Assembly: GCA_964464975.1 (NCBI GenBank)
Contig: CAYXKV010000001.1
Coordinates: forward strand, 457 to 64,456
DNA from: an uncultured Candidatus Saccharibacteria bacterium
GTDB taxonomy: Bacteria > Patescibacteriota > Minisyncoccia > Phycocordibacterales > WO2-35-19
Direction: 5' to 3'
Length of the DNA stretch: 64,000 nucleotides
This document shows, in pieces, positions 1-64,000 of the stretch. Position 1 is the stretch's first letter, and each line of letters begins with the position of its first letter. The notes below the pieces were generated by a model. That model ran no database searches. It saw only the letters and a program-made list of their open reading frames with translations, and was not told the origin of the DNA. A program made the translations under genes and the position numbers.

Positions 1-2862
1 GATAAAGCAGAGAATAAAGATAACTACTATACGCTTGTAGAATTTCCTTATCCGTCCGGAAATCTACATATTGGGCACTGGTACGCCTTTGCCGTGCCGG
101 ATATTTTTGCCCGAATGAAGAGAATGCAGGGTTACAACGTCCTATTTCCAATAGGTTTCGACGCTTTCGGACTACCGGCTGAAAATGCCGCCATCAAGCA
201 CGGCCTTGATCCAAAAAAATGGACTTATGAAAACATCGCCCATATGGAGAAACAGCTCCAGAGCATGGGAAACTCTTTTGATTGGTCGCGCAAAGTAATT
301 ACCTCGGATCCAGAGTATTACAAGTGGACACAGTGGCTCTTCCTCAAGTTTTATGAAAAGGGGCTAGCATATAAAAAGAAGGCATCGGTCAACTGGTGCC
401 CCAAAGACCAGACTGTTCTCGCAAACGAGCAAGTGGTTAGCGGTAAATGCGAAAGGTGTGGCACTGAAGTAGTGCAAAAGGATCTTGATCAGTGGTTTTT
501 CAAAATCACTGATTATGCGGAGCGCTTGCTCTCTGGCCTTGATAGCCTGAAATGGCCGGAGGCAATAAAGGAAGCCCAGAGAAATTGGATAGGGCGTTCT
601 GAAGGAGCAGAGATCAGTTTTAAGCTGATTTCAAGTAGCGAGCATCAAGTGACGAGCATCAAGGTGTTTACGACGAGGGCGGATACTTTGTTTGGGGCGA
701 CATATCTTGTATTGGCGCCAGAACATGAAATAATCTCAGAACTAAAAAATCAAAACGCAAAACAACATCTTAAAATTCAAAATTGGGAAGAAATAGAAAA
801 ATATGTTAAGAGCGTGAGAAACAAGTCTGATATCGAGAGGATTTCAGACACCAGAGAAAAAAGCGGAGTTGAATTGATAGGAGTAAGAGCGATTAATCCA
901 GCAACAGGGGAAGAAATTCCTGTCTGGGTTGCAGACTATGTTTTAGCAAGCTACGGCACTGGGGCGGTCATGGCCGTACCATCCCATGACGAGCGCGACT
1001 TCGAGTTTGCAAAAAAATTTGATTTGCCTATAAAGCAGGTGATAGCTCCTCATATAATTGACCTTGATAACCCACCTAAAGAAGGGAAGAGGTGTGCCCC
1101 AAGGATAGTGGTCCAGGGAATTGTAAGGCATTGGGAAAAAGATGAGGTCATACAAATTGTTTGGAAAAAATTCCCATGGAAGACATTTGTCATAGGCGGA
1201 GCCGAAGAAGGGGAAGACCTTGTTGAGGCGGTAAAAAGGGAAGTCAGGGAAGAAACAGGTTACAAAAATTTTAAAAATGTAAGGCCCCTTTCATATGAAA
1301 TGAGATCTGAGTGGTATGCAAGCCATAAGGACGAAAACAGATACGCCCACATGAATATGTTTGAAGTAATTCTCGCAGATGGAGAAAAAGAAGAGATTGA
1401 TCAAGAGGAAAAAGAAAAGCATGAAGTGGCGTGGGTGCCTTTCGCTTCAATACCAAAGAGCTACGCTCACGTAGGGGAACTAAAAGATATTTGGGAAGGA
1501 CTCAACATAGAGGATTATCCGAGATGTTTTCAGGGAGACGGCATACTCATAAGTTCTGGAGAATTTAGTGAAATGAAATCGGAAGTAGCAAGAGAAAAAA
1601 TTGCGGAGAAGTTCGGAAAGAAAGCAGTCAAATATAAATTGAGGGATTGGCTCTTGAGCCGCCAGAGGTATTGGGGGTGTCCCATACCGATAGTGTACGA
1701 TCCCGAAGACAAACCGCACGCAGTGCCGGAGGATTATCTTCCGTGGCTTTTACCTCAAGATGTAAAAGATTTTGCACCCAAAGGGGAGTCGCCTATCGCA
1801 ACTTCGCTAGAGTTCAAAGAGAGGACAGAGAGAATTTTTGGAAATGGCTGGAAGCCGGAGTATGATACCATGGACACTTTCGTAGACTCCTCATGGTACT
1901 TCCTTCGATATTGCGATCCTCACAACAACAAAGTGCCCTTCGACAAGCTCAGGGCAGTAAACTGGATGCCGGTCAAGAGATATTCGGGCGGAGCGGAACA
2001 CACTACCATGCATCTTCTCTATTCCAGATTTTTTCACAAGGCTCTTTTCGACATAGGCCTTGTCAGTGAGCCGGAACCTTTTGCAGAGAGGATGAATCGC
2101 GGGCTTATTCTCGGCCCCGACGGGCATAAAATGAGTAAGAGCAAAGGCAACGTCATCGATCCGGATGAATGGGTGAGGAAAGTAGGGGCGGATACTGTGA
2201 GGACTTACCTTGCATTCATCGGACCTTTCAATGAGGTGGGGCAGTATCCGTGGGATTTGGGCGGAATTGCAGGTGTACGCAGATTCTTGGAAAAAATTTG
2301 GAGAATCAGCTTAGAGCTTGAAGCTAAAAGCTTAGAGGAAAAAACAAACGGAAAAAACCTCCAAGCTAGAAGCTCCGAGCTAGAAGCTTTGTTGCACAAA
2401 ACAATAAAAAAAGTTACCGAAGATATTGAGACTTTTAAATTCAATACGGCAATTTCATCTATGATGATTTTCGTAAACGAACTTGAAAAAAATATTATAC
2501 CACACGAAAAAAGCCAAGGGTTCCCCTTGGCAATGGAGGAGATGGGGATGTTTTTGAGGATACTTGCACCTTTCGCTCCGCATATGACGGAAGAGATCTG
2601 GTCTAAAAATTTTGGATACAAAATTTCAATTCACCTTGAACCTTGGCCTGAGTATAACGCAACAAAGATTTTGGATGAAAAAATTACAATAGTTGTACAA
2701 GTGAACGGCAAAGTCAGAGCGAGCTTCAAGGCAGAAGTGGGAATTTCGGAAAAGGAGGCGCGTGAAGTCGCCCTTGAAATGCCAGAGGTCAGTAAGTGGC
2801 TAATTAAAGCCATAAAAAGGGTGATATTTGTGAAAGACAAGGTCATTAATTTTATAGTTTAG
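1..2862 (+). CDS. leuS: Leucyl-tRNA synthetase, 5'-truncated at the window edge, carrying an internal Nudix-domain insertion
   Basis: Frame 1 is open from nt 1. The HIGH motif (FPYPSGNLHIGHW) is at the window start. The editing domain (TTRADTLFGATYLVLAPEH, VMAVPSHDERDFEFA), KMSKS (HKMSKSKGN) and the zinc knuckle (CPKDQ...CERCG) are all present. Confidence 0.9.
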   Translation, partial: DKAENKDNYYTLVEFPYPSGNLHIGHWYAFAVPDIFARMKRMQGYNVLFPIGFDAFGLPAENAAIKHGLDPKKWTYENIAHMEKQLQSMGNSFDWSRKVITSDPEYYKWTQWLFLKFYEKGLAYKKKASVNWCPKDQTVLANEQVVSGKCERCGTEVVQKDLDQWFFKITDYAERLLSGLDSLKWPEAIKEAQRNWIGRSEGAEISFKLISSSEHQVTSIKVFTTRADTLFGATYLVLAPEHEIISELKNQNAKQHLKIQNWEEIEKYVKSVRNKSDIERISDTREKSGVELIGVRAINPATGEEIPVWVADYVLASYGTGAVMAVPSHDERDFEFAKKFDLPIKQVIAPHIIDLDNPPKEGKRCAPRIVVQGIVRHWEKDEVIQIVWKKFPWKTFVIGGAEEGEDLVEAVKREVREETGYKNFKNVRPLSYEMRSEWYASHKDENRYAHMNMFEVILADGEKEEIDQEEKEKHEVAWVPFASIPKSYAHVGELKDIWEGLNIEDYPRCFQGDGILISSGEFSEMKSEVAREKIAEKFGKKAVKYKLRDWLLSRQRYWGCPIPIVYDPEDKPHAVPEDYLPWLLPQDVKDFAPKGESPIATSLEFKERTERIFGNGWKPEYDTMDTFVDSSWYFLRYCDPHNNKVPFDKLRAVNWMPVKRYSGGAEHTTMHLLYSRFFHKALFDIGLVSEPEPFAERMNRGLILGPDGHKMSKSKGNVIDPDEWVRKVGADTVRTYLAFIGPFNEVGQYPWDLGGIAGVRRFLEKIWRISLELEAKSLEEKTNGKNLQARSSELEALLHKTIKKVTEDIETFKFNTAISSMMIFVNELEKNIIPHEKSQGFPLAMEEMGMFLRILAPFAPHMTEEIWSKNFGYKISIHLEPWPEYNATKILDEKITIVVQVNGKVRASFKAEVGISEKEAREVALEMPEVSKWLIKAIKRVIFVKDKVINFIV

Positions 2863-2890
2863 TTTGTGGTATAATTTTTGTTTGACAAAA
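2863..2890 (+). promoter_or_regulatory. Putative sigma70-type promoter: extended -10 TGgTATAAT at 2866-2874, with a TTGACA also at 2883-2888
   Basis: Direct sequence read upstream of the CDS at 2963. Confidence 0.3.
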
Positions 2891-2962
2891 CATAGGCTTG
2901 TGATATTGTAAACGTGCAAAATAGTTATATTTCGTTTGTAAAAAATTAACAATAATAAAAAT

Positions 2963-4018
2963 ATGAAAAAAGAAAACTCGAAAAACATGACATTCAGCCT
3001 CTCTTTTAGCCCCAAGCAGGTGGTTAAAAAACTTCTTTCTTCGCTACCAGCGCGCGCGCAGGACGTAGTGGTAGGGCGCTTTGGCCTTAATCCTAACGGT
3101 GAAGAAATGACCTTAGAGGCCATTGGTAAAAAATACGGCATTACCCGCGAAAGAGTTCGACAGATAGAAAATTATGCGATCAATCATATTCGCAAATCTC
3201 ATAATTACGAAAAGGAAAAGGCTGTTTTTGAGGAACTTAAAAACGTGATCAGGAAAATGGGCGCCGTCGTGTCCGAAGAAGATTTGCTTGATTATCTCGG
3301 CAAAGACATAAGCACCCGCAAATCGGTTTACTTCTTGCTTGTTGTGGGGGACGATTTTAACAAGCTCAAAGAAGATGTCGAGTTCAAGCACCGATGGCAT
3401 ATAGATAAGGAGCTCGTGGAGAGGATCCACGACGCTTTGAGGAAGCTTTATCAAAATCTTGGAAACGACGAGATCATTCCCGAGTCGGAAATGGTGTCCT
3501 CGTTCCTAAACCACATCAAAGATCTTTCTGATGATTACAAAAATGACGAGATCGTTACGCGATGGCTCTCAATTTCAAAAAATATTTCCAAAAACCCTCT
3601 CGGCGAGTGGGGCAAGACCGAGTCCTCAAATATTAAAACCAAAGGAGTCAGAGATTACGCATACCTTATATTGCATAGACACGGGTCGCCGATACACTTT
3701 CGCGAGGTAGCCAAGCTAATAAGTGACGTCTTCAAGAAAAAGGCCCACGTAGCCACCACCCACAACGAGCTTATCAAGGATCCGCGCTTCGTACTCGTTG
3801 GGAGAGGACTTTATGCACTCAAGGAATGGGGTTATGAGACCGGAGTAGTGCGCGATGTAATAAAAAACATCCTAAAAAAGCACGGCCCTCTTTCCAAAGA
3901 GGATGTCCTTGAGAAAGTTTTGAAAGAGAGGTATGTGAAGCCAAACACGGTCATGGTAAATCTCCAGAACCCCAAGCACTTCAAGAGAAACAAACAAGGC
4001 TTATACACTGTGGTCTAA
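2963..4018 (+). CDS. DNA-binding protein with an N-terminal sigma70 region-4 HTH and a C-terminal HARE-HTH domain
   Basis: The N-terminus (ARAQDVVVGRFGL...TLEAIGKKYGITRERVRQIENYAINHIRK) matches a sigma-70 region 4 HTH. The C-terminus (RDYAYLILHRHGSPIHFREVAKLI...RFVLVGRGLYALKEW) matches the HARE-HTH signature RFVRVGRGLYGLxEW. Confidence 0.6.
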   Translation: MKKENSKNMTFSLSFSPKQVVKKLLSSLPARAQDVVVGRFGLNPNGEEMTLEAIGKKYGITRERVRQIENYAINHIRKSHNYEKEKAVFEELKNVIRKMGAVVSEEDLLDYLGKDISTRKSVYFLLVVGDDFNKLKEDVEFKHRWHIDKELVERIHDALRKLYQNLGNDEIIPESEMVSSFLNHIKDLSDDYKNDEIVTRWLSISKNISKNPLGEWGKTESSNIKTKGVRDYAYLILHRHGSPIHFREVAKLISDVFKKKAHVATTHNELIKDPRFVLVGRGLYALKEWGYETGVVRDVIKNILKKHGPLSKEDVLEKVLKERYVKPNTVMVNLQNPKHFKRNKQGLYTVV

Positions 4019-4042
4019 ATCCTCCTGTGATATAATTGATAC

Positions 4043-5278
4043 ATGCTTGATTTTATTCCCGGCGAAATCTGGGACAGCTTCTGGCTTGCAGTCCGTTACA
4101 TCATCGTATATTTGCCCCTGTGGCTGCCCGTCGCATTTCTTTATGCGGCTTTTAATGCGTGGATAAATTACCGCCGCGAAGTCTTTTGGTCGAAGCAAAA
4201 TCCAGTTCTACTTGAAATAAAGCTACCGAGAGAAATCGCCAAATCGCCGGCGGCTATGGAGATAGTGCTGGGCGCTTTTTTCCAGACCGGCGGTGAAGGT
4301 ACCTGGATAGACAGGATCTGGAAAGGCCAGACAAGGGCGTGGTTTTCACTTGAGATCGTCTCCCAAGGAGGCAGGGTACGATTTTTCGTATGGACATGGA
4401 CCAAATTCAAAAACCTTATTGAGTCGCAGATTTACGCCCAGTACCCCGGGGTCGAGGTCTATGAAGCCGAGGATTATACCATTCCCGAATATTATCATCC
4501 GGAAAGGAAGGAGATCTGGGCTTGCCAATATGCCCTGACTCAGCCGGACCCGTATCCGATAAAGACATATATTGATTATGGGCTGGACAAGGACCCCAAG
4601 GAGGAATACAAGGTCGACCCTATGACTGCAACCATTGAGTTTCTGGGATCCATCACGGAAGGGCAAAATATATGGGTGCAGATACTGGTGCGGGCGCACA
4701 AGAAGAGGAGGTTTGCGGATATTTTCGGTGAAAAAGAGGATGTTTGGAAGGACGAAGCTAAAAAACAAAAGGATGAGATTATTGAGAAATTAAAAGTTAA
4801 AAAAGAAGAAGGTGGGTTTCCAAGAATTCCATCCAAAGGTGAAGCGGAGGTGATAGCGGCGCTTGAAAGAAGCATTACCAAATTGCCTTTTGACTGCACC
4901 ATCAGAGCCCTCTACATCACAGAGAAGGACAAGTTTAATTCGGCAAATATCGGCGGCATCACCGGAGCTTTCAAGCAGTACGGCTCGCTCAACTTAAACG
5001 GCTTCAGGCCTGCCGGATGGATGACCATCTTTGATTATCCGTGGCAGGAATGGTTCGGAGCGAAGGAGAAGCTCAAGCCGAAAGTTTTGGAGGAATACAA
5101 ATTAAGGAGGTTTTTCTTTTCTCCCTACAGAGGCAAAAAATTCTATTCCAAGCCGTTTGTTTTAAATACCGAAGAGCTTGCTACGATTTTCCACTTCCCC
5201 GGAGCAGTCGCTGCTACCCCGACTTTGGGAAGAGTGCCTTCCAAGAAATCCGAGGCTCCGGCAAACCTTCCAGTATAA
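4043..5278 (+). CDS. Hypothetical membrane protein with two N-terminal TM helices
   Basis: 411-aa ORF with good codon continuity. TGATATAAT lies 7 nt upstream of the ATG, suggesting a leaderless transcript. No recognisable family. Confidence 0.5.
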   Translation: MLDFIPGEIWDSFWLAVRYIIVYLPLWLPVAFLYAAFNAWINYRREVFWSKQNPVLLEIKLPREIAKSPAAMEIVLGAFFQTGGEGTWIDRIWKGQTRAWFSLEIVSQGGRVRFFVWTWTKFKNLIESQIYAQYPGVEVYEAEDYTIPEYYHPERKEIWACQYALTQPDPYPIKTYIDYGLDKDPKEEYKVDPMTATIEFLGSITEGQNIWVQILVRAHKKRRFADIFGEKEDVWKDEAKKQKDEIIEKLKVKKEEGGFPRIPSKGEAEVIAALERSITKLPFDCTIRALYITEKDKFNSANIGGITGAFKQYGSLNLNGFRPAGWMTIFDYPWQEWFGAKEKLKPKVLEEYKLRRFFFSPYRGKKFYSKPFVLNTEELATIFHFPGAVAATPTLGRVPSKKSEAPANLPV

Positions 5279-5282
5279 ACAT

Positions 5283-6374
5283 ATGATTGACAGACTTAGG
5301 CGATACATAGAGCGCTTTGTGGGGCTTCTGATGCGTAGCAAAATTGCGGAACGATTTGTCCCGAAGTATTCAAAACTAAATATTAGGCTTTTCGTAAACA
5401 AATCGCATTTTATAACCATCGATCTAGGCAGAGTGATTTCGATTTTACTTCCGATTATCTTTTTTTTGCTTCTGTTTTACGTGTCTATCTGGAAAGCTCC
5501 GAGTCCGTTCCCGGACCATGCGCTAGTAACGGTCGAGCGGGGCGAATCGCTCGGAAACATTGCGAAATCTTTTAAAGAGAAGAGAGTGGTCAAAAGCGAC
5601 CTTTGGCTTCGAGCCCTCATCATCCTCATGGGAGGAGAAAAAAAAGTCATTGCCGGGGATTATTATTTTCCCGAACCGAAAAATGTTTTTCGCGTCGCTT
5701 ACATGCTCCACAGCGGTAACTTTGGTCTGATACCGGAGAGATTTACCATTCCCGAAGGGCTTTCTTCTTACGAGATAGCCAAAATCCTAAAGGACAGGCT
5801 ACCCTCGTTTGATGAAGAAGCTTTCGTAAGCGAAGTTCAAAGTAGTAAGAGCGAAGGATATCTTTTCCCGGACACATACTTTTTTATGCCAAACATCAAA
5901 TCAAGCGACGTGATTCTCACTATGCGAGAGAATTTCGCCCGGCAGATCAAGACATATGAAGCCGATATAGAAAAATTTGGCAAGACTTTAGACGAAGTGG
6001 TCATCATGGCCTCCATAATCGAGGATGAAGCGAACGGCACTCTCGAATCAAAGCGCATCGTTTCCGGAATATTATGGAAGCGGCTGCGGCAGGATATGCC
6101 TCTTCAGGTTGACGCGCCATTCATCTACTACAACGGTAAAAATTCTTACACTTTAACAAAAAATGATCTGGGGGAGGATCATGAATACAACACCTATGTC
6201 CGCAAAGGGCTCCCCCCGACGGCTATCACCAATCCGAGCATTGATTCCATCCGAGCGGCCGTCGCCCCGACCAATAACGATTACCTATACTTCCTTTCCG
6301 ATAAGAAAGGCAACCTCTATTACGCGAGAACTTTCGAGGAACATAAACTGAACAGGGAGAGATACCTAAATTAG
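5283..6374 (+). CDS. mltG: Endolytic murein transglycosylase MltG/YceG family
   Basis: Single N-terminal TM followed by a YceG-like domain (GLPPTAITNPS, YLYFLSD, EEHKLNRERY). The start is placed at the ATG after the upstream stop rather than the ORF-track start at 5178. Confidence 0.8.
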   Translation: MIDRLRRYIERFVGLLMRSKIAERFVPKYSKLNIRLFVNKSHFITIDLGRVISILLPIIFFLLLFYVSIWKAPSPFPDHALVTVERGESLGNIAKSFKEKRVVKSDLWLRALIILMGGEKKVIAGDYYFPEPKNVFRVAYMLHSGNFGLIPERFTIPEGLSSYEIAKILKDRLPSFDEEAFVSEVQSSKSEGYLFPDTYFFMPNIKSSDVILTMRENFARQIKTYEADIEKFGKTLDEVVIMASIIEDEANGTLESKRIVSGILWKRLRQDMPLQVDAPFIYYNGKNSYTLTKNDLGEDHEYNTYVRKGLPPTAITNPSIDSIRAAVAPTNNDYLYFLSDKKGNLYYARTFEEHKLNRERYLN

Positions 6375-6506
6375 TTATAAAGTTATAAAGGCAAAAGTTT
6401 TTAAAGATAAGAAAAGACCGGACCAACGAGGATCCGGCTATGAGTGCCTGACTTACTCAGACTAGTTTTCTTGCAGAGATTTATTTTTTATAATAACCTG
6501 GGCTCT

Positions 6507-7760
6507 ATGAAAAGTCAAACGATAAAAAATCATGAATCTGGAATCTCAAGTCCCAAATCTAAACCTAGAGTCTTTGTCGGTCTTTCTGGGGGGGTGGATA
6601 GCGCGGTTAGTGCGGCGCTTTTGAAGAGGCAAGGTTTTGACGTGACCGGAGTTTTCATTAAGGCTTGGGATCCTGAAGGGGATACCCTTGCCCCGCGAAG
6701 CTTCAGCGGAGTGGGGTGCGGATGGCGCGAGAACAGGCGAAGCGCGATGAGGGTGGCGGCCATTTTGGACATACCTTTCATTACCCTCGATCTGGAGAAG
6801 GAATACAAAAAAGATGTGGTTGACTACATGATCGAAGAGTATAAAAAAGGAAACACCCCTAACCCGGACGTAATGTGCAACAAGGCAATCAAATTCGGGC
6901 ATTTCTTGAAGTTTGCTCTGGATAATGAGGCGGATTTCGTAGCTACGGGACACTACGCACAGAAAGCAGCCAGTAGCAAGCAGCCAGTAGCCAGGAGAGG
7001 AGGAAAAAAGAATCTTGATTCCTCGATGCTAGATACTAGCTACTGGCTACTAGAAGGAGCCGATAAAAACAAGGACCAATCGTACTTCCTCTGGACCTTA
7101 ACTCAAAGGGAGCTTCGTCACACTCTTTTTCCCGTCGGACATCTAAAAAAAGAAGAGGTGCGCAAGCTCGCAAAAAAATTCGGCTTGCCCCAAGCCGTCC
7201 GAAAAGACAGTCAAGGACTTTGTTTTTTAGGCAAAATAGATATGAAGGAATTCCTGAAGAAATATGTAAGTTCAAAAAAAGGGAGTGTGCTGGACGAAAA
7301 GGGAAATGTAATCGGTCGGCATGAAGGGGCAGTTCTCTATACCACGGGCGAGAGGCATGGATTTACAATTACTAAAAAGACGGAAAGCGACTCGGCCCTT
7401 TATGTAGTGGGCAAAAATGTAGAGAAAAACACCATAACGGTAGCAAGCAAACAGCAACTAGCATCAATGGAAGAAAGGAAAGAAACCGAAAAGCCCTTCC
7501 CCCTGACCCCCTCCCCAAAGGATAGGGGGATAGGAGGTGGGCCCGTCATATTTATCAAAAACATAAATTGGATTTCGGGCAAAACTCCCGACTTAGACAA
7601 AAAATACTCTTGTCGGCTAAGATACAGGCAGGAAAAAATTTCCTGCAAAATAAAATCAGAAAAAGAAATTGAGTTAGACTCTCCTGAGCTTGCTTCAAGC
7701 GGACAATCGCTTGTAATTTACGATGGCGAGACCTGTCTTGGAGGAGGAGTAATATCTTAA
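6507..7760 (+). CDS. mnmA: tRNA-specific 2-thiouridylase MnmA
   Basis: PP-loop VFVGLSGGVDSAVSAALL plus the conserved MnmA core. The C-terminus contains an unusual Pro/Gly-rich insert. Confidence 0.85.
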   Translation: MKSQTIKNHESGISSPKSKPRVFVGLSGGVDSAVSAALLKRQGFDVTGVFIKAWDPEGDTLAPRSFSGVGCGWRENRRSAMRVAAILDIPFITLDLEKEYKKDVVDYMIEEYKKGNTPNPDVMCNKAIKFGHFLKFALDNEADFVATGHYAQKAASSKQPVARRGGKKNLDSSMLDTSYWLLEGADKNKDQSYFLWTLTQRELRHTLFPVGHLKKEEVRKLAKKFGLPQAVRKDSQGLCFLGKIDMKEFLKKYVSSKKGSVLDEKGNVIGRHEGAVLYTTGERHGFTITKKTESDSALYVVGKNVEKNTITVASKQQLASMEERKETEKPFPLTPSPKDRGIGGGPVIFIKNINWISGKTPDLDKKYSCRLRYRQEKISCKIKSEKEIELDSPELASSGQSLVIYDGETCLGGGVIS

Positions 7761-7783
7761 GCGCCCCTGCTTTCGCGGGGCGC
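7761..7783 (+). terminator. GC hairpin gcgcccc-N9-ggggcgc after mnmA, with no T-run
   Basis: Inverted repeat immediately after the stop codon. Confidence 0.3.
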
Positions 7784-7911
7784 TCCATCACATCCTTCCC
7801 GCTGACAGCCGCGCAGAAATGATGAGTCTGATCGGTGCCAGAAAAAACAAGAGAATTTTGACTAACATGCTAGTTTGATTCAATCATAATTCGCTGATAC
7901 AATCAACTTTT

Positions 7912-8748
7912 ATGAGAGATGCCGTATATATTCTCAAAGCCACGGGAGAGAGGGAAGCTTTCGACTCCCAAAAGCTCTTTGATTCGCTTACGCGTTCAAG
8001 CGCAAGCGGGCCTGTTGCCGAAAAGATCGTAAGCCATATCGAATCGGAGCTCAAAGACGGCATGAGCACCAAGGAAATTTATAAGCACGCATTTGAGCTT
8101 CTTGACAGAGAGGAGAAACCGGCTGCGGCGAGATATTCTTTGAGGCGAGCCATCATGGATATGGGGCCGACCGGATTTCCGTTCGAGCAGCTTGTGGCGG
8201 AAATCTTTCGGGCAAGGGGGTTTGAGACCACCACTGAATTTATCGCCAGAGGGGAGTGCGCCGAGCACGAGATAGACATCACCGCATGGAATGAGAACAA
8301 GCTTGTTTTTGTAGAGGCCAAATTCCACAACGAACTGGGCCTCAAATCGGATCTCAAAGTAGTGTTATACATCAAGGCCCGATGGGACGACCTTTTGAGC
8401 ATGAAGTTTGAAGGCTTCGGAGAAAACAAGCGCTCTTTTGACGAAGGCTGGCTTGTTACCAATACCAAATTCTCGCAGGCAGCGATCGACTACGCCCTCT
8501 GCCGCAAGATGCGCCTTATAGGATGGAATTATCCGAGCAAGGATAATCTTCAGGATCTTATCATAGACGCGGGGCTTCACCCCATCACATGCCTCAATTC
8601 TTTGAGCCACAAGGAGAAGCAGACACTTATGGGTTTAGGGCTGATACTCTGTAAGCAAGCCAAGGAAAACCAAGATATCGTAGCTCAGGCAGTATCTCAA
8701 AATAAAATCATCCGCATGCTTGATGAAATCAATTTGATGCAGAAGTAG
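7912..8748 (+). CDS. ATP-cone domain protein fused to an Mrr-like (PD-(D/E)XK) restriction endonuclease domain
   Basis: N-terminal ATP-cone-like segment (VYILKATGEREAFDSQKLFDSL...). Then an Mrr_cat-like core (FEQLVAEIFRARGFE...EIDITAW...VFVEAKF). TGATACAAT sits 8 nt upstream of the ATG. Confidence 0.6.
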   Translation: MRDAVYILKATGEREAFDSQKLFDSLTRSSASGPVAEKIVSHIESELKDGMSTKEIYKHAFELLDREEKPAAARYSLRRAIMDMGPTGFPFEQLVAEIFRARGFETTTEFIARGECAEHEIDITAWNENKLVFVEAKFHNELGLKSDLKVVLYIKARWDDLLSMKFEGFGENKRSFDEGWLVTNTKFSQAAIDYALCRKMRLIGWNYPSKDNLQDLIIDAGLHPITCLNSLSHKEKQTLMGLGLILCKQAKENQDIVAQAVSQNKIIRMLDEINLMQK

Positions 8749-8749
8749 A

Positions 8750-9508
8750 ATGGCAAATTTTTACAGGAAAAAACTTTATGATCCGAATGCGGAGGAAGCA
8801 TTCAGAGTGAGCCGATCCAAGATCGATCTTTTTTTGGAATGTCCCAGATGCTTTTATCTTGACCGCAGGCTCGGAGTAGCCAGACCACAAGGATTTCCTT
8901 TCAACCTGAACAGCGCAGTCGACATTTTGCTCAAAAAAGAGTTTGACATCCACCGCAGACAGAAGACCCCTCACCCTCTCATGGATTCCTATGGAGTAGA
9001 TGCCGTACCTTTCGGGCATAAAATGATGGATACTTGGAGAGACACGTTCAAAGGAGTGGAGTATTTACATGAGCCTACTAATTTCGTAGTTTTCGGCGGA
9101 GTGGATGATGTCTGGCAGGACAGCAAGGACAATCTCATAGTTGTTGACTACAAAGCCACAAGCAAAGATGCAGAAGTGACTCTCGACGCGGAATGGCAGG
9201 ATGGCTACAAAAGGCAGATGGAGGTCTATCAGTGGCTTTTGCGCCGCAACGGTTTTAGCGTTTCGGACACCGGATACTTCGTGTATGCAAACGGTCGGCG
9301 CGACAGGGAAGCATTCGACGGCAAACTGGAGTTTGACGTTAAGCTTATTCCTTACACGGGCAAGGACAATTGGGTGGAAAAAACCTTGCATCAGATGAAG
9401 GAGTGTCTGGATTCTGATGAAATTCCTAAATCCTCCGCAAACTGCGAATACTGCAAATACATAAGAGAGGTAACTAAAACAAACTCCGCACATGAACACA
9501 AAAAGTGA
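8750..9508 (+). CDS. PD-(D/E)XK nuclease with Cas4-like Cys clusters
   Basis: N-terminal CPRC, a VVDYKATSK...EVYQWLL nuclease core, and a C-terminal CEYCKY. This is the layout of Cas4/DUF83-type Fe-S nucleases. Confidence 0.55.
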   Translation: MANFYRKKLYDPNAEEAFRVSRSKIDLFLECPRCFYLDRRLGVARPQGFPFNLNSAVDILLKKEFDIHRRQKTPHPLMDSYGVDAVPFGHKMMDTWRDTFKGVEYLHEPTNFVVFGGVDDVWQDSKDNLIVVDYKATSKDAEVTLDAEWQDGYKRQMEVYQWLLRRNGFSVSDTGYFVYANGRRDREAFDGKLEFDVKLIPYTGKDNWVEKTLHQMKECLDSDEIPKSSANCEYCKYIREVTKTNSAHEHKK

Positions 9509-10100
9509 TTTCATAGAACACTTGAAAAAAACGCGAGTTTTAAAGACCGAGCAGATTAAAAATGCTTTTGAAAAAATCGACCGTAAAGATTTCGTCGATC
9601 CGGATTATGCCGAAGAGGCTTACGAAGATTATCCGCTCCCCATAAGCTACGGCCAGACTATTTCACAGCCGACAACCGTTGCCTTTATGCTCGAGCTTTT
9701 GGACCTTAAAGGCGACGAAAAGGTACTCGATGTAGGCTCCGGTTCTGGCTACACCACCGCTCTTCTTGCCGAAATCTTAAACGTCGGCGGAGAAGTTTTG
9801 GGGATAGAGCTTATTCCGGAGCTTGCAGAAAAAGGGAAGAGAAACCTCAATAGGTATAATTTTAAGAATGCCAGAATCGAGCATGGCGACGGCAGGAAAT
9901 TCGATAAGGATGAAATGTTCGACCGCATTTTGGTAAACGCTGCATCAGACGACATACCGGCAAATTTTACCAAACTTTTGAAGCCCGGAGGCATTGTGGT
10001 CATACCAGTGAGACACTCGATAGTCAAAATCGAAAAGAATAGCAATGGCGACTTGAGCGGCAGGGAATTCCCTGGATTTTCTTTCGTCCCACTGAAATAA
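9492..10100 (+). CDS. pcm: Protein-L-isoaspartate O-methyltransferase
   Basis: TISQPTTVAFMLELL and the SAM motif VLDVGSGSGYTTALLA. Confidence 0.8.
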   Translation: MNTKSDFIEHLKKTRVLKTEQIKNAFEKIDRKDFVDPDYAEEAYEDYPLPISYGQTISQPTTVAFMLELLDLKGDEKVLDVGSGSGYTTALLAEILNVGGEVLGIELIPELAEKGKRNLNRYNFKNARIEHGDGRKFDKDEMFDRILVNAASDDIPANFTKLLKPGGIVVIPVRHSIVKIEKNSNGDLSGREFPGFSFVPLK

Positions 10101-10142
10101 CTTGTGCTTAGCACGTAGCACCTAGAAACTAGAACTCAGAAC

Positions 10143-10397
10143 ATGAGAGCTTTCAAACAAAATGTGCTCAATATTGTAAAGGGGATACCCAAAGGCAAGG
10201 TGATGACTTACAAGGAAGTCGCCAGAGCTACAGGCTCACCTCGGGCATATCAAGCCGTCGGAAATATTTTGAACCAAAATTATGATCCTCGCATTCCGTG
10301 CCACAGGGTCATCCGCTCCGACGGCAAAGCCGGCGGATACAACCGCGGGAAAAACAAAAAACTAAAAATCCTAAAATCAGAAGCGGTCAAATTCTAA
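10143..10397 (+). CDS. Standalone methylated-DNA-protein-cysteine methyltransferase (MGMT) C-terminal domain protein
   Basis: 84-aa ORF with the PCHRV active-site motif and a DNA-binding HTH, but no N-terminal Ogt domain. Confidence 0.6.
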   Translation: MRAFKQNVLNIVKGIPKGKVMTYKEVARATGSPRAYQAVGNILNQNYDPRIPCHRVIRSDGKAGGYNRGKNKKLKILKSEAVKF

Positions 10398-10546
10398 AAA
10401 TAAAATTACAACTTTTTTACGATCGTAAGGATATTGTAAATGCATTTATACAAAATGTGCGCTTACCCGTCCGAAGTCTTGACGAAGGAGAGGCCGCATG
10501 AAAATAAGCGATTCTAAACCATTAATTTTTTTGGTAAGATTGCATT

Positions 10547-11152
10547 ATGTCGCAAACTATCGAGGAAAGGAGAGAAATGATGAGAAAAATAAGGGACGAA
10601 GTGGTCTCTCTCAAGGAGTCGCCCCTGTATGAATTCAGGATTGAGAACAAAAACCTTCCGGTTATCGGAGAGGGCAGCCATTTTGCAAAGATAATGTTTA
10701 TTGGAGAAGCCCCGGGCAGGAACGAAGCGAAATACGGCAGGCCCTTCTGCGGCCGCGCGGGAGATATTTTGAATGAGCTACTTGCTGGTGTTGCTATAAG
10801 AAGAGAGGATGTTTATATAACAAACATAGTCAAAGATCGACCACCTGCAAACCGGGATCCTTTACCAGGCGAAATAGAAATTTATGGACCTTTTTTGGAT
10901 AGGCAGGTTGAAATTATTGAGCCAAAAGTTATTGTTACACTCGGGCGTTATTCGATGTATTACATAATGCCCAAATTCGGTCTAGAATTTGAATTGGAAC
11001 CAATAAGCAAAAATCACGGCAAAGTTTTTGATGGGCAAGCCAGCTATGGCCCTATTAAGATCGTGCCTCTCTATCATCCAGCTGTCGCTGTCTACAATAG
11101 GCACACCTTGGATTTACTCAAAAAAGATTTTGAAGTTCTCAGGGAATTGTAG
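10547..11152 (+). CDS. Uracil-DNA glycosylase, family 4
   Basis: GEAPGRNEAKYGRPFCGRAGDILNELL matches the family-4 UDG motif. Confidence 0.8.
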   Translation: MSQTIEERREMMRKIRDEVVSLKESPLYEFRIENKNLPVIGEGSHFAKIMFIGEAPGRNEAKYGRPFCGRAGDILNELLAGVAIRREDVYITNIVKDRPPANRDPLPGEIEIYGPFLDRQVEIIEPKVIVTLGRYSMYYIMPKFGLEFELEPISKNHGKVFDGQASYGPIKIVPLYHPAVAVYNRHTLDLLKKDFEVLREL

Positions 11153-11164
11153 TATGGTTTTCAC

Positions 11165-12973
11165 ATGAAGTATAAAACTGAGTGGGATCTGGGGTTAATT
11201 TATAAAGGAGATGCTAGCCCGCAGGTCAGAAAGGATTGCACCGCGATAAAGAAAGCATATCTTGCCTTCGCCAGGAAATACCGCAAGGACAAAAAGCACC
11301 TCAAGGATCCGAGGGCTTTGAGGCGTGCCTTTGAGGAATACGAAAGGCTTGGCAAAAATCCGGCAGGAGAGCGCCCGATAATGTATTTCTCCTACCGCAA
11401 GAGTCTCAATTCCCAGGACAATGAAGCGGTAGCAGAGCTTATGAAGCTCTCAGATTTCTTCGCAAATCTTTCAAATGAGCTCGAATTCTTCATGCTCGGG
11501 CTCGGCAAAGTCGGGAAGCCCGTGCAGAAAAAGTTTTTGAAGAGCAAAGAGCTTAAGCCGTTCAGGTATTTTCTTAAAAAGCTTTTTGAGAATGCGCGGC
11601 ACCATCTTTCCGAGCCGGAGGAGAAAATAATGAACCTGAAGAGTCTACCTTCGCATGGAATGTGGGTTTCCGGCTTTTCGAGGCTTCTTAACAAGCAAAC
11701 GGTGGTATTCGAAGGCAAGGAAATACCGGTTTCCGAAGCGGGGGTGCTCATCCCCACTCTCGACACTTCCAGGCGCAGAGCATTGCATCGCGACCTTATG
11801 AGGGTTTTTCAGGGTGTTTCCGACTTTTCAGAAAGCGAGTTGAATGCAGTAGTGACAAACAAAAAAATTAGCGACAAGCTACGCGGGTTCAGGACCCCAT
11901 ACGAGTCGACGGTCAAAACTTATGAGAATGATCTGAAAACTGTGAAAGACTTGGTTAGCGAAGTTACCAAAAACTTCCACATTGCACACAGGTTTTTCAA
12001 GATTAAGTCAGAGATGCTCGGCGAAGCGAGGCTCTCATATGCGGACAGAGCGGCGAGGGTGGGGGAAGCGCTTGTAAGGATGCCTTTCGAACAGGCGGTG
12101 GATAAGGTGATCAGATCCTTCAGGGAAGCTCACAGGGAATTCGGCGATCATATTGAAGAGATGTTCATAAACGGCGAGGTTGACGTCTTTCCAAAAAAGG
12201 GCAAATCAAGCGGAGCATTCTGCTCGTCGAGTTCCACTCTTCCGACATTTGTTCTCCTAAACCACGTGGACGACTTCCGTTCGCTTACTACTCTTGCCCA
12301 CGAGATGGGCCACGCTCTTCACAGCAAATATGCCCAGAAGCAAAGACCGATTTATGAAGACTATACCATTTCCGTCGCCGAAGTTGCGAGTACATTTTTC
12401 GAAAACCTTGTTTTTGAAAGCGCCATGGAGGAAGTGGGGGAGAAGGAGAGGATGGTCCTCCTGCACGACAAAATAAATGACGATATTTCTACTATTTTTC
12501 GCCAAATCGCCTGTTTCAATTTTGAAGCGAAACTTCATGAGACCATAAGGAAGGAGGGTTTCCTTCCAAAAGAAAAAATTGCCGAGATGATGAACAATCA
12601 CATGAAAAGCTATCTTGGACCTCGTTTCGATTTGGAGGCAAGCGATGGATATTTCTTCGTAAACTGGTCCCATATCAGGAGCTTTTTCTACGTTTACTCA
12701 TACGCCTTCGGCCAACTTGTGTCAGACGCTCTCTATGAGATGTACAGAGAGGATAAAGGCAACATCAAAAAGGTGATAAAATTCATGGAAGCGGGAGGTT
12801 CGGAAAGTCCAGAGAACATTTTCAGGTCGGTAGGCATAAATCCGGACAAGAGGTTTTTCGAAAAGGGTCTCAAGAAAATCCAAAAAAATGTGGCGCTCCT
12901 CGAGCGCCTTTGGATCGAAAATGGCCCGGACCCCAAATTTTTGACACCGATTCTGTATAATTATCAGCAATAA
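11165..12973 (+). CDS. pepF: Oligoendopeptidase F (M3B metallopeptidase)
   Basis: HEMGHALH zinc motif in a PepF-sized protein (602 aa). Confidence 0.85.
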   Translation: MKYKTEWDLGLIYKGDASPQVRKDCTAIKKAYLAFARKYRKDKKHLKDPRALRRAFEEYERLGKNPAGERPIMYFSYRKSLNSQDNEAVAELMKLSDFFANLSNELEFFMLGLGKVGKPVQKKFLKSKELKPFRYFLKKLFENARHHLSEPEEKIMNLKSLPSHGMWVSGFSRLLNKQTVVFEGKEIPVSEAGVLIPTLDTSRRRALHRDLMRVFQGVSDFSESELNAVVTNKKISDKLRGFRTPYESTVKTYENDLKTVKDLVSEVTKNFHIAHRFFKIKSEMLGEARLSYADRAARVGEALVRMPFEQAVDKVIRSFREAHREFGDHIEEMFINGEVDVFPKKGKSSGAFCSSSSTLPTFVLLNHVDDFRSLTTLAHEMGHALHSKYAQKQRPIYEDYTISVAEVASTFFENLVFESAMEEVGEKERMVLLHDKINDDISTIFRQIACFNFEAKLHETIRKEGFLPKEKIAEMMNNHMKSYLGPRFDLEASDGYFFVNWSHIRSFFYVYSYAFGQLVSDALYEMYREDKGNIKKVIKFMEAGGSESPENIFRSVGINPDKRFFEKGLKKIQKNVALLERLWIENGPDPKFLTPILYNYQQ

Positions 12974-13003
12974 TGTCTAAAAAATTAATTAACAGAATCA
13001 AAT

Positions 13004-13258
13004 ATGAAAATTCACAAAGTTGCCCGCGAGGTTAAGGAACAGATCCTCAACCGCATTAAAAACGAAGGGGTCTCAATTGCTAAAGCGGCAGAAGAACATG
13101 GCATATCTGACCGAACCATCCATGGCTGGCTCAGGAAAAAAGTTGAAGGGTATCCGGTCATGTCAGACGTGCTCAAGCTCAAACGAGAGAACACCGCTCT
13201 CAAGGAGCTCGTGGGTGAGATCACCTTGAAGCTTTCTGAAACCCAAAAAAAGAATTGA
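13004..13258 (+). CDS. IS3-family transposase OrfA (HTH)
   Basis: 84-aa protein with an HTH (GVSIAKAAEEHGISDRTIHGWLRK) and a coiled-coil C-terminus. Confidence 0.75.
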   Translation: MKIHKVAREVKEQILNRIKNEGVSIAKAAEEHGISDRTIHGWLRKKVEGYPVMSDVLKLKRENTALKELVGEITLKLSETQKKN

Positions 13259-14064
13259 TACAAGAAGAGAGCAAAACTTCCAAAACTCTGAGGGCCACAG
13301 AGTTTGGGGTCTCGAGGCAAGGTTTGTACTACAAACCCAAGAAACCGGACAAGGACTGGCAGCTCAAGTGCCGAATCGAAGAAGTACTTAGAACTCCGGG
13401 CAAACACTCGTACGGCTCCCGAAGAATCGCCTGGGAACTCAATATGAACAGGAAGCCGATCAAACGGATAATGAACCTTTTTGGCATCAAACCATATCGT
13501 CGCAGAGGCGGAAAATGGCTTAATACAAAGAAAATCGAGCACAAGTTCCCTAATCTCTTACTCACTGAATATCCATCGTGTCCCAACAAAATCTGGGTCT
13601 CGGATTTTACCTTAATCCAGTATTACAACCAAAAGATATACCTCTGCACCGTGATGGATTTGTGGAACCGAGAAATCGTTGGTCTCTCCGTTTTGACCAA
13701 CCACAGTCTTCAGCTTGTACTCAACGCTTTCCTCTCCGCTCTCCACAATCATCCGAGACCGGAGATCTTCCACTCCGACAACGGATCCGAATACGATGCC
13801 AAAGCTTTCGTCCAGATGCTAACTGAACTCAATGTTAAAATCTCCCGCTCCAAACCAGGTTGTCCTTGGGAGAATAGCTATCAAGAGTCATTCTACGACA
13901 AATTCAAAATTGATCTGGGAGACCCCAACCGCTTCGATTCCCTTGGCGAGCTCATCTACAACATCTATCATCAAATATATTTCTACAATCACGAGAGAAT
14001 CCATTCTGCTCTTAAAATGTCGCCGATTCAATTCACAGTTTTTTCCCAAAATGCTAAAATGTAA
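13255..14064 (+). CDS. IS3-family transposase OrfB (DDE integrase)
   Basis: IWVSDFT..., HSDNGSEY and WENSYQESF form the DDE triad. The frame is -1 relative to orfA. Confidence 0.8.
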   Translation: MIQEESKTSKTLRATEFGVSRQGLYYKPKKPDKDWQLKCRIEEVLRTPGKHSYGSRRIAWELNMNRKPIKRIMNLFGIKPYRRRGGKWLNTKKIEHKFPNLLLTEYPSCPNKIWVSDFTLIQYYNQKIYLCTVMDLWNREIVGLSVLTNHSLQLVLNAFLSALHNHPRPEIFHSDNGSEYDAKAFVQMLTELNVKISRSKPGCPWENSYQESFYDKFKIDLGDPNRFDSLGELIYNIYHQIYFYNHERIHSALKMSPIQFTVFSQNAKM

Positions 14065-14127
14065 TCATAGAATCAGTGTCTAAAGAAAAGGGTCCACTAC
14101 AAAACAAGAAATCCTTCTGAACAAGAA

Positions 14128-14748
14128 ATGAAAAATAAAAGAAATAAAAATTCGAAAAACGACATAAAGAAAATCGCGAACTTTCTTTTTGAAGTAGGCA
14201 TCTTAGCCCGTACCCCGCGCAGCGGCTTTCACTTTTTGGGAACCGGACACCAGACTGTTGCGGAGCACATAAACCGCGTTTCTTATATCGGAATGATGCT
14301 TTCCTTCATGGATGGCGGCGTAGATGTTTCAAAAGTCTTGCAGATGTGTCTGCTCCACGATATCTCTGAAACGCGCATTTCGGATTTAAATTACGTCCAC
14401 CAAAAATACGTCGAGCGCAAAGAGCGGGAGGCTCATGTCGATATTGCCAAAGCCGTGCCTTTTGGCGATAAATTCCTTTCGCTTATCGACGAATATGAGG
14501 AGAGGGGGAGCAGGGAAGCTATTTTAGTCAAAGACGCTGACAATCTGGAGTGGATTCTTGCCCTCAAGGAAGAGGTAGATACAGGTAACAGCCGCGCTCT
14601 CGACTGGATTGTCCCTGCAATAAAGAGGCTCAAGACTAAGGAAGGGAAAGCTATCGCAAAAGAGATAATGAAAACCGACTCCAACGACTGGTGGTTCGAT
14701 AAAAAGAGCCAAAAAAGCAGTTGGTGGGTTAATAGAAATAAAAAATAA
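14128..14748 (+). CDS. HD-domain phosphohydrolase (YfbR-like 5'-nucleotidase family)
   Basis: H...HD motif (AEHINRVSYIGMML...LLHDISETRISD). Confidence 0.7.
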   Translation: MKNKRNKNSKNDIKKIANFLFEVGILARTPRSGFHFLGTGHQTVAEHINRVSYIGMMLSFMDGGVDVSKVLQMCLLHDISETRISDLNYVHQKYVERKEREAHVDIAKAVPFGDKFLSLIDEYEERGSREAILVKDADNLEWILALKEEVDTGNSRALDWIVPAIKRLKTKEGKAIAKEIMKTDSNDWWFDKKSQKSSWWVNRNKK

Positions 14749-14751
14749 AAC

Positions 14752-15036
14752 ATGAAAATTTTTCAAATATTCGTGACAATTATGGGAGTAGTTATGTCTC
14801 TCGGATATTTCCCGCAAGCCTATAAAATATGGAGAAGTAAGTCTTCTGAAAATATTTCTATTCCAACTTTTGTAATATTCGCCATTGGAACATTAACTTG
14901 GCTCATTTATGGAATTTTGATAGATGACATCATTGTCATACTAGGTTTTGTAATAGGTGTGATTGGTTCCTGGTCAGTGTTGTCCTTGTCTATTTTTTAT
15001 AATAAGAAGAAAGAAAAACTAGACGATATTTCATAA
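14752..15036 (+). CDS. SemiSWEET / PQ-loop sugar transporter (3-TM)
   Basis: 94-aa protein with three TM helices and a PQ motif (YFPQAYKIWRSKSSENIS) in TM1. Confidence 0.6.
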   Translation: MKIFQIFVTIMGVVMSLGYFPQAYKIWRSKSSENISIPTFVIFAIGTLTWLIYGILIDDIIVILGFVIGVIGSWSVLSLSIFYNKKKEKLDDIS

Positions 15037-15107
15037 ATTGATTTTTGGCCCTATTTTTGCTTATTTCTAAGGCAAAGATATACGAAAAATATGCTATCTT
15101 AGTAGGT

Positions 15108-16916
15108 ATGAAATCGGAAGAAGTAAGAAAAAGATTTTTGGAGTTTTTCCGGAAGCGGGGGCACACTATCTTGCCCAGCGCCTCCCTTGTGCCCGAAAAT
15201 GATCCGTCTGTGCTTTTCACTACTGCCGGCATGCAGCCTTTGGTGCCCTTTCTTATGGGCGAAGAGCACCCCGGAGGCAAAAGGCTTGCAAATGTCCAGA
15301 AGTGCGTCCGAACAGGAGACATAGACGAGATCGGCGACAACACGCATCTGACTTTTTTTGAAATGATGGGCAACTGGTCGCTTGGCGATTATTTCAAAAA
15401 AGAAGCCATTCTGTGGAGCTTCGAACTTTTAACTGACAAGAAGGACGGCTTCGGGCTCGACCCGAGAAGGCTTTATGTCACCTGTTTCGAGGGCAATTCG
15501 GATGCACCCAAGGATGAGGAGTCTGCCGGAATTTGGAAAGACATTTTTGAAAGGAAAGGGATAAAAGGGGAGAGGATATATTTTATGCCTGCTAAAAACA
15601 ACTGGTGGCAACCCGGACCAAACGGCCCTTGCGGTCCGGATACCGAGATGTTTTATGATCTTACGGGCAAGCTCATAGAGGGAATGAACAAAGAGGAGTT
15701 CCTGAAAGCAGACGAAGATCAGAGAATCGTTGAGATCTGGAACGACGTCTTTATGGAATTTTTGAAAAAGGACGATCAAGTGGTCGGCAAACTTGAGGTC
15801 AAAAACGTCGATACCGGATCCGGGTTGGAGCGGGTAACTGCCGTGCTTCAAGGTAAAAGAAGTGTTTTTGAGACCGATCTTTTCGAGTCCATCATTTCAA
15901 AAATCAGGGAGCTTTCAGGAGTGTCAAAGGTGCCCTTTGACACTACGAAAGCGGAGAGAATAATTGCCGATCATATAAGGTCTGCCGTGTTTATGGTGGC
16001 AGACGGTGTAGCTCCTTCAAACACTGATCAGGGGTATGTGTTGCGCAGGCTCTTGCGCCGCGCCGTTAGATACGCAGATATTTTAGGATTTGAAAGGGGT
16101 GGGTTGAGTAAAATTGTCGATCCGATTGCAGAAAAGTACGGTGGAATTTATCAGAAAATCGAAAACCAAAAAACGAGAATTAAAATTGAAATTCAAAACG
16201 AGGAGGAAAAATTCAAGAAAACTTTAGAAAAGGGAATGAGGGAGTTTGAAAAGATCGTAAAAAACAAAGGCGGAATTTCAGGCGAAGACGCTTTCAATTT
16301 ATATCAAACTTACGGATTCCCGTGGGAGCTGACTAAGGAACTTGCCCAGTCAAAAGGGATTTTACTGATTGGGATCGGCTCCGGATTTGAGACAGAATTT
16401 AAAAAACACCAGGAGTTGTCTAGATCCAGGTCGGAACAGAAATTTAAAGGGGGACTGGGGGGGACTGGAGAAATGGAGACCAAGTACCACACCGCTACCC
16501 ACATCTTGAGACAAGCACTGGAGGATGTATTGAATGAAAAAATTACTCAGAAGGGAAGCAACATCACGGCTGAGCGGCTGCGGTTTGATTTCACCTTTAG
16601 TCGCAAGATGACCGAGGAGGAAAAGAAAAAGGTTGAAGACTTGGTAAACCAGAAAATTTCTGAAAATCTGCCGGTTAAAAAAATTTTGATGAAAAGGGAA
16701 GAAGCCGAGAAAACCGGAGCAGCTCACGTGTTCGGAGAAAAGTACGGTGATGAAGTGAGTATATACTATATTGGGGACACTCTCCACACCGCTTGGTCAA
16801 AAGAATTTTGCGGCGGCCCACATTCTCGCAATACCGGCAATTTAGGGAAATTTAAAATTTTGAAGGAAGAAGCGGTCGCCTCCGGCGTTCGTCGCATTAA
16901 AGCAATTCTCGAATAA
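15108..16916 (+). CDS. alaS: Alanyl-tRNA synthetase, short form lacking the C-terminal C-Ala domain
   Basis: Catalytic core (FTTAGMQPLVPF). The editing domain has HxxxH (HTATHIL) and CGGPH. The start is set at MKSEEV. The protein ends after the editing domain, at about 600 aa. Confidence 0.85.
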   Translation: MKSEEVRKRFLEFFRKRGHTILPSASLVPENDPSVLFTTAGMQPLVPFLMGEEHPGGKRLANVQKCVRTGDIDEIGDNTHLTFFEMMGNWSLGDYFKKEAILWSFELLTDKKDGFGLDPRRLYVTCFEGNSDAPKDEESAGIWKDIFERKGIKGERIYFMPAKNNWWQPGPNGPCGPDTEMFYDLTGKLIEGMNKEEFLKADEDQRIVEIWNDVFMEFLKKDDQVVGKLEVKNVDTGSGLERVTAVLQGKRSVFETDLFESIISKIRELSGVSKVPFDTTKAERIIADHIRSAVFMVADGVAPSNTDQGYVLRRLLRRAVRYADILGFERGGLSKIVDPIAEKYGGIYQKIENQKTRIKIEIQNEEEKFKKTLEKGMREFEKIVKNKGGISGEDAFNLYQTYGFPWELTKELAQSKGILLIGIGSGFETEFKKHQELSRSRSEQKFKGGLGGTGEMETKYHTATHILRQALEDVLNEKITQKGSNITAERLRFDFTFSRKMTEEEKKKVEDLVNQKISENLPVKKILMKREEAEKTGAAHVFGEKYGDEVSIYYIGDTLHTAWSKEFCGGPHSRNTGNLGKFKILKEEAVASGVRRIKAILE

Positions 16917-16988
16917 TTTTCTTTTAAGAATTTCAATGGTTTCCACAATTTGATTGAGGAAAGAGTAAAACGGCGCTATAATCGTAAT

Positions 16989-18416
16989 ATGCCAACAAGA
17001 ATCAAATTTGACGATGTCACTCCTCCTGAGAAAAGAAGTATTCGCAACATTCCCATACCCAAATCAAGCAAGCGCAAGCAGCCCATCATCATTACTCCGG
17101 AAAATCAGGTACAGCTGGAGCCGAAAAAGGATTTCATACCACTTAATCAGGTCAGGGAAGATATAGTGGAAAAGAAGGATCAGGCGGTCTACCAATATTA
17201 TTACCCGCAGGCTGAGTCGCCGGTCACAGAGAAGATCAACGAGTATGTAGAGAAACCAAAGAAAAAAAGGCGTTTTCTTTATGCTTCCATTGTAGTGCTT
17301 GCCGTCTTAGCTTTTATTTTCGGTATGATGACGGTTTTTGCCTCTGCCACAGTTGAGGTCACCCCGAAAACTCTGATTGTATCCGTTTCCGACCCGTTAG
17401 TCCTTGCTCTCGACAATACAGTCACCGGTGCGCTGCGTTATGAGGTCGTAAGGCTATCGAAGACAAAGACGGTCTCCCTCAAAGCCACCGGAGAAGAAGC
17501 CGTGGAAACCAAAGCAAGCGGTAAAATAATTATCTACAATAATTTTTCCGAAGAGCCGCAGAGGCTTATTGTCCGTACGAGATTTGAAACTCCGGAAGGT
17601 TTAATTTATAGGATTGCCGAATCAGTGGTAGTACCAGGCAAAACAGTCAAAGGCACCGTTGAGACTCCGGGGAGCATTGAGGCAGTGGTTTATGCGGATG
17701 AACCGGGAGAAAAATACAACATAGGTAAGACTGATTTTACAATTCCAGGCTTTAAGAATGATGCTTCGAGATTTAAATCATTTTATGCAAGATCGGCTTC
17801 AGATATGACAGGCGGCTTTATTGGCAAGCGTAAGACTGTTGAGACTTTTGAGAAGGAGGCGGCTTTCAAGTCGATCGATGAACAGCTGCGGTCTGAGCTT
17901 ACAATGGAGATGGATACTAAGGTACCGGAAGGGATGGTCATGCTTGACGGTTCCCAGATATTTGAGTCTTTTGAGTCATCTCAAAATGACGACGGCTCGT
18001 CAGTAACGCTAGGCAGGGAAGGCATACTTTATACTTTGATTATAAACGAAAAGGATCTTTCTGATAAATTAGTGGCTACTTATATGGCCTCTTTCCCCGC
18101 CTGGCAGGGCATAAATGCTAAAGTTATGGAATTTTCCGGATTAAAAATCTCAAAAAAGCCCGACTCCTTCGGTTCAGGAGGCAAAATAGACATTGAGGCT
18201 TCTGGGAGCGTAAAGGTAACTGCAGATTTGGCTACTGACTCAATAAGCGAAATACTTTCCGGCAAACCCAGAAGAGAGGCCGCTATGCTTATTGACGAAT
18301 TTGGAGGCATCTCAAGCGTCAAGACCACCATAAGACCTATGTGGAAGAGATCCTTCCCCGGTAATCCTTTGAAAATACACACAATTCTTACCTATCAGGA
18401 GTCTTCCCAAAATTAG
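16989..18416 (+). CDS. Hypothetical membrane-anchored protein
   Basis: Long ORF with a single TM (FLYASIVVLAVLAFIFGMMTVFA). TATAAT lies 6 nt upstream of the ATG at 16989. Confidence 0.5.
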   Translation: MPTRIKFDDVTPPEKRSIRNIPIPKSSKRKQPIIITPENQVQLEPKKDFIPLNQVREDIVEKKDQAVYQYYYPQAESPVTEKINEYVEKPKKKRRFLYASIVVLAVLAFIFGMMTVFASATVEVTPKTLIVSVSDPLVLALDNTVTGALRYEVVRLSKTKTVSLKATGEEAVETKASGKIIIYNNFSEEPQRLIVRTRFETPEGLIYRIAESVVVPGKTVKGTVETPGSIEAVVYADEPGEKYNIGKTDFTIPGFKNDASRFKSFYARSASDMTGGFIGKRKTVETFEKEAAFKSIDEQLRSELTMEMDTKVPEGMVMLDGSQIFESFESSQNDDGSSVTLGREGILYTLIINEKDLSDKLVATYMASFPAWQGINAKVMEFSGLKISKKPDSFGSGGKIDIEASGSVKVTADLATDSISEILSGKPRREAAMLIDEFGGISSVKTTIRPMWKRSFPGNPLKIHTILTYQESSQN

Positions 18417-18469
18417 CTTGACACACAAGGCTCAAATATGATAGCTTTGTCTTGTTGTTTTATTTTTAA

Positions 18470-18718
18470 ATGGCAGATAAAAAAAGGCAAGATGTAACGA
18501 TAGGCACGGTCACGGAGACGTTTCCAAATGCGCTTTTCCGTGTCAGAATCACCGAAAACGGCGACGAGAAGGTTATCTTAACTTATCTGTCAGGAAAAAT
18601 GAGGCTCAACAGGATCAAAGTCATTATCGGCGATGCTGTTGAGGTCGTGCTTGATCCGTACGGCGGGAAAGGCAGGATTGTAAGAAGACTCGACAACAAA
18701 AACACGGCCGTTAGTTAA
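18470..18718 (+). CDS. infA: Translation initiation factor IF-1
   Basis: S1-like fold; [34 protein letters not shown]. Confidence 0.9.
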
Positions 18719-18835
18719 ATGAAGGTAAAGGCTTCGATCAAGAAGATGTGTTCGAAATGCAAACTCGTGCGTCGACGCGGTGTTTTGTTTGTTATATGCG
18801 AAAGCAACCCCAAACATAAGCAGAGACAGGGTTAA
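18719..18835 (+). CDS. rpmJ: 50S ribosomal protein L36
   Basis: Not in the ORF track (<60 aa). Translation [38 protein letters not shown] shows the C-x2-C...C-x4-H zinc ribbon. The start codon directly abuts the infA stop. Confidence 0.85.
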
Positions 18836-18850
18836 AACAATATCAGAAGA

Positions 18851-19231
18851 ATGAGAATTTTAGGTATAACATTGCCGGACAATAAGAGAGCGGAGATCGG
18901 CCTTACGACCCTTTTTGGCATCGGACGTTCCAAGGCACAGCAGATTTTGAAACAGGCAGGTGTCGATTTCGGACTAAAGATAAAGGATTTAAATGAAAAC
19001 CAGGAAAAGGAAATAAAAAAAATTATTGAGACTATAAAGATAGAAGGTGATTTGAAAAGAGAGATTTCGGGCAACATAAAGAGGCTCAAGGATATCAAAT
19101 GCTACCGAGGAACAAGGCACGAAAGGGGACTGCCAGTGAGAGGTCAAAGGACCAAGACCAATTCCAGGACCAGGAGAGGCAACGTAAGAAAGACCATGGG
19201 CACAGGAAGAAGAGCCGTGGAGAAGAAGTAG
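18851..19231 (+). CDS. rpsM: 30S ribosomal protein S13
   Basis: [33 protein letters not shown]. Confidence 0.9.
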
Positions 19232-19287
19232 CCCCACCACTAGCACCTGCCCAAAGAGGAGGGGATAAAAATATAAATTCAATAAAA

Positions 19288-19719
19288 ATGGGAAAAAAGA
19301 GAATCGTTAAAGCAGAAGAGAAGGTGACCGAAGGGGAGGTACAAGCTCCCAAGCGTTCTTCGAGCAAGAAGTACGTTGATTCTGGTGTACTTTATGTCCA
19401 GTCCACCTACAACAATACACTTCTTACTCTGACCGATAAAAAGGGCAATGTCCTCGGCAGTTCATCGAGCGGAGCCTCAGGCTTCAAGGGGGCTAAGAAG
19501 GGCACTCCGTTCGCAGCAGCCAAGGTGGGTGAGACTTTGGGAACCAAGGCTCAAGACTTAGGCCTTAAAGAGGTCTCAGTGGTGGTCAAAGGAGTAGGAT
19601 CGGGAAGGGAGTCGAGTATCAGAGGATTTATTTCTAAAGGCTTCAGCATAACTTCTATAAAGGACGAAACACCTGTGCCTCATAACGGGCCTAAGCCTAA
19701 GAAACCGAGAAGAGTGTAA
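19288..19719 (+). CDS. rpsK: 30S ribosomal protein S11
   Basis: YVQSTYNNTLLTLTDKKGNVLG...TPFAAAKVGE...PVPHNGPKPKKPRRV. The start is placed at MGKKR within the longer ORF. Confidence 0.85.
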   Translation: MGKKRIVKAEEKVTEGEVQAPKRSSSKKYVDSGVLYVQSTYNNTLLTLTDKKGNVLGSSSSGASGFKGAKKGTPFAAAKVGETLGTKAQDLGLKEVSVVVKGVGSGRESSIRGFISKGFSITSIKDETPVPHNGPKPKKPRRV

Positions 19720-19766
19720 ACGGCTCAAAAACTAATTAACATCGATAAAGCGAATAATCATCCAGT

Positions 19767-20366
19767 ATGAAGATCGGACCAAAATACAAAATTGCCAGAC
19801 GGCTTAGAGCGCCAATTTTTGAGAAGACTCAATCTCAGAAGTATTCTCTACGTGAGGCAAAAAAGCTCAAGAACAAACCCATGAGACCTAAAACGGCCTT
19901 CGGGTTGCAACTTACCGAAAAACAGAAGGCAAGAATGTTTTATGGAGTTACCGAAAAGCAGTTTGCAAAGTACGTTAAGCTCTCCCTTTCCAAAAAAGGC
20001 GAGTCCCCGGTTCAAAATCTTCTTTCCATGCTTGAGCGCAGGTTGGACAATGTAGTATGGAGGGCGGGGTTTTTGCCCACCCACTTGGCTGCAAGACAGG
20101 CCGTAGCTCACGGTCATTTCAAAGTTAATGGCAGGAGAGTGTATGTACCATCCTATGAAGTAAGGCCAGGAGACATGATATCAGTAAGGGAGGGAAGCGA
20201 CAAAAGTAAGCTATTTTCTGATGACGAAACCAGGGCAGAATCAAGGACTCTTCCAGATTGGCTTTCCTTGAAAGGCAAAAGAGAGATAGAGGTCAAGAAA
20301 ACTAAAGTGGCGGCCTCAGAGCTCCTTTTCGATCTTGGACAAGTGATCGAATACTACCAAAGATAA
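19767..20366 (+). CDS. rpsD: 30S ribosomal protein S4
   Basis: MKIGPKYKIARRL... and an S4 RNA-binding domain. Confidence 0.9.
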   Translation: MKIGPKYKIARRLRAPIFEKTQSQKYSLREAKKLKNKPMRPKTAFGLQLTEKQKARMFYGVTEKQFAKYVKLSLSKKGESPVQNLLSMLERRLDNVVWRAGFLPTHLAARQAVAHGHFKVNGRRVYVPSYEVRPGDMISVREGSDKSKLFSDDETRAESRTLPDWLSLKGKREIEVKKTKVAASELLFDLGQVIEYYQR

Positions 20367-20417
20367 TTTGATTTTTTATAAAAAATATTATAATTTATAG
20401 GCTCTAAATTTAATAAT

Positions 20418-21398
20418 ATGACCGAATATTTGGAAAAATCCATAGTGCTACCTTCGAAACCTAAAGTCGTACACGAAGATGAAGTCAAGGGCGTCTATGA
20501 AATAGACGGCTTTTATCCGGGCTACGGCTTCACTATTGGTAACAGCCTCCGAAGGATCATTCTTTCCTCACTGCGAGGCGCTGCTATTACCTCCGTCAAG
20601 ATAGACGGAGTGGATCACGAGTTTTCTTCGATTGAGGGGGTCAAGGAGGACGTGATCACTATTATACTAAATATCAAAAAGCTCAGAATCAAGATGCTTA
20701 CAGACGAGCCGCAGACACTTTCAATCAAAGCTAAAGGTGCCAAAGTGGTGGTTGCAAGCGATATCGAGGCTCCGGGACAAGTTGAGATAGTAAACCCGGA
20801 TTTGGTAATTGCCACCTTAACTGACAAAGATTCTGAACTTAAGATCGAGATGACAGCAGAGAAGGGGATCGGCTTCGTATCCAAGGACAATCTTTCCAAG
20901 CAGAAAGTCGATATAGGCAATATAGTTTTGGACGCCAACTTCACACCGATCAGGCGAGCAAGCTACGAAGTTGAGAACATGCGGGTTGGGGACAGAACGG
21001 ACTTCAACAGGCTTCGAATGACTATCGAAACTGACGGCAGCTTATCTCCAAAGGAGGCCATGGAGAAATCCATAAATATAATGATTGAACAACTCAAGGC
21101 TATCACCGGTTTTGAGGAAAAGGAAAATTATGAGGAAGAGAGGATAGACAACATAGACGAAAAAAAACCTGACCATGAACCGAAACAAAAAATCGATCCG
21201 GAATTTTTGAAAACAAGAATTGAGAGTTTGGGCTTTTCCGCAAGGACTCTTAACGCTCTTTCGGGAGCGAACATTCGCACCATCGGAGGGCTCGCCCGAA
21301 AGAAGGAGAAGGATATCCTTGAGATCGAAGGCCTCGGAGCCAAAGGCGTTGCTGAAATAAAGAGAGTTTTAGGAGAGCACGGGATAACCTTAAAGTAG
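20418..21398 (+). CDS. rpoA: DNA-directed RNA polymerase alpha subunit
   Basis: N-terminal dimerisation domain plus a C-terminal domain (GFSARTLNALSGANIRTIGGL). Confidence 0.9.
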   Translation: MTEYLEKSIVLPSKPKVVHEDEVKGVYEIDGFYPGYGFTIGNSLRRIILSSLRGAAITSVKIDGVDHEFSSIEGVKEDVITIILNIKKLRIKMLTDEPQTLSIKAKGAKVVVASDIEAPGQVEIVNPDLVIATLTDKDSELKIEMTAEKGIGFVSKDNLSKQKVDIGNIVLDANFTPIRRASYEVENMRVGDRTDFNRLRMTIETDGSLSPKEAMEKSINIMIEQLKAITGFEEKENYEEERIDNIDEKKPDHEPKQKIDPEFLKTRIESLGFSARTLNALSGANIRTIGGLARKKEKDILEIEGLGAKGVAEIKRVLGEHGITLK

Positions 21399-21465
21399 GA
21401 AGGCTGATGATTTAAGATTCAAGAATTTTCATAAACCCTAAATCAATAATCTTAAATCTAAACAA

Positions 21466-21813
21466 ATGAAACATCACAACCAAAACAGAAAATTAGGAAG
21501 GGTTAGGAAGCAAAGGAGAGCGCTTCTTAATTCTCTTGCCCGCTCGCTCATTCTCAAAAAAAAAATAAAGACTACCGAACCCAAAGCAAAAGAATTGCGC
21601 CCGTTCGTCGAGAAGCTCGTAACCATGGGCAAGAAAAATGACGCCGCCGCAAGGAGGCTTGCGAGCGAAAAACTTGACCGCATTGCTGTCAAGGCTCTTT
21701 TTGATAACGTTGCCAAAAAATATATTGATCGAAAGGGTGGTTATACTCGGATTACCAAAAGCGGCAGGCGACTTTCTGACGGCAGCCGAATGGCTATTAT
21801 CGAGTTTGTGTAA
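21466..21813 (+). CDS. rplQ: 50S ribosomal protein L17
   Basis: MKHHNQNRKLGRVRKQRRALL... Confidence 0.9.
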   Translation: MKHHNQNRKLGRVRKQRRALLNSLARSLILKKKIKTTEPKAKELRPFVEKLVTMGKKNDAAARRLASEKLDRIAVKALFDNVAKKYIDRKGGYTRITKSGRRLSDGSRMAIIEFV

Positions 21814-21831
21814 TTACTACCTTAGGGAATT

Positions 21832-22197
21832 ATGTCTAAAGAAATCAACAAAATGGAATACGAGATAGATGCTCAGGGCAAAAAACTTGGAAGGATTGCA
21901 AGCGAGGCTGCCTCTTTGCTCATGGGTAAGAACAGAGCAGATTTTGTTCGCAATAAAGTTTTTGACGTAAAGGTAAAGATAATTAACGCCGGTAAAATAT
22001 CGGTAACCAACAGAAAGATGGAGAACAAGGTCTACAAGAACTACTCCGGATACCCGGGCGGACTTAAGGAAAAGAGCATGAAAAAGCTTGTTTCCGATAA
22101 CAGTATGGGAAAGGCTTTGGCTATAGCTACACGGGGAATGCTTCCAAAAAATAAGCTCCGTGACAGAATGATAAAAAACCTTATTATTACTGAATAA
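21832..22197 (+). CDS. rplM: 50S ribosomal protein L13
   Basis: DAQGKKLGRIASEAASLLMGKN... Confidence 0.9.
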   Translation: MSKEINKMEYEIDAQGKKLGRIASEAASLLMGKNRADFVRNKVFDVKVKIINAGKISVTNRKMENKVYKNYSGYPGGLKEKSMKKLVSDNSMGKALAIATRGMLPKNKLRDRMIKNLIITE

Positions 22198-22219
22198 TTT
22201 TTTGCTAAATTTTGCAAAA

Positions 22220-22633
22220 ATGACCACAATGAAAGAAAAAAACAAAGATCGATATGTTGAGGCGGTCGGCCGAAGAAAGACTTCGTCCGCGAGAGTGCGC
22301 ATCACACCGGCATCCAAGACAAGCTACATCATAAACGGACGTGATCTGGCTTCATATTTCCCAACTGAAGATTTGAGAAACATAGTTGAAGAAGCTATAG
22401 GCAAATCAAAAGCAAAAAATTTTGCGGTATCAGTCAAAGTCGCTGGCGGAGGCATACACTCCCAAGCGGAAGCGGTGCGCCACGGCATAGCCCGAGCTTT
22501 AGTGGAACATGACGAAACCCTCAAAGAGATAGTCAAAAAATCAGGTTTTTTGAAGCGTGATCCACGTGCCAAAGAACGCCGCAAATTCGGCCTGAAGAAG
22601 GCAAGGAAGGCCCCGCAATGGTCTAAGCGTTAG
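22220..22633 (+). CDS. rpsI: 30S ribosomal protein S9 (start uncertain between 22202 and 22229)
   Basis: GRRKTSSARVRITP...GGGIHSQAEAVRHGIARAL...KAPQWSKR. Confidence 0.85.
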   Translation: MTTMKEKNKDRYVEAVGRRKTSSARVRITPASKTSYIINGRDLASYFPTEDLRNIVEEAIGKSKAKNFAVSVKVAGGGIHSQAEAVRHGIARALVEHDETLKEIVKKSGFLKRDPRAKERRKFGLKKARKAPQWSKR

Positions 22634-22816
22634 TAAACAAGAACAATTCGGCTATTGTTTATTGTCAGTATACGTTAAGCTTCCGTAGTCCCGCACCAAG
22701 CTTTGCTTTGGTGCTGGGGCAAGAAAAGCGCCGCAGTGGAGCAAGAGGTAATACTTTCAATTGAAGTCGAATTTTAGAGAATAGATCTGCTTGCACTCTA
22801 TTTTCAAAATTGATAA

Positions 22817-22846
22817 CATTCCAATATTCTGCAGAATATGAGAATG
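22817..22846. promoter_or_regulatory. 30-bp palindromic operator-like site, copy 1 (cattcCAATATTCTGCAGAATATgagaatg), overlapping the regulator's start codon
   Basis: Near-perfect dyad centred on CTGCAG. Also found at 23121-23150 and 35826-35855. Confidence 0.5.
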
Positions 22847-23128
22847 AAAAGAATTAACGTAACTAAAACATCAAAACAGCTCGAAAGACACATAAAAGGA
22901 GTGTCGAATCATTGGCGTATTGAGATTTTAGTCCAGGTAGCAAATGAAGAGGGCCTGTCACTCGACGAAATATGCGAACGGGTAAAAGGTAATATCAAGA
23001 CTATATCTGAGCACACCAAAAAACTTCAAACGGCGGGGCTTTTGAACAAGAAATATCATGGAAAATCAGTTTCCCATTCACTTTCGCCGTACGGCAAGGT
23101 TTTTATTGATTTTCTGAGTTCATTCTAA
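22838..23128 (+). CDS. ArsR/SmtB-family winged-HTH transcriptional regulator (96 aa)
   Basis: HTH segment EICERVKGNIKTISEHTKKLQTAGLL matches the ArsR recognition helix pattern. Located directly upstream of grpE-dnaK-dnaJ. Confidence 0.6.
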   Translation: MRMKRINVTKTSKQLERHIKGVSNHWRIEILVQVANEEGLSLDEICERVKGNIKTISEHTKKLQTAGLLNKKYHGKSVSHSLSPYGKVFIDFLSSF

Positions 23129-23150
23129 TATTCTGCAGAATATTGGAATA
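23121..23150. promoter_or_regulatory. 30-bp palindromic operator-like site, copy 2 (cattcTAATATTCTGCAGAATATTGGAATa), between the regulator gene and grpE
   Basis: Dyad symmetry; 13 of 15 half-site matches. Confidence 0.5.
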
Positions 23151-23181
23151 TTTTATTAGATTTATTTGAAATTTATACGTC

Positions 23182-23778
23182 ATGAAAGACAAAGAAGAAA
23201 AGGATCAAAAAAATAAGAGCGAGGATAAGAGTTTCGATGATGTGGTTTTTGAGGGTGAAGAGGAACAGGGCAATCCAAGCTCTCTCATAAAAAAACTAAG
23301 AGTAAAGGTAAGAGAGCTTGAGGAAAAAAACCAAGAATATTTGACCGGATGGCAGAAAGAGAGGGCTGAGAGCGTCAATTTGCGCAAACGGCTCGAGGAC
23401 GAGAAGAAGGAGTTTGCCAAGTTCGCCAAGGAGGACATAGCCACGGAAATCATACCCGTCCTTGATTCTTTCGAGTCGGCCTTTAAAAACAAAGAAACGT
23501 GGGAGAAAGTTGATAAGAACTGGAGAGTAGGGATTGAGTACATACACAGCAAGCTTGTAAATGTTCTATCAAACCATGGGGTAACGGTTATTTCACCTTT
23601 GGGAGAGAAGTTTGATCCACAAAGAGACGAAGCGGTCGAGATGGTGTACACGGACAACAAGGACGACGACCAAAGGGTGCTTGAGGTCATAAGTTTGGGT
23701 TATAAACTGCAAGACAAAATCATCAGAGCACCAAAAGTAAAGGTTGGGCAATGTGACAAAAATCAGGTAAAAATTTAA
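23182..23778 (+). CDS. grpE: Nucleotide exchange factor GrpE
   Basis: Coiled-coil N-terminus plus the GrpE core (IPVLDSFESAF...). Confidence 0.85.
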   Translation: MKDKEEKDQKNKSEDKSFDDVVFEGEEEQGNPSSLIKKLRVKVRELEEKNQEYLTGWQKERAESVNLRKRLEDEKKEFAKFAKEDIATEIIPVLDSFESAFKNKETWEKVDKNWRVGIEYIHSKLVNVLSNHGVTVISPLGEKFDPQRDEAVEMVYTDNKDDDQRVLEVISLGYKLQDKIIRAPKVKVGQCDKNQVKI

Positions 23779-23802
23779 AAATTATAATTTAATTTTAATA
23801 CA

Positions 23803-25668
23803 ATGAGTAAAATAATAGGAATCGATCTAGGTACTACAAACAGCGCGGTTGCAGTGATGGAAGCGGGTAACCCGAAAATCATAGAAAATAGCGAGGGAGC
23901 TCGCACCACACCGTCGATAGTAGCCATTTCAAAAACCGGAGAGAGACTGGTAGGCCTTCTCGCCAGGCGCCAAGCAGTCACCAACCCGAGGAACACCGTT
24001 TTCGGCATCAAGAGATTCATAGGACACAATTTTGACGAGGATGCGGTGCAAAAAGACATGAAAACAGTACCTTTCGAAATATCCAAGTCAGAAACCAACG
24101 GAGTATTAGTCAAAATGAATGATAAAAATTATAGGCCTGAGGAGATTTCAGCAATGATTTTAGGCAAACTCAAGGCTGATGCCGAAGCCAAGCTTGGCGA
24201 AAAGATTACAGAAGCCATCATTACAGTACCTGCATATTTCAACGACGCTCAAAGGAAAGCTACCAAGGACGCTGGCCAAATCGCCGGCCTTGACGTGAAG
24301 AGGATCATCAATGAACCTACGGCAGCCGCCCTCGCATATGGATTTAATAAAAAAAAGGACGAACAGATAGCGGTTTTCGATTTCGGAGGAGGCACATTTG
24401 ATATTTCAATTCTCGAAGTTGGAGATGATGTCGTAGAAGTCAAAGCGACGGACGGCGATTCCCACCTTGGAGGCAAGGATATCGATCAAAAGATTATCCA
24501 CTGGCTCGCCGATGAGTTCAAAAAGGAAAGTGGCATTGACATTACTAAAGACCCTCTTGCTCTTCAGCGACTTGATGAGGCTGCTGAGAAAGCAAAAATA
24601 GAGCTGTCAACCGCGATGGAATCTGAAGTAAACATTCCGTTTATCACCTCCGATTCTTCCGGTCCAAGGCATCTCCTTATCAAGATGTCACGCGCAAAAC
24701 TCGAGGAGCTTGCAGAGGAGTTCATAGAAAGAGCCATGGAAATCACTAAGCGAGCCATCGAATCATCGCCGTTCAAAGTCGAAGATATTGACGAAATTGT
24801 GCTGGTTGGCGGGCAGACAAGGATGCCGAAGATTGCGGAAGAAGTTAAGAAGTTTTTCGGCAAGGAACCCAACAAGTCGATCAACCCTGACGAAGTGGTA
24901 GCTCTCGGCGCAGCCATCCAGGGCGGAATCATAGCCGGAGACGTCAAAGATATTTTGCTACTTGATGTCATACCGCTTTCACTCGGTATCGAGACCATGG
25001 GCGGAGTGGCGACCAAGCTCATAGACCGCAATACCACTATTCCAGCTTCCCGCTCACAGATTTTTTCTACTGCGGCTGATAACCAGACAAGCGTAGAGAT
25101 CCACGTTGTTCAGGGCGAGAGGCCTCTTGCCATAGACAACAGAACTTTGGGCAGATTTATCCTCGACGGCATACCTCCTGCTCCGCGCGGCGTGCCGCAA
25201 GTTGAAGTCACTTTTGACATTGACGCAAACGGCATCCTAAACGTCAAAGCCAAAGACAAATCAAGCGGCAAGGAGCAGTCAATAAAAATTGAGGGCAGCT
25301 CTGGCTTATCAAAAGAGGAAATAGAAAAAATGAAAAAAGACGCCGAGGCCCATGCCGAAGAGGACCAGAGGAAAAAAGATCTTGCTGAAGCGCGCAACGT
25401 AGCCGAGCAAACTGTATATACCGCTGAAAAGGCACTAAAAGACGCTGAAGGCAAAATTACTGATGAAATTAAGAAGGTGGTTCAGGAGAGAATTGATGAG
25501 GTCAAAAAAGTAAAGGACGGCTCCAACTTGGATGCCATAAAGACTGCGATGGAAAACCTCTCCCGCGAAATGCAAAAAATTGGCGAGCACATGCAAAAAG
25601 GGAACAGCGAACAAAAAGAAACCGGAAGTGAGGATAAAAAAGCCGGGGAAGACGAGACAAAATCCTAA
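23803..25668 (+). CDS. dnaK: Chaperone DnaK (Hsp70)
   Basis: [26 protein letters not shown]. Confidence 0.95.
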
Positions 25669-25688
25669 AAATTTGCTATAATAAAGCC

Positions 25689-26771
25689 ATGAAAGACTAT
25701 TACTCAATACTCGGAGTAGACAAAAAGGCTTCAAAGGATGAAATCAAGAAAGCTTTCAGGAAGCTTGCTCACGAGTACCATCCTGACAAAAAAGGAGGCA
25801 ACGCTGAGAAATTCAAGGAAGTGAACGAGGCATACAGTGTCTTATCCGATGACAAGAAGAGGTCTCAGTACGATACTTTCGGTAATGTTTATGGGCAGGC
25901 ACAGCGAGGCGGCTTTCAGGGCAATTGGGAGGATATCTTCAAGCAGGCCGGGTTTGGGCAGGGCGGGTTTGATTTTACCCAGGGTGAAAACGACTTCGGA
26001 TGGGACCTTGGCGACATTTTCGGCGAATTTTTTGGAGGCAGGAAACAAGCAAAGAGAGGCAGGGATATTTCGATTGATATAGAGCTTTCATTTGAGGAAT
26101 CGGTCTTTGGAGCCGAGCGAAACATATTGCTTAACAAAGTTTCGGTCTGCGAGGTTTGCAACGGAAGCGGTGCCAAAAAGGGTTCCGAGAAGATTGAATG
26201 CAAAACCTGCAACGGCAAAGGAAAGATCAGAGAGGTGAAGCGGTCGATTTTTGGCTCTATAGAGATGAGCCGAGGTTGCGAGACTTGCGGCGGGGAAGGC
26301 AAGGTTCCGAAGGAAAAGTGCTCGTCCTGCGGAGGTTTGGGAATTTTGAAAAAGGAAAAGGAAGTAAAAATTAAAATTCCTGGAGGCATTGATAACGGCG
26401 AGATGATCCGCCTCTCCGGCGAGGGCGAGGCCCTTAGAGGCGGAGTAAGCGGCGACCTTTACATCAAGGTTCATGTTAAAAGGCACAAGATATTCAAGAA
26501 AGAGGGCAGTGACTTAGTCATGTTCCTCGAGGTCAAGCTCTCCGACGCCCTTCTCGGTGCTGAACACAAAATAGAAACTTTAGACGGCCCCGTCACTATA
26601 AAAATTCCAGAGGGCACAGAGACGGGCGACGTTCTTTCGATCAAGGGCAAAGGTGTCCCGTTCGGATCAAAACGTGGCGACATATTAGCGAAGGTTCGCG
26701 TAATTATGCCGAAGAAACTCTCCAAATCCTCCCGCGAGGCCATAGAGAAGCTCAAGGCTGATGGAATTTGA
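25689..26771 (+). CDS. dnaJ: Chaperone DnaJ
   Basis: J-domain (DYYSILGV...HPDKK), G/F region and four CxxCxGxG zinc repeats. TGCTATAAT sits 6 nt upstream of the ATG. Confidence 0.9.
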   Translation: MKDYYSILGVDKKASKDEIKKAFRKLAHEYHPDKKGGNAEKFKEVNEAYSVLSDDKKRSQYDTFGNVYGQAQRGGFQGNWEDIFKQAGFGQGGFDFTQGENDFGWDLGDIFGEFFGGRKQAKRGRDISIDIELSFEESVFGAERNILLNKVSVCEVCNGSGAKKGSEKIECKTCNGKGKIREVKRSIFGSIEMSRGCETCGGEGKVPKEKCSSCGGLGILKKEKEVKIKIPGGIDNGEMIRLSGEGEALRGGVSGDLYIKVHVKRHKIFKKEGSDLVMFLEVKLSDALLGAEHKIETLDGPVTIKIPEGTETGDVLSIKGKGVPFGSKRGDILAKVRVIMPKKLSKSSREAIEKLKADGI

Positions 26772-26783
26772 TATAATCTTCTT

Positions 26784-26918
26784 ATGGATAAAAAAAGTAA
26801 AATTTTTTTTGTAATTGTCCTGCTAGCCCTTACAGTTTCTGTCGTGCTCACTTACGTTAGGACGATGGTGTCAAATGATTATCGAATAATTGGAGTGGAA
26901 GAAAATTCGGGAAAATAA
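26784..26918 (+). CDS. Small (44 aa) single-TM protein, not in the ORF track
   Basis: MDKKSKIFFVIVLLALTVSVVLTYVRTMVSNDYRIIGVEENSGK. TGATATAAT sits 7 nt upstream of the ATG. Confidence 0.3.
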   Translation: MDKKSKIFFVIVLLALTVSVVLTYVRTMVSNDYRIIGVEENSGK

Positions 26919-26925
26919 ATTAATT

Positions 26926-27519
26926 ATGGAATATGTAAATATCCTAGGTATTACAGCGGCGATAATAGCTGCTTTTTCTCATATCCTTTATGTTAGAGCA
27001 ATACTCAAAGGAGAGACCAAACCTAGCAGAGTTACTTGGTTTATATGGTCAATTTTAGGCATCATCGTTGCCGCAAGTTATTACAAATCAGGCGCTAGAA
27101 GCACTCTTTGGATCCCGATTGGAGAAGCCTTTTGGTACAGTCTATTTTTTTTGCTTTCAATTAAATTTGGTGTGGGGGGATGGACCAAAATTGATCGAGT
27201 AGCAATAGTCGGAGCAATATTTAGCGGAGTGGTATGGTACCAAACAGGTTCGGCTTTAGTCGCCCTACTTTGCGGCCTTGGAGTGGATTTTATGGCCGCC
27301 ATACCCACGGTGTATAAATTATTCAGGAATCCTGACACTGAAGACCGTTTAGCGTGGGTATTTACCGTAGTTGGAAGCACTTTAAACCTAATAGCGATAA
27401 ATCAGTGGTCGTTTAGTATTGTGGTTTATCCGGCTTATATGTTTATTATGAATGGTTTTATTACTCTTCTTCTTTTTCGAAAGACAGAGAAGACAAATCC
27501 ACAAAATCGCGTTCTATAA
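26926..27519 (+). CDS. Hypothetical polytopic membrane protein
   Basis: Around six predicted TM helices. The start is chosen at MEYVNIL to avoid overlapping the small upstream ORF. Confidence 0.45.
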   Translation: MEYVNILGITAAIIAAFSHILYVRAILKGETKPSRVTWFIWSILGIIVAASYYKSGARSTLWIPIGEAFWYSLFFLLSIKFGVGGWTKIDRVAIVGAIFSGVVWYQTGSALVALLCGLGVDFMAAIPTVYKLFRNPDTEDRLAWVFTVVGSTLNLIAINQWSFSIVVYPAYMFIMNGFITLLLFRKTEKTNPQNRVL

Positions 27520-27892
27520 GGCCTCTTTTTTCAAACCAATTTGGTTCGTAATGATTGTAGTTGCATAAAAGCTCTTCACCGGGTTTGATGTCGCGGCAGG
27601 CAACATCGCGATCTGGAGAAGAGATTATGTTGTAATGCCTGCTTGAATGGTTTATAAACCTCTGATCGTCAGTACAAACTATAAACAACTCGAGCAAATA
27701 GTCATAATAGCCGTATTTGAGAAATATATTTTTGTACTGCTGAGGCAATTTCTCAAAATCCTCAAAGGTAAAGGAGATATCCAACCTCGGATCATACTCC
27801 CATGTTGTTGCCCCCTCCTTTATATATTGATCGGCAAACAGCCCTATGCCATGCATACCGCTTGGCTTTAATACAGTTTTTATTCTAAGCAT
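27461..27892 (-). CDS. SET-domain protein (putative protein lysine methyltransferase)
   Basis: GIGLFA (GxG motif), RFINHSSRHYN (NHS/C motif) and GEELLCNY (ELxxDY-like) are present. Confidence 0.65.
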   Translation of the reverse strand: MLRIKTVLKPSGMHGIGLFADQYIKEGATTWEYDPRLDISFTFEDFEKLPQQYKNIFLKYGYYDYLLELFIVCTDDQRFINHSSRHYNIISSPDRDVACRDIKPGEELLCNYNHYEPNWFEKRGLIERDFVDLSSLSFEKEEE

Positions 27893-27928
27893 ATTTAATT
27901 TGTTAAAATTTGATTATATAGTAAAGTA

Positions 27929-28879
27929 ATGTTAATGAAAAGACCTGAAACGCTTTACAAAGTAATGTCCTTTTGCAGGAAAGAGGGATATTTTAGGGAG
28001 ATAAAGAATGAGGATTCAGAGCCCGAGGCGGTAAGATTCGAACACAAAAACATAAAGTCCACGGGCCTCGGCGTATTGGACGCAGTCAGGTGTATTCAGG
28101 ATATAAACAGGACAAATTTTTTTCTAAGCGAAATAAAAAAACTAATAAAGAAAGGTGACGAGGTGCTCGAAGCAGGCGTTGGTACAGGTATTCTGTCTTT
28201 TGCAGCCGCAGAACAAGGCGCTCAAGTTTTAGGGATCGAACTCAATAAGGCAATACTAAAACTTGCAAAAAAAATAAAAGATAGCAAGAATCTGAGCTTT
28301 TTAAAAAATTCTACGCACTTCTTGCACAAAAACGCCCTGAAATTTAAGCCGGATCAAAAATTCGATTTCATAATATCAGAAAACATTTATACTGGGATGC
28401 TTTACGAGAAGCAGGTCCAGATAATGAATCATCTTCTGCAATTTTTGAAGCGAGGCGGAAAGGTTTTGCCAAGCGAATTGCTATCCTACATATCATTGTG
28501 CGAAGTTCATACTTCCTTGTTGCAAAAAAAGCTTCCCTTGATTGTGGTAAGCGACATAAAGGACAAAAACCTCTACAAAAATCTTTCAGACGAAGCGTTA
28601 TACAGCCATTTGAAGTTTGACAGGAAAAACAAAGAATACTTAAACGAAACAAAAGTTGTAAAAATTTTGAGATCCGGGAATATAAACGGCCTCTATATTA
28701 CTGCGCAAATCAAAATGCCTTCCGGCAAAATGCTCTCCGGATCAAAGACATCTTTTTTTGGTAACGACATAATTATTCCTATAAAGTCGACAAAAAAAGT
28801 TAAAAAAGGTGATAAAATTACAATTAGGATTTCCTACAAACTCGGAGGAAGCCCCAAAAAAATCAAGATTTTAATATAA
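27929..28879 (+). CDS. Class I SAM-dependent methyltransferase with PRMT-like motifs
   Basis: Motif I VLEAGVGTGILSFAAAEQGA. Post-I motif VLGIE. A double-E-loop-like segment FDFIISENIYTGMLYEKQ resembles PRMT DIIISEWMGYxLLYESM. Confidence 0.55.
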   Translation: MLMKRPETLYKVMSFCRKEGYFREIKNEDSEPEAVRFEHKNIKSTGLGVLDAVRCIQDINRTNFFLSEIKKLIKKGDEVLEAGVGTGILSFAAAEQGAQVLGIELNKAILKLAKKIKDSKNLSFLKNSTHFLHKNALKFKPDQKFDFIISENIYTGMLYEKQVQIMNHLLQFLKRGGKVLPSELLSYISLCEVHTSLLQKKLPLIVVSDIKDKNLYKNLSDEALYSHLKFDRKNKEYLNETKVVKILRSGNINGLYITAQIKMPSGKMLSGSKTSFFGNDIIIPIKSTKKVKKGDKITIRISYKLGGSPKKIKILI

Positions 28880-30540
28880 TGCTTACATGTAATTTTGATC
28901 CACCTTTTTATTTTTTATTTTCGGAAAATATTCCGGGGCTGGTTTATTATTCTCATTTTTCGGCAATTCTGATCGGCCTTTCGCTTATTTTTTATCTTTT
29001 AATTAAGGCAAAAAAGGAGCTGACCACAAAAGCTCTTATTTTGATGCTTGTACCATTCAGTTTGTGGGTACTTTTTGATTCTGTCTTTTGGGCAAGCAAT
29101 AGAAGCGACATAATTATGTTTGTCTGGTCGCTCCAGATCTTGTTTGAGCCTATCACTTACCTAGGTGCCGTTTACCTCATGTATATATTATCAAAAAAAA
29201 TGGACATGCCTTTCCCTGGGAAACTGACCTTGGGAATAATTTTTTTGCCCTTAATTATTTTTAGCCCAACAAGGTATTTCTTACCTGCATTTGACATATC
29301 AAGCTGCTTAAGCGTGGAAACAATATGGTCGTATTACACCTATGTGATAGAGACCATCGCAATAATCTGGATAGCTATTTTTGCCATAAGGGAATACAGG
29401 AAGAGAACATCTTTCAAAGAGAGGGGCCAGATTTTGTTTATGTCTATCGGCCTCATTCTGTTTTTGCTTGCTTTTGCGTCAGGCAACATTATCGGCAGCC
29501 TTACTGGGGATTGGAACGTGGCTCAAATCGGTTTGATCGGTGCGCCGCTTCTTATGGGCTTCCTCTCTTATGCCGTATCGAGATTTCAGGCCTTCAATGT
29601 AAAACTTCTTTCAACAGAAATACTCGTGCTTATTTTGTGGATTGTGCTCTGTTCGGTGCTATTTGTGCAAAATATAGAAATTGCCAGAGTTATAGTTTCT
29701 TTTACCCTTATTGTATTTATTATAGCCGGCATACTTTTGGTAAAATCAGTTAGCCGTGAAGTTGAACAAAGGGAACGCATCGAAAAGCTGCTTGAAAAAC
29801 TTGAAATAGCAAACATGAGGCTCAAAGAGCTTGACCAGATGAAGTCCGAATTTCTATCGCTTGCGACCCACCAGATACGAAGCCCGCTTACGGCTATCAA
29901 AGGCTACGCCTCTATGCTTTTAGACGGCGACTACGGCGAGCTTCCGAAGGAAGCCAAAAATTCTGTGAACATCATCATGCGCTCTTGTCAAAACTTGGTA
30001 AATATTGTCAACGATTTCCTGAACATTTCGCGCATTGAGCAGGGCAGGATGGTTTATGACAAAAGCGTTTTCAACATAGGCGATCTGGTATCCGAAGTCA
30101 TAAACCAATACAAGCCCAATCTCGAGGACGCCAAGCTGTCCTTATCGGTAAACATTCCAGAAAGCCCTATTCCTATTGAGGCCGACAAAGACAAGCTCAA
30201 GCAGATAGTGGGCAATATCGTAGACAACGCTATCAAATACACTAAAAAGGGCGAGGTCAGGGTGTCCGTTTCGGAGTCGGGGAAGGAAGTGGTAATTGAA
30301 GTAAAAGATACAGGCATAGGCATCGAACCTTTTGAAATTGAAAACCTTTTCATGAAATTTTTTAGAACTCGCGAAGCCCATAGAAAAAACATTTCAGGGT
30401 CAGGATTGGGCCTTTATATAGCGAGAAAAATTGCCGAGGCCCATGGGGGCACCATAGAGGCTCACTCCGAGGGTATAGGCAAGGGTAGTACTTTCAAAAT
30501 TATTTTGCCCAAACTAAATACCCGCTTTGCGGGTATTTAG
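28879..30540 (+). CDS. Sensor histidine kinase with a multi-TM N-terminal sensor domain (orphan)
   Basis: HisKA H-box SEFLSLATHQIRSPLTAI. HATPase_c motifs (VDNAIKYT, DTGIGI, GSGLGL). ATG overlaps the upstream stop (TAATG). Confidence 0.75.
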   Translation: MLTCNFDPPFYFLFSENIPGLVYYSHFSAILIGLSLIFYLLIKAKKELTTKALILMLVPFSLWVLFDSVFWASNRSDIIMFVWSLQILFEPITYLGAVYLMYILSKKMDMPFPGKLTLGIIFLPLIIFSPTRYFLPAFDISSCLSVETIWSYYTYVIETIAIIWIAIFAIREYRKRTSFKERGQILFMSIGLILFLLAFASGNIIGSLTGDWNVAQIGLIGAPLLMGFLSYAVSRFQAFNVKLLSTEILVLILWIVLCSVLFVQNIEIARVIVSFTLIVFIIAGILLVKSVSREVEQRERIEKLLEKLEIANMRLKELDQMKSEFLSLATHQIRSPLTAIKGYASMLLDGDYGELPKEAKNSVNIIMRSCQNLVNIVNDFLNISRIEQGRMVYDKSVFNIGDLVSEVINQYKPNLEDAKLSLSVNIPESPIPIEADKDKLKQIVGNIVDNAIKYTKKGEVRVSVSESGKEVVIEVKDTGIGIEPFEIENLFMKFFRTREAHRKNISGSGLGLYIARKIAEAHGGTIEAHSEGIGKGSTFKIILPKLNTRFAGI

Positions 30541-30560
30541 TGAGAACCTTACAGCCTGTT

Positions 30561-31556
30561 TTAATTCTGGGTCGTAAAAGTGAATTCAGGAGACCTGCTT
30601 ACATTGTTTGAGCTGTCTTTGGATTCAACAAGTGCAAAGTATGTGGTGCTTGTATCCAGGTTTACAAGTTCGATCATATTGGTAGTGGTTGTGGCAGGTT
30701 TTTCCACAGACAAAGTTGAAGAACTTGTAATATTTACAGGAGTAGTCGTCGAGTAATAGACCTTTGAAGTTGCCAGTTCATTGGTGCCCCACAGGATTTT
30801 TGCCGAAGTTGTGCCTACAAGAGCCACGACTGTCGATATGACCGGAGGAGTGGTATCGGAGATAACGGGGACATCTTTGGTCTTAAATGAGAATTCGCTT
30901 GAGACAGATGTGTTGTTCGATGAGTCAGTCGACTTCACTTTTGCGTAGTATGTAGTGGTAGCACTAAGGCCTGTGAGGGTCATAACATGGTTTTTGACCA
31001 TATTGCCGTTTACAAGCTTTGAAACAGTGCTGCTTGATACGTCAATTCCCGAAAGGACGCTCCAGCAAATTGTGCTGTTCGAATTTTCGTTTGTAGTCCA
31101 GCTAACAGTAGCGCTATTATGGGTGGTTGAAATCACAATATTAGATATTACCGGCGCGGAAGTGTCAGGGGTTGAGGTGCCGTGGGTAGTGCCTCTAAAT
31201 TTTTTTGCAATGCCGAAAGGCAAGACACAATCTTCGCTCACAGATAATGAACCAAAATTCTTTATCCACCCGGGAGCTATGAGGTGCCCTAAAGCTTTGA
31301 AGCACTTCTTTGCGCCACCGTTTCCATTTTCTGAGGAAACATTAACGCCGGAGATGATCTTTTTATCATCATCTTCATTTTCATTTTCGACTTCAATTTC
31401 TATTTTTTGGGATTTGCCTATTTTTTGTTCTAACTTGACCTTGCCCTGCACCCCTTTGCCGTTGCTTTTGTCGCTTTTGGCAAAAGCGAAAGCCGGAGCA
31501 AAGGCGAAAGACATAACTGTCACAAAAACAATGATACCCTTGAATACGTTTTTCAT
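30561..31556 (-). CDS. Secreted protein with two fibronectin type III-like repeats
   Basis: Signal peptide MKNVFKGIIVFVTVMSFAFAPAFAFA. Repeated ...TTHNSATVSWTT... and YYAKVKSTDSSNN Fn3 signatures. Confidence 0.55.
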   Translation of the reverse strand: MKNVFKGIIVFVTVMSFAFAPAFAFAKSDKSNGKGVQGKVKLEQKIGKSQKIEIEVENENEDDDKKIISGVNVSSENGNGGAKKCFKALGHLIAPGWIKNFGSLSVSEDCVLPFGIAKKFRGTTHGTSTPDTSAPVISNIVISTTHNSATVSWTTNENSNSTICWSVLSGIDVSSSTVSKLVNGNMVKNHVMTLTGLSATTTYYAKVKSTDSSNNTSVSSEFSFKTKDVPVISDTTPPVISTVVALVGTTSAKILWGTNELATSKVYYSTTTPVNITSSSTLSVEKPATTTTNMIELVNLDTSTTYFALVESKDSSNNVSRSPEFTFTTQN

Positions 31557-31684
31557 AAGCCTTTTTTATCTAAATTACCTTGTAATACAATGTAAGACGC
31601 TGGGCTTTGCCGACTCTTTCATGGACAAATTCTTTAGTTCATTGTATTATATGAAATAAACGCGGCACTTGCGCGTCTAAATAT

Positions 31685-32215
31685 ATGGTGGATAGGGAAA
31701 TCGAAAGCCGGTTCTCGGCTATATACGGCAAGGAGGCGGACGCTCTTTTCAGATATGTTTTGCTTAGAGTTTCCGACCGCGAAGAGGCTCTGGATATTAC
31801 TTCCGGTGTATTTGGCAAACTCTGGGAGCTTCTAACGGCAGGAGAGAAAATACGAGACCATAGAGCTTTCATTTTTACCGTTGCACGCAACAGGGTGATC
31901 GACTGGTACCGCAAACGCAGGCCTATCTCCCTAGATAAGCTCATGGAGCCGGACGAAAATGAAGATGGGCCGGCATTCCAGGTTCCTGATGATTCGGCAG
32001 ACGGCAAGATAGAGGCATTTTCAGAGGGAAAGCTGGTGCTCGAAGCCTTGTCCAAAGTCCCAAGAAGCCTCGGAGATACCCTTTACTTAAGATTCGTAGA
32101 AGGGCTTGAGATAGAAGAAATCGGGAAGATAATGGGTATCACGAGCAATGCCGTATCGATACGGATAAACAGGGGGATAGAGGAACTTAAAAAAATACTT
32201 AGAATAGAAAAATAA
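31685..32215 (+). CDS. ECF-type RNA polymerase sigma factor
   Basis: Region 2 (FIFTVARNRVIDWYRKRR) and region 4 (LYLRFVEGLEIEEIGKIMGITSNAVSIRINRG). Confidence 0.75.
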   Translation: MVDREIESRFSAIYGKEADALFRYVLLRVSDREEALDITSGVFGKLWELLTAGEKIRDHRAFIFTVARNRVIDWYRKRRPISLDKLMEPDENEDGPAFQVPDDSADGKIEAFSEGKLVLEALSKVPRSLGDTLYLRFVEGLEIEEIGKIMGITSNAVSIRINRGIEELKKILRIEK

Positions 32216-32223
32216 ATTTTGAG

Positions 32224-32910
32224 ATGGACGACAAATTTAAAAAAGGAATAGGAGAGATTAAAAAAATCAAACTTTCAAAAAGCGAAAAGGAGATGATTTT
32301 GATGCGGGTGATGAGGGCAGGCAGGAAAAGCAAGCCTTCTAGCCTTTATCCATTTTTCGGGTTTTGGCAATCGTTTAGCGCAAACCATCATATCTTCGCG
32401 TATGCGGTAACTCCGCTTGTTGTAATAGCCTTGATAGTAGGCACCTCATCGTACGGCGCCGAGGCTTCGCTCCCTGGCGACACCCTGTACCCGCTCAAAC
32501 TCAATTTGAACGAAGAGGTTCGGGGGCTTGTGAGCATGACTCCGGAAGGCAAGATTTCCTGGGAGGCTCAAAGGGCTGTGCGCAGGATCGAAGAAGCGGT
32601 CTCTCTTGCCTCAGACGGTAAACTGGACGAGGAAAGCTTTAAAGAGATCGAGAAGAATTTCGACAAGCATTTTGATAAAGTTGAGAATTCCTCTGGCAAG
32701 GCGGACGGAGCGACATCGACTGAAAAGGTGATTGAAATAAAGAAGGAGCTAGACAAAAAACTTGAAGAACAGGCAAAAAAACTCGGAGAGATAAGCGAGA
32801 AAGAGGATGACGGCAACAAAGAGAGAGCTAGAGCTCTGGAGAAGAAAATCAGAGAGAAAATAAAGGATAAGGAAGGGAAAGGAAGAGAGGATTCAAGTAA
32901 AGAAGATTGA
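32224..32910 (+). CDS. Putative anti-sigma factor / single-TM membrane protein with a charged C-terminal domain
   Basis: Directly downstream of the ECF sigma gene. One TM helix followed by an extracytoplasmic K/E-rich domain. Confidence 0.4.
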   Translation: MDDKFKKGIGEIKKIKLSKSEKEMILMRVMRAGRKSKPSSLYPFFGFWQSFSANHHIFAYAVTPLVVIALIVGTSSYGAEASLPGDTLYPLKLNLNEEVRGLVSMTPEGKISWEAQRAVRRIEEAVSLASDGKLDEESFKEIEKNFDKHFDKVENSSGKADGATSTEKVIEIKKELDKKLEEQAKKLGEISEKEDDGNKERARALEKKIREKIKDKEGKGREDSSKED

Positions 32911-32911
32911 A

Positions 32912-33076
32912 ATAAAAAAACGCTGCCCCTCTGGGGAGACTGCGCTTAAACCTCGGCTCTGGCCGGAGGAGTCACCTCGGCCAAGGTCTAAGCGAGTCTA
33001 CGACCCAGAGGGCGGTGCTTGCGGGAAGTCTGCACCCTATCCACCCCCCGCAAACTGATTAGCTTTTTCAGCTCTA
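32912..33076 (-). ncRNA. Unclassified ~165-nt GC-rich structured small RNA with its own promoter and intrinsic terminator
   Basis: On the minus strand, CTTGACA (33105-33111), a 17-nt spacer and TATACT (33082-33087) form a promoter. The body is strongly GC-rich and self-complementary. The 3' end is a hairpin ccccagagggg followed by UUUUUUU at 32913-32936. Confidence 0.4.
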
Positions 33077-33179
33077 ATAATAGTATAAACCCATCGAGCC
33101 GTCCTGTCAAGCCTCCAATCCACAGCTTATCGGAACCTCTTTTGTAGTGTTGGCTTATATGATTTTGTAAAATAAGCCT

Positions 33180-34814
33180 ATGACCCAAAAAGAGGCGCTT
33201 GATATTTTAAAGACTGGGAGGAATGTTTTCCTGACAGGTGCGGCTGGTAGCGGCAAAACCCATGTCATACGCGAATATATAAATTTTCTCAAAGGACTTG
33301 GGGCGAACATAGGAATCACCGCTTCGACCGGCATAGCCGCGACCCACATGGGCGGCATAACTATTCACTCCTGGTCAGGCATAGGCATAAGAGATTCTCT
33401 CAAAAAAGAAGAGATAACAGAGATTGCAGAAAAGCAGCACGTCAAACGGAAAGTCCGGGACGCTAAAGTGCTTCTGATCGACGAGATCTCGATGCTTCAC
33501 CATTTCCGGCTTGATATGGTTGATGTAGTGCTTAGGGAAATCAAAGGAGTAAGCGAGCCTTTTGGCGGTATGCAGGTTGTTTTGGTCGGAGATTTTTTTC
33601 AGTTGCCGCCTGTATTCAGGCGCGGAGAGAGAGGGGGGAGATTTGCGTACCACTCAAACGCCTGGAAAGATCTTTCCCCTAAGGTCTGCTACCTATCCGA
33701 ACAGCACAGGCAAAATGATGCTCAGTTTATCAATATTTTAAATTCCATAAGGCTCTCCAAATCGCCGGATGAAATTTTAAAATCCCTCCAAGTGAGGCTC
33801 GGTGTTAAGCCCCGCGACATCCACACCAGGCTATATTCGTTGAACAAGGACGTTGATTTTGAAAACGAAATCGAGCTTCAGAAAATCAAAGGTCCAGCCA
33901 CAGAGTTTCAAATGATGAGCCGCGGCAGGAAGAGTCTTGTCGAAGCACTCAAGAAAAGCTGTCTCGCCCCAGAAAATCTGCGATTGAAAGGGGGGGCTAA
34001 GGTGATGTTCGTTAAAAACAACTTTGAGGAAGGCTATGTGAACGGCACTATGGGCACAGTCGTAGAGTGCAGAAGCAAAAGCATAAAGGTAAGAACCACT
34101 TCGGGAGAGACTATAGACGTCGAGACAGCAAGCTGGGCCATTGAGGAGAACGGCAGAGTGCTCGCTGAGATCATACAATACCCTCTACGGCTCGCCTGGG
34201 CCATTACCATTCACAAGAGCCAGGGTATGTCTCTTGATTCGGCCCTTATTGATCTGTCAAATTCTTTTGAGAAAGGTATGGGCTATGTCGCCCTGTCGAG
34301 AGTGCGTTCGCTTGAAGGACTTTTTCTTAAGGATATCAATCCTAAAGCCCTTGAGGTCGACCCTGATGTGCAGACGGTGGATGTCAAATTCAGGGAAGAT
34401 TCAAGCGCCAATTCTTTCCATGTTAGGAACATGAGCAAAGAGAAACTGCGCAGACTTCATAGCGAATTTGAAAATAATGTAAGGGTCGAGAAGAAAGACA
34501 GGAAGCTAAGCACAGTGGAAGAAACCAAACTCATGCTCGACTCTGGCGCCAGCGTCAAAGATATCGCCAAGGCGCGCCGCCTCAAGCCGGGCACCATTAT
34601 CGAACATATAGAAGAAATCAAAAGAGAAGAGCCCGGATACAATATAAGAAACTTGCATCGCACCATCCCAGAGGCCAAGTTCAGGCAAATTTACAGCGCT
34701 TTCCGCAAGACCGGGATTTCGCCGGGTGGCGAGTATCGCCTGTCTCCGGTTAAGGAGCTTTTGGGCTCCAAGTACTCCTACGACGACCTCCGCCTAGTCC
34801 GGTTGTTTTTGTAG
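33180..34814 (+). CDS. PIF1-like ATP-dependent DNA helicase with a C-terminal HTH
   Basis: Walker A (GAAGSGKTH), Walker B (LLIDEISM), and the Pif1 signature GDFFQLPPV. Confidence 0.75.
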   Translation: MTQKEALDILKTGRNVFLTGAAGSGKTHVIREYINFLKGLGANIGITASTGIAATHMGGITIHSWSGIGIRDSLKKEEITEIAEKQHVKRKVRDAKVLLIDEISMLHHFRLDMVDVVLREIKGVSEPFGGMQVVLVGDFFQLPPVFRRGERGGRFAYHSNAWKDLSPKVCYLSEQHRQNDAQFINILNSIRLSKSPDEILKSLQVRLGVKPRDIHTRLYSLNKDVDFENEIELQKIKGPATEFQMMSRGRKSLVEALKKSCLAPENLRLKGGAKVMFVKNNFEEGYVNGTMGTVVECRSKSIKVRTTSGETIDVETASWAIEENGRVLAEIIQYPLRLAWAITIHKSQGMSLDSALIDLSNSFEKGMGYVALSRVRSLEGLFLKDINPKALEVDPDVQTVDVKFREDSSANSFHVRNMSKEKLRRLHSEFENNVRVEKKDRKLSTVEETKLMLDSGASVKDIAKARRLKPGTIIEHIEEIKREEPGYNIRNLHRTIPEAKFRQIYSAFRKTGISPGGEYRLSPVKELLGSKYSYDDLRLVRLFL

Positions 34815-34884
34815 TTATCGCCAATAAATCTCATTTTTCCATATTAAGGACAAGAGGGATAATTTCTGGTACCTTAGAAGAGCC

Positions 34885-35808
34885 ATGGAAAGCATAAAAA
34901 TTCAGTTAGGGGAGCTCAAGGGTTACAAGCTTTTGGATTGCGGTGAGAAGCAAAAGCTTGAAGAAGTCGGAGGTATAAGGATAGTAAGAAGCGAGCCAAG
35001 AGCGTGGTGGAAGAAGAGCCTGCCGGAGAATGAATGGGGGAAGGCCCAGGCGGCCTTTGAATCTGAAAATCAAAAGTCCTGGAAGTTTGCACAAGACTTA
35101 GCCTTGAACGAAGCAGTTGTTAACATAGGCATAGAAGGTATAAAGGCCAAAGTAAGGTTTGGTGGAAGATCCAAACATATAGGGATTTTTCCTGAGCAGG
35201 CGGGGCAGTGGAGGTGGATAAGGGATAGAATTATGAATCATAAGTCAGGAATTATGGGAGAAAAAAAAGAGGAAAGGAAATTGAATATTTTAAATTTGTT
35301 TGGATACACTGGGATAGCGAGCCTGGTAGCGGTCGCGTCAGACGCGGCAGTCAAAGTTACTCACGTGGACGCCTCCGCGCAGTCAATTAATTGGGCTAAG
35401 GTGAATCAGAGGATTTCAGGGCTAGAAAACGCGCCCATCCGCTGGGTTGTTGATGATGTTTTGAAATTCATAAAAAGAGAAATTAAAAGAGGCGAGAGGT
35501 ATAACGCCATCATACTGGACCCGCCAAGCTACGGCAGGGGGCCAAAAGGCGAGGTTTGGAAGGCAGAGGAGAAGCTCGGAGAACTCTTAGAGAGTTGCGG
35601 AATGCTTTTAACCGATAGGCCCCTTTTTGTTTTGTTCAATATGTATTCGACCGAGCTTTCATCACTATCGTTGCGAAATATGCTTGTGGATATGGTTCCG
35701 CAGAGTATCGCAAAGGAAGGTCATTTCGAGTGCGGAGAGCATGCAATCAGACAGGCAAATTCGTCCCGCCTCCTTCCAATGTCCATCTTTGCGCTGTGGA
35801 CCGAATGA
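34885..35808 (+). CDS. Class I SAM-dependent RNA methyltransferase (RlmI/YccW-like)
   Basis: PUA-like N-terminus, then a Rossmann MTase domain (LNLFGYTGIASLVAV...ILDPPSY). Confidence 0.6.
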   Translation: MESIKIQLGELKGYKLLDCGEKQKLEEVGGIRIVRSEPRAWWKKSLPENEWGKAQAAFESENQKSWKFAQDLALNEAVVNIGIEGIKAKVRFGGRSKHIGIFPEQAGQWRWIRDRIMNHKSGIMGEKKEERKLNILNLFGYTGIASLVAVASDAAVKVTHVDASAQSINWAKVNQRISGLENAPIRWVVDDVLKFIKREIKRGERYNAIILDPPSYGRGPKGEVWKAEEKLGELLESCGMLLTDRPLFVLFNMYSTELSSLSLRNMLVDMVPQSIAKEGHFECGEHAIRQANSSRLLPMSIFALWTE

Positions 35809-35825
35809 TAAGCAGAATACTACAA

Positions 35826-35855
35826 CATTCTTATATTCTGCAGAATGTTGGAATG
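35826..35855. promoter_or_regulatory. 30-bp palindromic operator-like site, copy 3 (cattcTTATATTCTGCAGAATGTTGGAATg), upstream of trpS
   Basis: Same dyad as at 22817 and 23121. Extended -10 TGCTAATAT follows at about 35900-35917. Confidence 0.45.
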
Positions 35856-35923
35856 AGAATAAATGGCGGTCGAAGTATGGGTAGAGTGTTATGAATAAGC
35901 GTTATTTGTGCTAATATTGTGGC

Positions 35924-36940
35924 ATGGGAAAAACTTCAGACAGCAAGAGTGCCCGAACTATACTTTCAGGGGTAAAGCCAACGGGTAGGCCCCACTTGGG
36001 AAATTATTTTGGAGCCATGAGGCAGTTTGTGGAGCTTCAGAATGGCAGCAACCCTGACGTCGAGGTCGGCACTTCATATTTTATGATAGCCGATTATCAT
36101 GCTTTGAATTTCGTCCAGAATGCAGAAGAGATGCGCAGACTCTCGCTTGGAGTAGCTCTCGATTTTTTGGCTATCGGCCTCAATCCGGAGAGGTCAGTTA
36201 TTTTTAAACAGTCAGAAGTTCCCGAGCACACCGAGCTTGCTTGGATCTTCGACTCGATCACAACTATTCCTTATCTCAAGCGCGCCCACGCTTACAAGGA
36301 CGCGACAGCAAAAGGCGGAGAAGAAGATGTTTCCGCAGGCACATTCACGTACCCCATGCTTATGGCTGCAGATATTTTGCTATACGACACCGACCTTGTC
36401 CCTGTGGGTCAAGACCAGAAGCAGCACATCGAATACGCTCGTGACACCGCCGAGAAGTTCAATAGGATTTTTGGCGCTTCGAATTCACTCACCGCAGGCA
36501 ATATTTTCAAATTACCTGATGAATATATATTGAAAGATGTCGAAATCGTACCCGGCACAGACGGCCGCAAAATGAGCAAAAGTTATGGCAACACCATAAG
36601 CCTCTTTGCGGAAGAGAGCGAGATCGAGGAGAAGGTTATGGGTATTGTTACGGACTCAGAGGGGGAAAGGCCAGAAAATGTTTATAAGATCCATAGGCTG
36701 GTAAGGGACGAGGCGGAGCTTCAAAAAATCTATGAGGAGAACAGGGGCAAGTATAAAATGATCAAAGAAATACTCATAGACGATCTTAAAAACTTCATCC
36801 GACCACTCAGGGAAAAGAGGGGGGAGATTTCAAGGGATTTGAGTTTTGTGGAAAGAGTGCTTAAAAAAGGCAGTGAAAAGGCCCGCGCAGCGGCGGGCCT
36901 CAAAATGGGATTGGTTCGGAGTGTTATCGGCGTTCGATAG
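35924..36940 (+). CDS. trpS: Tryptophanyl-tRNA synthetase
   Basis: Class I fold: GVKPTGRPHLGNYFGA, KMSKSYGN. Confidence 0.9.
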   Translation: MGKTSDSKSARTILSGVKPTGRPHLGNYFGAMRQFVELQNGSNPDVEVGTSYFMIADYHALNFVQNAEEMRRLSLGVALDFLAIGLNPERSVIFKQSEVPEHTELAWIFDSITTIPYLKRAHAYKDATAKGGEEDVSAGTFTYPMLMAADILLYDTDLVPVGQDQKQHIEYARDTAEKFNRIFGASNSLTAGNIFKLPDEYILKDVEIVPGTDGRKMSKSYGNTISLFAEESEIEEKVMGIVTDSEGERPENVYKIHRLVRDEAELQKIYEENRGKYKMIKEILIDDLKNFIRPLREKRGEISRDLSFVERVLKKGSEKARAAAGLKMGLVRSVIGVR

Positions 36941-37102
36941 TCTCCTCGTCCTTGTCTTCTTGCCGCCAGTACTTGTATGTAGCGATAGCGGCAATGACAA
37001 AGGCGATAGCTATCGGTGAAAAGATCCGTTCGATAAAAAAAGCAAAATCTTCTTCCATATCCGCAAAATAGTATAGTTTAAATAAATCATTTTGTCAATT
37101 TT

Positions 37103-38905
37103 ATGCCCCAGAAGGTATTTAGATTTAGCGAGTTTATAAACAACATAAGGACTGCTCTCGGCTATTCGTTCAGAATTGCGAAGTGGGAGACGGTAGGAAA
37201 TTTTACTCTTTCAACCATTTATGCAGTTTTGCCTTATGGCACAGCATTTCTTTTAGGAACCTTGGTTAACAGGTTGACTGTGATGGTAAATGCTCCTACC
37301 CAAATAGGGGTAGGCATCTTAGGACTTTTTTTGAGTTACGCTATGGTAAGCTCCCTGCCAAATCTAATTTCAGGAATCAATCTTTTTATAACTAAGCTTT
37401 GGAGATTCAAATACCAAGCCGAAATGGAAGTCGAGATCCTGAGGAAAAGGGCGCAGATGGACATCGCCCACTATGAAGATCCTAAATTTCAGGACCTGCT
37501 TCAGAGAGCGTTCCAGAGGAGCCATTGGCCGCTCCTAGAGTTAGCCGATATTCAGTTTGATATTTTCAGAGGACTTGTTGCGCTTATCGCCGGGTCAGTT
37601 TTGTCAGCGGCGTTTAGTTGGAAAATTTATATAGTAATAATCATATGCTCAATACCGAAATTCGTTACGGAATACAAATACGGCTACAACATCTGGAGCA
37701 TATGGATGAAAGATAGCCCTGAGCAGAGGAGGTTCGTTGATTTGAGAAGATACTTCATGTCGAGGACAAATGTTACCGAAACCAAACTCTATCAGTCGGT
37801 TGAGTATCTTTTATCATGGCTTAAAAATATACTGATAGATTTCAATAACAAGCAGATCGATGCAGAAAAGAAAAAACTCTTGCGTGTTGTTTTGTCAGAA
37901 ATTCTGGCTTTCGGCGGTTTTGTGTTTGGGGCCTTCTTCATTCTTCAAGATGTATTGTCAGGCGCGATTATGATAGGCTCAATGGTCTTTCTCCTAAGCA
38001 CGCTCTCAAACGTTCAGCACTCTTTTGGAGATCTTCTCTACAACATCGCAAGACAGAACGAACGTCACCTTATAGTCAAAGACATTCTTGAGTTCATGAA
38101 TACCAAACCTTTCGTAGACATACCCAAAAAGCCTAAAAAACTAAAACTAAAATCGCCACCGGAGATCGAATTTGAAAATGTAAGCTTCAAGTATCCAAAC
38201 TCAGACAAGTGGAGCCTCAAAAACTTGAACTTTATCTTCAAGCCCGGGCAGAAAATAGGACTTGTTGGAAACAATGGCGCCGGCAAAACTACGCTTGTCA
38301 AACTTATATGCAGGATTTATGACCCTACTAAGGGCAGAATATTGATAAATGGGATTAACTTAAAGGATCTTGATTTCAATGAATGGTGGTCTTATTTGGG
38401 AGTGATGTTCCAGGACTTTTCCAATTATGACTTTGTTACCAAAGAGGCAATCGCCATGGGCAGGCCTGAAAAAACACTTTCCATAAAGGAGGTTATAAGA
38501 GCCGCAAAAATCAGCGAGTCTCACTCATTCATTGAGGAGTGGAAAAGGAAATATGATGAGCCCATTGGCGTTGAATTTGACGGCGTAGAACCCTCGAAAG
38601 GCCAGAGACAGAAGCTTGCTATATCCAGAGTAATTTACAGGAATCCATATGTGATGATCCTTGATGAGCCAACTGCATCTGTTGACGCAGAGTCGGAGGC
38701 GAAGATATTTGATTCACTCGATAGCCTTCCAAACTCTATGACAGCCATTCTGATTTCGCACGATTTTTCGACGATAAGGGAATGCGATGAGATCTTCGTT
38801 TTCGATCACGGCGAACTTGCAGAGAGCGGCAGTCACGATGATCTGATGAAAAACAACACTCTTTACTCTGAGCTTTTCAAGCTTCAAGCCAAGAGATTTG
38901 TATAA
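37103..38905 (+). CDS. ABC transporter, fused permease/ATP-binding exporter
   Basis: Six TM helices plus an NBD (GNNGAGKTTL, LSKGQRQKLAISR, ILDEPTASVD). Confidence 0.85.
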   Translation: MPQKVFRFSEFINNIRTALGYSFRIAKWETVGNFTLSTIYAVLPYGTAFLLGTLVNRLTVMVNAPTQIGVGILGLFLSYAMVSSLPNLISGINLFITKLWRFKYQAEMEVEILRKRAQMDIAHYEDPKFQDLLQRAFQRSHWPLLELADIQFDIFRGLVALIAGSVLSAAFSWKIYIVIIICSIPKFVTEYKYGYNIWSIWMKDSPEQRRFVDLRRYFMSRTNVTETKLYQSVEYLLSWLKNILIDFNNKQIDAEKKKLLRVVLSEILAFGGFVFGAFFILQDVLSGAIMIGSMVFLLSTLSNVQHSFGDLLYNIARQNERHLIVKDILEFMNTKPFVDIPKKPKKLKLKSPPEIEFENVSFKYPNSDKWSLKNLNFIFKPGQKIGLVGNNGAGKTTLVKLICRIYDPTKGRILINGINLKDLDFNEWWSYLGVMFQDFSNYDFVTKEAIAMGRPEKTLSIKEVIRAAKISESHSFIEEWKRKYDEPIGVEFDGVEPSKGQRQKLAISRVIYRNPYVMILDEPTASVDAESEAKIFDSLDSLPNSMTAILISHDFSTIRECDEIFVFDHGELAESGSHDDLMKNNTLYSELFKLQAKRFV

Positions 38906-38930
38906 TATGTTGTGTTTTCATATCCAGATT

Positions 38931-38985
38931 AAACGAAACGCGCCCCGAAGAGCGCGTCAGTTTACGTAAACAAGAGTGTTTCGTT
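38931..38985. terminator. Nested inverted-repeat hairpin between convergent genes
   Basis: acgcgc-cccgaaga-gcgcgt nested inside aaacgaaac...gtttcgtt. Confidence 0.4.
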
Positions 38986-38986
38986 G

Positions 38987-39343
38987 TTATTTCCTCACAT
39001 TGTTTAGACTTCGGAACTTACCTTCTGGACCAAAGACGATGTCTGTGTCTGCGAATCGCAGGACAAAGCGATCATTTCCGGTTATGATAACTTCCGCATT
39101 CTCAAGGATTGCAAGTATGCTTGTTAGCCGAAGATTTTCGGCTTCAAGAATCTTGATTCGGACTCTCAATCGGCCTGCTTCTGGAGTTTCGCCGGAACCC
39201 CACCACCTCCCGATAAGGTATGCGGCTACGATAGCCGCAATTATCCCAACAACTAAAGGTATGTTCCACACCGCCTGTACCTCCATTAAAACAATAATAT
39301 ACAAAAAACTATTGGTCAAACCGCTAAACGGCTTTTTCGGCAT
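38987..39343 (-). CDS. FtsB/DivIC-like septum formation initiator family protein (TM plus leucine-zipper coiled coil)
   Basis: TM helix IPLVVGIIAAIVAAYLIGRWW followed by RLRVRIKILEAENLRLTSILAILEN. The true start may be the internal M at 39286. Confidence 0.4.
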   Translation of the reverse strand: MPKKPFSGLTNSFLYIIVLMEVQAVWNIPLVVGIIAAIVAAYLIGRWWGSGETPEAGRLRVRIKILEAENLRLTSILAILENAEVIITGNDRFVLRFADTDIVFGPEGKFRSLNNVRK

Positions 39344-39367
39344 TCAAAATACTGCTATAATTGCGCC

Positions 39368-40789
39368 ATGCAAAGAACTTATATAAAGGACTTAAAAGGT
39401 AGTGAGGGCAAGGAAGTTTCTATAAAAGGCTGGGTGAATGTGAGGAGGGACCAGGGCAAAATGGTCTTTATCGACATGAGGGACATGACTGGCATCGTCC
39501 AGTGCGTTGTCTTGCCAAAAAGTAGAGCTATAGAGAAGGCAAAAGAGATCAGGGACGAATGGGTATTAGAAGTGAGGGGGGTGGTAAACAAAAGACCTGA
39601 CAAAAACGTAAACACAGATGCCCCAAACGGCGACATAGAGATTGAGATAGGGCAGATAGAAGTATTAAACAAAGCAGAAACCCCTCCTTTCGACGTCTCT
39701 GCAGATACCAAGGAAGTAAATGAGGACATCCGCCTAAAGTACAGGTACCTAGACCTTCGAAGCACAAGAATGCAGAAAAATATAAGGATGCGCCACCATA
39801 TAATCAAGCATATTCGCGATTATCTCGACCATGAGAATTTTACAGAAATTGAGACTCCCATTCTTACCAAATCCACACCTGAAGGCGCCCGCGACTACGT
39901 AGTGCCATCTCGGCTTTACAGAGGAGAGTTTTACGCCCTCCCCCAATCCCCGCAGCAGTACAAGCAGCTCCTGATGACAGGGGGGATTGAGCGGTATTTT
40001 CAGATTGCCAAATGCCTTCGCGACGAAGACACCCGCGGAGACCGACAGCCGGAATTCACACAACTTGATATGGAAATGAGTTTTGTCGAGAGAGAGGATG
40101 TGATGAAAATAAACGAGGGGCTCTTGATTTCAATCGTAGAAAGCCTCTATCCGGAAAAGAAAATCCAGGAAAAACCTTTTCCGCGTATTTCTTACAAAGA
40201 AGCGACTGAAAAGTACGGCACCGATAGGCCGGATATAAGGAAGGATAAAAATGATCCGAACCTTTTAGCCTTCTCGTGGGTTATTGATTTCCCGTTTTTT
40301 GAGAAGACAGGCAGCTCCGACAACAAACAGACAAAGGGAGAGTGGACATTCACTCACAATCCGTTTTCAAGACCCATACCGGAGCATATGAAAAATCTTT
40401 TAGAGAAACGCGAAATAGGCGAGATCATTACTTCCCAGTATGACGTGGTGCTTAACGGTTTTGAGATCGGGGGTGGTAGCGTAAGAAATCATCAGTATGA
40501 AGCTTTAGAGAAAGTTTTTGAAATCCTTGGTTATGAGAAGGATGCTATCGAAAAGGACTTCGGTCACATGCTCTCTGCCTTCAAACTCGGTACTCCGCCT
40601 CATGGTGGCATTGCATGGGGCCTCGACAGGTTGGTAATGCTTTTGCAGGACGAACCAAACATCCGTGAAGTCATTGCCTTTCCCAAAACAGGGGAGGGTA
40701 AGGATTATATGATGAATTCCCCAAGTCCCATCTCCGACCGCCAGCTCCGTGAGCTCGGCCTCCAAATCGTAAAACAAGATAAGAAATAA
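39368..40789 (+). CDS. aspS: Aspartyl-tRNA synthetase, short archaeal/eukaryal-type lacking the GAD insertion domain
   Basis: OB-fold N-domain, then class II motifs (FRDEDTRGDRQPEFTQLDMEMSF, GGGSVR). 473 aa. Confidence 0.9.
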   Translation: MQRTYIKDLKGSEGKEVSIKGWVNVRRDQGKMVFIDMRDMTGIVQCVVLPKSRAIEKAKEIRDEWVLEVRGVVNKRPDKNVNTDAPNGDIEIEIGQIEVLNKAETPPFDVSADTKEVNEDIRLKYRYLDLRSTRMQKNIRMRHHIIKHIRDYLDHENFTEIETPILTKSTPEGARDYVVPSRLYRGEFYALPQSPQQYKQLLMTGGIERYFQIAKCLRDEDTRGDRQPEFTQLDMEMSFVEREDVMKINEGLLISIVESLYPEKKIQEKPFPRISYKEATEKYGTDRPDIRKDKNDPNLLAFSWVIDFPFFEKTGSSDNKQTKGEWTFTHNPFSRPIPEHMKNLLEKREIGEIITSQYDVVLNGFEIGGGSVRNHQYEALEKVFEILGYEKDAIEKDFGHMLSAFKLGTPPHGGIAWGLDRLVMLLQDEPNIREVIAFPKTGEGKDYMMNSPSPISDRQLRELGLQIVKQDKK

Positions 40790-40837
40790 GGAGCGACTTT
40801 CCGCAGAAAAAAAGGTAGTTTGTGGTAAAATAGAGCC

Positions 40838-41569
40838 ATGAATGGAGGGTTTAAGGTCAGGGTGGGACAGTTTGAAGGGCCGCTTGATTTGCTGCTCGAC
40901 CTCGTTGAGAAAAGGAGGCTTCATATAAGCGATGTCACCCTATCGCAGGTTGCTGATAATTTTATAAATTACGTTAAGTCGTTTGATGAATTTCCAATGA
41001 AGGACTCTGCGGATTTCATCTTGGTGGCATCGACCCTGCTTCTTATCAAGTCCAAATCCCTTTTGCCCGGCCTCAGCCTCACCGAAGAGGAGCAGGAGAG
41101 TATCGAAGAACTTGAAAGGAGGCTCGAGTCTTACAAGACATATAAAGAGGCAGCGCAGGTTCTTTCTAAAATCTTTGGAAAATTTCTTTATTTTCCAAAA
41201 GAGAAAAGGTGGCAAAAATCAGTATTTTACCCAACTTCTGAAATAACAACTTCGAATTTGAAGAACGCTATCCTTAGTGCTATCGAGAGCATGCCGAAAA
41301 AGGCTGAGCCTCTTTCAAAGATCGGCGTCCGAAAAATAATTAGTCTTGAAGAGATGATTGAGAGACTGAGAGAGAAAATAGAGAGTTCGCTTAAAATGAG
41401 CTTCCGCGAATTTTCCATGATGAACAAGGCGGAGAGGATCGATGTTATCGTGAGCTTTCTCGCCATGCTTGAGCTTGTAAAGCGCGGCTTGGTGCGAGCC
41501 GAACAGCACAGCCACTTCGAGGATATCAACATTGAGTTGGAAAGAACGGGAGTGCCAACATATAATTAA
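40838..41569 (+). CDS. scpA: Segregation and condensation protein A
   Basis: GPLDLLLDLVEKRRLHISDVTLSQV. Confidence 0.85.
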   Translation: MNGGFKVRVGQFEGPLDLLLDLVEKRRLHISDVTLSQVADNFINYVKSFDEFPMKDSADFILVASTLLLIKSKSLLPGLSLTEEEQESIEELERRLESYKTYKEAAQVLSKIFGKFLYFPKEKRWQKSVFYPTSEITTSNLKNAILSAIESMPKKAEPLSKIGVRKIISLEEMIERLREKIESSLKMSFREFSMMNKAERIDVIVSFLAMLELVKRGLVRAEQHSHFEDINIELERTGVPTYN

Positions 41570-41582
41570 CAATCGGATAAAT

Positions 41583-42131
41583 ATGATGAATATGGAGCAA
41601 CAAATAGAGGCGGTACTGTTTTATGAAAACGAGCCGGTAGAAATTAAAAAACTCTGCAAAATTTTGGACACAAGCGAACATGACATCAATGACGCCCTCA
41701 TTGCGTTAAGCGGTAGCCTTGAGGGCAGGGGGATATGCCTTATTAACAACGGTAGGGAAGTCGCACTCGCCACCTCCAAGGACATGGAGAGCATAATAGA
41801 TAAACTTGCTAAGGACGAAATGAGTCGGGAGATTGGCAAAGCGGGTTTGGAGACCCTTGCAATAATACTTTATAATGGGGATGTATCCCGTCGGGAGATA
41901 GATTTCATTCGGGGAGTCAATTCGACGTTCATTTTGAGGAACCTCTCCATGCGAGGGCTTATAGAACGGGAACACAAGGAAGGCGATAGGTCCTACAAGT
42001 ACAGGGTAAGTTTGCCACTTTTGGCTCACTTAGGGATAAGATCGGTGGACGAACTGCCTGAATTTGATAGTTTAAGTAAAAAGGTAGCCGAAATTTCAAA
42101 GAATTTGGAGGATCAGGACAATAATGAATAA
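41583..42131 (+). CDS. scpB: Segregation and condensation protein B
   Basis: IEAVLFYENEPVEIKKL plus two winged helices. Confidence 0.8.
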   Translation: MMNMEQQIEAVLFYENEPVEIKKLCKILDTSEHDINDALIALSGSLEGRGICLINNGREVALATSKDMESIIDKLAKDEMSREIGKAGLETLAIILYNGDVSRREIDFIRGVNSTFILRNLSMRGLIEREHKEGDRSYKYRVSLPLLAHLGIRSVDELPEFDSLSKKVAEISKNLEDQDNNE

Positions 42132-43071
42132 AATTAATATGGACATGGAAAGAAGAACAAAATATTTCGTTCATGTTGTGGCGATACTTTCGCTTATTTC
42201 CATATTTATTTTCGCAATTTTGGTGAACGGGGACAAAAATCCAGAGAAAGCCGAGGCTTCGGAAGTAGAGGCAAGTCCTCAACCTTTCACGGATATAGCA
42301 CTTGAGGCCAAAGCGGCAATAGTGGTAGATCTAGTAAACGGCAGAGAGCTTTTTTCCAAAAATCCTGACGAGCCATTGCCTCTCGCGTCACTTACCAAAG
42401 TTATTACCGCGCTTACTGCAGACTTGAAGCTTCCCAATTCTCTGAGCGTAAGGATAAGGGATGAGTACCTTGCACCCGAGGGTGATTCAGGGCTTATAAG
42501 TGATGATGTATGGCAGGCTCGGGATTTGAGGGATTTTACCTTGCTTACTTCGTCAAACGACGGGGCTTTCGCTCTAGCGGCTGCAGCAGAGTCTTTGGGC
42601 AGGGAAGCTGTCTATGACATAGGTTCACGTGATCAGTTTGTAAAAGCCATGAACGACACCGCCCTCGAGATTGGACTCCTGAGCAGCAAATTTTACAACG
42701 AACACGGACTCGACAGGGAAGCAGACAAAGGCGGTGCATATGGCAGTGCTCGGGATATGGCCACACTTTTTGAATACATTATCAAAAATCGCCCAGCAAT
42801 CCTCGAAGCCACACGTTACGACAGCCTGAGTTTCAAAAGCTCGCTCAAAAATTATCTGGCGGAGAACACCAACCCATATATAAACGAGATACCCAACGTC
42901 ATTGCTTCCAAAACGGGCTACACCGATCTTGCCGGTGGAAATCTGGTAGTGGTTTTCGATGCTGGGGTCAATATGCCGATTGCAATCTCAGTACTTGGAT
43001 CTTCGCAAGAAGGAAGGTTTTCTGATACCTTAAAGTTAGTAGAAGCGAGTTTGAAAGCTATTTCTAATTAG
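42124..43071 (+). CDS. dacA: D-alanyl-D-alanine carboxypeptidase (S11 family PBP)
   Basis: N-terminal TM, SLTK (SxxK), SSN (SxN) and KTG motifs. Confidence 0.8.
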   Translation: MNKINMDMERRTKYFVHVVAILSLISIFIFAILVNGDKNPEKAEASEVEASPQPFTDIALEAKAAIVVDLVNGRELFSKNPDEPLPLASLTKVITALTADLKLPNSLSVRIRDEYLAPEGDSGLISDDVWQARDLRDFTLLTSSNDGAFALAAAAESLGREAVYDIGSRDQFVKAMNDTALEIGLLSSKFYNEHGLDREADKGGAYGSARDMATLFEYIIKNRPAILEATRYDSLSFKSSLKNYLAENTNPYINEIPNVIASKTGYTDLAGGNLVVVFDAGVNMPIAISVLGSSQEGRFSDTLKLVEASLKAISN

Positions 43072-43077
43072 AAATAT

Positions 43078-44154
43078 ATGATGATCGATATTGTAAAGGT
43101 GTTTCTGCCGGCGGTGGGGGCGTTTGTTCTCGGTATTTTGCTTACTCCTTTTCTCACCGGTTTCCTCTACAAGCACAAAATGTGGAAGAAAAAAGCCGGC
43201 AAAACGGCTCTTGACGGAAGCGAGGCAGTCATTTTTAACGAACTGCACAAGGAGAAAGAGGTTAACACTCCACGAATGGGGGGAGTGGTCATTTGGTTTA
43301 GCGCATCGCTCGTCATGTTCATCATCTGGTTATTGTCGCATCTGTTACCGACAGAGAGCACCATCAAGATGGATTTCCTTTCCAGGAGTCAGACCTGGGT
43401 GCCTCTTGCCACACTTCTTTTTGGCGCTCTTGTCGGCCTTATCGATGACTACCTTGAGGTCAAAGACTCCGTAAACGGACAAAGAGGTGGGGGGCTTTCT
43501 CTCATCATCAGGCTTTCGGCAGTAGGCTTTATGGCGCTTCTCACTGCACTTTGGTTTTACTTTAAACTTGATGTGAATTCAATCGGCCTTCCTTTTGGTT
43601 TTCAAGAATTTTATCTGGGGCCTCTGTTTATGTTGCTCTTTATCATTGTGGCTCTTTTCATTTATGCAGGCGGAGTCATCGATGGGCTTGATGGTCTCGC
43701 AGGCGGTGTTTTTGCCACCATATTTGCCGCCTATGCCGGCATTGCCTTCTATCAGCAACAGATAGATCTGGCCGCCTTCTGTGCCACACTATCCGGCGGA
43801 ATCCTTGCCTTCCTCTGGTTCAATATTCCTCCCGCACGGTTTTATATGTCGGAGACAGGAAGCATGGGGCTTACCATCACTCTTACGGTTGTCGCCTTCA
43901 TGACCGACAGGCTAGGGGAGGGTTACGGACTTTTGGTCCTGCCGGTTATTGCCATGCCTTTGGTCATAACAGTCCTTTCAAACGTTATCCAGGTTTTTTC
44001 CAAAAAATTCAGGGGGAAAAAGGTCTTTTTAGTCGCTCCATTGCACCATCATTTCGAGGCAAAGGGTTGGCCATCTTACAAGGTCACCATGCGCTATTGG
44101 GTATTCTCCACCGTATGCGCCATCCTGGGCATTTCCCTCGCCCTCATTGGGTAA
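43078..44154 (+). CDS. mraY: Phospho-N-acetylmuramoyl-pentapeptide transferase
   Basis: Polytopic; NTPRMGGV, DDYLEVKD. Confidence 0.9.
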   Translation: MMIDIVKVFLPAVGAFVLGILLTPFLTGFLYKHKMWKKKAGKTALDGSEAVIFNELHKEKEVNTPRMGGVVIWFSASLVMFIIWLLSHLLPTESTIKMDFLSRSQTWVPLATLLFGALVGLIDDYLEVKDSVNGQRGGGLSLIIRLSAVGFMALLTALWFYFKLDVNSIGLPFGFQEFYLGPLFMLLFIIVALFIYAGGVIDGLDGLAGGVFATIFAAYAGIAFYQQQIDLAAFCATLSGGILAFLWFNIPPARFYMSETGSMGLTITLTVVAFMTDRLGEGYGLLVLPVIAMPLVITVLSNVIQVFSKKFRGKKVFLVAPLHHHFEAKGWPSYKVTMRYWVFSTVCAILGISLALIG

Positions 44155-44202
44155 CTTATTTAACAAACCAGAAAATATTAAATCGTGTGCTAAAATGATG
44201 AT

Positions 44203-45309
44203 GTGGCCGGAAAAGTTTCTAGGATAAGCAAGCCGTTTCTTCTCTGGACCGTGGTGCTCACGGTCGGCGGTTTTTTTATTTTCAGCTCCGCATCTCTCGG
44301 CGTCTTGGCTCGTGATGAGGTCAAGTTTTCTAATGTCGCCTTCAACCAGCTTTTTTACGGACTGTTTTTCGGCTCGCTTGCCTGCTTGTATTTCTCAAAG
44401 CTTGACTACCACGTTTGGAAAAAGAGCGCTTTTTACCTTTTTATAATTTCTCTTGTTCTCACTCTTTTGGTTTTCGTCCCCCCACTCGGCATGGAGCACG
44501 GCGGGGCAAAGCGCTGGATAAATTTGAGGTTCATCACTTTTCAACCGGCAGAATTTCTGAAAATTTCTTTCATTGCATATTTTGCGGCATGGCTTTCGGC
44601 CATTAAATCCAAAGTTTCAACCTTTAAATGGGGTCTTTTACCATTTATGATTTTCATGATTATAATCGGGGGAACGCTTCTGTCCCAACCTGATACCGAC
44701 ACTTTCGCAGTCATACTTTTCGCGGCAACTGCAATGTTTCTCGCCGCCGGGGCAAGCTGGAAACATTTGTCTGTGCTGTTTATTGTAGGCCTCGTCGGTC
44801 TAGCAGGCCTTGCCTACACTCGACCTTACGTCAAGCAGAGGATCGAGGTTATGCTCAACCCATTGGCAAACCAGCAGACAAGCGGTTACCAGCTTACCCA
44901 ATCTCTTATCGCTGTCGGATCAGGAGAGCTTTTCGGCCGAGGTTTTGGGCAAAGCGTCCAGAAATTTCACTATCTGCCGGAACCTATCGGGGACTCGGTT
45001 TTTGCCGTCGCCGCTGAGGAGTTCGGTTTTATCGGCGCCTCTATAATCATGTTCATTTTTGTTATGTTTTCTCTCGAAGGCCTCAAGATATCGGCGGGCA
45101 CCAAGGATGATTTTGGAAGGTTATTTTCCCTTGGAATTGTTATACTTATTGTGTCCCAGGCATTTGTAAACATAGGCGGGATGATAGGTATTTTGCCTCT
45201 TACAGGCATCCCTCTGCCTTTTGTAAGCCACGGCGGTACAGCCCTCTTCATCACCCTTATAGAAGCGGGAATCATCATGAACATATCAAGGCACAGCAAA
45301 AAATTATAA
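44203..45309 (+). CDS. ftsW: SEDS-family peptidoglycan polymerase FtsW/RodA (GTG start)
   Basis: FQPAEFLKISFIAY..., PLPFVSHGGTALF. Confidence 0.85.
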   Translation: MAGKVSRISKPFLLWTVVLTVGGFFIFSSASLGVLARDEVKFSNVAFNQLFYGLFFGSLACLYFSKLDYHVWKKSAFYLFIISLVLTLLVFVPPLGMEHGGAKRWINLRFITFQPAEFLKISFIAYFAAWLSAIKSKVSTFKWGLLPFMIFMIIIGGTLLSQPDTDTFAVILFAATAMFLAAGASWKHLSVLFIVGLVGLAGLAYTRPYVKQRIEVMLNPLANQQTSGYQLTQSLIAVGSGELFGRGFGQSVQKFHYLPEPIGDSVFAVAAEEFGFIGASIIMFIFVMFSLEGLKISAGTKDDFGRLFSLGIVILIVSQAFVNIGGMIGILPLTGIPLPFVSHGGTALFITLIEAGIIMNISRHSKKL

Positions 45310-45330
45310 ATTGAAATTTTTTTAAATAAA

Positions 45331-46464
45331 ATGAAGATCATATTTACAGGCGGCGGGTCAGGAGGGCATTTTTATCCGATCATCGCAATTGCAGAATCGA
45401 TACAGAAGATTGGAAGGGAGCGCAAGCTGATTTCCCCAAAAATGTATTTTTTTGCGCCTTCGCCTTACAACCAAGGAATTCTCTACGACCATGGTATCGA
45501 ATTCAACAAGATAAGCGCCGGCAAGTTACGCAGGTATTTTTCGGTTATGAATTTTTTTGACATTTTCAAAACTTTTTTCGGAATAATAGGAGCAATCTTC
45601 GACGTTTTCGACGTCTATCCTGACGTAGTATTCAGTAAAGGAGGTTATGGAAGTTTCCCCGCTGTTCTTGCCGCGCGCCTTTTGCGGATACCGGTGTTCA
45701 TTCACGAATCCGATTCTGTCCCAGGCAGGGCAAATAAGTGGGCCGGCAGATTTGCCGCACGCATTGCCGTTTCTTACAAAGAAGCAGCTGAGCACTTCAA
45801 GCACCAAGACAGAATCGCCTATACAGGCCAGCCGGTAATGGAGGAAAAAACCGTCCCGATAACCGAGAAGGCCCATGAATTTTTCGGTTTTGAGGAGACG
45901 GTACCGACTATTTTTATACTTGGAGGATCACAGGGGGCCGAGGTTATAAACAACATGATTCTTGATGTATTGCCTGAGCTAGTAAAAGATTTTCAAATAA
46001 TCCACCAGACTGGAGACGTTAATTTCCATGTCATCAAGGAGTCCGCCTCTGCAATTCTACTCGACAGCCCTAATCGAGCGAGGTACAAGCCTTTCGGATA
46101 CCTAAACAGCCTTGAGATGCGCATGGCCGCAGGAGCGGCGGAGCTCGTCATAAGCAGGGGAGGCTCAACTATTTTTGAGATTGCCGCTTGGGGCAAGCCC
46201 TCGATCATAATCCCTATAACAAATTCAAACGGTAATCATCAGGTCAAAAATGCGTATATATACGGGAGGGCAGGAGCCTGCTCTGTCATGGAGGAAGAAA
46301 ATCTTAAAAACAACATTTTCCTTGCCGAAATCAGGAGAATATTAGAAAACAAGGAAATAGTTTCAAAAATGAGTGAGTCGGCAAAGGCTTTTTTCAAGCC
46401 GGGTGCGGCCGATACAATCGCTCGCGAAATTTTCTCCATCATTATCTCCCACGAGAAGATATAA
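45331..46464 (+). CDS. murG: UDP-GlcNAc:lipid I GlcNAc transferase MurG
   Basis: FTGGGSGGHFYP; C-terminal GGSTIFEIAAWGKPSIIIP. Confidence 0.9.
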   Translation: MKIIFTGGGSGGHFYPIIAIAESIQKIGRERKLISPKMYFFAPSPYNQGILYDHGIEFNKISAGKLRRYFSVMNFFDIFKTFFGIIGAIFDVFDVYPDVVFSKGGYGSFPAVLAARLLRIPVFIHESDSVPGRANKWAGRFAARIAVSYKEAAEHFKHQDRIAYTGQPVMEEKTVPITEKAHEFFGFEETVPTIFILGGSQGAEVINNMILDVLPELVKDFQIIHQTGDVNFHVIKESASAILLDSPNRARYKPFGYLNSLEMRMAAGAAELVISRGGSTIFEIAAWGKPSIIIPITNSNGNHQVKNAYIYGRAGACSVMEEENLKNNIFLAEIRRILENKEIVSKMSESAKAFFKPGAADTIAREIFSIIISHEKI

Positions 46465-46613
46465 AAAATTACCTCGATTCGTAACACTCCCTTGATCTTT
46501 CTCTTTAAAATAAAGGGGGAAGGTGTTATGAATTATGTCTCAGGGTAAGAGGGGGGTTCTGGGGTGTCATGAAAGGCGTCGAAAAACGATCAATTTTTTG
46601 CTAAAATGTCGAT

Positions 46614-47975
46614 ATGGAAAACACAGGTAAAGTGGTAGTGCGCTACCCTCCAAGCCCCACCGGCCCTTTTCATGTAGGCAACGCGAGGACCTTCCTTTAC
46701 AACTGGCTTTTTGCCAAACAGCATGGAGGTAAAGTAGTTTTCAGAATAGAAGACACTGACAAAGAGCGTTCACGAGAAGAATTTGCGCAAGATATAATTG
46801 AAAACCTGAAATGGTTAAAAATAGAACCTGATTTTTCTACTACTGTCAAACAGTCGGAGAGGGGAGCGGTTTACCGCAAATATATGGAAAAGATGATTGG
46901 CAAAGGCTTTGCGTATATATCCAAAGAAGACGCCCCTGAAGAAGGACAGAGGGACGAGGTCGTCAGGTTCAAAAACCCTAATAAAAAAATCATTTTTGAA
47001 GACCTGATCCGCGGCCAAATAGAATTTGATACGGCAGAGCTCAAGGATTTCATTATCGGCAAAAGCCTAGATGAGCCAATTTATCATTTGGCAGTGGTCA
47101 TAGACGATTTCGAGATGGGAGTGACACACGTGATTAGAGGAGACGATGGGATATCAAACACCCCAAGACAGATACTTATCCAAGAAGCCATAGGAGCCCA
47201 AAGGCCGGTTTACGCTCACCTGCCCCTCATCCTGGCTCCCGACAAGACCAAACTGTCAAAGAGAAAGCATGGCGAACAAGTCTCCGTGACCTTTTATCGC
47301 AAGCGCGGGTACTTGCCAGAAGCCCTTATAAACTTCCTCTCAATGATCGGATGGAACCCAGGAACTAATCAGGAAATTTTTTCAATCGAGGAGCTTGTTT
47401 CTACCTTTAGTATAGAGAAAGTCCAAAAGAAAGGCGCCATCTTCAATATTGAAAAACTTGACTGGCTCAACCGCGAGTGGATGCGCAAACTTCCAAAAGA
47501 CGAACAGATGGCGGGATTCATAAAAGAACTTTCTGAGACAAGATTTTCAAATTCAGATAAGCTCAAAGACCAAAGGTATATTGGCTTGATCTTTAACCTT
47601 GTCCTCGACAGGATACACAAATGGACAGACATCGGAGATCTGGCTCTGAAAGGCGAGTTTGACTGCTTTTTTGAGGAACCAACGCTTCTCAAGAGTTCGA
47701 TTCACTGGAAGGACTCTTCTCCCGATGTGGCCGCCAAAAACCTAAAGGACTTATTGTCTCAGGCATCTCTATTAAATGACGGGGAGGAAGAAAAATTCGC
47801 AGAAATCATGATGACTTTAGCGCAAGAGAGGGGCAAAGGTGATGTTCTTTGGCCAATACGCTATGCTCTCTCCGGGAAAGAGAAGTCACCCGATCCAGCT
47901 TCACTTGTTAGGATATTAGGAATTAGCAGGTCGAGAGAGAGGATCACCAAAGCAATCGAAACTTTAAAAACTTAA
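46614..47975 (+). CDS. gltX: Glutamyl-tRNA synthetase
   Basis: RYPPSPTGPFHVGNARTFLYNW, KLSKRKHG. Confidence 0.9.
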   Translation: MENTGKVVVRYPPSPTGPFHVGNARTFLYNWLFAKQHGGKVVFRIEDTDKERSREEFAQDIIENLKWLKIEPDFSTTVKQSERGAVYRKYMEKMIGKGFAYISKEDAPEEGQRDEVVRFKNPNKKIIFEDLIRGQIEFDTAELKDFIIGKSLDEPIYHLAVVIDDFEMGVTHVIRGDDGISNTPRQILIQEAIGAQRPVYAHLPLILAPDKTKLSKRKHGEQVSVTFYRKRGYLPEALINFLSMIGWNPGTNQEIFSIEELVSTFSIEKVQKKGAIFNIEKLDWLNREWMRKLPKDEQMAGFIKELSETRFSNSDKLKDQRYIGLIFNLVLDRIHKWTDIGDLALKGEFDCFFEEPTLLKSSIHWKDSSPDVAAKNLKDLLSQASLLNDGEEEKFAEIMMTLAQERGKGDVLWPIRYALSGKEKSPDPASLVRILGISRSRERITKAIETLKT

Positions 47976-47982
47976 AACTGAA

Positions 47983-48612
47983 ATGAGGAAAGAAGGCGAA
48001 AAAATTTTTTTGGTTTTGATTTTGCTTTTCTTTTTGGTGGGATCAGAAATGGCACTTTCCCAGTCTGCAGACGAGCTCAGACAAAACATAGACTCCCATA
48101 ATGAAAAAATCAAACAATTAGATGAGGAGATTGAGGCTTACACAAAACAAATCGAGGCTGTAGGCAGCGAAGCCAAGAACCTGCAAAGCGCGGTCAAAGT
48201 TTTAGATATTAACCAAAGCAAAATCAAAACTGAAATCAAAAAGACCGAGACCAATATCAGCAAGACCAATTTGACTCTCAAAGAACTTGTAGACGAGATA
48301 GGGGATATCGAAATAAAAATTGGCTCCAATGTCGGAGCTATAGCAAAAACCTTGAGCAGTATGCGTATGAAAGATGACGAGTCCTTGATTGAGAGTTTGC
48401 TTGTAAACAAAAGCATCGCCGAAGTCCTCGACGAATACGAGACCATCAGAGAGTTTCAGGAGAAGGTGCGCGGCAAGACTTTTGAACTTGACATTTATAA
48501 AAATGAATTGTTAGGTAAAAAATCTGCCGTGGAATCAGAAAAGAAAAAGCTAGTTTCTTTAAACGACAACCTAAAAGATCAAAATCAAATTCTTACCAAC
48601 AATAAGCAATAA
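47983..48612 (+). CDS. EnvC-like coiled-coil domain: N-terminal fragment of a frameshifted M23 peptidase gene
   Basis: Signal/TM segment followed by about 180 aa of heptad-repeat coiled coil. The ORF ends at a TAA with frame +1 open downstream. Confidence 0.5.
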   Translation: MRKEGEKIFLVLILLFFLVGSEMALSQSADELRQNIDSHNEKIKQLDEEIEAYTKQIEAVGSEAKNLQSAVKVLDINQSKIKTEIKKTETNISKTNLTLKELVDEIGDIEIKIGSNVGAIAKTLSSMRMKDDESLIESLLVNKSIAEVLDEYETIREFQEKVRGKTFELDIYKNELLGKKSAVESEKKKLVSLNDNLKDQNQILTNNKQ

Positions 48613-49267
48613 GAAGGAGAAAACAGGGCTTCTCAATGCCACCAAAAACAAAGAAGCTGAATACAAGAGAATTTTAGCAGTGCGCCAGGCCGAGAGAGAA
48701 AGGTTTGAGAAGGAGCTCTTTGAGTACGAATCTAGGCTGAAGAGAATAATCGACCCAGACAGCTTTCCTTCGGCTAAAAAGGGTGTTTTGTCATGGCCTT
48801 TAGACAACATCTATATAACCCAACCCTTCGGAAGAACCGTAGATTCTGTAAGGCTATATGTTTCCGGCACCCACAACGGTGTTGACTTCAGAGCTAGCCG
48901 TGGCACTCCGGTCATGGCGGTTTTGGACGGAGTGGTAGAGGGGGTTGGTAATACTGATGAACAACCGGGCTGCTACTCATATGGAAAGTGGGTGCTTATA
49001 AAGCACGACAACGGCCTTTCAAGCCTCTATTCGCACCTCGACCTTATCAAGGCGCCCCAAGGAGCCAAGGTCATGACTGGCGATGTGATCGGCTACAGCG
49101 GCCAGACCGGATATGCCACGGGCCTGCACCTGCACTTGACACTTTTTGCAAGCCAAGGAGTTACGGTCCAAAAATACTCTTCGAGCAGAAATTGCAAAAA
49201 TGTTATCATACCGATAGCCGATGTTAGAGCTTACCTTGACCCCATGCTTTATTTCCCAAGTCTTTAA
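48575..49267 (+). CDS. M23 (LytM) peptidase domain: C-terminal fragment; +1 frame continues the upstream coiled coil
   Basis: HNGVDFRASRGTPV...DNGLSSLYSHLD...TGLHLHL. The frame is open from 48575 with no ATG until a GTG at 48680. Confidence 0.6.
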   Translation, partial: KIKIKFLPTISNKKEKTGLLNATKNKEAEYKRILAVRQAERERFEKELFEYESRLKRIIDPDSFPSAKKGVLSWPLDNIYITQPFGRTVDSVRLYVSGTHNGVDFRASRGTPVMAVLDGVVEGVGNTDEQPGCYSYGKWVLIKHDNGLSSLYSHLDLIKAPQGAKVMTGDVIGYSGQTGYATGLHLHLTLFASQGVTVQKYSSSRNCKNVIIPIADVRAYLDPMLYFPSL

Positions 49268-49310
49268 TTATTTTATTTTTTAGTATTTAATTATCCGCTA
49301 AAATAAAAAC

Positions 49311-49568
49311 ATGGTAGATAAACTAAAAACACGATCGCGAGCGACCTCAGGAGGTTTTATACAGTTAGTTTTCATCGTTATCACAGCCCTTATCATACTC
49401 AAATACGCTTTTGAAGTTGATATAGTCGGTTTTTTGACCTCAGGCAAGGTCAAGGACTGGCTTGATAAATTATATGCCTTCGGTTTAGCAGGGTGGAATA
49501 AATATAAGGAAATCATCACAGCAGGGTGGACGTGGTGGTCTGATCTGTATAAAAAAATATTTAATTAG
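49311..49568 (+). CDS. Small hypothetical membrane protein
   Basis: 85-aa ORF with one TM; no family recognised. Confidence 0.3.
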   Translation: MVDKLKTRSRATSGGFIQLVFIVITALIILKYAFEVDIVGFLTSGKVKDWLDKLYAFGLAGWNKYKEIITAGWTWWSDLYKKIFN

Positions 49569-49735
49569 ATTTGCTGCAAGAAAAATTTTTATGGTGGGGA
49601 AGAAGTAGTTGTTTGAAGTAAAGCCTCCTCCGCCTTATTTTAACATAATTAGAGTTTCCAAAGATATATTGTGCGACGTTCATATAGTTTCTGGGCATAT
49701 ATATTACATTTAATTGATAGGTCTTGAAATAAACA

Positions 49736-49773
49736 AAAACTCGTTCCCCTTTTTATGAGAGCGGACGAGTTTT
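49736..49773. terminator. Bidirectional intrinsic terminator (aaaactcgt-N20-acgagtttt)
   Basis: 9-bp stem flanked by an A-run and a T-run, between convergent ORFs. Confidence 0.5.
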
Positions 49774-49789
49774 TGTCTTCTGTAGTTAT

Positions 49790-50245
49790 TTATTTATTTA
49801 CTGCGAGATCCTTATATTCGGAGTAGGCCGCACTTCTCCCCCAGCAGGGCATGGACGATTTCCAAGGACGAACCCCGTACTTTTCATATATGTGCCTTGC
49901 GTAGGCGGCGTTGCCCTCGAGAGTCAGGATATCATACCCGAGCTTATCCGAATCACCTTTGTGATAATACTCGTTGATCTGCATCACACCTCTGTCGAGA
50001 CTGTTGACCTCTCCGCGAAGCACGTTTCCGTTCTCGTCATAGTGCCTGAATCTTGATTCGCACTTCGCAATCTCCACCATTATGGGGATGTCTGAGAAGT
50101 ATGCTTTAACATATTCCTCGACTGTTATTTTTCTCTCTGCGTCAATCTTCCTTGAAGCGGGAATGGTTTCCTTTGCTTCAAACTTCTCTGCGAGTACTGC
50201 CGGAATATTTGTCTGGTTAAATCCGGTAATGCTTGTTGCAAGCAT
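49790..50245 (-). CDS. Rpf/IsaA-like transglycosylase-like domain protein (lysozyme-like cell-wall hydrolase)
   Basis: IAKCES...GVMQIN resembles the Rpf motif IAQCESGGNW...GLQ. There is no obvious signal peptide. An alternative TTG start lies at 50257. Confidence 0.55.
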   Translation of the reverse strand: MLATSITGFNQTNIPAVLAEKFEAKETIPASRKIDAERKITVEEYVKAYFSDIPIMVEIAKCESRFRHYDENGNVLRGEVNSLDRGVMQINEYYHKGDSDKLGYDILTLEGNAAYARHIYEKYGVRPWKSSMPCWGRSAAYSEYKDLAVNK

Positions 50246-50257
50246 GGTTAGACCCAA

Positions 50258-50430
50258 AGCGGTAGCCTGGAAAATAAGCCAATTGTTTAATTTTAATCCC
50301 GGACTTTTACGTCTCTTCTCTCCCCCACCCTTATTGGGAATTATCGGGGGAAGCCGGGGGATCTTTGGGCGAAAGGATCGAGGAGCGAACCCTAAAGTTA
50401 TTACCCCGCTTTAACGGCAAAGATCCTCTT
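50258..50430 (-). promoter_or_regulatory. GC-rich structured 5' leader (candidate cis-regulatory RNA) upstream of the transglycosylase-like gene
   Basis: About 170 nt with multiple G/C runs and long-range complementarity (GGAUCUUUG...CAAAGAUCC). Atypical for the AT-rich intergenic regions in this window. Confidence 0.25.
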
Positions 50431-50625
50431 AAAAACACAAAATCCAGCACTAATTACTACTGGACACAATTCCATTATAGCATTTTTAGACCTAAAAAGT
50501 CAACCCTCTTAAATGAAAAAACAATTAAATATGGCTCAATTTAGCCATATTTTTAATATTTTTATACAACGAAATATAATACTTTTCAATATTTTAGGAC
50601 CTTTGGATGGTTCTTTCTGGTTTTT

Positions 50626-52107
50626 TCAGTATTGGACCGATTCTCCCGGCAAAACTCCGCTTAAAATCTCAATCATTCCGTTATTTCCCGTCAGTCCTAG
50701 CTCCACTCTGGTTTTATTTGTCTTGCCGTTAATCATTTTCTCGACAAAACCTAACTCGCCATCCTTCTTTACCGCATAGGAAGGCAAGACAACGACTCCG
50801 TTCTTTCTTGATGTTTCTATCCTTATATCTGCCGTCAATCCGCTTTTAAGCCTTTCCACCTTATCCATAAGGTCAACCCTCACTTTATAATTTACGACTC
50901 CGTCAATTACCACTTCACCGGGCTCAATATACGAGACTGATCCTGAAAACACCTCGCCCGGGAAAGCATCGAAAGTGATTTGAGCCGGATTGCCTTGAGA
51001 GATTTTGCCTATGTTTATCTCTGAAATATTCGACTCTATGTACATTTTCCCATTACTCGAAATTCTGACAAGTTTGGACCCGGACAATACCGTCTCCCCT
51101 ACTTTTGCATCTTGTCTTATGATAACGCCATCAAAAGGAGCAATTATCGAAGACTTTCCGATCTCGGCCATTATAGCCGAGACGCTCGCTCTCGCTTGCG
51201 ACACCTTGGCCTCCTGTGCGAGTACGTCTTCAAACTCCCCCGTTTCCCCAAGAAGAGGAGCCGAATTGAACTTATCCTTAGCCGTCACTAGACTCGATAT
51301 AGCTGATGATACTTGAGTTCTTGCCGACGCGGCAGTGGTCTTGTATGTATTGACCGTCGAAAGATAAGAGTATTCCGCAGGAGTGAATGTGTTGATAGCT
51401 CCGGCTACCTTATCGAGAAATGATAAAATCTTTTTAAGATCGGTAATGGATTTATCGGCAACTGACACGATGTTTTCGCCATTTATTGCGCCGAGGGAAA
51501 TCTGCCAATCTTTGAGGATTTTTTCAACATCCTTTCTTTCGTTACTTACACTCAGAGAGATCTCGGTCGGTATATCAAAATAGTGCACATAGTTTCCGTC
51601 AGTGAAAGTGACCTCAAATTTAGGATTGGAAGTGTTGTTGGTAAAAAACTGGTCAGCCTTGTTCCGGATCGCGTCATCCGCCGAAGCGAAACCTTCCCTT
51701 ATAGAGGCATCGAGATTCTTCTGGGCATCAGCAAAAGAGATTGGCGCGGTGCTTTTAAGTTCGCGTAAGTTTATCAACTCCTCTTCGAGTAAAGCTTTTG
51801 CCTTTGCGAGATCTGCATTTTCCGACGCCGTTTCAAGCGAAGCGACAACAGCACCTTTTGGTACAACCTCTCCTACGCTAAAATTTACTCTCGACACCCT
51901 GCCGGATTTGTCGAACCCGAGCTCTACGCTTTGATTGGGCTTTACCTTGCCTGCTGCTGTGACTTCTTGAACGATATCGCCTATCTGAGCGGTAGCTGCT
52001 TGCTTGCCATTCTTCCCGTTTCTAACAATAAAAAAACTGCAGGTAACAACTATAGCAAGGCCTATTATGACATATTTTTTCGAAAGGAAAAAAGTGATTT
52101 TTCTCAT
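50626..52107 (-). CDS. HlyD-family periplasmic adaptor (membrane fusion protein) of an ABC efflux system
   Basis: N-terminal TM, long coiled-coil hairpin, then beta-barrel and lipoyl-like segments. Confidence 0.8.
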   Translation of the reverse strand: MRKITFFLSKKYVIIGLAIVVTCSFFIVRNGKNGKQAATAQIGDIVQEVTAAGKVKPNQSVELGFDKSGRVSRVNFSVGEVVPKGAVVASLETASENADLAKAKALLEEELINLRELKSTAPISFADAQKNLDASIREGFASADDAIRNKADQFFTNNTSNPKFEVTFTDGNYVHYFDIPTEISLSVSNERKDVEKILKDWQISLGAINGENIVSVADKSITDLKKILSFLDKVAGAINTFTPAEYSYLSTVNTYKTTAASARTQVSSAISSLVTAKDKFNSAPLLGETGEFEDVLAQEAKVSQARASVSAIMAEIGKSSIIAPFDGVIIRQDAKVGETVLSGSKLVRISSNGKMYIESNISEINIGKISQGNPAQITFDAFPGEVFSGSVSYIEPGEVVIDGVVNYKVRVDLMDKVERLKSGLTADIRIETSRKNGVVVLPSYAVKKDGELGFVEKMINGKTNKTRVELGLTGNNGMIEILSGVLPGESVQY

Positions 52108-52130
52108 CGTAAGCTATTATAACAAAAATT

Positions 52131-52826
52131 CTAAATTATGCTTTCGGGCTTCCCGTCTGCCAAAATCTTGCCATCACCAATCTTGATAGCCCTTTTAGTG
52201 AGCACTGCGTACTCTGGCTCGTGAGTTACCATGATCACTGTCTGCCCTTCTCTATTAAGATCAAGGAACACGCTCATAACGGTGTTTGCGGTCTCGCTAT
52301 CCAAGTTTGCTGTAGGTTCGTCTGCAAAAATTATCTTCGGGTCGTGAGCTATTGCTCTGGCGATTGAGACCCTTTGCTGTTCCCCGCCGGAGAGTTGGTT
52401 TGGGAGATTGTGGAGCCTGTCACCAAGACCGATTCTTGCAAGAGCGGTTTCTGCTTTTTTGTAAGCGGCATTTTTCACAAGTCCCTGCATCAGAAGGGGT
52501 ACTACGGTATTTTCGATTGCCGTAAGCTCAGGCACAAGTGCATAATCCTGAAAAACGTAGCCAAGCTCGCGGAGTCGAAATTCCGTCCTCTCCTCGTGAT
52601 TTAGCGCTACTACCTCGACTCCGTCTATCACTATCTCCCCGGAATCAGGCTTGTCAAGAAGCCCGAGTTGGTAAAGAAGGGTTGATTTGCCCGATCCTGA
52701 CCTGCCCGTGATTGAAAAGAAATCTCCCTGATCTACCGAAAATGACATTCGGTCCAACACCACGAGGCGAGTGTCCCCTGTTTTAAAAGATTTGGTTAAA
52801 TTTTTTACTGAAACTATGTTGCTCAT
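52131..52826 (-). CDS. ABC transporter ATP-binding protein (MacB/LolD-type)
   Basis: GRSGSGKSTLL, LSGGEQQRVSIARA, IFADEPTANLD. Confidence 0.9.
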   Translation of the reverse strand: MSNIVSVKNLTKSFKTGDTRLVVLDRMSFSVDQGDFFSITGRSGSGKSTLLYQLGLLDKPDSGEIVIDGVEVVALNHEERTEFRLRELGYVFQDYALVPELTAIENTVVPLLMQGLVKNAAYKKAETALARIGLGDRLHNLPNQLSGGEQQRVSIARAIAHDPKIIFADEPTANLDSETANTVMSVFLDLNREGQTVIMVTHEPEYAVLTKRAIKIGDGKILADGKPESII

Positions 52827-52881
52827 GTTTTAAATTGCACTGTTGGAAATTTATTGAAAATTGCTAATTGATAATTGAAAA

Positions 52882-54162
52882 TTACCTCCCCAATATTGAA
52901 TCCAAAGTATTTTTTTTGACTACGATGCGGGCGGGAATGTAGCCGGCAAAAAGAGTTGCGACCACAAGGAGCAAAACTCTAAGGGATGTAGCGGACACTT
53001 CGGCCACAAGTATGCCATCGCTAAACGGAAACTTGATCGGATGGGCGGCGATGAAGGGCACCAGGAATCCGTAAAGAATTAAAAGCCCCACGCCGATGCC
53101 TACTATTGCATAAAACATCGATTGGAATACGTAAGCTATCTCTATTGACCTTGAGCTGATGCCGATACCCTTGAGAATCCCTATAAACTTCTTTCGGGTA
53201 ATGGCGTTTACAAAAATAACGATAAATATAGTGATCGAGGCCACCACAAGGCCGATGGAACCGACGACGTTGCCCAGGATGGCAAAGGTGTTTTTGATAT
53301 CTATGACGAATTTCGGCACACCTTCTTCATATGTTTGAACCCTTGCAGTTTCCCCTACTCCCATCTTTATTAGGGCATTCTTAGCAAAATATGGATCGAC
53401 TCCGGGCTTTAACTTCACCGCTATTTCGTCGACATTGTAGTCGGTGCGGTCGATTATGTTTCTAAGCATCGTATCGAGCATATAAATTCTCATATCGACT
53501 TCGTCCGCCTTGCTTCTTATTATTCCTTTGACAGTGAATTCGCGTGTTATGCCGCCTACTGTCACTCTGACTTTTGTCCCGGGCTCAACATTCTCAAGAA
53601 AAGAAAAGCTTGCGGAATCCACCGGTACGTATTTTTTCAGAAGATTGGAGCCTAGCATAACAAAATCCGCATCTCCCGGTGACAAAAATTCTCCCTCAAC
53701 AATTTTGGAAGAGAGGTTGGTGGTCTTATCCTCAAGAAGTGGATCAATTCCAGTCACAGCTCCGCCTGCACTGTTTGGGTCATCGGTAAGGTTTACTCTG
53801 GTCTTGTATCCGGCCTCAACCATCCCCCCCCCCTCAATATATCTGGGAGTGAATGATTCCACTATGGACATAGACTCTAACTTGCTTATTATGGATGAAC
53901 TTCCTTCTATATAATTTTTTTTGGGTAAATTTGATATAAAAATGTCGCCAGTCGATACTTGCTTATACACCTGAGATACCCCTTCTATGAGGCCTACGAG
54001 CACCCCCCGCACTACTATCAGATTTAGGAAAGTAAGAGTCATGACGAAAATAATGAGAAAAGTCGTTGCTTTAGTCGAGCGCTTAATCTGCCTGTATGCA
54101 AGATAAAAGCCTACCTTCACATACAGCCAAAAACTTTTTTTATTGTTCCCGTTAAATCTCAA
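52882..54162 (-). CDS. ABC transporter permease, FtsX/MacB-type with a large periplasmic domain
   Basis: N-terminal TM, periplasmic domain of about 220 aa, then three C-terminal FtsX TM helices. Confidence 0.85.
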   Translation of the reverse strand: MRFNGNNKKSFWLYVKVGFYLAYRQIKRSTKATTFLIIFVMTLTFLNLIVVRGVLVGLIEGVSQVYKQVSTGDIFISNLPKKNYIEGSSSIISKLESMSIVESFTPRYIEGGGMVEAGYKTRVNLTDDPNSAGGAVTGIDPLLEDKTTNLSSKIVEGEFLSPGDADFVMLGSNLLKKYVPVDSASFSFLENVEPGTKVRVTVGGITREFTVKGIIRSKADEVDMRIYMLDTMLRNIIDRTDYNVDEIAVKLKPGVDPYFAKNALIKMGVGETARVQTYEEGVPKFVIDIKNTFAILGNVVGSIGLVVASITIFIVIFVNAITRKKFIGILKGIGISSRSIEIAYVFQSMFYAIVGIGVGLLILYGFLVPFIAAHPIKFPFSDGILVAEVSATSLRVLLLVVATLFAGYIPARIVVKKNTLDSILGR

Positions 54163-54320
54163 TGTAGTAAAAGCTATTGCCCGGCTTCTTTCAAAACAAG
54201 TGAAAACTCGTATTTGTCTATATTTTCATTTGTACCCAAAACCACTTCATGGAGCCCACTTTTTGGAATATTTTCCATCGTTTTAAATTACTAATAAAAA
54301 TAATTTGAGCATAAAAAGTG

Positions 54321-54782
54321 CTATTTCAGTCCTTTGCAGTTGCTTGCCGGGGTATAACCTTTGGCTCTAGCCTCCTCGATTGAATTGAAAACTATGAGGT
54401 TATTTTCGGAAATCTGCTTGGCCCCGGAGCACCACGGGTAATGATACTTGCTACCGTTCTTTGAAGCAACCACCTGCCCGCTGTCAGGTTGAGTCTCTGG
54501 CATTGAGTCTCCAATTTTCTCATCATCTGCGGCGCTTGCTCCGACACTCGCCGCCTGTTCCCTGCTTCCACCACCATATAAATCTCGGCTGATCACCCTT
54601 ACCGGATCTTTCCCATCCTCAAGTCCTGAAATTCTGCCAAGGGAAAACGAGGTTACCGCCACAAGCAAAATCATGACCGCGGTAAAATATTTCCCGCACA
54701 ATAAACTTCTAATTTTATTCCCAAGGCCAACCTTTTGGGGCTTTTCTTCGATTATATACTGCTCCTCGAATGATTCTTGCAT
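54321..54782 (-). CDS. Hypothetical membrane-anchored protein
   Basis: One TM. The C-terminal segment [32 protein letters not shown] loosely resembles Ada-type metal-binding domains. Confidence 0.35.
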
Positions 54783-54869
54783 TTTTGGTTCGTTTTTATT
54801 ATACTATTCGTAACTGATTATATCAGTTTTGTTTTTGTTTTTCTCTTAAAATTTTGCTTTTATTTTACA

Positions 54870-55145
54870 AAAATGGCACATAAAAAGGCGGCAGGAACAA
54901 CCAAAAACGGTAGAGACTCAAACCCGAAATACCTCGGGGTCAAACTCTATGACGGAAGTGTTGCATCCGTAGGTTCTATAATCATCCGGCAGAGAGGTTC
55001 AAAGATTCTTCCGGGCACCGGAGTTCGCATGAGCCGCAACTACACCATCTTTGCCATGAAAAACGGTAAGATCAAGATGTCGCAGAAACGCAAGGCTCAT
55101 TTCGACGGCAAGACCATGCTAAAGAAAGTTGTAAGCGTCGTCTAA
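54870..55145 (+). CDS. rpmA: 50S ribosomal protein L27
   Basis: [24 protein letters not shown]...; the start is taken at MAHKK within the longer ORF. Confidence 0.85.
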
Positions 55146-55149
55146 TTTT

Positions 55150-55563
55150 TTAGTAGGATTTTATAAATGCAAAAAACCACCGCGCCGTCATGCGGTTCGG
55201 TGGTCTGATTTTTTGCTCCCCTCTGCGGAGAATTCTGTATTCCAAAAGCTTTTTCCTCTCTGCAAATGGTAGGCCTGAGAGCCGGCCGTATTTTATGCTA
55301 ATCTCAATGGTCGCAAAGAGGACGGCGTTCCCTGAAACAAACTCCTTAAGATCGCCTATACTATCCCAACCAAGCTCGATCTCAATCCCTCTGTCGTTGC
55401 GGAAAGTCAAAGACTTGGGGGAACCGTTTATTATGTTTAGGGAGTATGCGTCCATTAGCGCATCCTCTATCACAAACGGTTTTCCGGACACTCCGACCCT
55501 GTCCAGAGCGAACAGTGCCAGGAACCCGGCTACAAGTGACGAGAAATATGCAATTACTTTCAC
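55150..55563 (-). CDS. Hypothetical secreted protein
   Basis: Signal-like N-terminus MKVIAYFSSLVAGFLALFA. The 3' end overlaps the terminator hairpin, so the call is tentative. Confidence 0.3.
   Translation of the reverse strand: MKVIAYFSSLVAGFLALFALDRVGVSGKPFVIEDALMDAYSLNIINGSPKSLTFRNDRGIEIELGWDSIGDLKEFVSGNAVLFATIEISIKYGRLSGLPFAERKKLLEYRILRRGEQKIRPPNRMTARWFFAFIKSY
55171..55214. terminator. Bidirectional intrinsic terminator (aaaaa-accaccgcgccgtcatgcggttcggtggt-ctgatttttt)
   Basis: 7-bp outer and 4-bp inner stem with a flanking A-run and T-run, downstream of rpmA. Confidence 0.55.
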
Positions 55564-55604
55564 ACCCGCCTCCTATCATATTATAACACAAAATCGCTTT
55601 TTGG

Positions 55605-56054
55605 TTACTCCGCTTCTATAGTAAGCAGAAACTCTCCTTCCCCGTGATCGGTTTTTACGTTTATTTTGTGGTCGCCGATTTCTTTAATAGGTTTTAAAAT
55701 TGCGATCATATCAACCGGAATTTCAATGTTGGCCTCCTTCTTGAGAGCCTCCGTTATTTCAACCTCATGAATTTTTTCAAAAAGATGCCCCTTTTCGTTT
55801 GCTTTTTTCTTAATTACCACTTTGACTCCGCTCAATAGCTCAAGCTGCTTTTCCAAGAGTTTTTCCTTTATTTCTTGTTCTGTATCATGCGCGGACTTAA
55901 GCATTTCTGCTTTTTTTACAGCATTTACTGTCGCATATTCAGCAAGTTTATTTGGGATCAGATAATTGTTGGCGTATCCATCGGATACTTCTTTTACTTC
56001 ATGTTTCTTACCCAAATTTTTTACATCCTCTTTTAAAACGATTTTCATGGGCAC
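55605..56054 (-). CDS. rplI: 50S ribosomal protein L9
   Basis: MKIVLKEDVKNLGKKHEVKEVSDGYANNYLIP. Confidence 0.9.
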   Translation of the reverse strand: MPMKIVLKEDVKNLGKKHEVKEVSDGYANNYLIPNKLAEYATVNAVKKAEMLKSAHDTEQEIKEKLLEKQLELLSGVKVVIKKKANEKGHLFEKIHEVEITEALKKEANIEIPVDMIAILKPIKEIGDHKINVKTDHGEGEFLLTIEAE

Positions 56055-56092
56055 AATGATAATCTATATTTCTGTTTAAGGCAACGGCTGGG

Positions 56093-57310
56093 CTAATTTT
56101 TATTTTTCAAATATTTAACCGCTTCGTCGAGCACGGGGTCATTGCCATCCTTAGTATTTAGTGCCGTAGATTCGACTTCTATATCCGGAGTCAAACCGCC
56201 ATCAGATATAGAGTTTCCGTTCGGAGTAAGCCAGTGAGCGACCGTTACTTTAAGCGACGTATTGTCAGTTACAGGTATTAGCTCCTGGACCGAACCCTTG
56301 CCGAAAGTAGTTTCTCCGATCAAAACCGCCTTGCCGTACTCTCGCATTGCTCCGGCGAAGATTTCCGAAGCTGAGGCCGAACCTTCGTTCACAAGAATAG
56401 CCATTTTTAAGTTTTCGTTGAAAATATCGTACCCTTTGCTCTTATAAACTTCTGGTTCCTGTTTTTGGCCGAAATCTTCAGTGACCACCACTTTCCCAGT
56501 TGGCAAAAACCAGCTTGCCATATCAATGGCCGCCTCAAGATAACCTCCTGGATTATTGCGCAGATCAACAACAAGCTTATCCGTCTTTGATTCGATAAAC
56601 TCTCGCAACGCTCTTCTGAAAAATCCAGGGGAGTTCGCGGAGAAGTTGTAGAGTTCAATCACAAAGACATCATCGCCTACAATTTTCGTGTTAACGGTGG
56701 GTATGTCTATGGTTGCTCTGGTAATCCTTTTTACCAATGGAGTTTCCTCCCCTTCCCTGCCGAAAGTGATCACCACTTCGGTCCCCACTTCTCCGCGAAT
56801 CAGCTTTATGGCTTCATCGGTAGTCATACCTGCAGTCGCGGTCTCGCCAATAAAAAGTATCTTGTCTCCGGCCTTGACTCCGGCATTGTATGCAGGAGTA
56901 TCCTTAAGCGGAGCGATAACCGTAAGAGCCCCGTTTGCTATGCCCACTTCCATCCCCACCCCACCGAAACTTCCGCTTATGTCCTCCTCGAAAGCTTTTG
57001 ATTCTACCGGTGGAAAAAATACCGTGTAAGGATCGTTGTAAGAAGCCGCCAAACCTTCAATCGAGGTCCAGATTTTGTCCTCAGCGGAAGTAGGTTTTGT
57101 GGTTGAAGAAGATGGAGCAAACCTTTCTTCAAGTATGTTCCAAACCTTCCAATAAGGCGCCATATCCACACCCTCCGTAGAAGTGGCGTTCAGTATGTAG
57201 GCCGGCACTTTTTCGGAGGATCCCTTTTGGCCCGCATGGAAGCCTGCGGCGTATAAGGCCACTATTAAGATTATGGAAATTATTACGCTTTGAAACCTTT
57301 CGTTCCTCAT
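56093..57310 (-). CDS. ctpA: Carboxy-terminal processing protease (S41)
   Basis: PDZ domain plus LVVDLRNNPGGYL and a catalytic Ser/Lys region. Confidence 0.85.
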   Translation of the reverse strand: MRNERFQSVIISIILIVALYAAGFHAGQKGSSEKVPAYILNATSTEGVDMAPYWKVWNILEERFAPSSSTTKPTSAEDKIWTSIEGLAASYNDPYTVFFPPVESKAFEEDISGSFGGVGMEVGIANGALTVIAPLKDTPAYNAGVKAGDKILFIGETATAGMTTDEAIKLIRGEVGTEVVITFGREGEETPLVKRITRATIDIPTVNTKIVGDDVFVIELYNFSANSPGFFRRALREFIESKTDKLVVDLRNNPGGYLEAAIDMASWFLPTGKVVVTEDFGQKQEPEVYKSKGYDIFNENLKMAILVNEGSASASEIFAGAMREYGKAVLIGETTFGKGSVQELIPVTDNTSLKVTVAHWLTPNGNSISDGGLTPDIEVESTALNTKDGNDPVLDEAVKYLKNKN

Positions 57311-57358
57311 TTTCGTCTGTGATATAATAATTCCATTATAACATCCTCGCCTTAAAAC

Positions 57359-58261
57359 ATGCTAAGTATAAGGACTCTATCAGATCATATATGGGCGGAC
57401 CTGAGCTCGCCGACAAAAGACGAGGTTGATTCAGTGATACTTTCCCAAAACATTGATCCCCTGATCGGCAAAGACCTGCTTACCCCTACCCCCAAGCCGC
57501 AGGTAAAAATTGGGCCTGATTATATTTATTCAGTCATGTATATACCGGTATTTCGGCATTCCCATTCTGAAGGCACAAGCCAAGAGATCGATTTTGTCAT
57601 ACAAAAAAATACCTTGACTACGGCTCGCTATGATTCGGTGGACGCCATGCACCATTTTGCCAAGCAGCTAGAGGTCGAGAGCATATTAAATCGGGTGGAG
57701 GAAGAGCATCTTTTTTTTGGGCTGATGCGAGAGATTTATAAAACCATTACAGACGAGATTTTATACACCGAAGACTGGTTAAGCGAGGTCGAAAAAAACA
57801 TTTTTACCGGCAAGGAAAAAGAAATGGTATTCTCGATATCAAATATCGGCAGGAACCTTTTAAATTTCAAGAGAGCCATTGATCCTCACGGCAGGGTTTT
57901 TGAGGTCCTCAAGGAAACAGGCGGTGATAAATTCGGGGAGAGTTTTAAATATGGAGCAGAAGCATTGCACGAGGAGTGGCGCCGTGTGATGAGGGCCGTG
58001 AATAACATGATTGACCTCGTAAACGAGATCCGCGAGACCAACAATGCCATGCTTAGTACCAAGCAAAACGAGATAATGAAAATCTTTACTATACTGGCTT
58101 TCGTGACTTTTCCGCTCTCTCTCATTGCTGCGATTTTTGGAATGAATGCCTCATATATTCCAATCATAGGCATGGCCTATGATTTCTGGATAATAATGGC
58201 AATAATGCTTGCTATGAGCATTGCGATGTATTCATATTTCAAGTATAAGAGATGGATATAG
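57359..58261 (+). CDS. corA: CorA-family magnesium transporter
   Basis: Two C-terminal TM helices with the GMN motif (FGMNASY). Confidence 0.85.
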   Translation: MLSIRTLSDHIWADLSSPTKDEVDSVILSQNIDPLIGKDLLTPTPKPQVKIGPDYIYSVMYIPVFRHSHSEGTSQEIDFVIQKNTLTTARYDSVDAMHHFAKQLEVESILNRVEEEHLFFGLMREIYKTITDEILYTEDWLSEVEKNIFTGKEKEMVFSISNIGRNLLNFKRAIDPHGRVFEVLKETGGDKFGESFKYGAEALHEEWRRVMRAVNNMIDLVNEIRETNNAMLSTKQNEIMKIFTILAFVTFPLSLIAAIFGMNASYIPIIGMAYDFWIIMAIMLAMSIAMYSYFKYKRWI

Positions 58262-59655
58262 GATATATGGAGATAAAACTTTACAATACCCTAACTAGCA
58301 AAAAGGAGGTTTTTGAGCCTTTGGAGCCGGGAACGGTCAAGATGTACAATTGCGGACCTACGGTCTATTCAAGGCAGCATATAGGAAATCTTTCGATGTT
58401 TGTCTTTACTGATATTTTGAGACGCACTCTTAAGACGGCGGGATACAGAGTTGATCAGGTGATAAATATTACCGATTTTGGGCATCTATCCGGCGACAAC
58501 CAAGGCGACGCCGATCAAGGTGAGGACAAGATGACAAGGGGCTTGCGCGAAGAAGGCCTCGAGCCAACCCTTCCTAATATGCGCAAGCTTGCAGAAAAGT
58601 TTGCAGGCCTTTTTTTTGAGGACCTCAAAAAACTCAACATAGAAACTGATGGGGTGAGATTCCCCTATGCTTCCGACTACATCGACGACCAGATAGAGCT
58701 TATCAAGAAGCTTTTTGACAAAGGTCTCGCCTACGAAACCGAAGACGGACTTTATTTCGACACTTCCAAGTTTCCTGATTACGGAAAGCTCGGCAATATA
58801 AACCTGAAAGGACTCGAGGAGGGAGCAAGGATTTCAAGCAAGGCCAAAAGGGGTCCCACTGATTTTATTTTATGGAAGAGTGATCAAAAAACCGGCTGGC
58901 AATCGCCTTGGGGCATGGGCTTCCCGGGCTGGCACATAGAATGTTCGGCGATGATCATCAAACTGCTCGGGGAGCAGATAGATATCCACACCGGAGGTAT
59001 TGAGCACATCCCCGTTCATCACAACAACGAGATCGCTCAATCCGAATCGGCTACGGGAAAGAAACCATTCTCCCGTTTTTGGCTTCACCGCGCACACCTA
59101 AAGACCGAAGGCGCGAAAATCTCAAAGTCTGAAGGCAGAGTCTTTTACCTTGACGATTTGTCTAAGAGAGGCCTTCATCCGCTATCTTTTAGGTATCTGC
59201 TTTTAACTTCTCATTATAAAACTCCGGCAAATTTCACATACGAAGCAGTAAAGGCAAGCCAGATCGCGCTTGAAAAGTTGGTCGCTTCTATGGATAACCT
59301 GCCAGATTCGGACCAGTCGGACGAAATGGTGTTAAAAAAATTTGAGGAGCATATTTTCGACGATCTCAATACACCGCTCGCATTGGCTCTCCTTCAGGAA
59401 ACGAAGTCAAAAAGAGCCTTAAGGAAAATGGATGAAGTTTTGGGTTTCAATATAGATAACCTCTACGAGCAATTATATGAGAGTATTCCGGATGATATTT
59501 CAGAGCTCAAAAGAGAACGCGATCAAGCGAGGATAAACAAGGACTGGGCGAGAAGCGATTCCCTGCGTGAACAGATTGAAAAGCAGGGATATTTAGTTGA
59601 GGATCGTCCTTACGAAACTTATGTCCGCAGAACTTTTTCCTTGTTAGTTAAATAA
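58252..59655 (+). CDS. cysS: Cysteinyl-tRNA synthetase
   Basis: [20 protein letters not shown]. Confidence 0.9.
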
Positions 59656-59657
59656 AC

Positions 59658-62495
59658 CTAAATTTTTGTGACTTCTACACTGCCGCTCGGGGCTGAGAAT
59701 CTGAGTACTCCGCCCGAAGAAGACACGGCTGTGCCTTGGTAGATGCCGTCGACTTTGATGTTATAACTTGCCCCAAAATCCATACCAAAGAGGTAATGCT
59801 CCGCGACTGCTCCTGTATTCGCATTATATGCGACAGAAGCCGGAGCGCTTTGATTTTCATCGGCCCGGAGCAAAGCTACTATTTTGCTTGCACCATCGGA
59901 TACATAAGCTCCGAGCATTCCGCCTTGGCTTACTGTTAGGCTTTGAATTTCAGGAGCAGACGATACTTTATCTTTTGCCACGATCGCGTGAAGGAAGTTT
60001 TGCTCCATAGCCGCTGTCGATGCGGACGTGTCTGTATAAAACGCTCCGACTTGGGAGATGCTTGCATGCGGAAGAGTAAGGTTTGCGATCGAAGGAGAGG
60101 ACGGCTCAAGCACCTTCAAGTATGCTTTGGAATTGCCGTTTTCGACAGTAATGCTGTTACCCGAAATTGTGGGTTTCTGCGGGTAGAAGAATCTTATCTT
60201 TTTAACATGGTTTGGATCTGTGGACCTGACATGGTCGGCAACAAGGATAATATTCGGTCTCAGGAAAACATACGATCTGACGAAAGACTTGAGAGTTGTT
60301 GAGGTTGGTACGCTCGTTTTCCTGTCATAAGCTCTGGTGTAATCAGCTCGACCAAAAGCGTATTTTGCGGTAGCTTCGTATGCAAGAATATTGTCAACTC
60401 CATTGTATCCCTGTCCCCCCTTATACTGGCTGCTTGTGGGCAGATATTGGCCGAGATCGTCAAAGAACAGAGTGTTTTCTCCCTCTGAAGCTGTTATGAA
60501 GATCCCTTGCGGAGCAGAACCGTAATGCCCTCGCGGATCGTAAAGCGTAGTGCTTGGGATAAAACTCAGGCGGTGGCCGATTGAATGAACAACCAGCGGA
60601 TCTGAAGCCCTCGCCACAAATACACCTCCAGCGTCTCTCATTTGATGACCGGCTATATGAATCTTTCCGCCTATCCGAAACGAGGACCAGACCGCATCAT
60701 CTTGCCAGCTGCCGCGGGAATATACATATTCACTCCCTTGTTCTGTGCGATAGGTTAAAGGATATGTATTCCTGAAATCGGACGAGAATCTCGAGGAATC
60801 ATAATAAAGCACTTTGTCTGACACCGAAGGTTCATAATCTTTTACGGGCGCGGAAACTGCGTAAGAAGTGAGAAATTGAGCAAACGGCCCATCGAAAGTA
60901 CCTTCCAAGACATCTGCCGCAATGCCAGCAACATAAGCTGGAAAAATTCCTGAGATGCTTCCTCCCCATTCGCCGTAATCCATCACCTGCCATCTGCTCG
61001 GTTTGAGCCCGTAAGTAAGAGCTTTGGCTGTCTGCCTTGCAATTCCGGAAGAGCTCTCAAGGTCAACCCCTTTTGCTGTCTTGTACGCAAGTATAAATTT
61101 CATAAACCTACTAACACTGCTTCCATAAGCCCAGCCCTCGGGTTCATCTCCTCCATATTCAGCGCCTCCTGGTTGAAACCCGGGTTTTACAACATTGTTA
61201 AATTCGCTCATAGCCCTCGAAACAAAAATACTTCCCTGCGGGTGATCATTCTCGATAGCAAGACTTCCAAGTCCCAAAGCTCCGAAATAGCCGGCATAAA
61301 AGTTGCTGACAGCCGGACCGTCAATCTCGTATACCCTTTTGCCGTCAGCGGCATAGTTTAGGTATTCTGCTATTTGATTTGCATAGCTTACGCGCTTGGA
61401 TAAAGGCAAAAGGTTATAGAGCCAGTCATACCCAACGGACATTATCTCTCCATAAAACCTCAAAGGATATCCGTTGCTCGCATCTCCATAGCCAGCCGTA
61501 CAACCAAGCTTAAGGAATTGGAATTTTTCTCTGGTTGAACTCATGAACGGGCAAGTACCAGCCAGATCTAGTTTGTCCATTATTTCAATCGCTTTGTTCC
61601 CATATGCAGAATTCCCACTCAAGAGATAAGCGAGCGCCAGTGTTTTCAAAGGGTCAGGGTAACCCGAACCTCTATACCCCTCATTTATGGTTCCGGATGG
61701 CGTCCCCTCGTTATAACCCTTCACCGGCATGGCAAGGTATTCGTCCGCTTTGGCTTTGAGAGCAAGCCAGTCAGGATGATTAGATGTAAATTTTGTCTTC
61801 ATTTCGCCCAGCTTATCTCCTGCCGCGATAATTCTCGGGTGTGCAGATAGAGCGGGGTTAGGATCATAGACAACGACGGTGGCCTTGAGAGTCTCGTATG
61901 TTGCCTGCCCAAGAGGGCGGAAGGTCAGAGTATAAGTCTCAGTCGCCGATGGAGTAATAACTTTGCTGTCGATGAGCGAGACCGTGCCGAATTTATCGAT
62001 CAAGGGATTCTGCGAGCCATCCTTTATATACCAATACAATGTCGCCGACTCCCCCGCTTTAATATGATTAGGGTAAAAGAAAAATTCCGAATACTGCACC
62101 GAAGACGGAGGCTGGGGCGAGGTAACTGTAATCTGAGTATTTGCCTGCATCGAACCATTCGAGTTTTTGGCGGTCAAAACATAAGTCGTCGTAGTGGTTG
62201 GAGCTACGCTTACCGGAGAAACCGTAACCGGCCCCACTCCGGGATCAATAACGATAGAAGTGGCGTTGCTTACTGACCAGTAAAGCTTGGCCCCTTGTCC
62301 CTGTTCTATCTGTGTCGGGCTGGCATAAAAATTGCTGATAGTCGGCGGCTGACTCTTGGGCCCGCCTTTAGCAGCAAAAATTGCCTGCAGGCTGGCAAGA
62401 TCCCACTCCGGCGCGGCCATGTAGCCAACTGAGGTAAACAGTGCTAAGAGCACAAGCATCAGGGCTATGCCCTTTACTGTTAAAAATTCCTTCAT
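59658..62495 (-). CDS. Large secreted protein with N-terminal Ig-like repeats and a heparinase II/III-like / alginate-lyase-like region
   Basis: Signal peptide. Two repeats of about 90 aa rich in T/S/V. A central AHPRIIAAGDKLGEMKTKF...DWLALKAKADEYL... segment resembles the N-termini of PL-family lyases. Confidence 0.45.
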   Translation of the reverse strand: MKEFLTVKGIALMLVLLALFTSVGYMAAPEWDLASLQAIFAAKGGPKSQPPTISNFYASPTQIEQGQGAKLYWSVSNATSIVIDPGVGPVTVSPVSVAPTTTTTYVLTAKNSNGSMQANTQITVTSPQPPSSVQYSEFFFYPNHIKAGESATLYWYIKDGSQNPLIDKFGTVSLIDSKVITPSATETYTLTFRPLGQATYETLKATVVVYDPNPALSAHPRIIAAGDKLGEMKTKFTSNHPDWLALKAKADEYLAMPVKGYNEGTPSGTINEGYRGSGYPDPLKTLALAYLLSGNSAYGNKAIEIMDKLDLAGTCPFMSSTREKFQFLKLGCTAGYGDASNGYPLRFYGEIMSVGYDWLYNLLPLSKRVSYANQIAEYLNYAADGKRVYEIDGPAVSNFYAGYFGALGLGSLAIENDHPQGSIFVSRAMSEFNNVVKPGFQPGGAEYGGDEPEGWAYGSSVSRFMKFILAYKTAKGVDLESSSGIARQTAKALTYGLKPSRWQVMDYGEWGGSISGIFPAYVAGIAADVLEGTFDGPFAQFLTSYAVSAPVKDYEPSVSDKVLYYDSSRFSSDFRNTYPLTYRTEQGSEYVYSRGSWQDDAVWSSFRIGGKIHIAGHQMRDAGGVFVARASDPLVVHSIGHRLSFIPSTTLYDPRGHYGSAPQGIFITASEGENTLFFDDLGQYLPTSSQYKGGQGYNGVDNILAYEATAKYAFGRADYTRAYDRKTSVPTSTTLKSFVRSYVFLRPNIILVADHVRSTDPNHVKKIRFFYPQKPTISGNSITVENGNSKAYLKVLEPSSPSIANLTLPHASISQVGAFYTDTSASTAAMEQNFLHAIVAKDKVSSAPEIQSLTVSQGGMLGAYVSDGASKIVALLRADENQSAPASVAYNANTGAVAEHYLFGMDFGASYNIKVDGIYQGTAVSSSGGVLRFSAPSGSVEVTKI

Positions 62496-62611
62496 CTTGT
62501 TTAATTTATTGGTAATTTACTGGCTCAATTATATAACACCTCATTGCGTTCCATAAGCCATATCGTGGATAATCTTCCCTGCCCCAAAACGAAATGGTAA
62601 TATCAAAATAA

Positions 62612-62639
62612 GCGAAATTAGTTTAGTGGCAGAATGCGA
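62612..62639 (+). pseudogene. Tandem partial copy (5' half) of tRNA-Gly
   Basis: gcgaaatTAGTTTAGTGGCAGAATGCGA matches the first 28 nt of the downstream tRNA at 26 of 28 positions, then diverges. Confidence 0.5.
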
Positions 62640-62656
62640 TTATTATTTAAAGAAAA

Positions 62657-62727
62657 CGCGGGTATAGTTTAGTGGCAGAATGCGACCTTCCCAAGGTTGA
62701 GACGGGGGTTCGATTCCCCCTACCCGC
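62657..62727 (+). tRNA. tRNA-Gly (anticodon CCC), no encoded CCA
   Basis: Acceptor gcgggta/tacccgc. Anticodon stem cgacc/ggttg with loop ttCCCaa. T-arm ggggg-ttcgatt-ccccc. Discriminator A. Confidence 0.8.
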
Positions 62728-64000
62728 ACATTGTAGAACTTTTTGAGTAAAATTTTTTAATATGTTCTTTGTTCGCAACATCTTTTTGAGGTTCTAACGT
62801 TTGGCGTATTTTCTTCTCTTCAGTGGACATTTTTTGAAGCACAATCAATGGCTCTTCCGTCTGGATGAAGATTTGTTTGTCTTTCAAAATATGTTCAGTC
62901 CCTAATGCTGTCAAAATTTGTCTTCTCTTTGCAATATCGCCATTTTGAAACTCCTCACGAGCCCTTTGAGCGAAAGTTAAAGTGCTTTCCAATCTGACGA
63001 GCCAGTCATCTATGCGCTTGTCGTCTCCGTTAAGCAATCCATTCAACGCTTGTTTCTTCTTAAGCAACTCCGTCTCCTTGATTTTATACATCTCATGGGA
63101 AATCCTATCTGCCAGCAAAAGCTCTGCAAATTTGTCCAGTTTTGCTACGCAATCCTCATACTGCTTCCTGTGATTGAAAATTAAGGCATTTCTATCGCCC
63201 TTCTCTCTTTCGTGTAGTAATTTCAATTCCTCAACTGCCCATTCGTGAAATTCTGGTGGAATCTGAAGTCTTGAAAGAAAGTCATCGATTTGCTTTTCCA
63301 GCACTCTAATTTCAACTGATTTTTCAACACAATTTGGATTTTTGCTCCCGCTACAACGATAGTATACATACTCGTGAACGTTGCCATTTTTTTGGTGTTT
63401 GAATTTTTGCTCTGCCGTTACGCGAGCACCACAGCCAGCACATCGCATAAGTCCCGTAAAAGAAAAAACATGAGCTTTCGGTCTCGGAATCCCTTTTCTA
63501 CCAAGAAGAAATTGAATTTTGTCATATTCACCTTTATCAATCATTGGCTTATGGCTTCCAACATACCATTCCCCACCATTTCGAGGGTACTGAAATTCTC
63601 CGTAATAAAATGGATTTGTGAAAATCGCGTAAAGATTTGTCTTTCCCATTGGTTTGCTTTTTCTTGTGCCACTCTCACGAGTGAATAAAAGCAAATCCTT
63701 TTCAGCTACTTTCAAAAGCTCTGGCACGGAATATTGACCCGTAAGCATTAAATCAAAAAGCTTTCTAACTTTAGGAAAACGCTCTGGGTCAGGAAAGATT
63801 GTTTCCATACCTTTTTCTCTAAGCTTAGAGTTCATATAACCCAACGGCGCCATACTTGGTCTAAATCCGCTTCTTGCTCTGTCTTTAAGCCCCCTCGTCA
63901 CATGCTTTGAAAGATCTCTGGAATATTGAGTTGCTACACCCCATTCAACACCAGCAATGACCGCATTATCATCTGGATACCAGTCCCTATCCGTTGCTTT
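62720..64000 (-). CDS. Large serine recombinase (integrase), 5'-partial: the N-terminal catalytic domain lies beyond the window
   Basis: Recombinase domain plus zinc ribbon (CAGCGARV...YYRCSG) plus coiled coil. The frame stays open upstream to nt 64000. The stop codon overlaps the tRNA-Gly 3' end. Confidence 0.8.
   Translation of the reverse strand, partial: KATDRDWYPDDNAVIAGVEWGVATQYSRDLSKHVTRGLKDRARSGFRPSMAPLGYMNSKLREKGMETIFPDPERFPKVRKLFDLMLTGQYSVPELLKVAEKDLLLFTRESGTRKSKPMGKTNLYAIFTNPFYYGEFQYPRNGGEWYVGSHKPMIDKGEYDKIQFLLGRKGIPRPKAHVFSFTGLMRCAGCGARVTAEQKFKHQKNGNVHEYVYYRCSGSKNPNCVEKSVEIRVLEKQIDDFLSRLQIPPEFHEWAVEELKLLHEREKGDRNALIFNHRKQYEDCVAKLDKFAELLLADRISHEMYKIKETELLKKKQALNGLLNGDDKRIDDWLVRLESTLTFAQRAREEFQNGDIAKRRQILTALGTEHILKDKQIFIQTEEPLIVLQKMSTEEKKIRQTLEPQKDVANKEHIKKFYSKSSTMCG

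What the first reader, a model, noticed from the sequence alone, without database searches (positions are those of the whole stretch)
39351..39370. Pervasive 'extended -10 plus 6-8 nt plus start codon' architecture implies mostly leaderless mRNAs
Seen in sequence: TGnTAnAAT-like elements end 6-8 nt before the start codon at many genes.
- 4027 TGATATAAT before the ATG at 4043
- 7893 TGATACAAT before 7912
- 10526 TGGTAAGAT before 10547
- 16977 TATAAT before 16989
- 25671 TGCTATAAT before dnaJ at 25689
- 26768 TGATATAAT before 26784
- 35909 TGCTAATAT before trpS at 35924
- 39351 TGCTATAAT before aspS at 39368
- 40821 TGGTAAAAT before scpA at 40838
- 44188 TGCTAAAAT before the GTG at 44203
- 46597 TGCTAAAAT before gltX at 46614
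That spacing places the transcription start at or within 1-2 nt of the start codon. No Shine-Dalgarno is possible in those cases.
Basis: seen in the sequence. Interest (0 to 1): 0.5.

Follow-up and report, generated by a model that had tools for sequence, protein, structure and literature searches.

The report
Leaderless-gene promoters in a Paceibacteria (CPR) contig
In this ultra-small uncultured bacterium, about a quarter of the genes have a promoter -10 box placed exactly 6-8 bases before the start codon, so their mRNAs most likely start at the AUG with no leader; this layout is already known from Actinobacteria, Deinococcus and Mycoplasma, but I found no report of it for this lineage.

Summary
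Some motif coordinates are off by up to 6 nt. TGnTAnnnT-N6-ATG occurs 9 times in the window against 1.46 expected from shuffles, and 8 of the 9 are gene starts. Among 60 mechanically called ORFs, the extended -10 box ends exactly 6 nt before the start codon in 8 (background 0.18 per offset, P = 2e-11).

The contig comes from a Patescibacteria/CPR bacterium of the class Paceibacteria. The same peak appears in 1.18 Mb from 80 related genomes (73 at 6 nt against 2.8 background) and is absent from an E. coli control.

The box behaves as a promoter, not a ribosome-binding site:
- It carries TG at -15/-14 and T at -17.
- It has almost no -35 element.
- It is nearly absent before tightly coupled operon-internal genes (2% against 15-20%).
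- It is followed by ATG or GTG, but not TTG.

After curation, 16 strong and 4 weak cases remain among roughly 64-67 genes. That is about 25-30% of genes and about half of the recognisable promoters, so "mostly leaderless" overstates it. The other promoters give 5-30 nt leaders (two are about 60-80 nt), and Shine-Dalgarno motifs are at chance level.

This is the known "-10 adjacent to ORF" class (GeneMarkS-2 group C) in a new, low-GC, Shine-Dalgarno-poor lineage. No transcription-start data exist, so the mechanism is inferred.

The parts
4028..4045 (+). TGATATAAT, 6 nt, ATG of a 411-aa hypothetical protein (24-nt gap after the upstream gene)
7895..7914 (+). TGATACAAT, 8 nt, ATG of an ATP-cone/Mrr-like protein
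10532..10549 (+). TGGTAAGAT, 6 nt, ATG of a uracil-DNA glycosylase family protein. An alternative ATG at 10577 is preceded by AGGAG, so this start is the least certain of the set.
15092..15110 (+). TGCTATCTT, 7 nt, ATG of alaS (the Pfam domain begins at residue 5)
16977..16991 (+). TATAAT (no TG), 6 nt, ATG of a 475-aa hypothetical protein
25674..25691 (+). TGCTATAAT, 6 nt, ATG of dnaJ. It lies within the 20-nt dnaK-dnaJ spacer. The J domain starts at residue 3, so the start codon is secure.
26769..26786 (+). TGATATAAT (overlaps the dnaJ stop codon), 6 nt, ATG of a 34-aa predicted membrane peptide. Whether this small gene is real was not verified.
27917..27931 (+). TATAGT, 6 nt, ATG of a methyltransferase. 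A second box, TGTTAAAAT, lies 19 nt upstream and would give a 13-nt leader.
33168..33182 (+). TAAAAT, 6 nt, ATG of a Pif1-like helicase
35909..35926 (+). TGCTAATAT, 6 nt, ATG of trpS
   Evidence: 9 of 18 orthologues also carry an extended -10 box 5-9 nt upstream.
39353..39370 (+). TGCTATAAT, 6 nt, ATG of aspS (the flagged site)
   Evidence: The start position is conserved in about 75 orthologues, 41 of which have TANNNT 5-9 nt upstream. The JGI gene call uses the same start.
40823..40840 (+). TGGTAAAAT, 6 nt, ATG of scpA
44188..44205 (+). TGCTAAAAT, 6 nt, GTG of ftsW/rodA (the Pfam domain begins at residue 14)
46599..46616 (+). TGCTAAAAT, 6 nt, ATG of gltX. This is the only site that also passes a two-hexamer -35/-10 scan.
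49299..49313 (+). TAAAAT, 6 nt, ATG of an 85-aa hypothetical protein
52105..52124 (-). TGTTATAAT, 8 nt, ATG of a HlyD-like membrane-fusion protein
34867..34887 (+). Weak candidate: TGGTACCTT, 9 nt, ATG of a SAM methyltransferase
11153..11167 (+). Weak candidate: TATGGT, 6 nt, ATG of pepF
54861..54875 (+). Weak candidate: TATTTT, 6 nt, ATG of rpmA (L27)
56046..56061 (-). Weak candidate: TATCAT, 7 nt, ATG of rplI (L9)

Best explanation
These are promoters for the housekeeping sigma-70-family sigma factor, of the "extended -10" type. The consensus is T-R/T-T-G-n-T-A-n-A-A-T, with essentially no -35 hexamer.

The last T of the -10 box lies 6 nt (sometimes 7-9 nt) before the first base of the start codon. 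RNA polymerase normally starts 7 nt after that T, preferably on a purine. The transcript should therefore begin with the A of AUG (or the G of GUG) and have no 5' UTR. Such mRNAs have no Shine-Dalgarno sequence. By established knowledge from E. coli, mycobacteria and Deinococcus, they are translated when a 70S ribosome or 30S-IF2-fMet-tRNA complex binds the 5'-terminal AUG directly.

In this compact genome the promoter often fills the whole 12-70 nt spacer between co-directional genes (dnaK->dnaJ, aspS->scpA, mraY->ftsW). Many genes in apparent clusters therefore have their own leaderless transcript.

About 16-20 of roughly 64-67 genes in the window use this mode. The other promoters give short A/T-rich leaders without Shine-Dalgarno motifs, and tightly abutting genes are presumably translated by coupling.

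Shown here: motif, spacing, enrichment, context dependence, start-codon identity and recurrence across the class. Inferred: the transcription start position and the translation mechanism.
For: 1. Spacing. The extended -10 box ends exactly 6 nt before the start of 8 of 60 ORFs (background 0.18 per offset, P = 2e-11). Against shuffles the count is 9 against 1.46. Six intervening bases is the canonical distance from the -10 box to +1; (PMC12641261) places the -10 element 7 bp upstream of the transcription start across bacteria.

2. Sigma-specific features. 12 of the 16 strong sites have TG one base upstream of the hexamer, mostly as TTTG or TGTG. In 270 aligned d=6 cases from the window plus relatives, T is 0.49 and G is 0.46 at -15/-14, T is 0.50 at -17, and there is only a faint TTG at -35..-33. 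The two-hexamer scan is at chance, 33 against 24.8.

3. Promoter-like context. In 1.18 Mb of related genomes the box is present before 2% of genes lying less than 10 nt from the upstream gene. It is present before 15-20% of genes with 10-79 nt gaps and 15% of divergent genes. In the E. coli control, Shine-Dalgarno motifs persist before tightly coupled genes.

4. Start-codon preference. After the box, ATG counts are 89 and 48 at d=6 and d=7 (background about 9). GTG counts are 10 and 11 (background about 3.5). TTG counts are 1 and 9 (background about 5.5) and CTG 0 and 3. This fits a purine transcription start and an AUG preference.

5. Secure start codons. DnaJ residue 3, Hsp70 residue 4, AlaRS residue 5 and MurG residue 3 align to Pfam profile position 1. 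The aspS N-terminus M-x-R-T-Y-I-K-D-L is conserved in about 75 orthologues. JGI gene calls agree for aspS, scpA and scpB.

6. Lineage-wide pattern. Over 1115 mechanically called ORFs in the 80 loci the extended box peaks at d=6 (73) and d=7 (23) against a background of 2.8, P = 1e-74. The peak is present in all four identity tiers. None was seen in 39 E. coli genes.

7. Validated precedent. The same architecture has been tested experimentally elsewhere: TANNNT 6-7 bp before about one third of D. radiodurans ORFs (PMC12340547), and 6-8 nt in M. tuberculosis (PMC6028130).
Against: - There are no 5'-end data for this organism or for any Paceibacteria.
- Plain TANNNT has a high background in A/T-rich spacers. 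Control offsets d0-3 give 16-28% per four offsets in the relatives, so the four weak cases and some plain-hexamer cases could be chance.
- Several sites lie only 12-24 nt after an upstream co-directional gene, with no terminator between them. Polycistronic read-through transcripts, in which these start codons are internal, must also exist.
- The 7-9 nt spacings may give 1-3 nt leaders rather than none.
- For the UDG gene, a downstream ATG (10577) preceded by AGGAG is an alternative start.
Confidence: 0.8

Rival explanations
1. The TAnAAT-like box acts at the RNA level as a non-Shine-Dalgarno ribosome-binding or A/U-rich enhancer element within a leadered or polycistronic mRNA. This would be like the non-SD motifs of Bacteroidota (GeneMarkS-2 group B), or would involve pairing with an altered 16S 3' end.
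For: - Shine-Dalgarno motifs are at chance in the window.
- A subgroup of Parcubacteria reportedly lacks the anti-SD motif (PMC9297842), so some substitute signal is needed.
- Several boxes lie in very short spacers after co-directional genes (dnaK-dnaJ 20 nt; dnaJ to the small ORF 12 nt), where read-through transcription is likely.
Against: - The box is nearly absent before tightly coupled internal genes (2% against 15-20%), which is where a ribosome-binding signal would be most needed.
- The TG at -15/-14 and T at -17 are contacts of RNA polymerase sigma and have no rationale as a ribosome-binding signal.
- The spacing is sharper than is typical for ribosome-binding sites (73, 23, 8 and 19 at d=6, 7, 8 and 9).
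- TTG starts are not enriched after it.
- The identical box also occurs 14-34 nt upstream of other genes, where it can only be a promoter.
Confidence: 0.07
2. The boxes are real promoters but the true start codons lie further downstream, so the mRNAs have ordinary leaders and the adjacent ATG is incidental.
For: For the UDG gene, a second ATG 30 nt downstream (10577) follows AGGAG. Two of the sites precede hypothetical proteins with no Pfam anchor for the N-terminus (4043, 16989).
Against: - Pfam domains begin within 3-14 residues of the proposed starts for dnaJ, alaS, trpS and ftsW.
- aspS orthologues conserve the N-terminus from residue 1.
- ATG occurs at exactly +6 far above chance irrespective of gene calls.
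- The JGI gene calls agree.
Confidence: 0.05
3. It is a compositional or ORF-boundary artefact. A/T-rich spacers plus in-frame TAA/TAG stop codons just before the first ATG could mimic TANNNT at d=6.
For: At d=6 the hexamer is in frame with the start codon, so TAA or TAG within the box closes the upstream reading frame. Plain TANNNT is common in A/T-rich DNA (39 observed against 28 expected, only marginal).
Against: - Other in-frame offsets show no peak (d=3: 2; d=9: 2; d=12: 4, against d=6: 13).
- The TG-extended form is about 6-fold above the shuffle expectation.
- The motif-centred test uses no ORF information.
- The E. coli control gives nothing.
Confidence: 0.02

Closest known systems
Bacterial leaderless genes with the -10 box next to the ORF (GeneMarkS-2 "group C"; "TA-led" genes of Zheng et al. 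2011): Actinobacteria and Deinococcus-Thermus
   Same: - TANNNT ends 6-8 nt before the start codon (M. tuberculosis 6-8 nt, D. radiodurans 6-7 bp).
- It affects about 20-35% of genes, or 25-50% of operons.
- It is restricted to genes that head a transcript.
- It is not tied to a functional class; here it covers aaRS genes, chaperone, cell-division and hypothetical genes.

   Different: - The lineage is Patescibacteria/Paceibacteria, with 44% GC and genetic code 11. Catalogued code-11 group C genomes are almost all high-GC.
- The TG extension is prominent here.
- In group C the leadered and internal genes use Shine-Dalgarno sites, whereas here such motifs are at chance level.
- Transcription-start and proteomic validation exists for those phyla and not for this one.
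Mycoplasma/Mollicutes promoters and leaderless transcripts (low-GC group C genomes with code 4)
   Same: - A reduced, low-GC genome.
- 30-60% of transcripts predicted to be leaderless.
- From my own knowledge (Weiner et al. 2000, M. pneumoniae): promoters dominated by the -10 box with a weak -35, and many short or absent leaders.
   Different: Different phylum and genetic code (TGA is a stop codon here). No 5'-end mapping exists for Paceibacteria.
Extended -10 ("TGn", Gram-positive "-16 region" TRTG) promoters
   Same: TG one base upstream of TAnAAT, often TTTG or TGTG, with no recognisable -35. This is the defining layout of -35-independent extended -10 promoters (own knowledge: Voskuil and Chambliss 1998; Mitchell et al. 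2003).
   Different: In the classical examples the promoter is followed by a leader carrying a ribosome-binding site. Here half of the boxes abut the start codon.
Non-Shine-Dalgarno initiation in Bacteroidota (GeneMarkS-2 group B)
   Same: Shine-Dalgarno motifs are scarce, and upstream regions are A-rich for the leadered and internal genes.
   Different: The group B motif precedes internal genes as well and cannot be a promoter. The box here avoids tightly coupled internal genes and carries sigma-contact bases.

Membership tests
Bacterial leaderless-gene architecture (GeneMarkS-2 group C / TA-led genes) | A -10-like TANNNT motif with a sharp positional peak about 6-8 nt upstream of start codons | tested here: met
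   Window: peak at d=6 (13 TANNNT, 8 TG-extended, of 60 ORFs). Relatives: 143 and 73 of 1115. P = 2e-11 and 1e-74.
Bacterial leaderless-gene architecture (GeneMarkS-2 group C / TA-led genes) | The motif belongs to genes that head a transcript, not to tightly coupled operon-internal genes | tested here: met
   Extended box at d6-9 in 2% of genes with a gap under 10 nt, against 15-20% for gaps of 10-79 nt and 15% for divergent genes.
Bacterial leaderless-gene architecture (GeneMarkS-2 group C / TA-led genes) | A substantial share of genes or operons (more than about 20% of genes; 25-50% of operons) | tested here: met
   16 strong plus 4 weak cases among roughly 64-67 genes, about half of about 35 recognisable promoters. 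This covers one 64-kb window only, not the genome.
Bacterial leaderless-gene architecture (GeneMarkS-2 group C / TA-led genes) | Primary transcript 5' ends map at the start codon, within 0-5 nt | not testable with these tools
   No transcriptome is available for this organism. The only CPR transcription-start set cited (N. lyticus, RNA-seq inferred) is from another class, and that paper is not held.
Bacterial leaderless-gene architecture (GeneMarkS-2 group C / TA-led genes) | The remaining (leadered or internal) genes use Shine-Dalgarno ribosome-binding sites | tested here: not met
   SD 4-mers at d4-10 in 2 of 60 window ORFs, at background level. SD 5-mers in 58 of 996 ORFs in the window plus relatives. 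This is a descriptive rather than defining trait of group C, so it marks a variant and not an exclusion.
Extended -10 promoter | TG at -15/-14, one base upstream of the -10 hexamer | tested here: met
   12 of 16 strong sites. T 0.49 and G 0.46 at those positions in 270 aligned cases.
Extended -10 promoter | A weak or dispensable -35 hexamer | tested here: met
   No -35 consensus at the 16 sites. Information content at -35..-30 is at most 0.08 bit. The two-hexamer scan is at chance.
Extended -10 promoter | Recognition by sigma region 3.0 of the housekeeping sigma factor | not tested
   The primary sigma gene is not in the window.
Non-SD ribosome-binding motif (group B type) | The same motif precedes both first and internal genes of operons | tested here: not met
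   (2% against 15-20%). TTG starts are not enriched.

The most novel reading that the evidence does not exclude
This Paceibacteria lineage may have largely abandoned Shine-Dalgarno-dependent initiation. It may belong to the Parcubacteria subgroup reported to lack the 16S anti-SD motif. On this reading it compensates by giving roughly half of its transcription units a -35-less extended -10 promoter butted against the start codon, often one promoter per gene squeezed into 12-70 nt spacers. The remaining genes would initiate from short A/T-rich leaders or by translational coupling. That would make it a bacterial lineage combining a high leaderless share with near-absence of Shine-Dalgarno use. 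It would also answer the open question of how Parcubacteria without an anti-SD start translation.
Probability: 0.45. Interest if true: 0.55.

Novelty: new member of a known kind. Interest (0 to 1): 0.4.

Why it matters
**Annotation.** Gene finders that assume a ribosome-binding site mis-call starts in genomes like this one. Recognising the -10-N6-ATG rule gives a precise start-codon and promoter predictor for Paceibacteria MAGs, and it reveals small genes such as the 34-aa ORF at 26784.

**Biology.**
- It offers a concrete, testable answer to how the Parcubacteria reported to lack the anti-SD motif (PMC9297842) initiate translation.
- It extends the leaderless-rich group beyond the high-GC Actinobacteria and Deinococcus and the code-4 Mollicutes, to a low-GC, code-11 member of the candidate phyla radiation.
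- It suggests that apparent "operons" in these tiny genomes are partly strings of single-gene leaderless transcription units.

The mechanism itself is well known, so this is an incremental finding and not a surprising one.

Tried and rejected
- **16S rRNA 3' end.** I searched the 80 related loci for it to check the anti-SD sequence.
- **Rfam.** The window holds only one tRNA-Gly. There is no riboswitch or leader RNA that would argue for long 5' UTRs.
- **Classical scans.** Both the two-hexamer promoter scan and the intrinsic-terminator scan over 33-50 kb are at chance. That rules out ordinary -35/-10 promoters at these sites, and it means terminators cannot be used to delimit transcription units.
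- **Orphan box at 49645(-).** It is followed by GGCGGAGGAGG, so I tested it as a small RNA. The fold z-score is -0.6 and there is no Rfam match. Dropped.
- **Literature.** No paper in the library links leaderless mRNAs with Patescibacteria, CPR, Parcubacteria or Saccharibacteria; the co-occurrences are reference-list or unrelated mentions. The GeneMarkS-2 supplementary tables and the TM7x transcriptome paper are not held, so I cannot exclude that CPR genomes were already classed as group C there.
- **Per-gene conservation.** The leaderless state is only partly conserved per gene. Orthologues of mraY and murG, which are not leaderless here, often carry the box in other genomes. Promoter placement is fluid and not gene-specific.
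- **Plain TANNNT-N6-ATG.** Without the TG it is only marginally above shuffles (39 against 28). I therefore did not count weak hexamers as evidence.
Full report
**What the window is**

The window is a 44% GC, gene-dense stretch. It comes from a 66.6-kb JGI metagenome contig (3300037501, Ga0394875_0000572).

Its AspRS is at most 71% identical to proteins from MAGs labelled Candidatus Nomurabacteria, Paceibacterota, Parcubacteria or Patescibacteria. The organism is therefore an uncultured member of the candidate phyla radiation, class Paceibacteria. Some of the hit records are labelled "Saccharibacteria"; I take those labels to be loose and did not test them.

It also names most other genes.

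**Checking the observation**

All eleven motif/start pairs exist. Seven of the motif coordinates are off by 1-6 nt. The gap between the last T of the -10 hexamer and the start codon is 6 nt in ten cases and 8 nt in one. Nine of the eleven have TG one base upstream of the hexamer.

Three independent tests show this is not chance.

| Test | Observed | Expected or background |
|---|---|---|
| TGNTANNNT-N6-ATG in the window against shuffles | 9 (8 are starts of long ORFs) | 1.46 +/- 1.30; none of 100 shuffles reached 9 |
| ATG at d=6 after TGNTANAAT, no gene calls used | 6 of 28 boxes | about 0.45 at other offsets |
| Extended box ending at d=6 before 60 mechanically called ORFs | 8 (d=7: 1; d=8: 2; d=9: 1) | 0.18 per offset; P = 2e-11 |

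Other in-frame offsets (3, 9, 12) show no peak. The in-frame TAA/TAG inside the box is therefore not producing the signal.

There are four weaker ones.

**Relatives and control**

I analysed 1.18 Mb around aspS from 80 related genomes.
- Motif-centred test: ATG follows TGNTANAAT at d=6 and d=7 in 50 and 28 of 346 cases, against about 5 elsewhere.
- ORF-centred test: 73 at d=6 and 23 at d=7 of 1115 ORFs, against a background of 2.8 (P = 1e-74).
- The peak is present in all four tiers of relatedness and is weakest in the most distant tier.
- The aspS start position (M-x-R-T-Y-I-K-D-L) is conserved in about 75 orthologues. 41 of them have TANNNT and 18 have the TG-extended box 5-9 nt upstream, although the spacer sequences are otherwise unrelated.
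- A 50-kb E. coli K-12 control gives 0 of 39 genes with the box. By the same crude measure, 14 of those 39 have a Shine-Dalgarno motif.

**Promoter or ribosome-binding signal?**

Four lines of evidence favour a promoter.
1. Sigma-contact bases. 12 of the 16 strong sites carry TG at -15/-14, mostly as TTTG or TGTG (the Gram-positive "-16 region"). In 270 aligned cases T at -15, G at -14 and T at -17 are each about 0.5. The -35 zone carries at most 0.08 bit. The classical two-hexamer scan is at chance. These are -35-independent extended -10 promoters.
2. Context. The box precedes 2% of genes lying less than 10 nt from the upstream gene, against 15-20% of genes with 10-79 nt gaps. A ribosome-binding signal would be needed most in the first class. 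E. coli Shine-Dalgarno motifs persist there.
3. Start codon. ATG is strongly enriched after the box and GTG modestly. TTG and CTG are not. This fits a purine transcription start and the AUG preference of leaderless translation.
4. The identical box also lies 12-34 nt upstream of other genes, where it can only be a promoter. Examples are dnaK at 14 nt, the S41 peptidase at 24 nt and corA at 30 nt.

Six intervening bases put +1 on the A of ATG, matching the 7-bp rule for the distance from the -10 box to the transcription start. Start codons are secure for dnaJ, alaS, trpS, ftsW, gltX and aspS (Pfam N-terminal coordinates; orthologues; JGI gene calls). The least secure is the UDG gene, where a downstream ATG at 10577 follows AGGAG.

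**How pervasive it is**

My curated table covers 62 genes with defined starts. Adding infA, rpmJ and a few unannotated ORFs gives roughly 64-67 genes. They sort as follows:

| Class | Count |
|---|---|
| Strong leaderless candidates | 16 |
| Weak leaderless candidates | 4 |
| Promoters further upstream, giving leaders of about 5-30 nt (two of about 60-80 nt) | about 17 |
| Abutting or overlapping the upstream gene, with no box | about 12 |
| Unclear | remainder |

This amounts to 25-30% of genes and about half of the recognisable promoters, so "mostly leaderless" overstates the case.

Shine-Dalgarno-like motifs are at background level: 2 of 60 ORFs in the window, and 58 of 996 in the window plus relatives. 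There are isolated exceptions at 55563(-) with AGGAGG and at dacA 42124 with GGAGGA. Across 52 sequences (the window and 51 loci), the leaderless share and the Shine-Dalgarno share are anticorrelated (rho = -0.47, p = 5e-4). The gene counts per locus are small, so this is only a hint.

Many boxes fill very short spacers between co-directional genes (dnaK->dnaJ 20 nt; dnaJ to a 34-aa ORF 12 nt; aspS->scpA 48 nt; mraY->ftsW 48 nt). Canonical terminators are not enriched. Read-through transcripts and per-gene leaderless transcripts therefore probably coexist. This last point is inference.

**Comparison with what is known**

The architecture is the established "-10 adjacent to ORF" leaderless class:
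- GeneMarkS-2 group C: Pribnow box 6-8 nt from the start in M. tuberculosis; Actinobacteria 90% and Deinococcus-Thermus 97% in this group.
- TA-led genes: more than 20% of genes in those phyla.
- D. radiodurans: TANNNT 6-7 bp upstream of about one third of ORFs, validated experimentally.

Low-GC examples catalogued so far are code-4 Mollicutes, while code-11 group C genomes are almost all high-GC.

What differs here is the lineage (Paceibacteria), the low GC content with code 11, the prominent TG extension, and the lack of Shine-Dalgarno use by the remaining genes. A 2022 study found the anti-SD motif in only 48% of Parcubacteria and left open how those organisms initiate translation. I found no paper in the searchable library that connects CPR bacteria with leaderless mRNAs. 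The GeneMarkS-2 supplementary tables could not be checked.

**Verdict**

- It is a new member of a known kind, of moderate interest. Its value lies mainly in annotating CPR genomes and in offering a testable account of translation initiation in Shine-Dalgarno-poor Parcubacteria.

Noticed in passing
window 94-2862 (+): The leucyl-tRNA synthetase (N-terminus runs off the window) has a NUDIX hydrolase domain hit at residues 359-454, between the editing domain and the rest of the catalytic core. This is an unusual insertion for LeuRS.
   Followed up: no
window 2963-4018 (+): A 351-aa protein with a sigma-70 region 4 domain at the N-terminus (residues 24-78) and a HARE-HTH domain (231-289). It has no sigma region 2, which is an odd architecture. 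A perfect TGGTATAAT box at 2867 would give it an unusually long leader of about 80 nt.
   Followed up: no
whole window; L001-L080: Shine-Dalgarno-like motifs are at background level upstream of genes: 2 of 60 ORFs in the window and 58 of 996 in the window plus relatives. Across the sequences, the leaderless share and the Shine-Dalgarno share are anticorrelated (rho = -0.47, p = 5e-4). This is consistent with the reported loss of the anti-SD motif in about half of Parcubacteria.
   Followed up: partly
window 55150-55588 (-): One of the few good Shine-Dalgarno contexts: TGTGTTATAAT-ATGAT-AGGAGG-CGGGT-GTG precedes a 137-aa ORF with a hydrophobic N-terminus. It has no Pfam hit and no homologue in the related loci. 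A 143-aa ORF on the opposite strand competes with it.
   Followed up: partly
window 49637-49645 (-), 50474-50482 (-): Two perfect extended -10 boxes (TGTTAAAAT, TGCTATAAT) sit in intergenic DNA with no start codon at 6-9 nt. The first is followed by GGCGGAGGAGG and a U-run about 50 nt later, but the fold is not better than shuffles (z = -0.6) and Rfam finds nothing.
   Followed up: partly
window 33000-50000: Canonical intrinsic terminators (18 against 19.4 expected) and two-hexamer -35/-10 promoters (33 against 24.8) are both at chance level. Transcription units in this genome cannot be delimited with E. coli-style signals.
   Followed up: no
window 13004-14064 (+): An IS3-family transposase in two overlapping frames: orfA 13004-13258 (HTH) and orfB 13255-14064 (rve integrase, TTG). 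The run CCCAAAAAAAG lies just before the overlap and could be a frameshift site.
   Followed up: no
window 26784-26888 (+): A 34-aa ORF (MDKKSKIFFVIVLLALTVSVVLTYVRTMVSNDYRIIGVE) with one hydrophobic helix. It is preceded by a perfect TGATATAAT-N6-ATG that overlaps the dnaJ stop codon. It is probably a real small membrane protein that would be missed without the promoter rule.
   Followed up: no
window 18470-18835 (+): The apparent 434-nt gap before rpsM holds infA (18470-18718) and rpmJ (18719-18835). They head an infA-rpmJ-rpsM-rpsK-rpsD-rpoA-rplQ cluster whose promoter box (TGATAGCTT at 18439) gives a leader of about 16 nt.
   Followed up: partly
window 14752-15036 (+); 27461-27892 (-); 62720-63901 (-): A SemiSWEET-type sugar transporter (94 aa), a SET-domain protein (143 aa), and a large serine-recombinase-like protein that overlaps the 3' end of tRNA-Gly(CCC) at 62658-62729. 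The last is a possible integration site.
   Followed up: no
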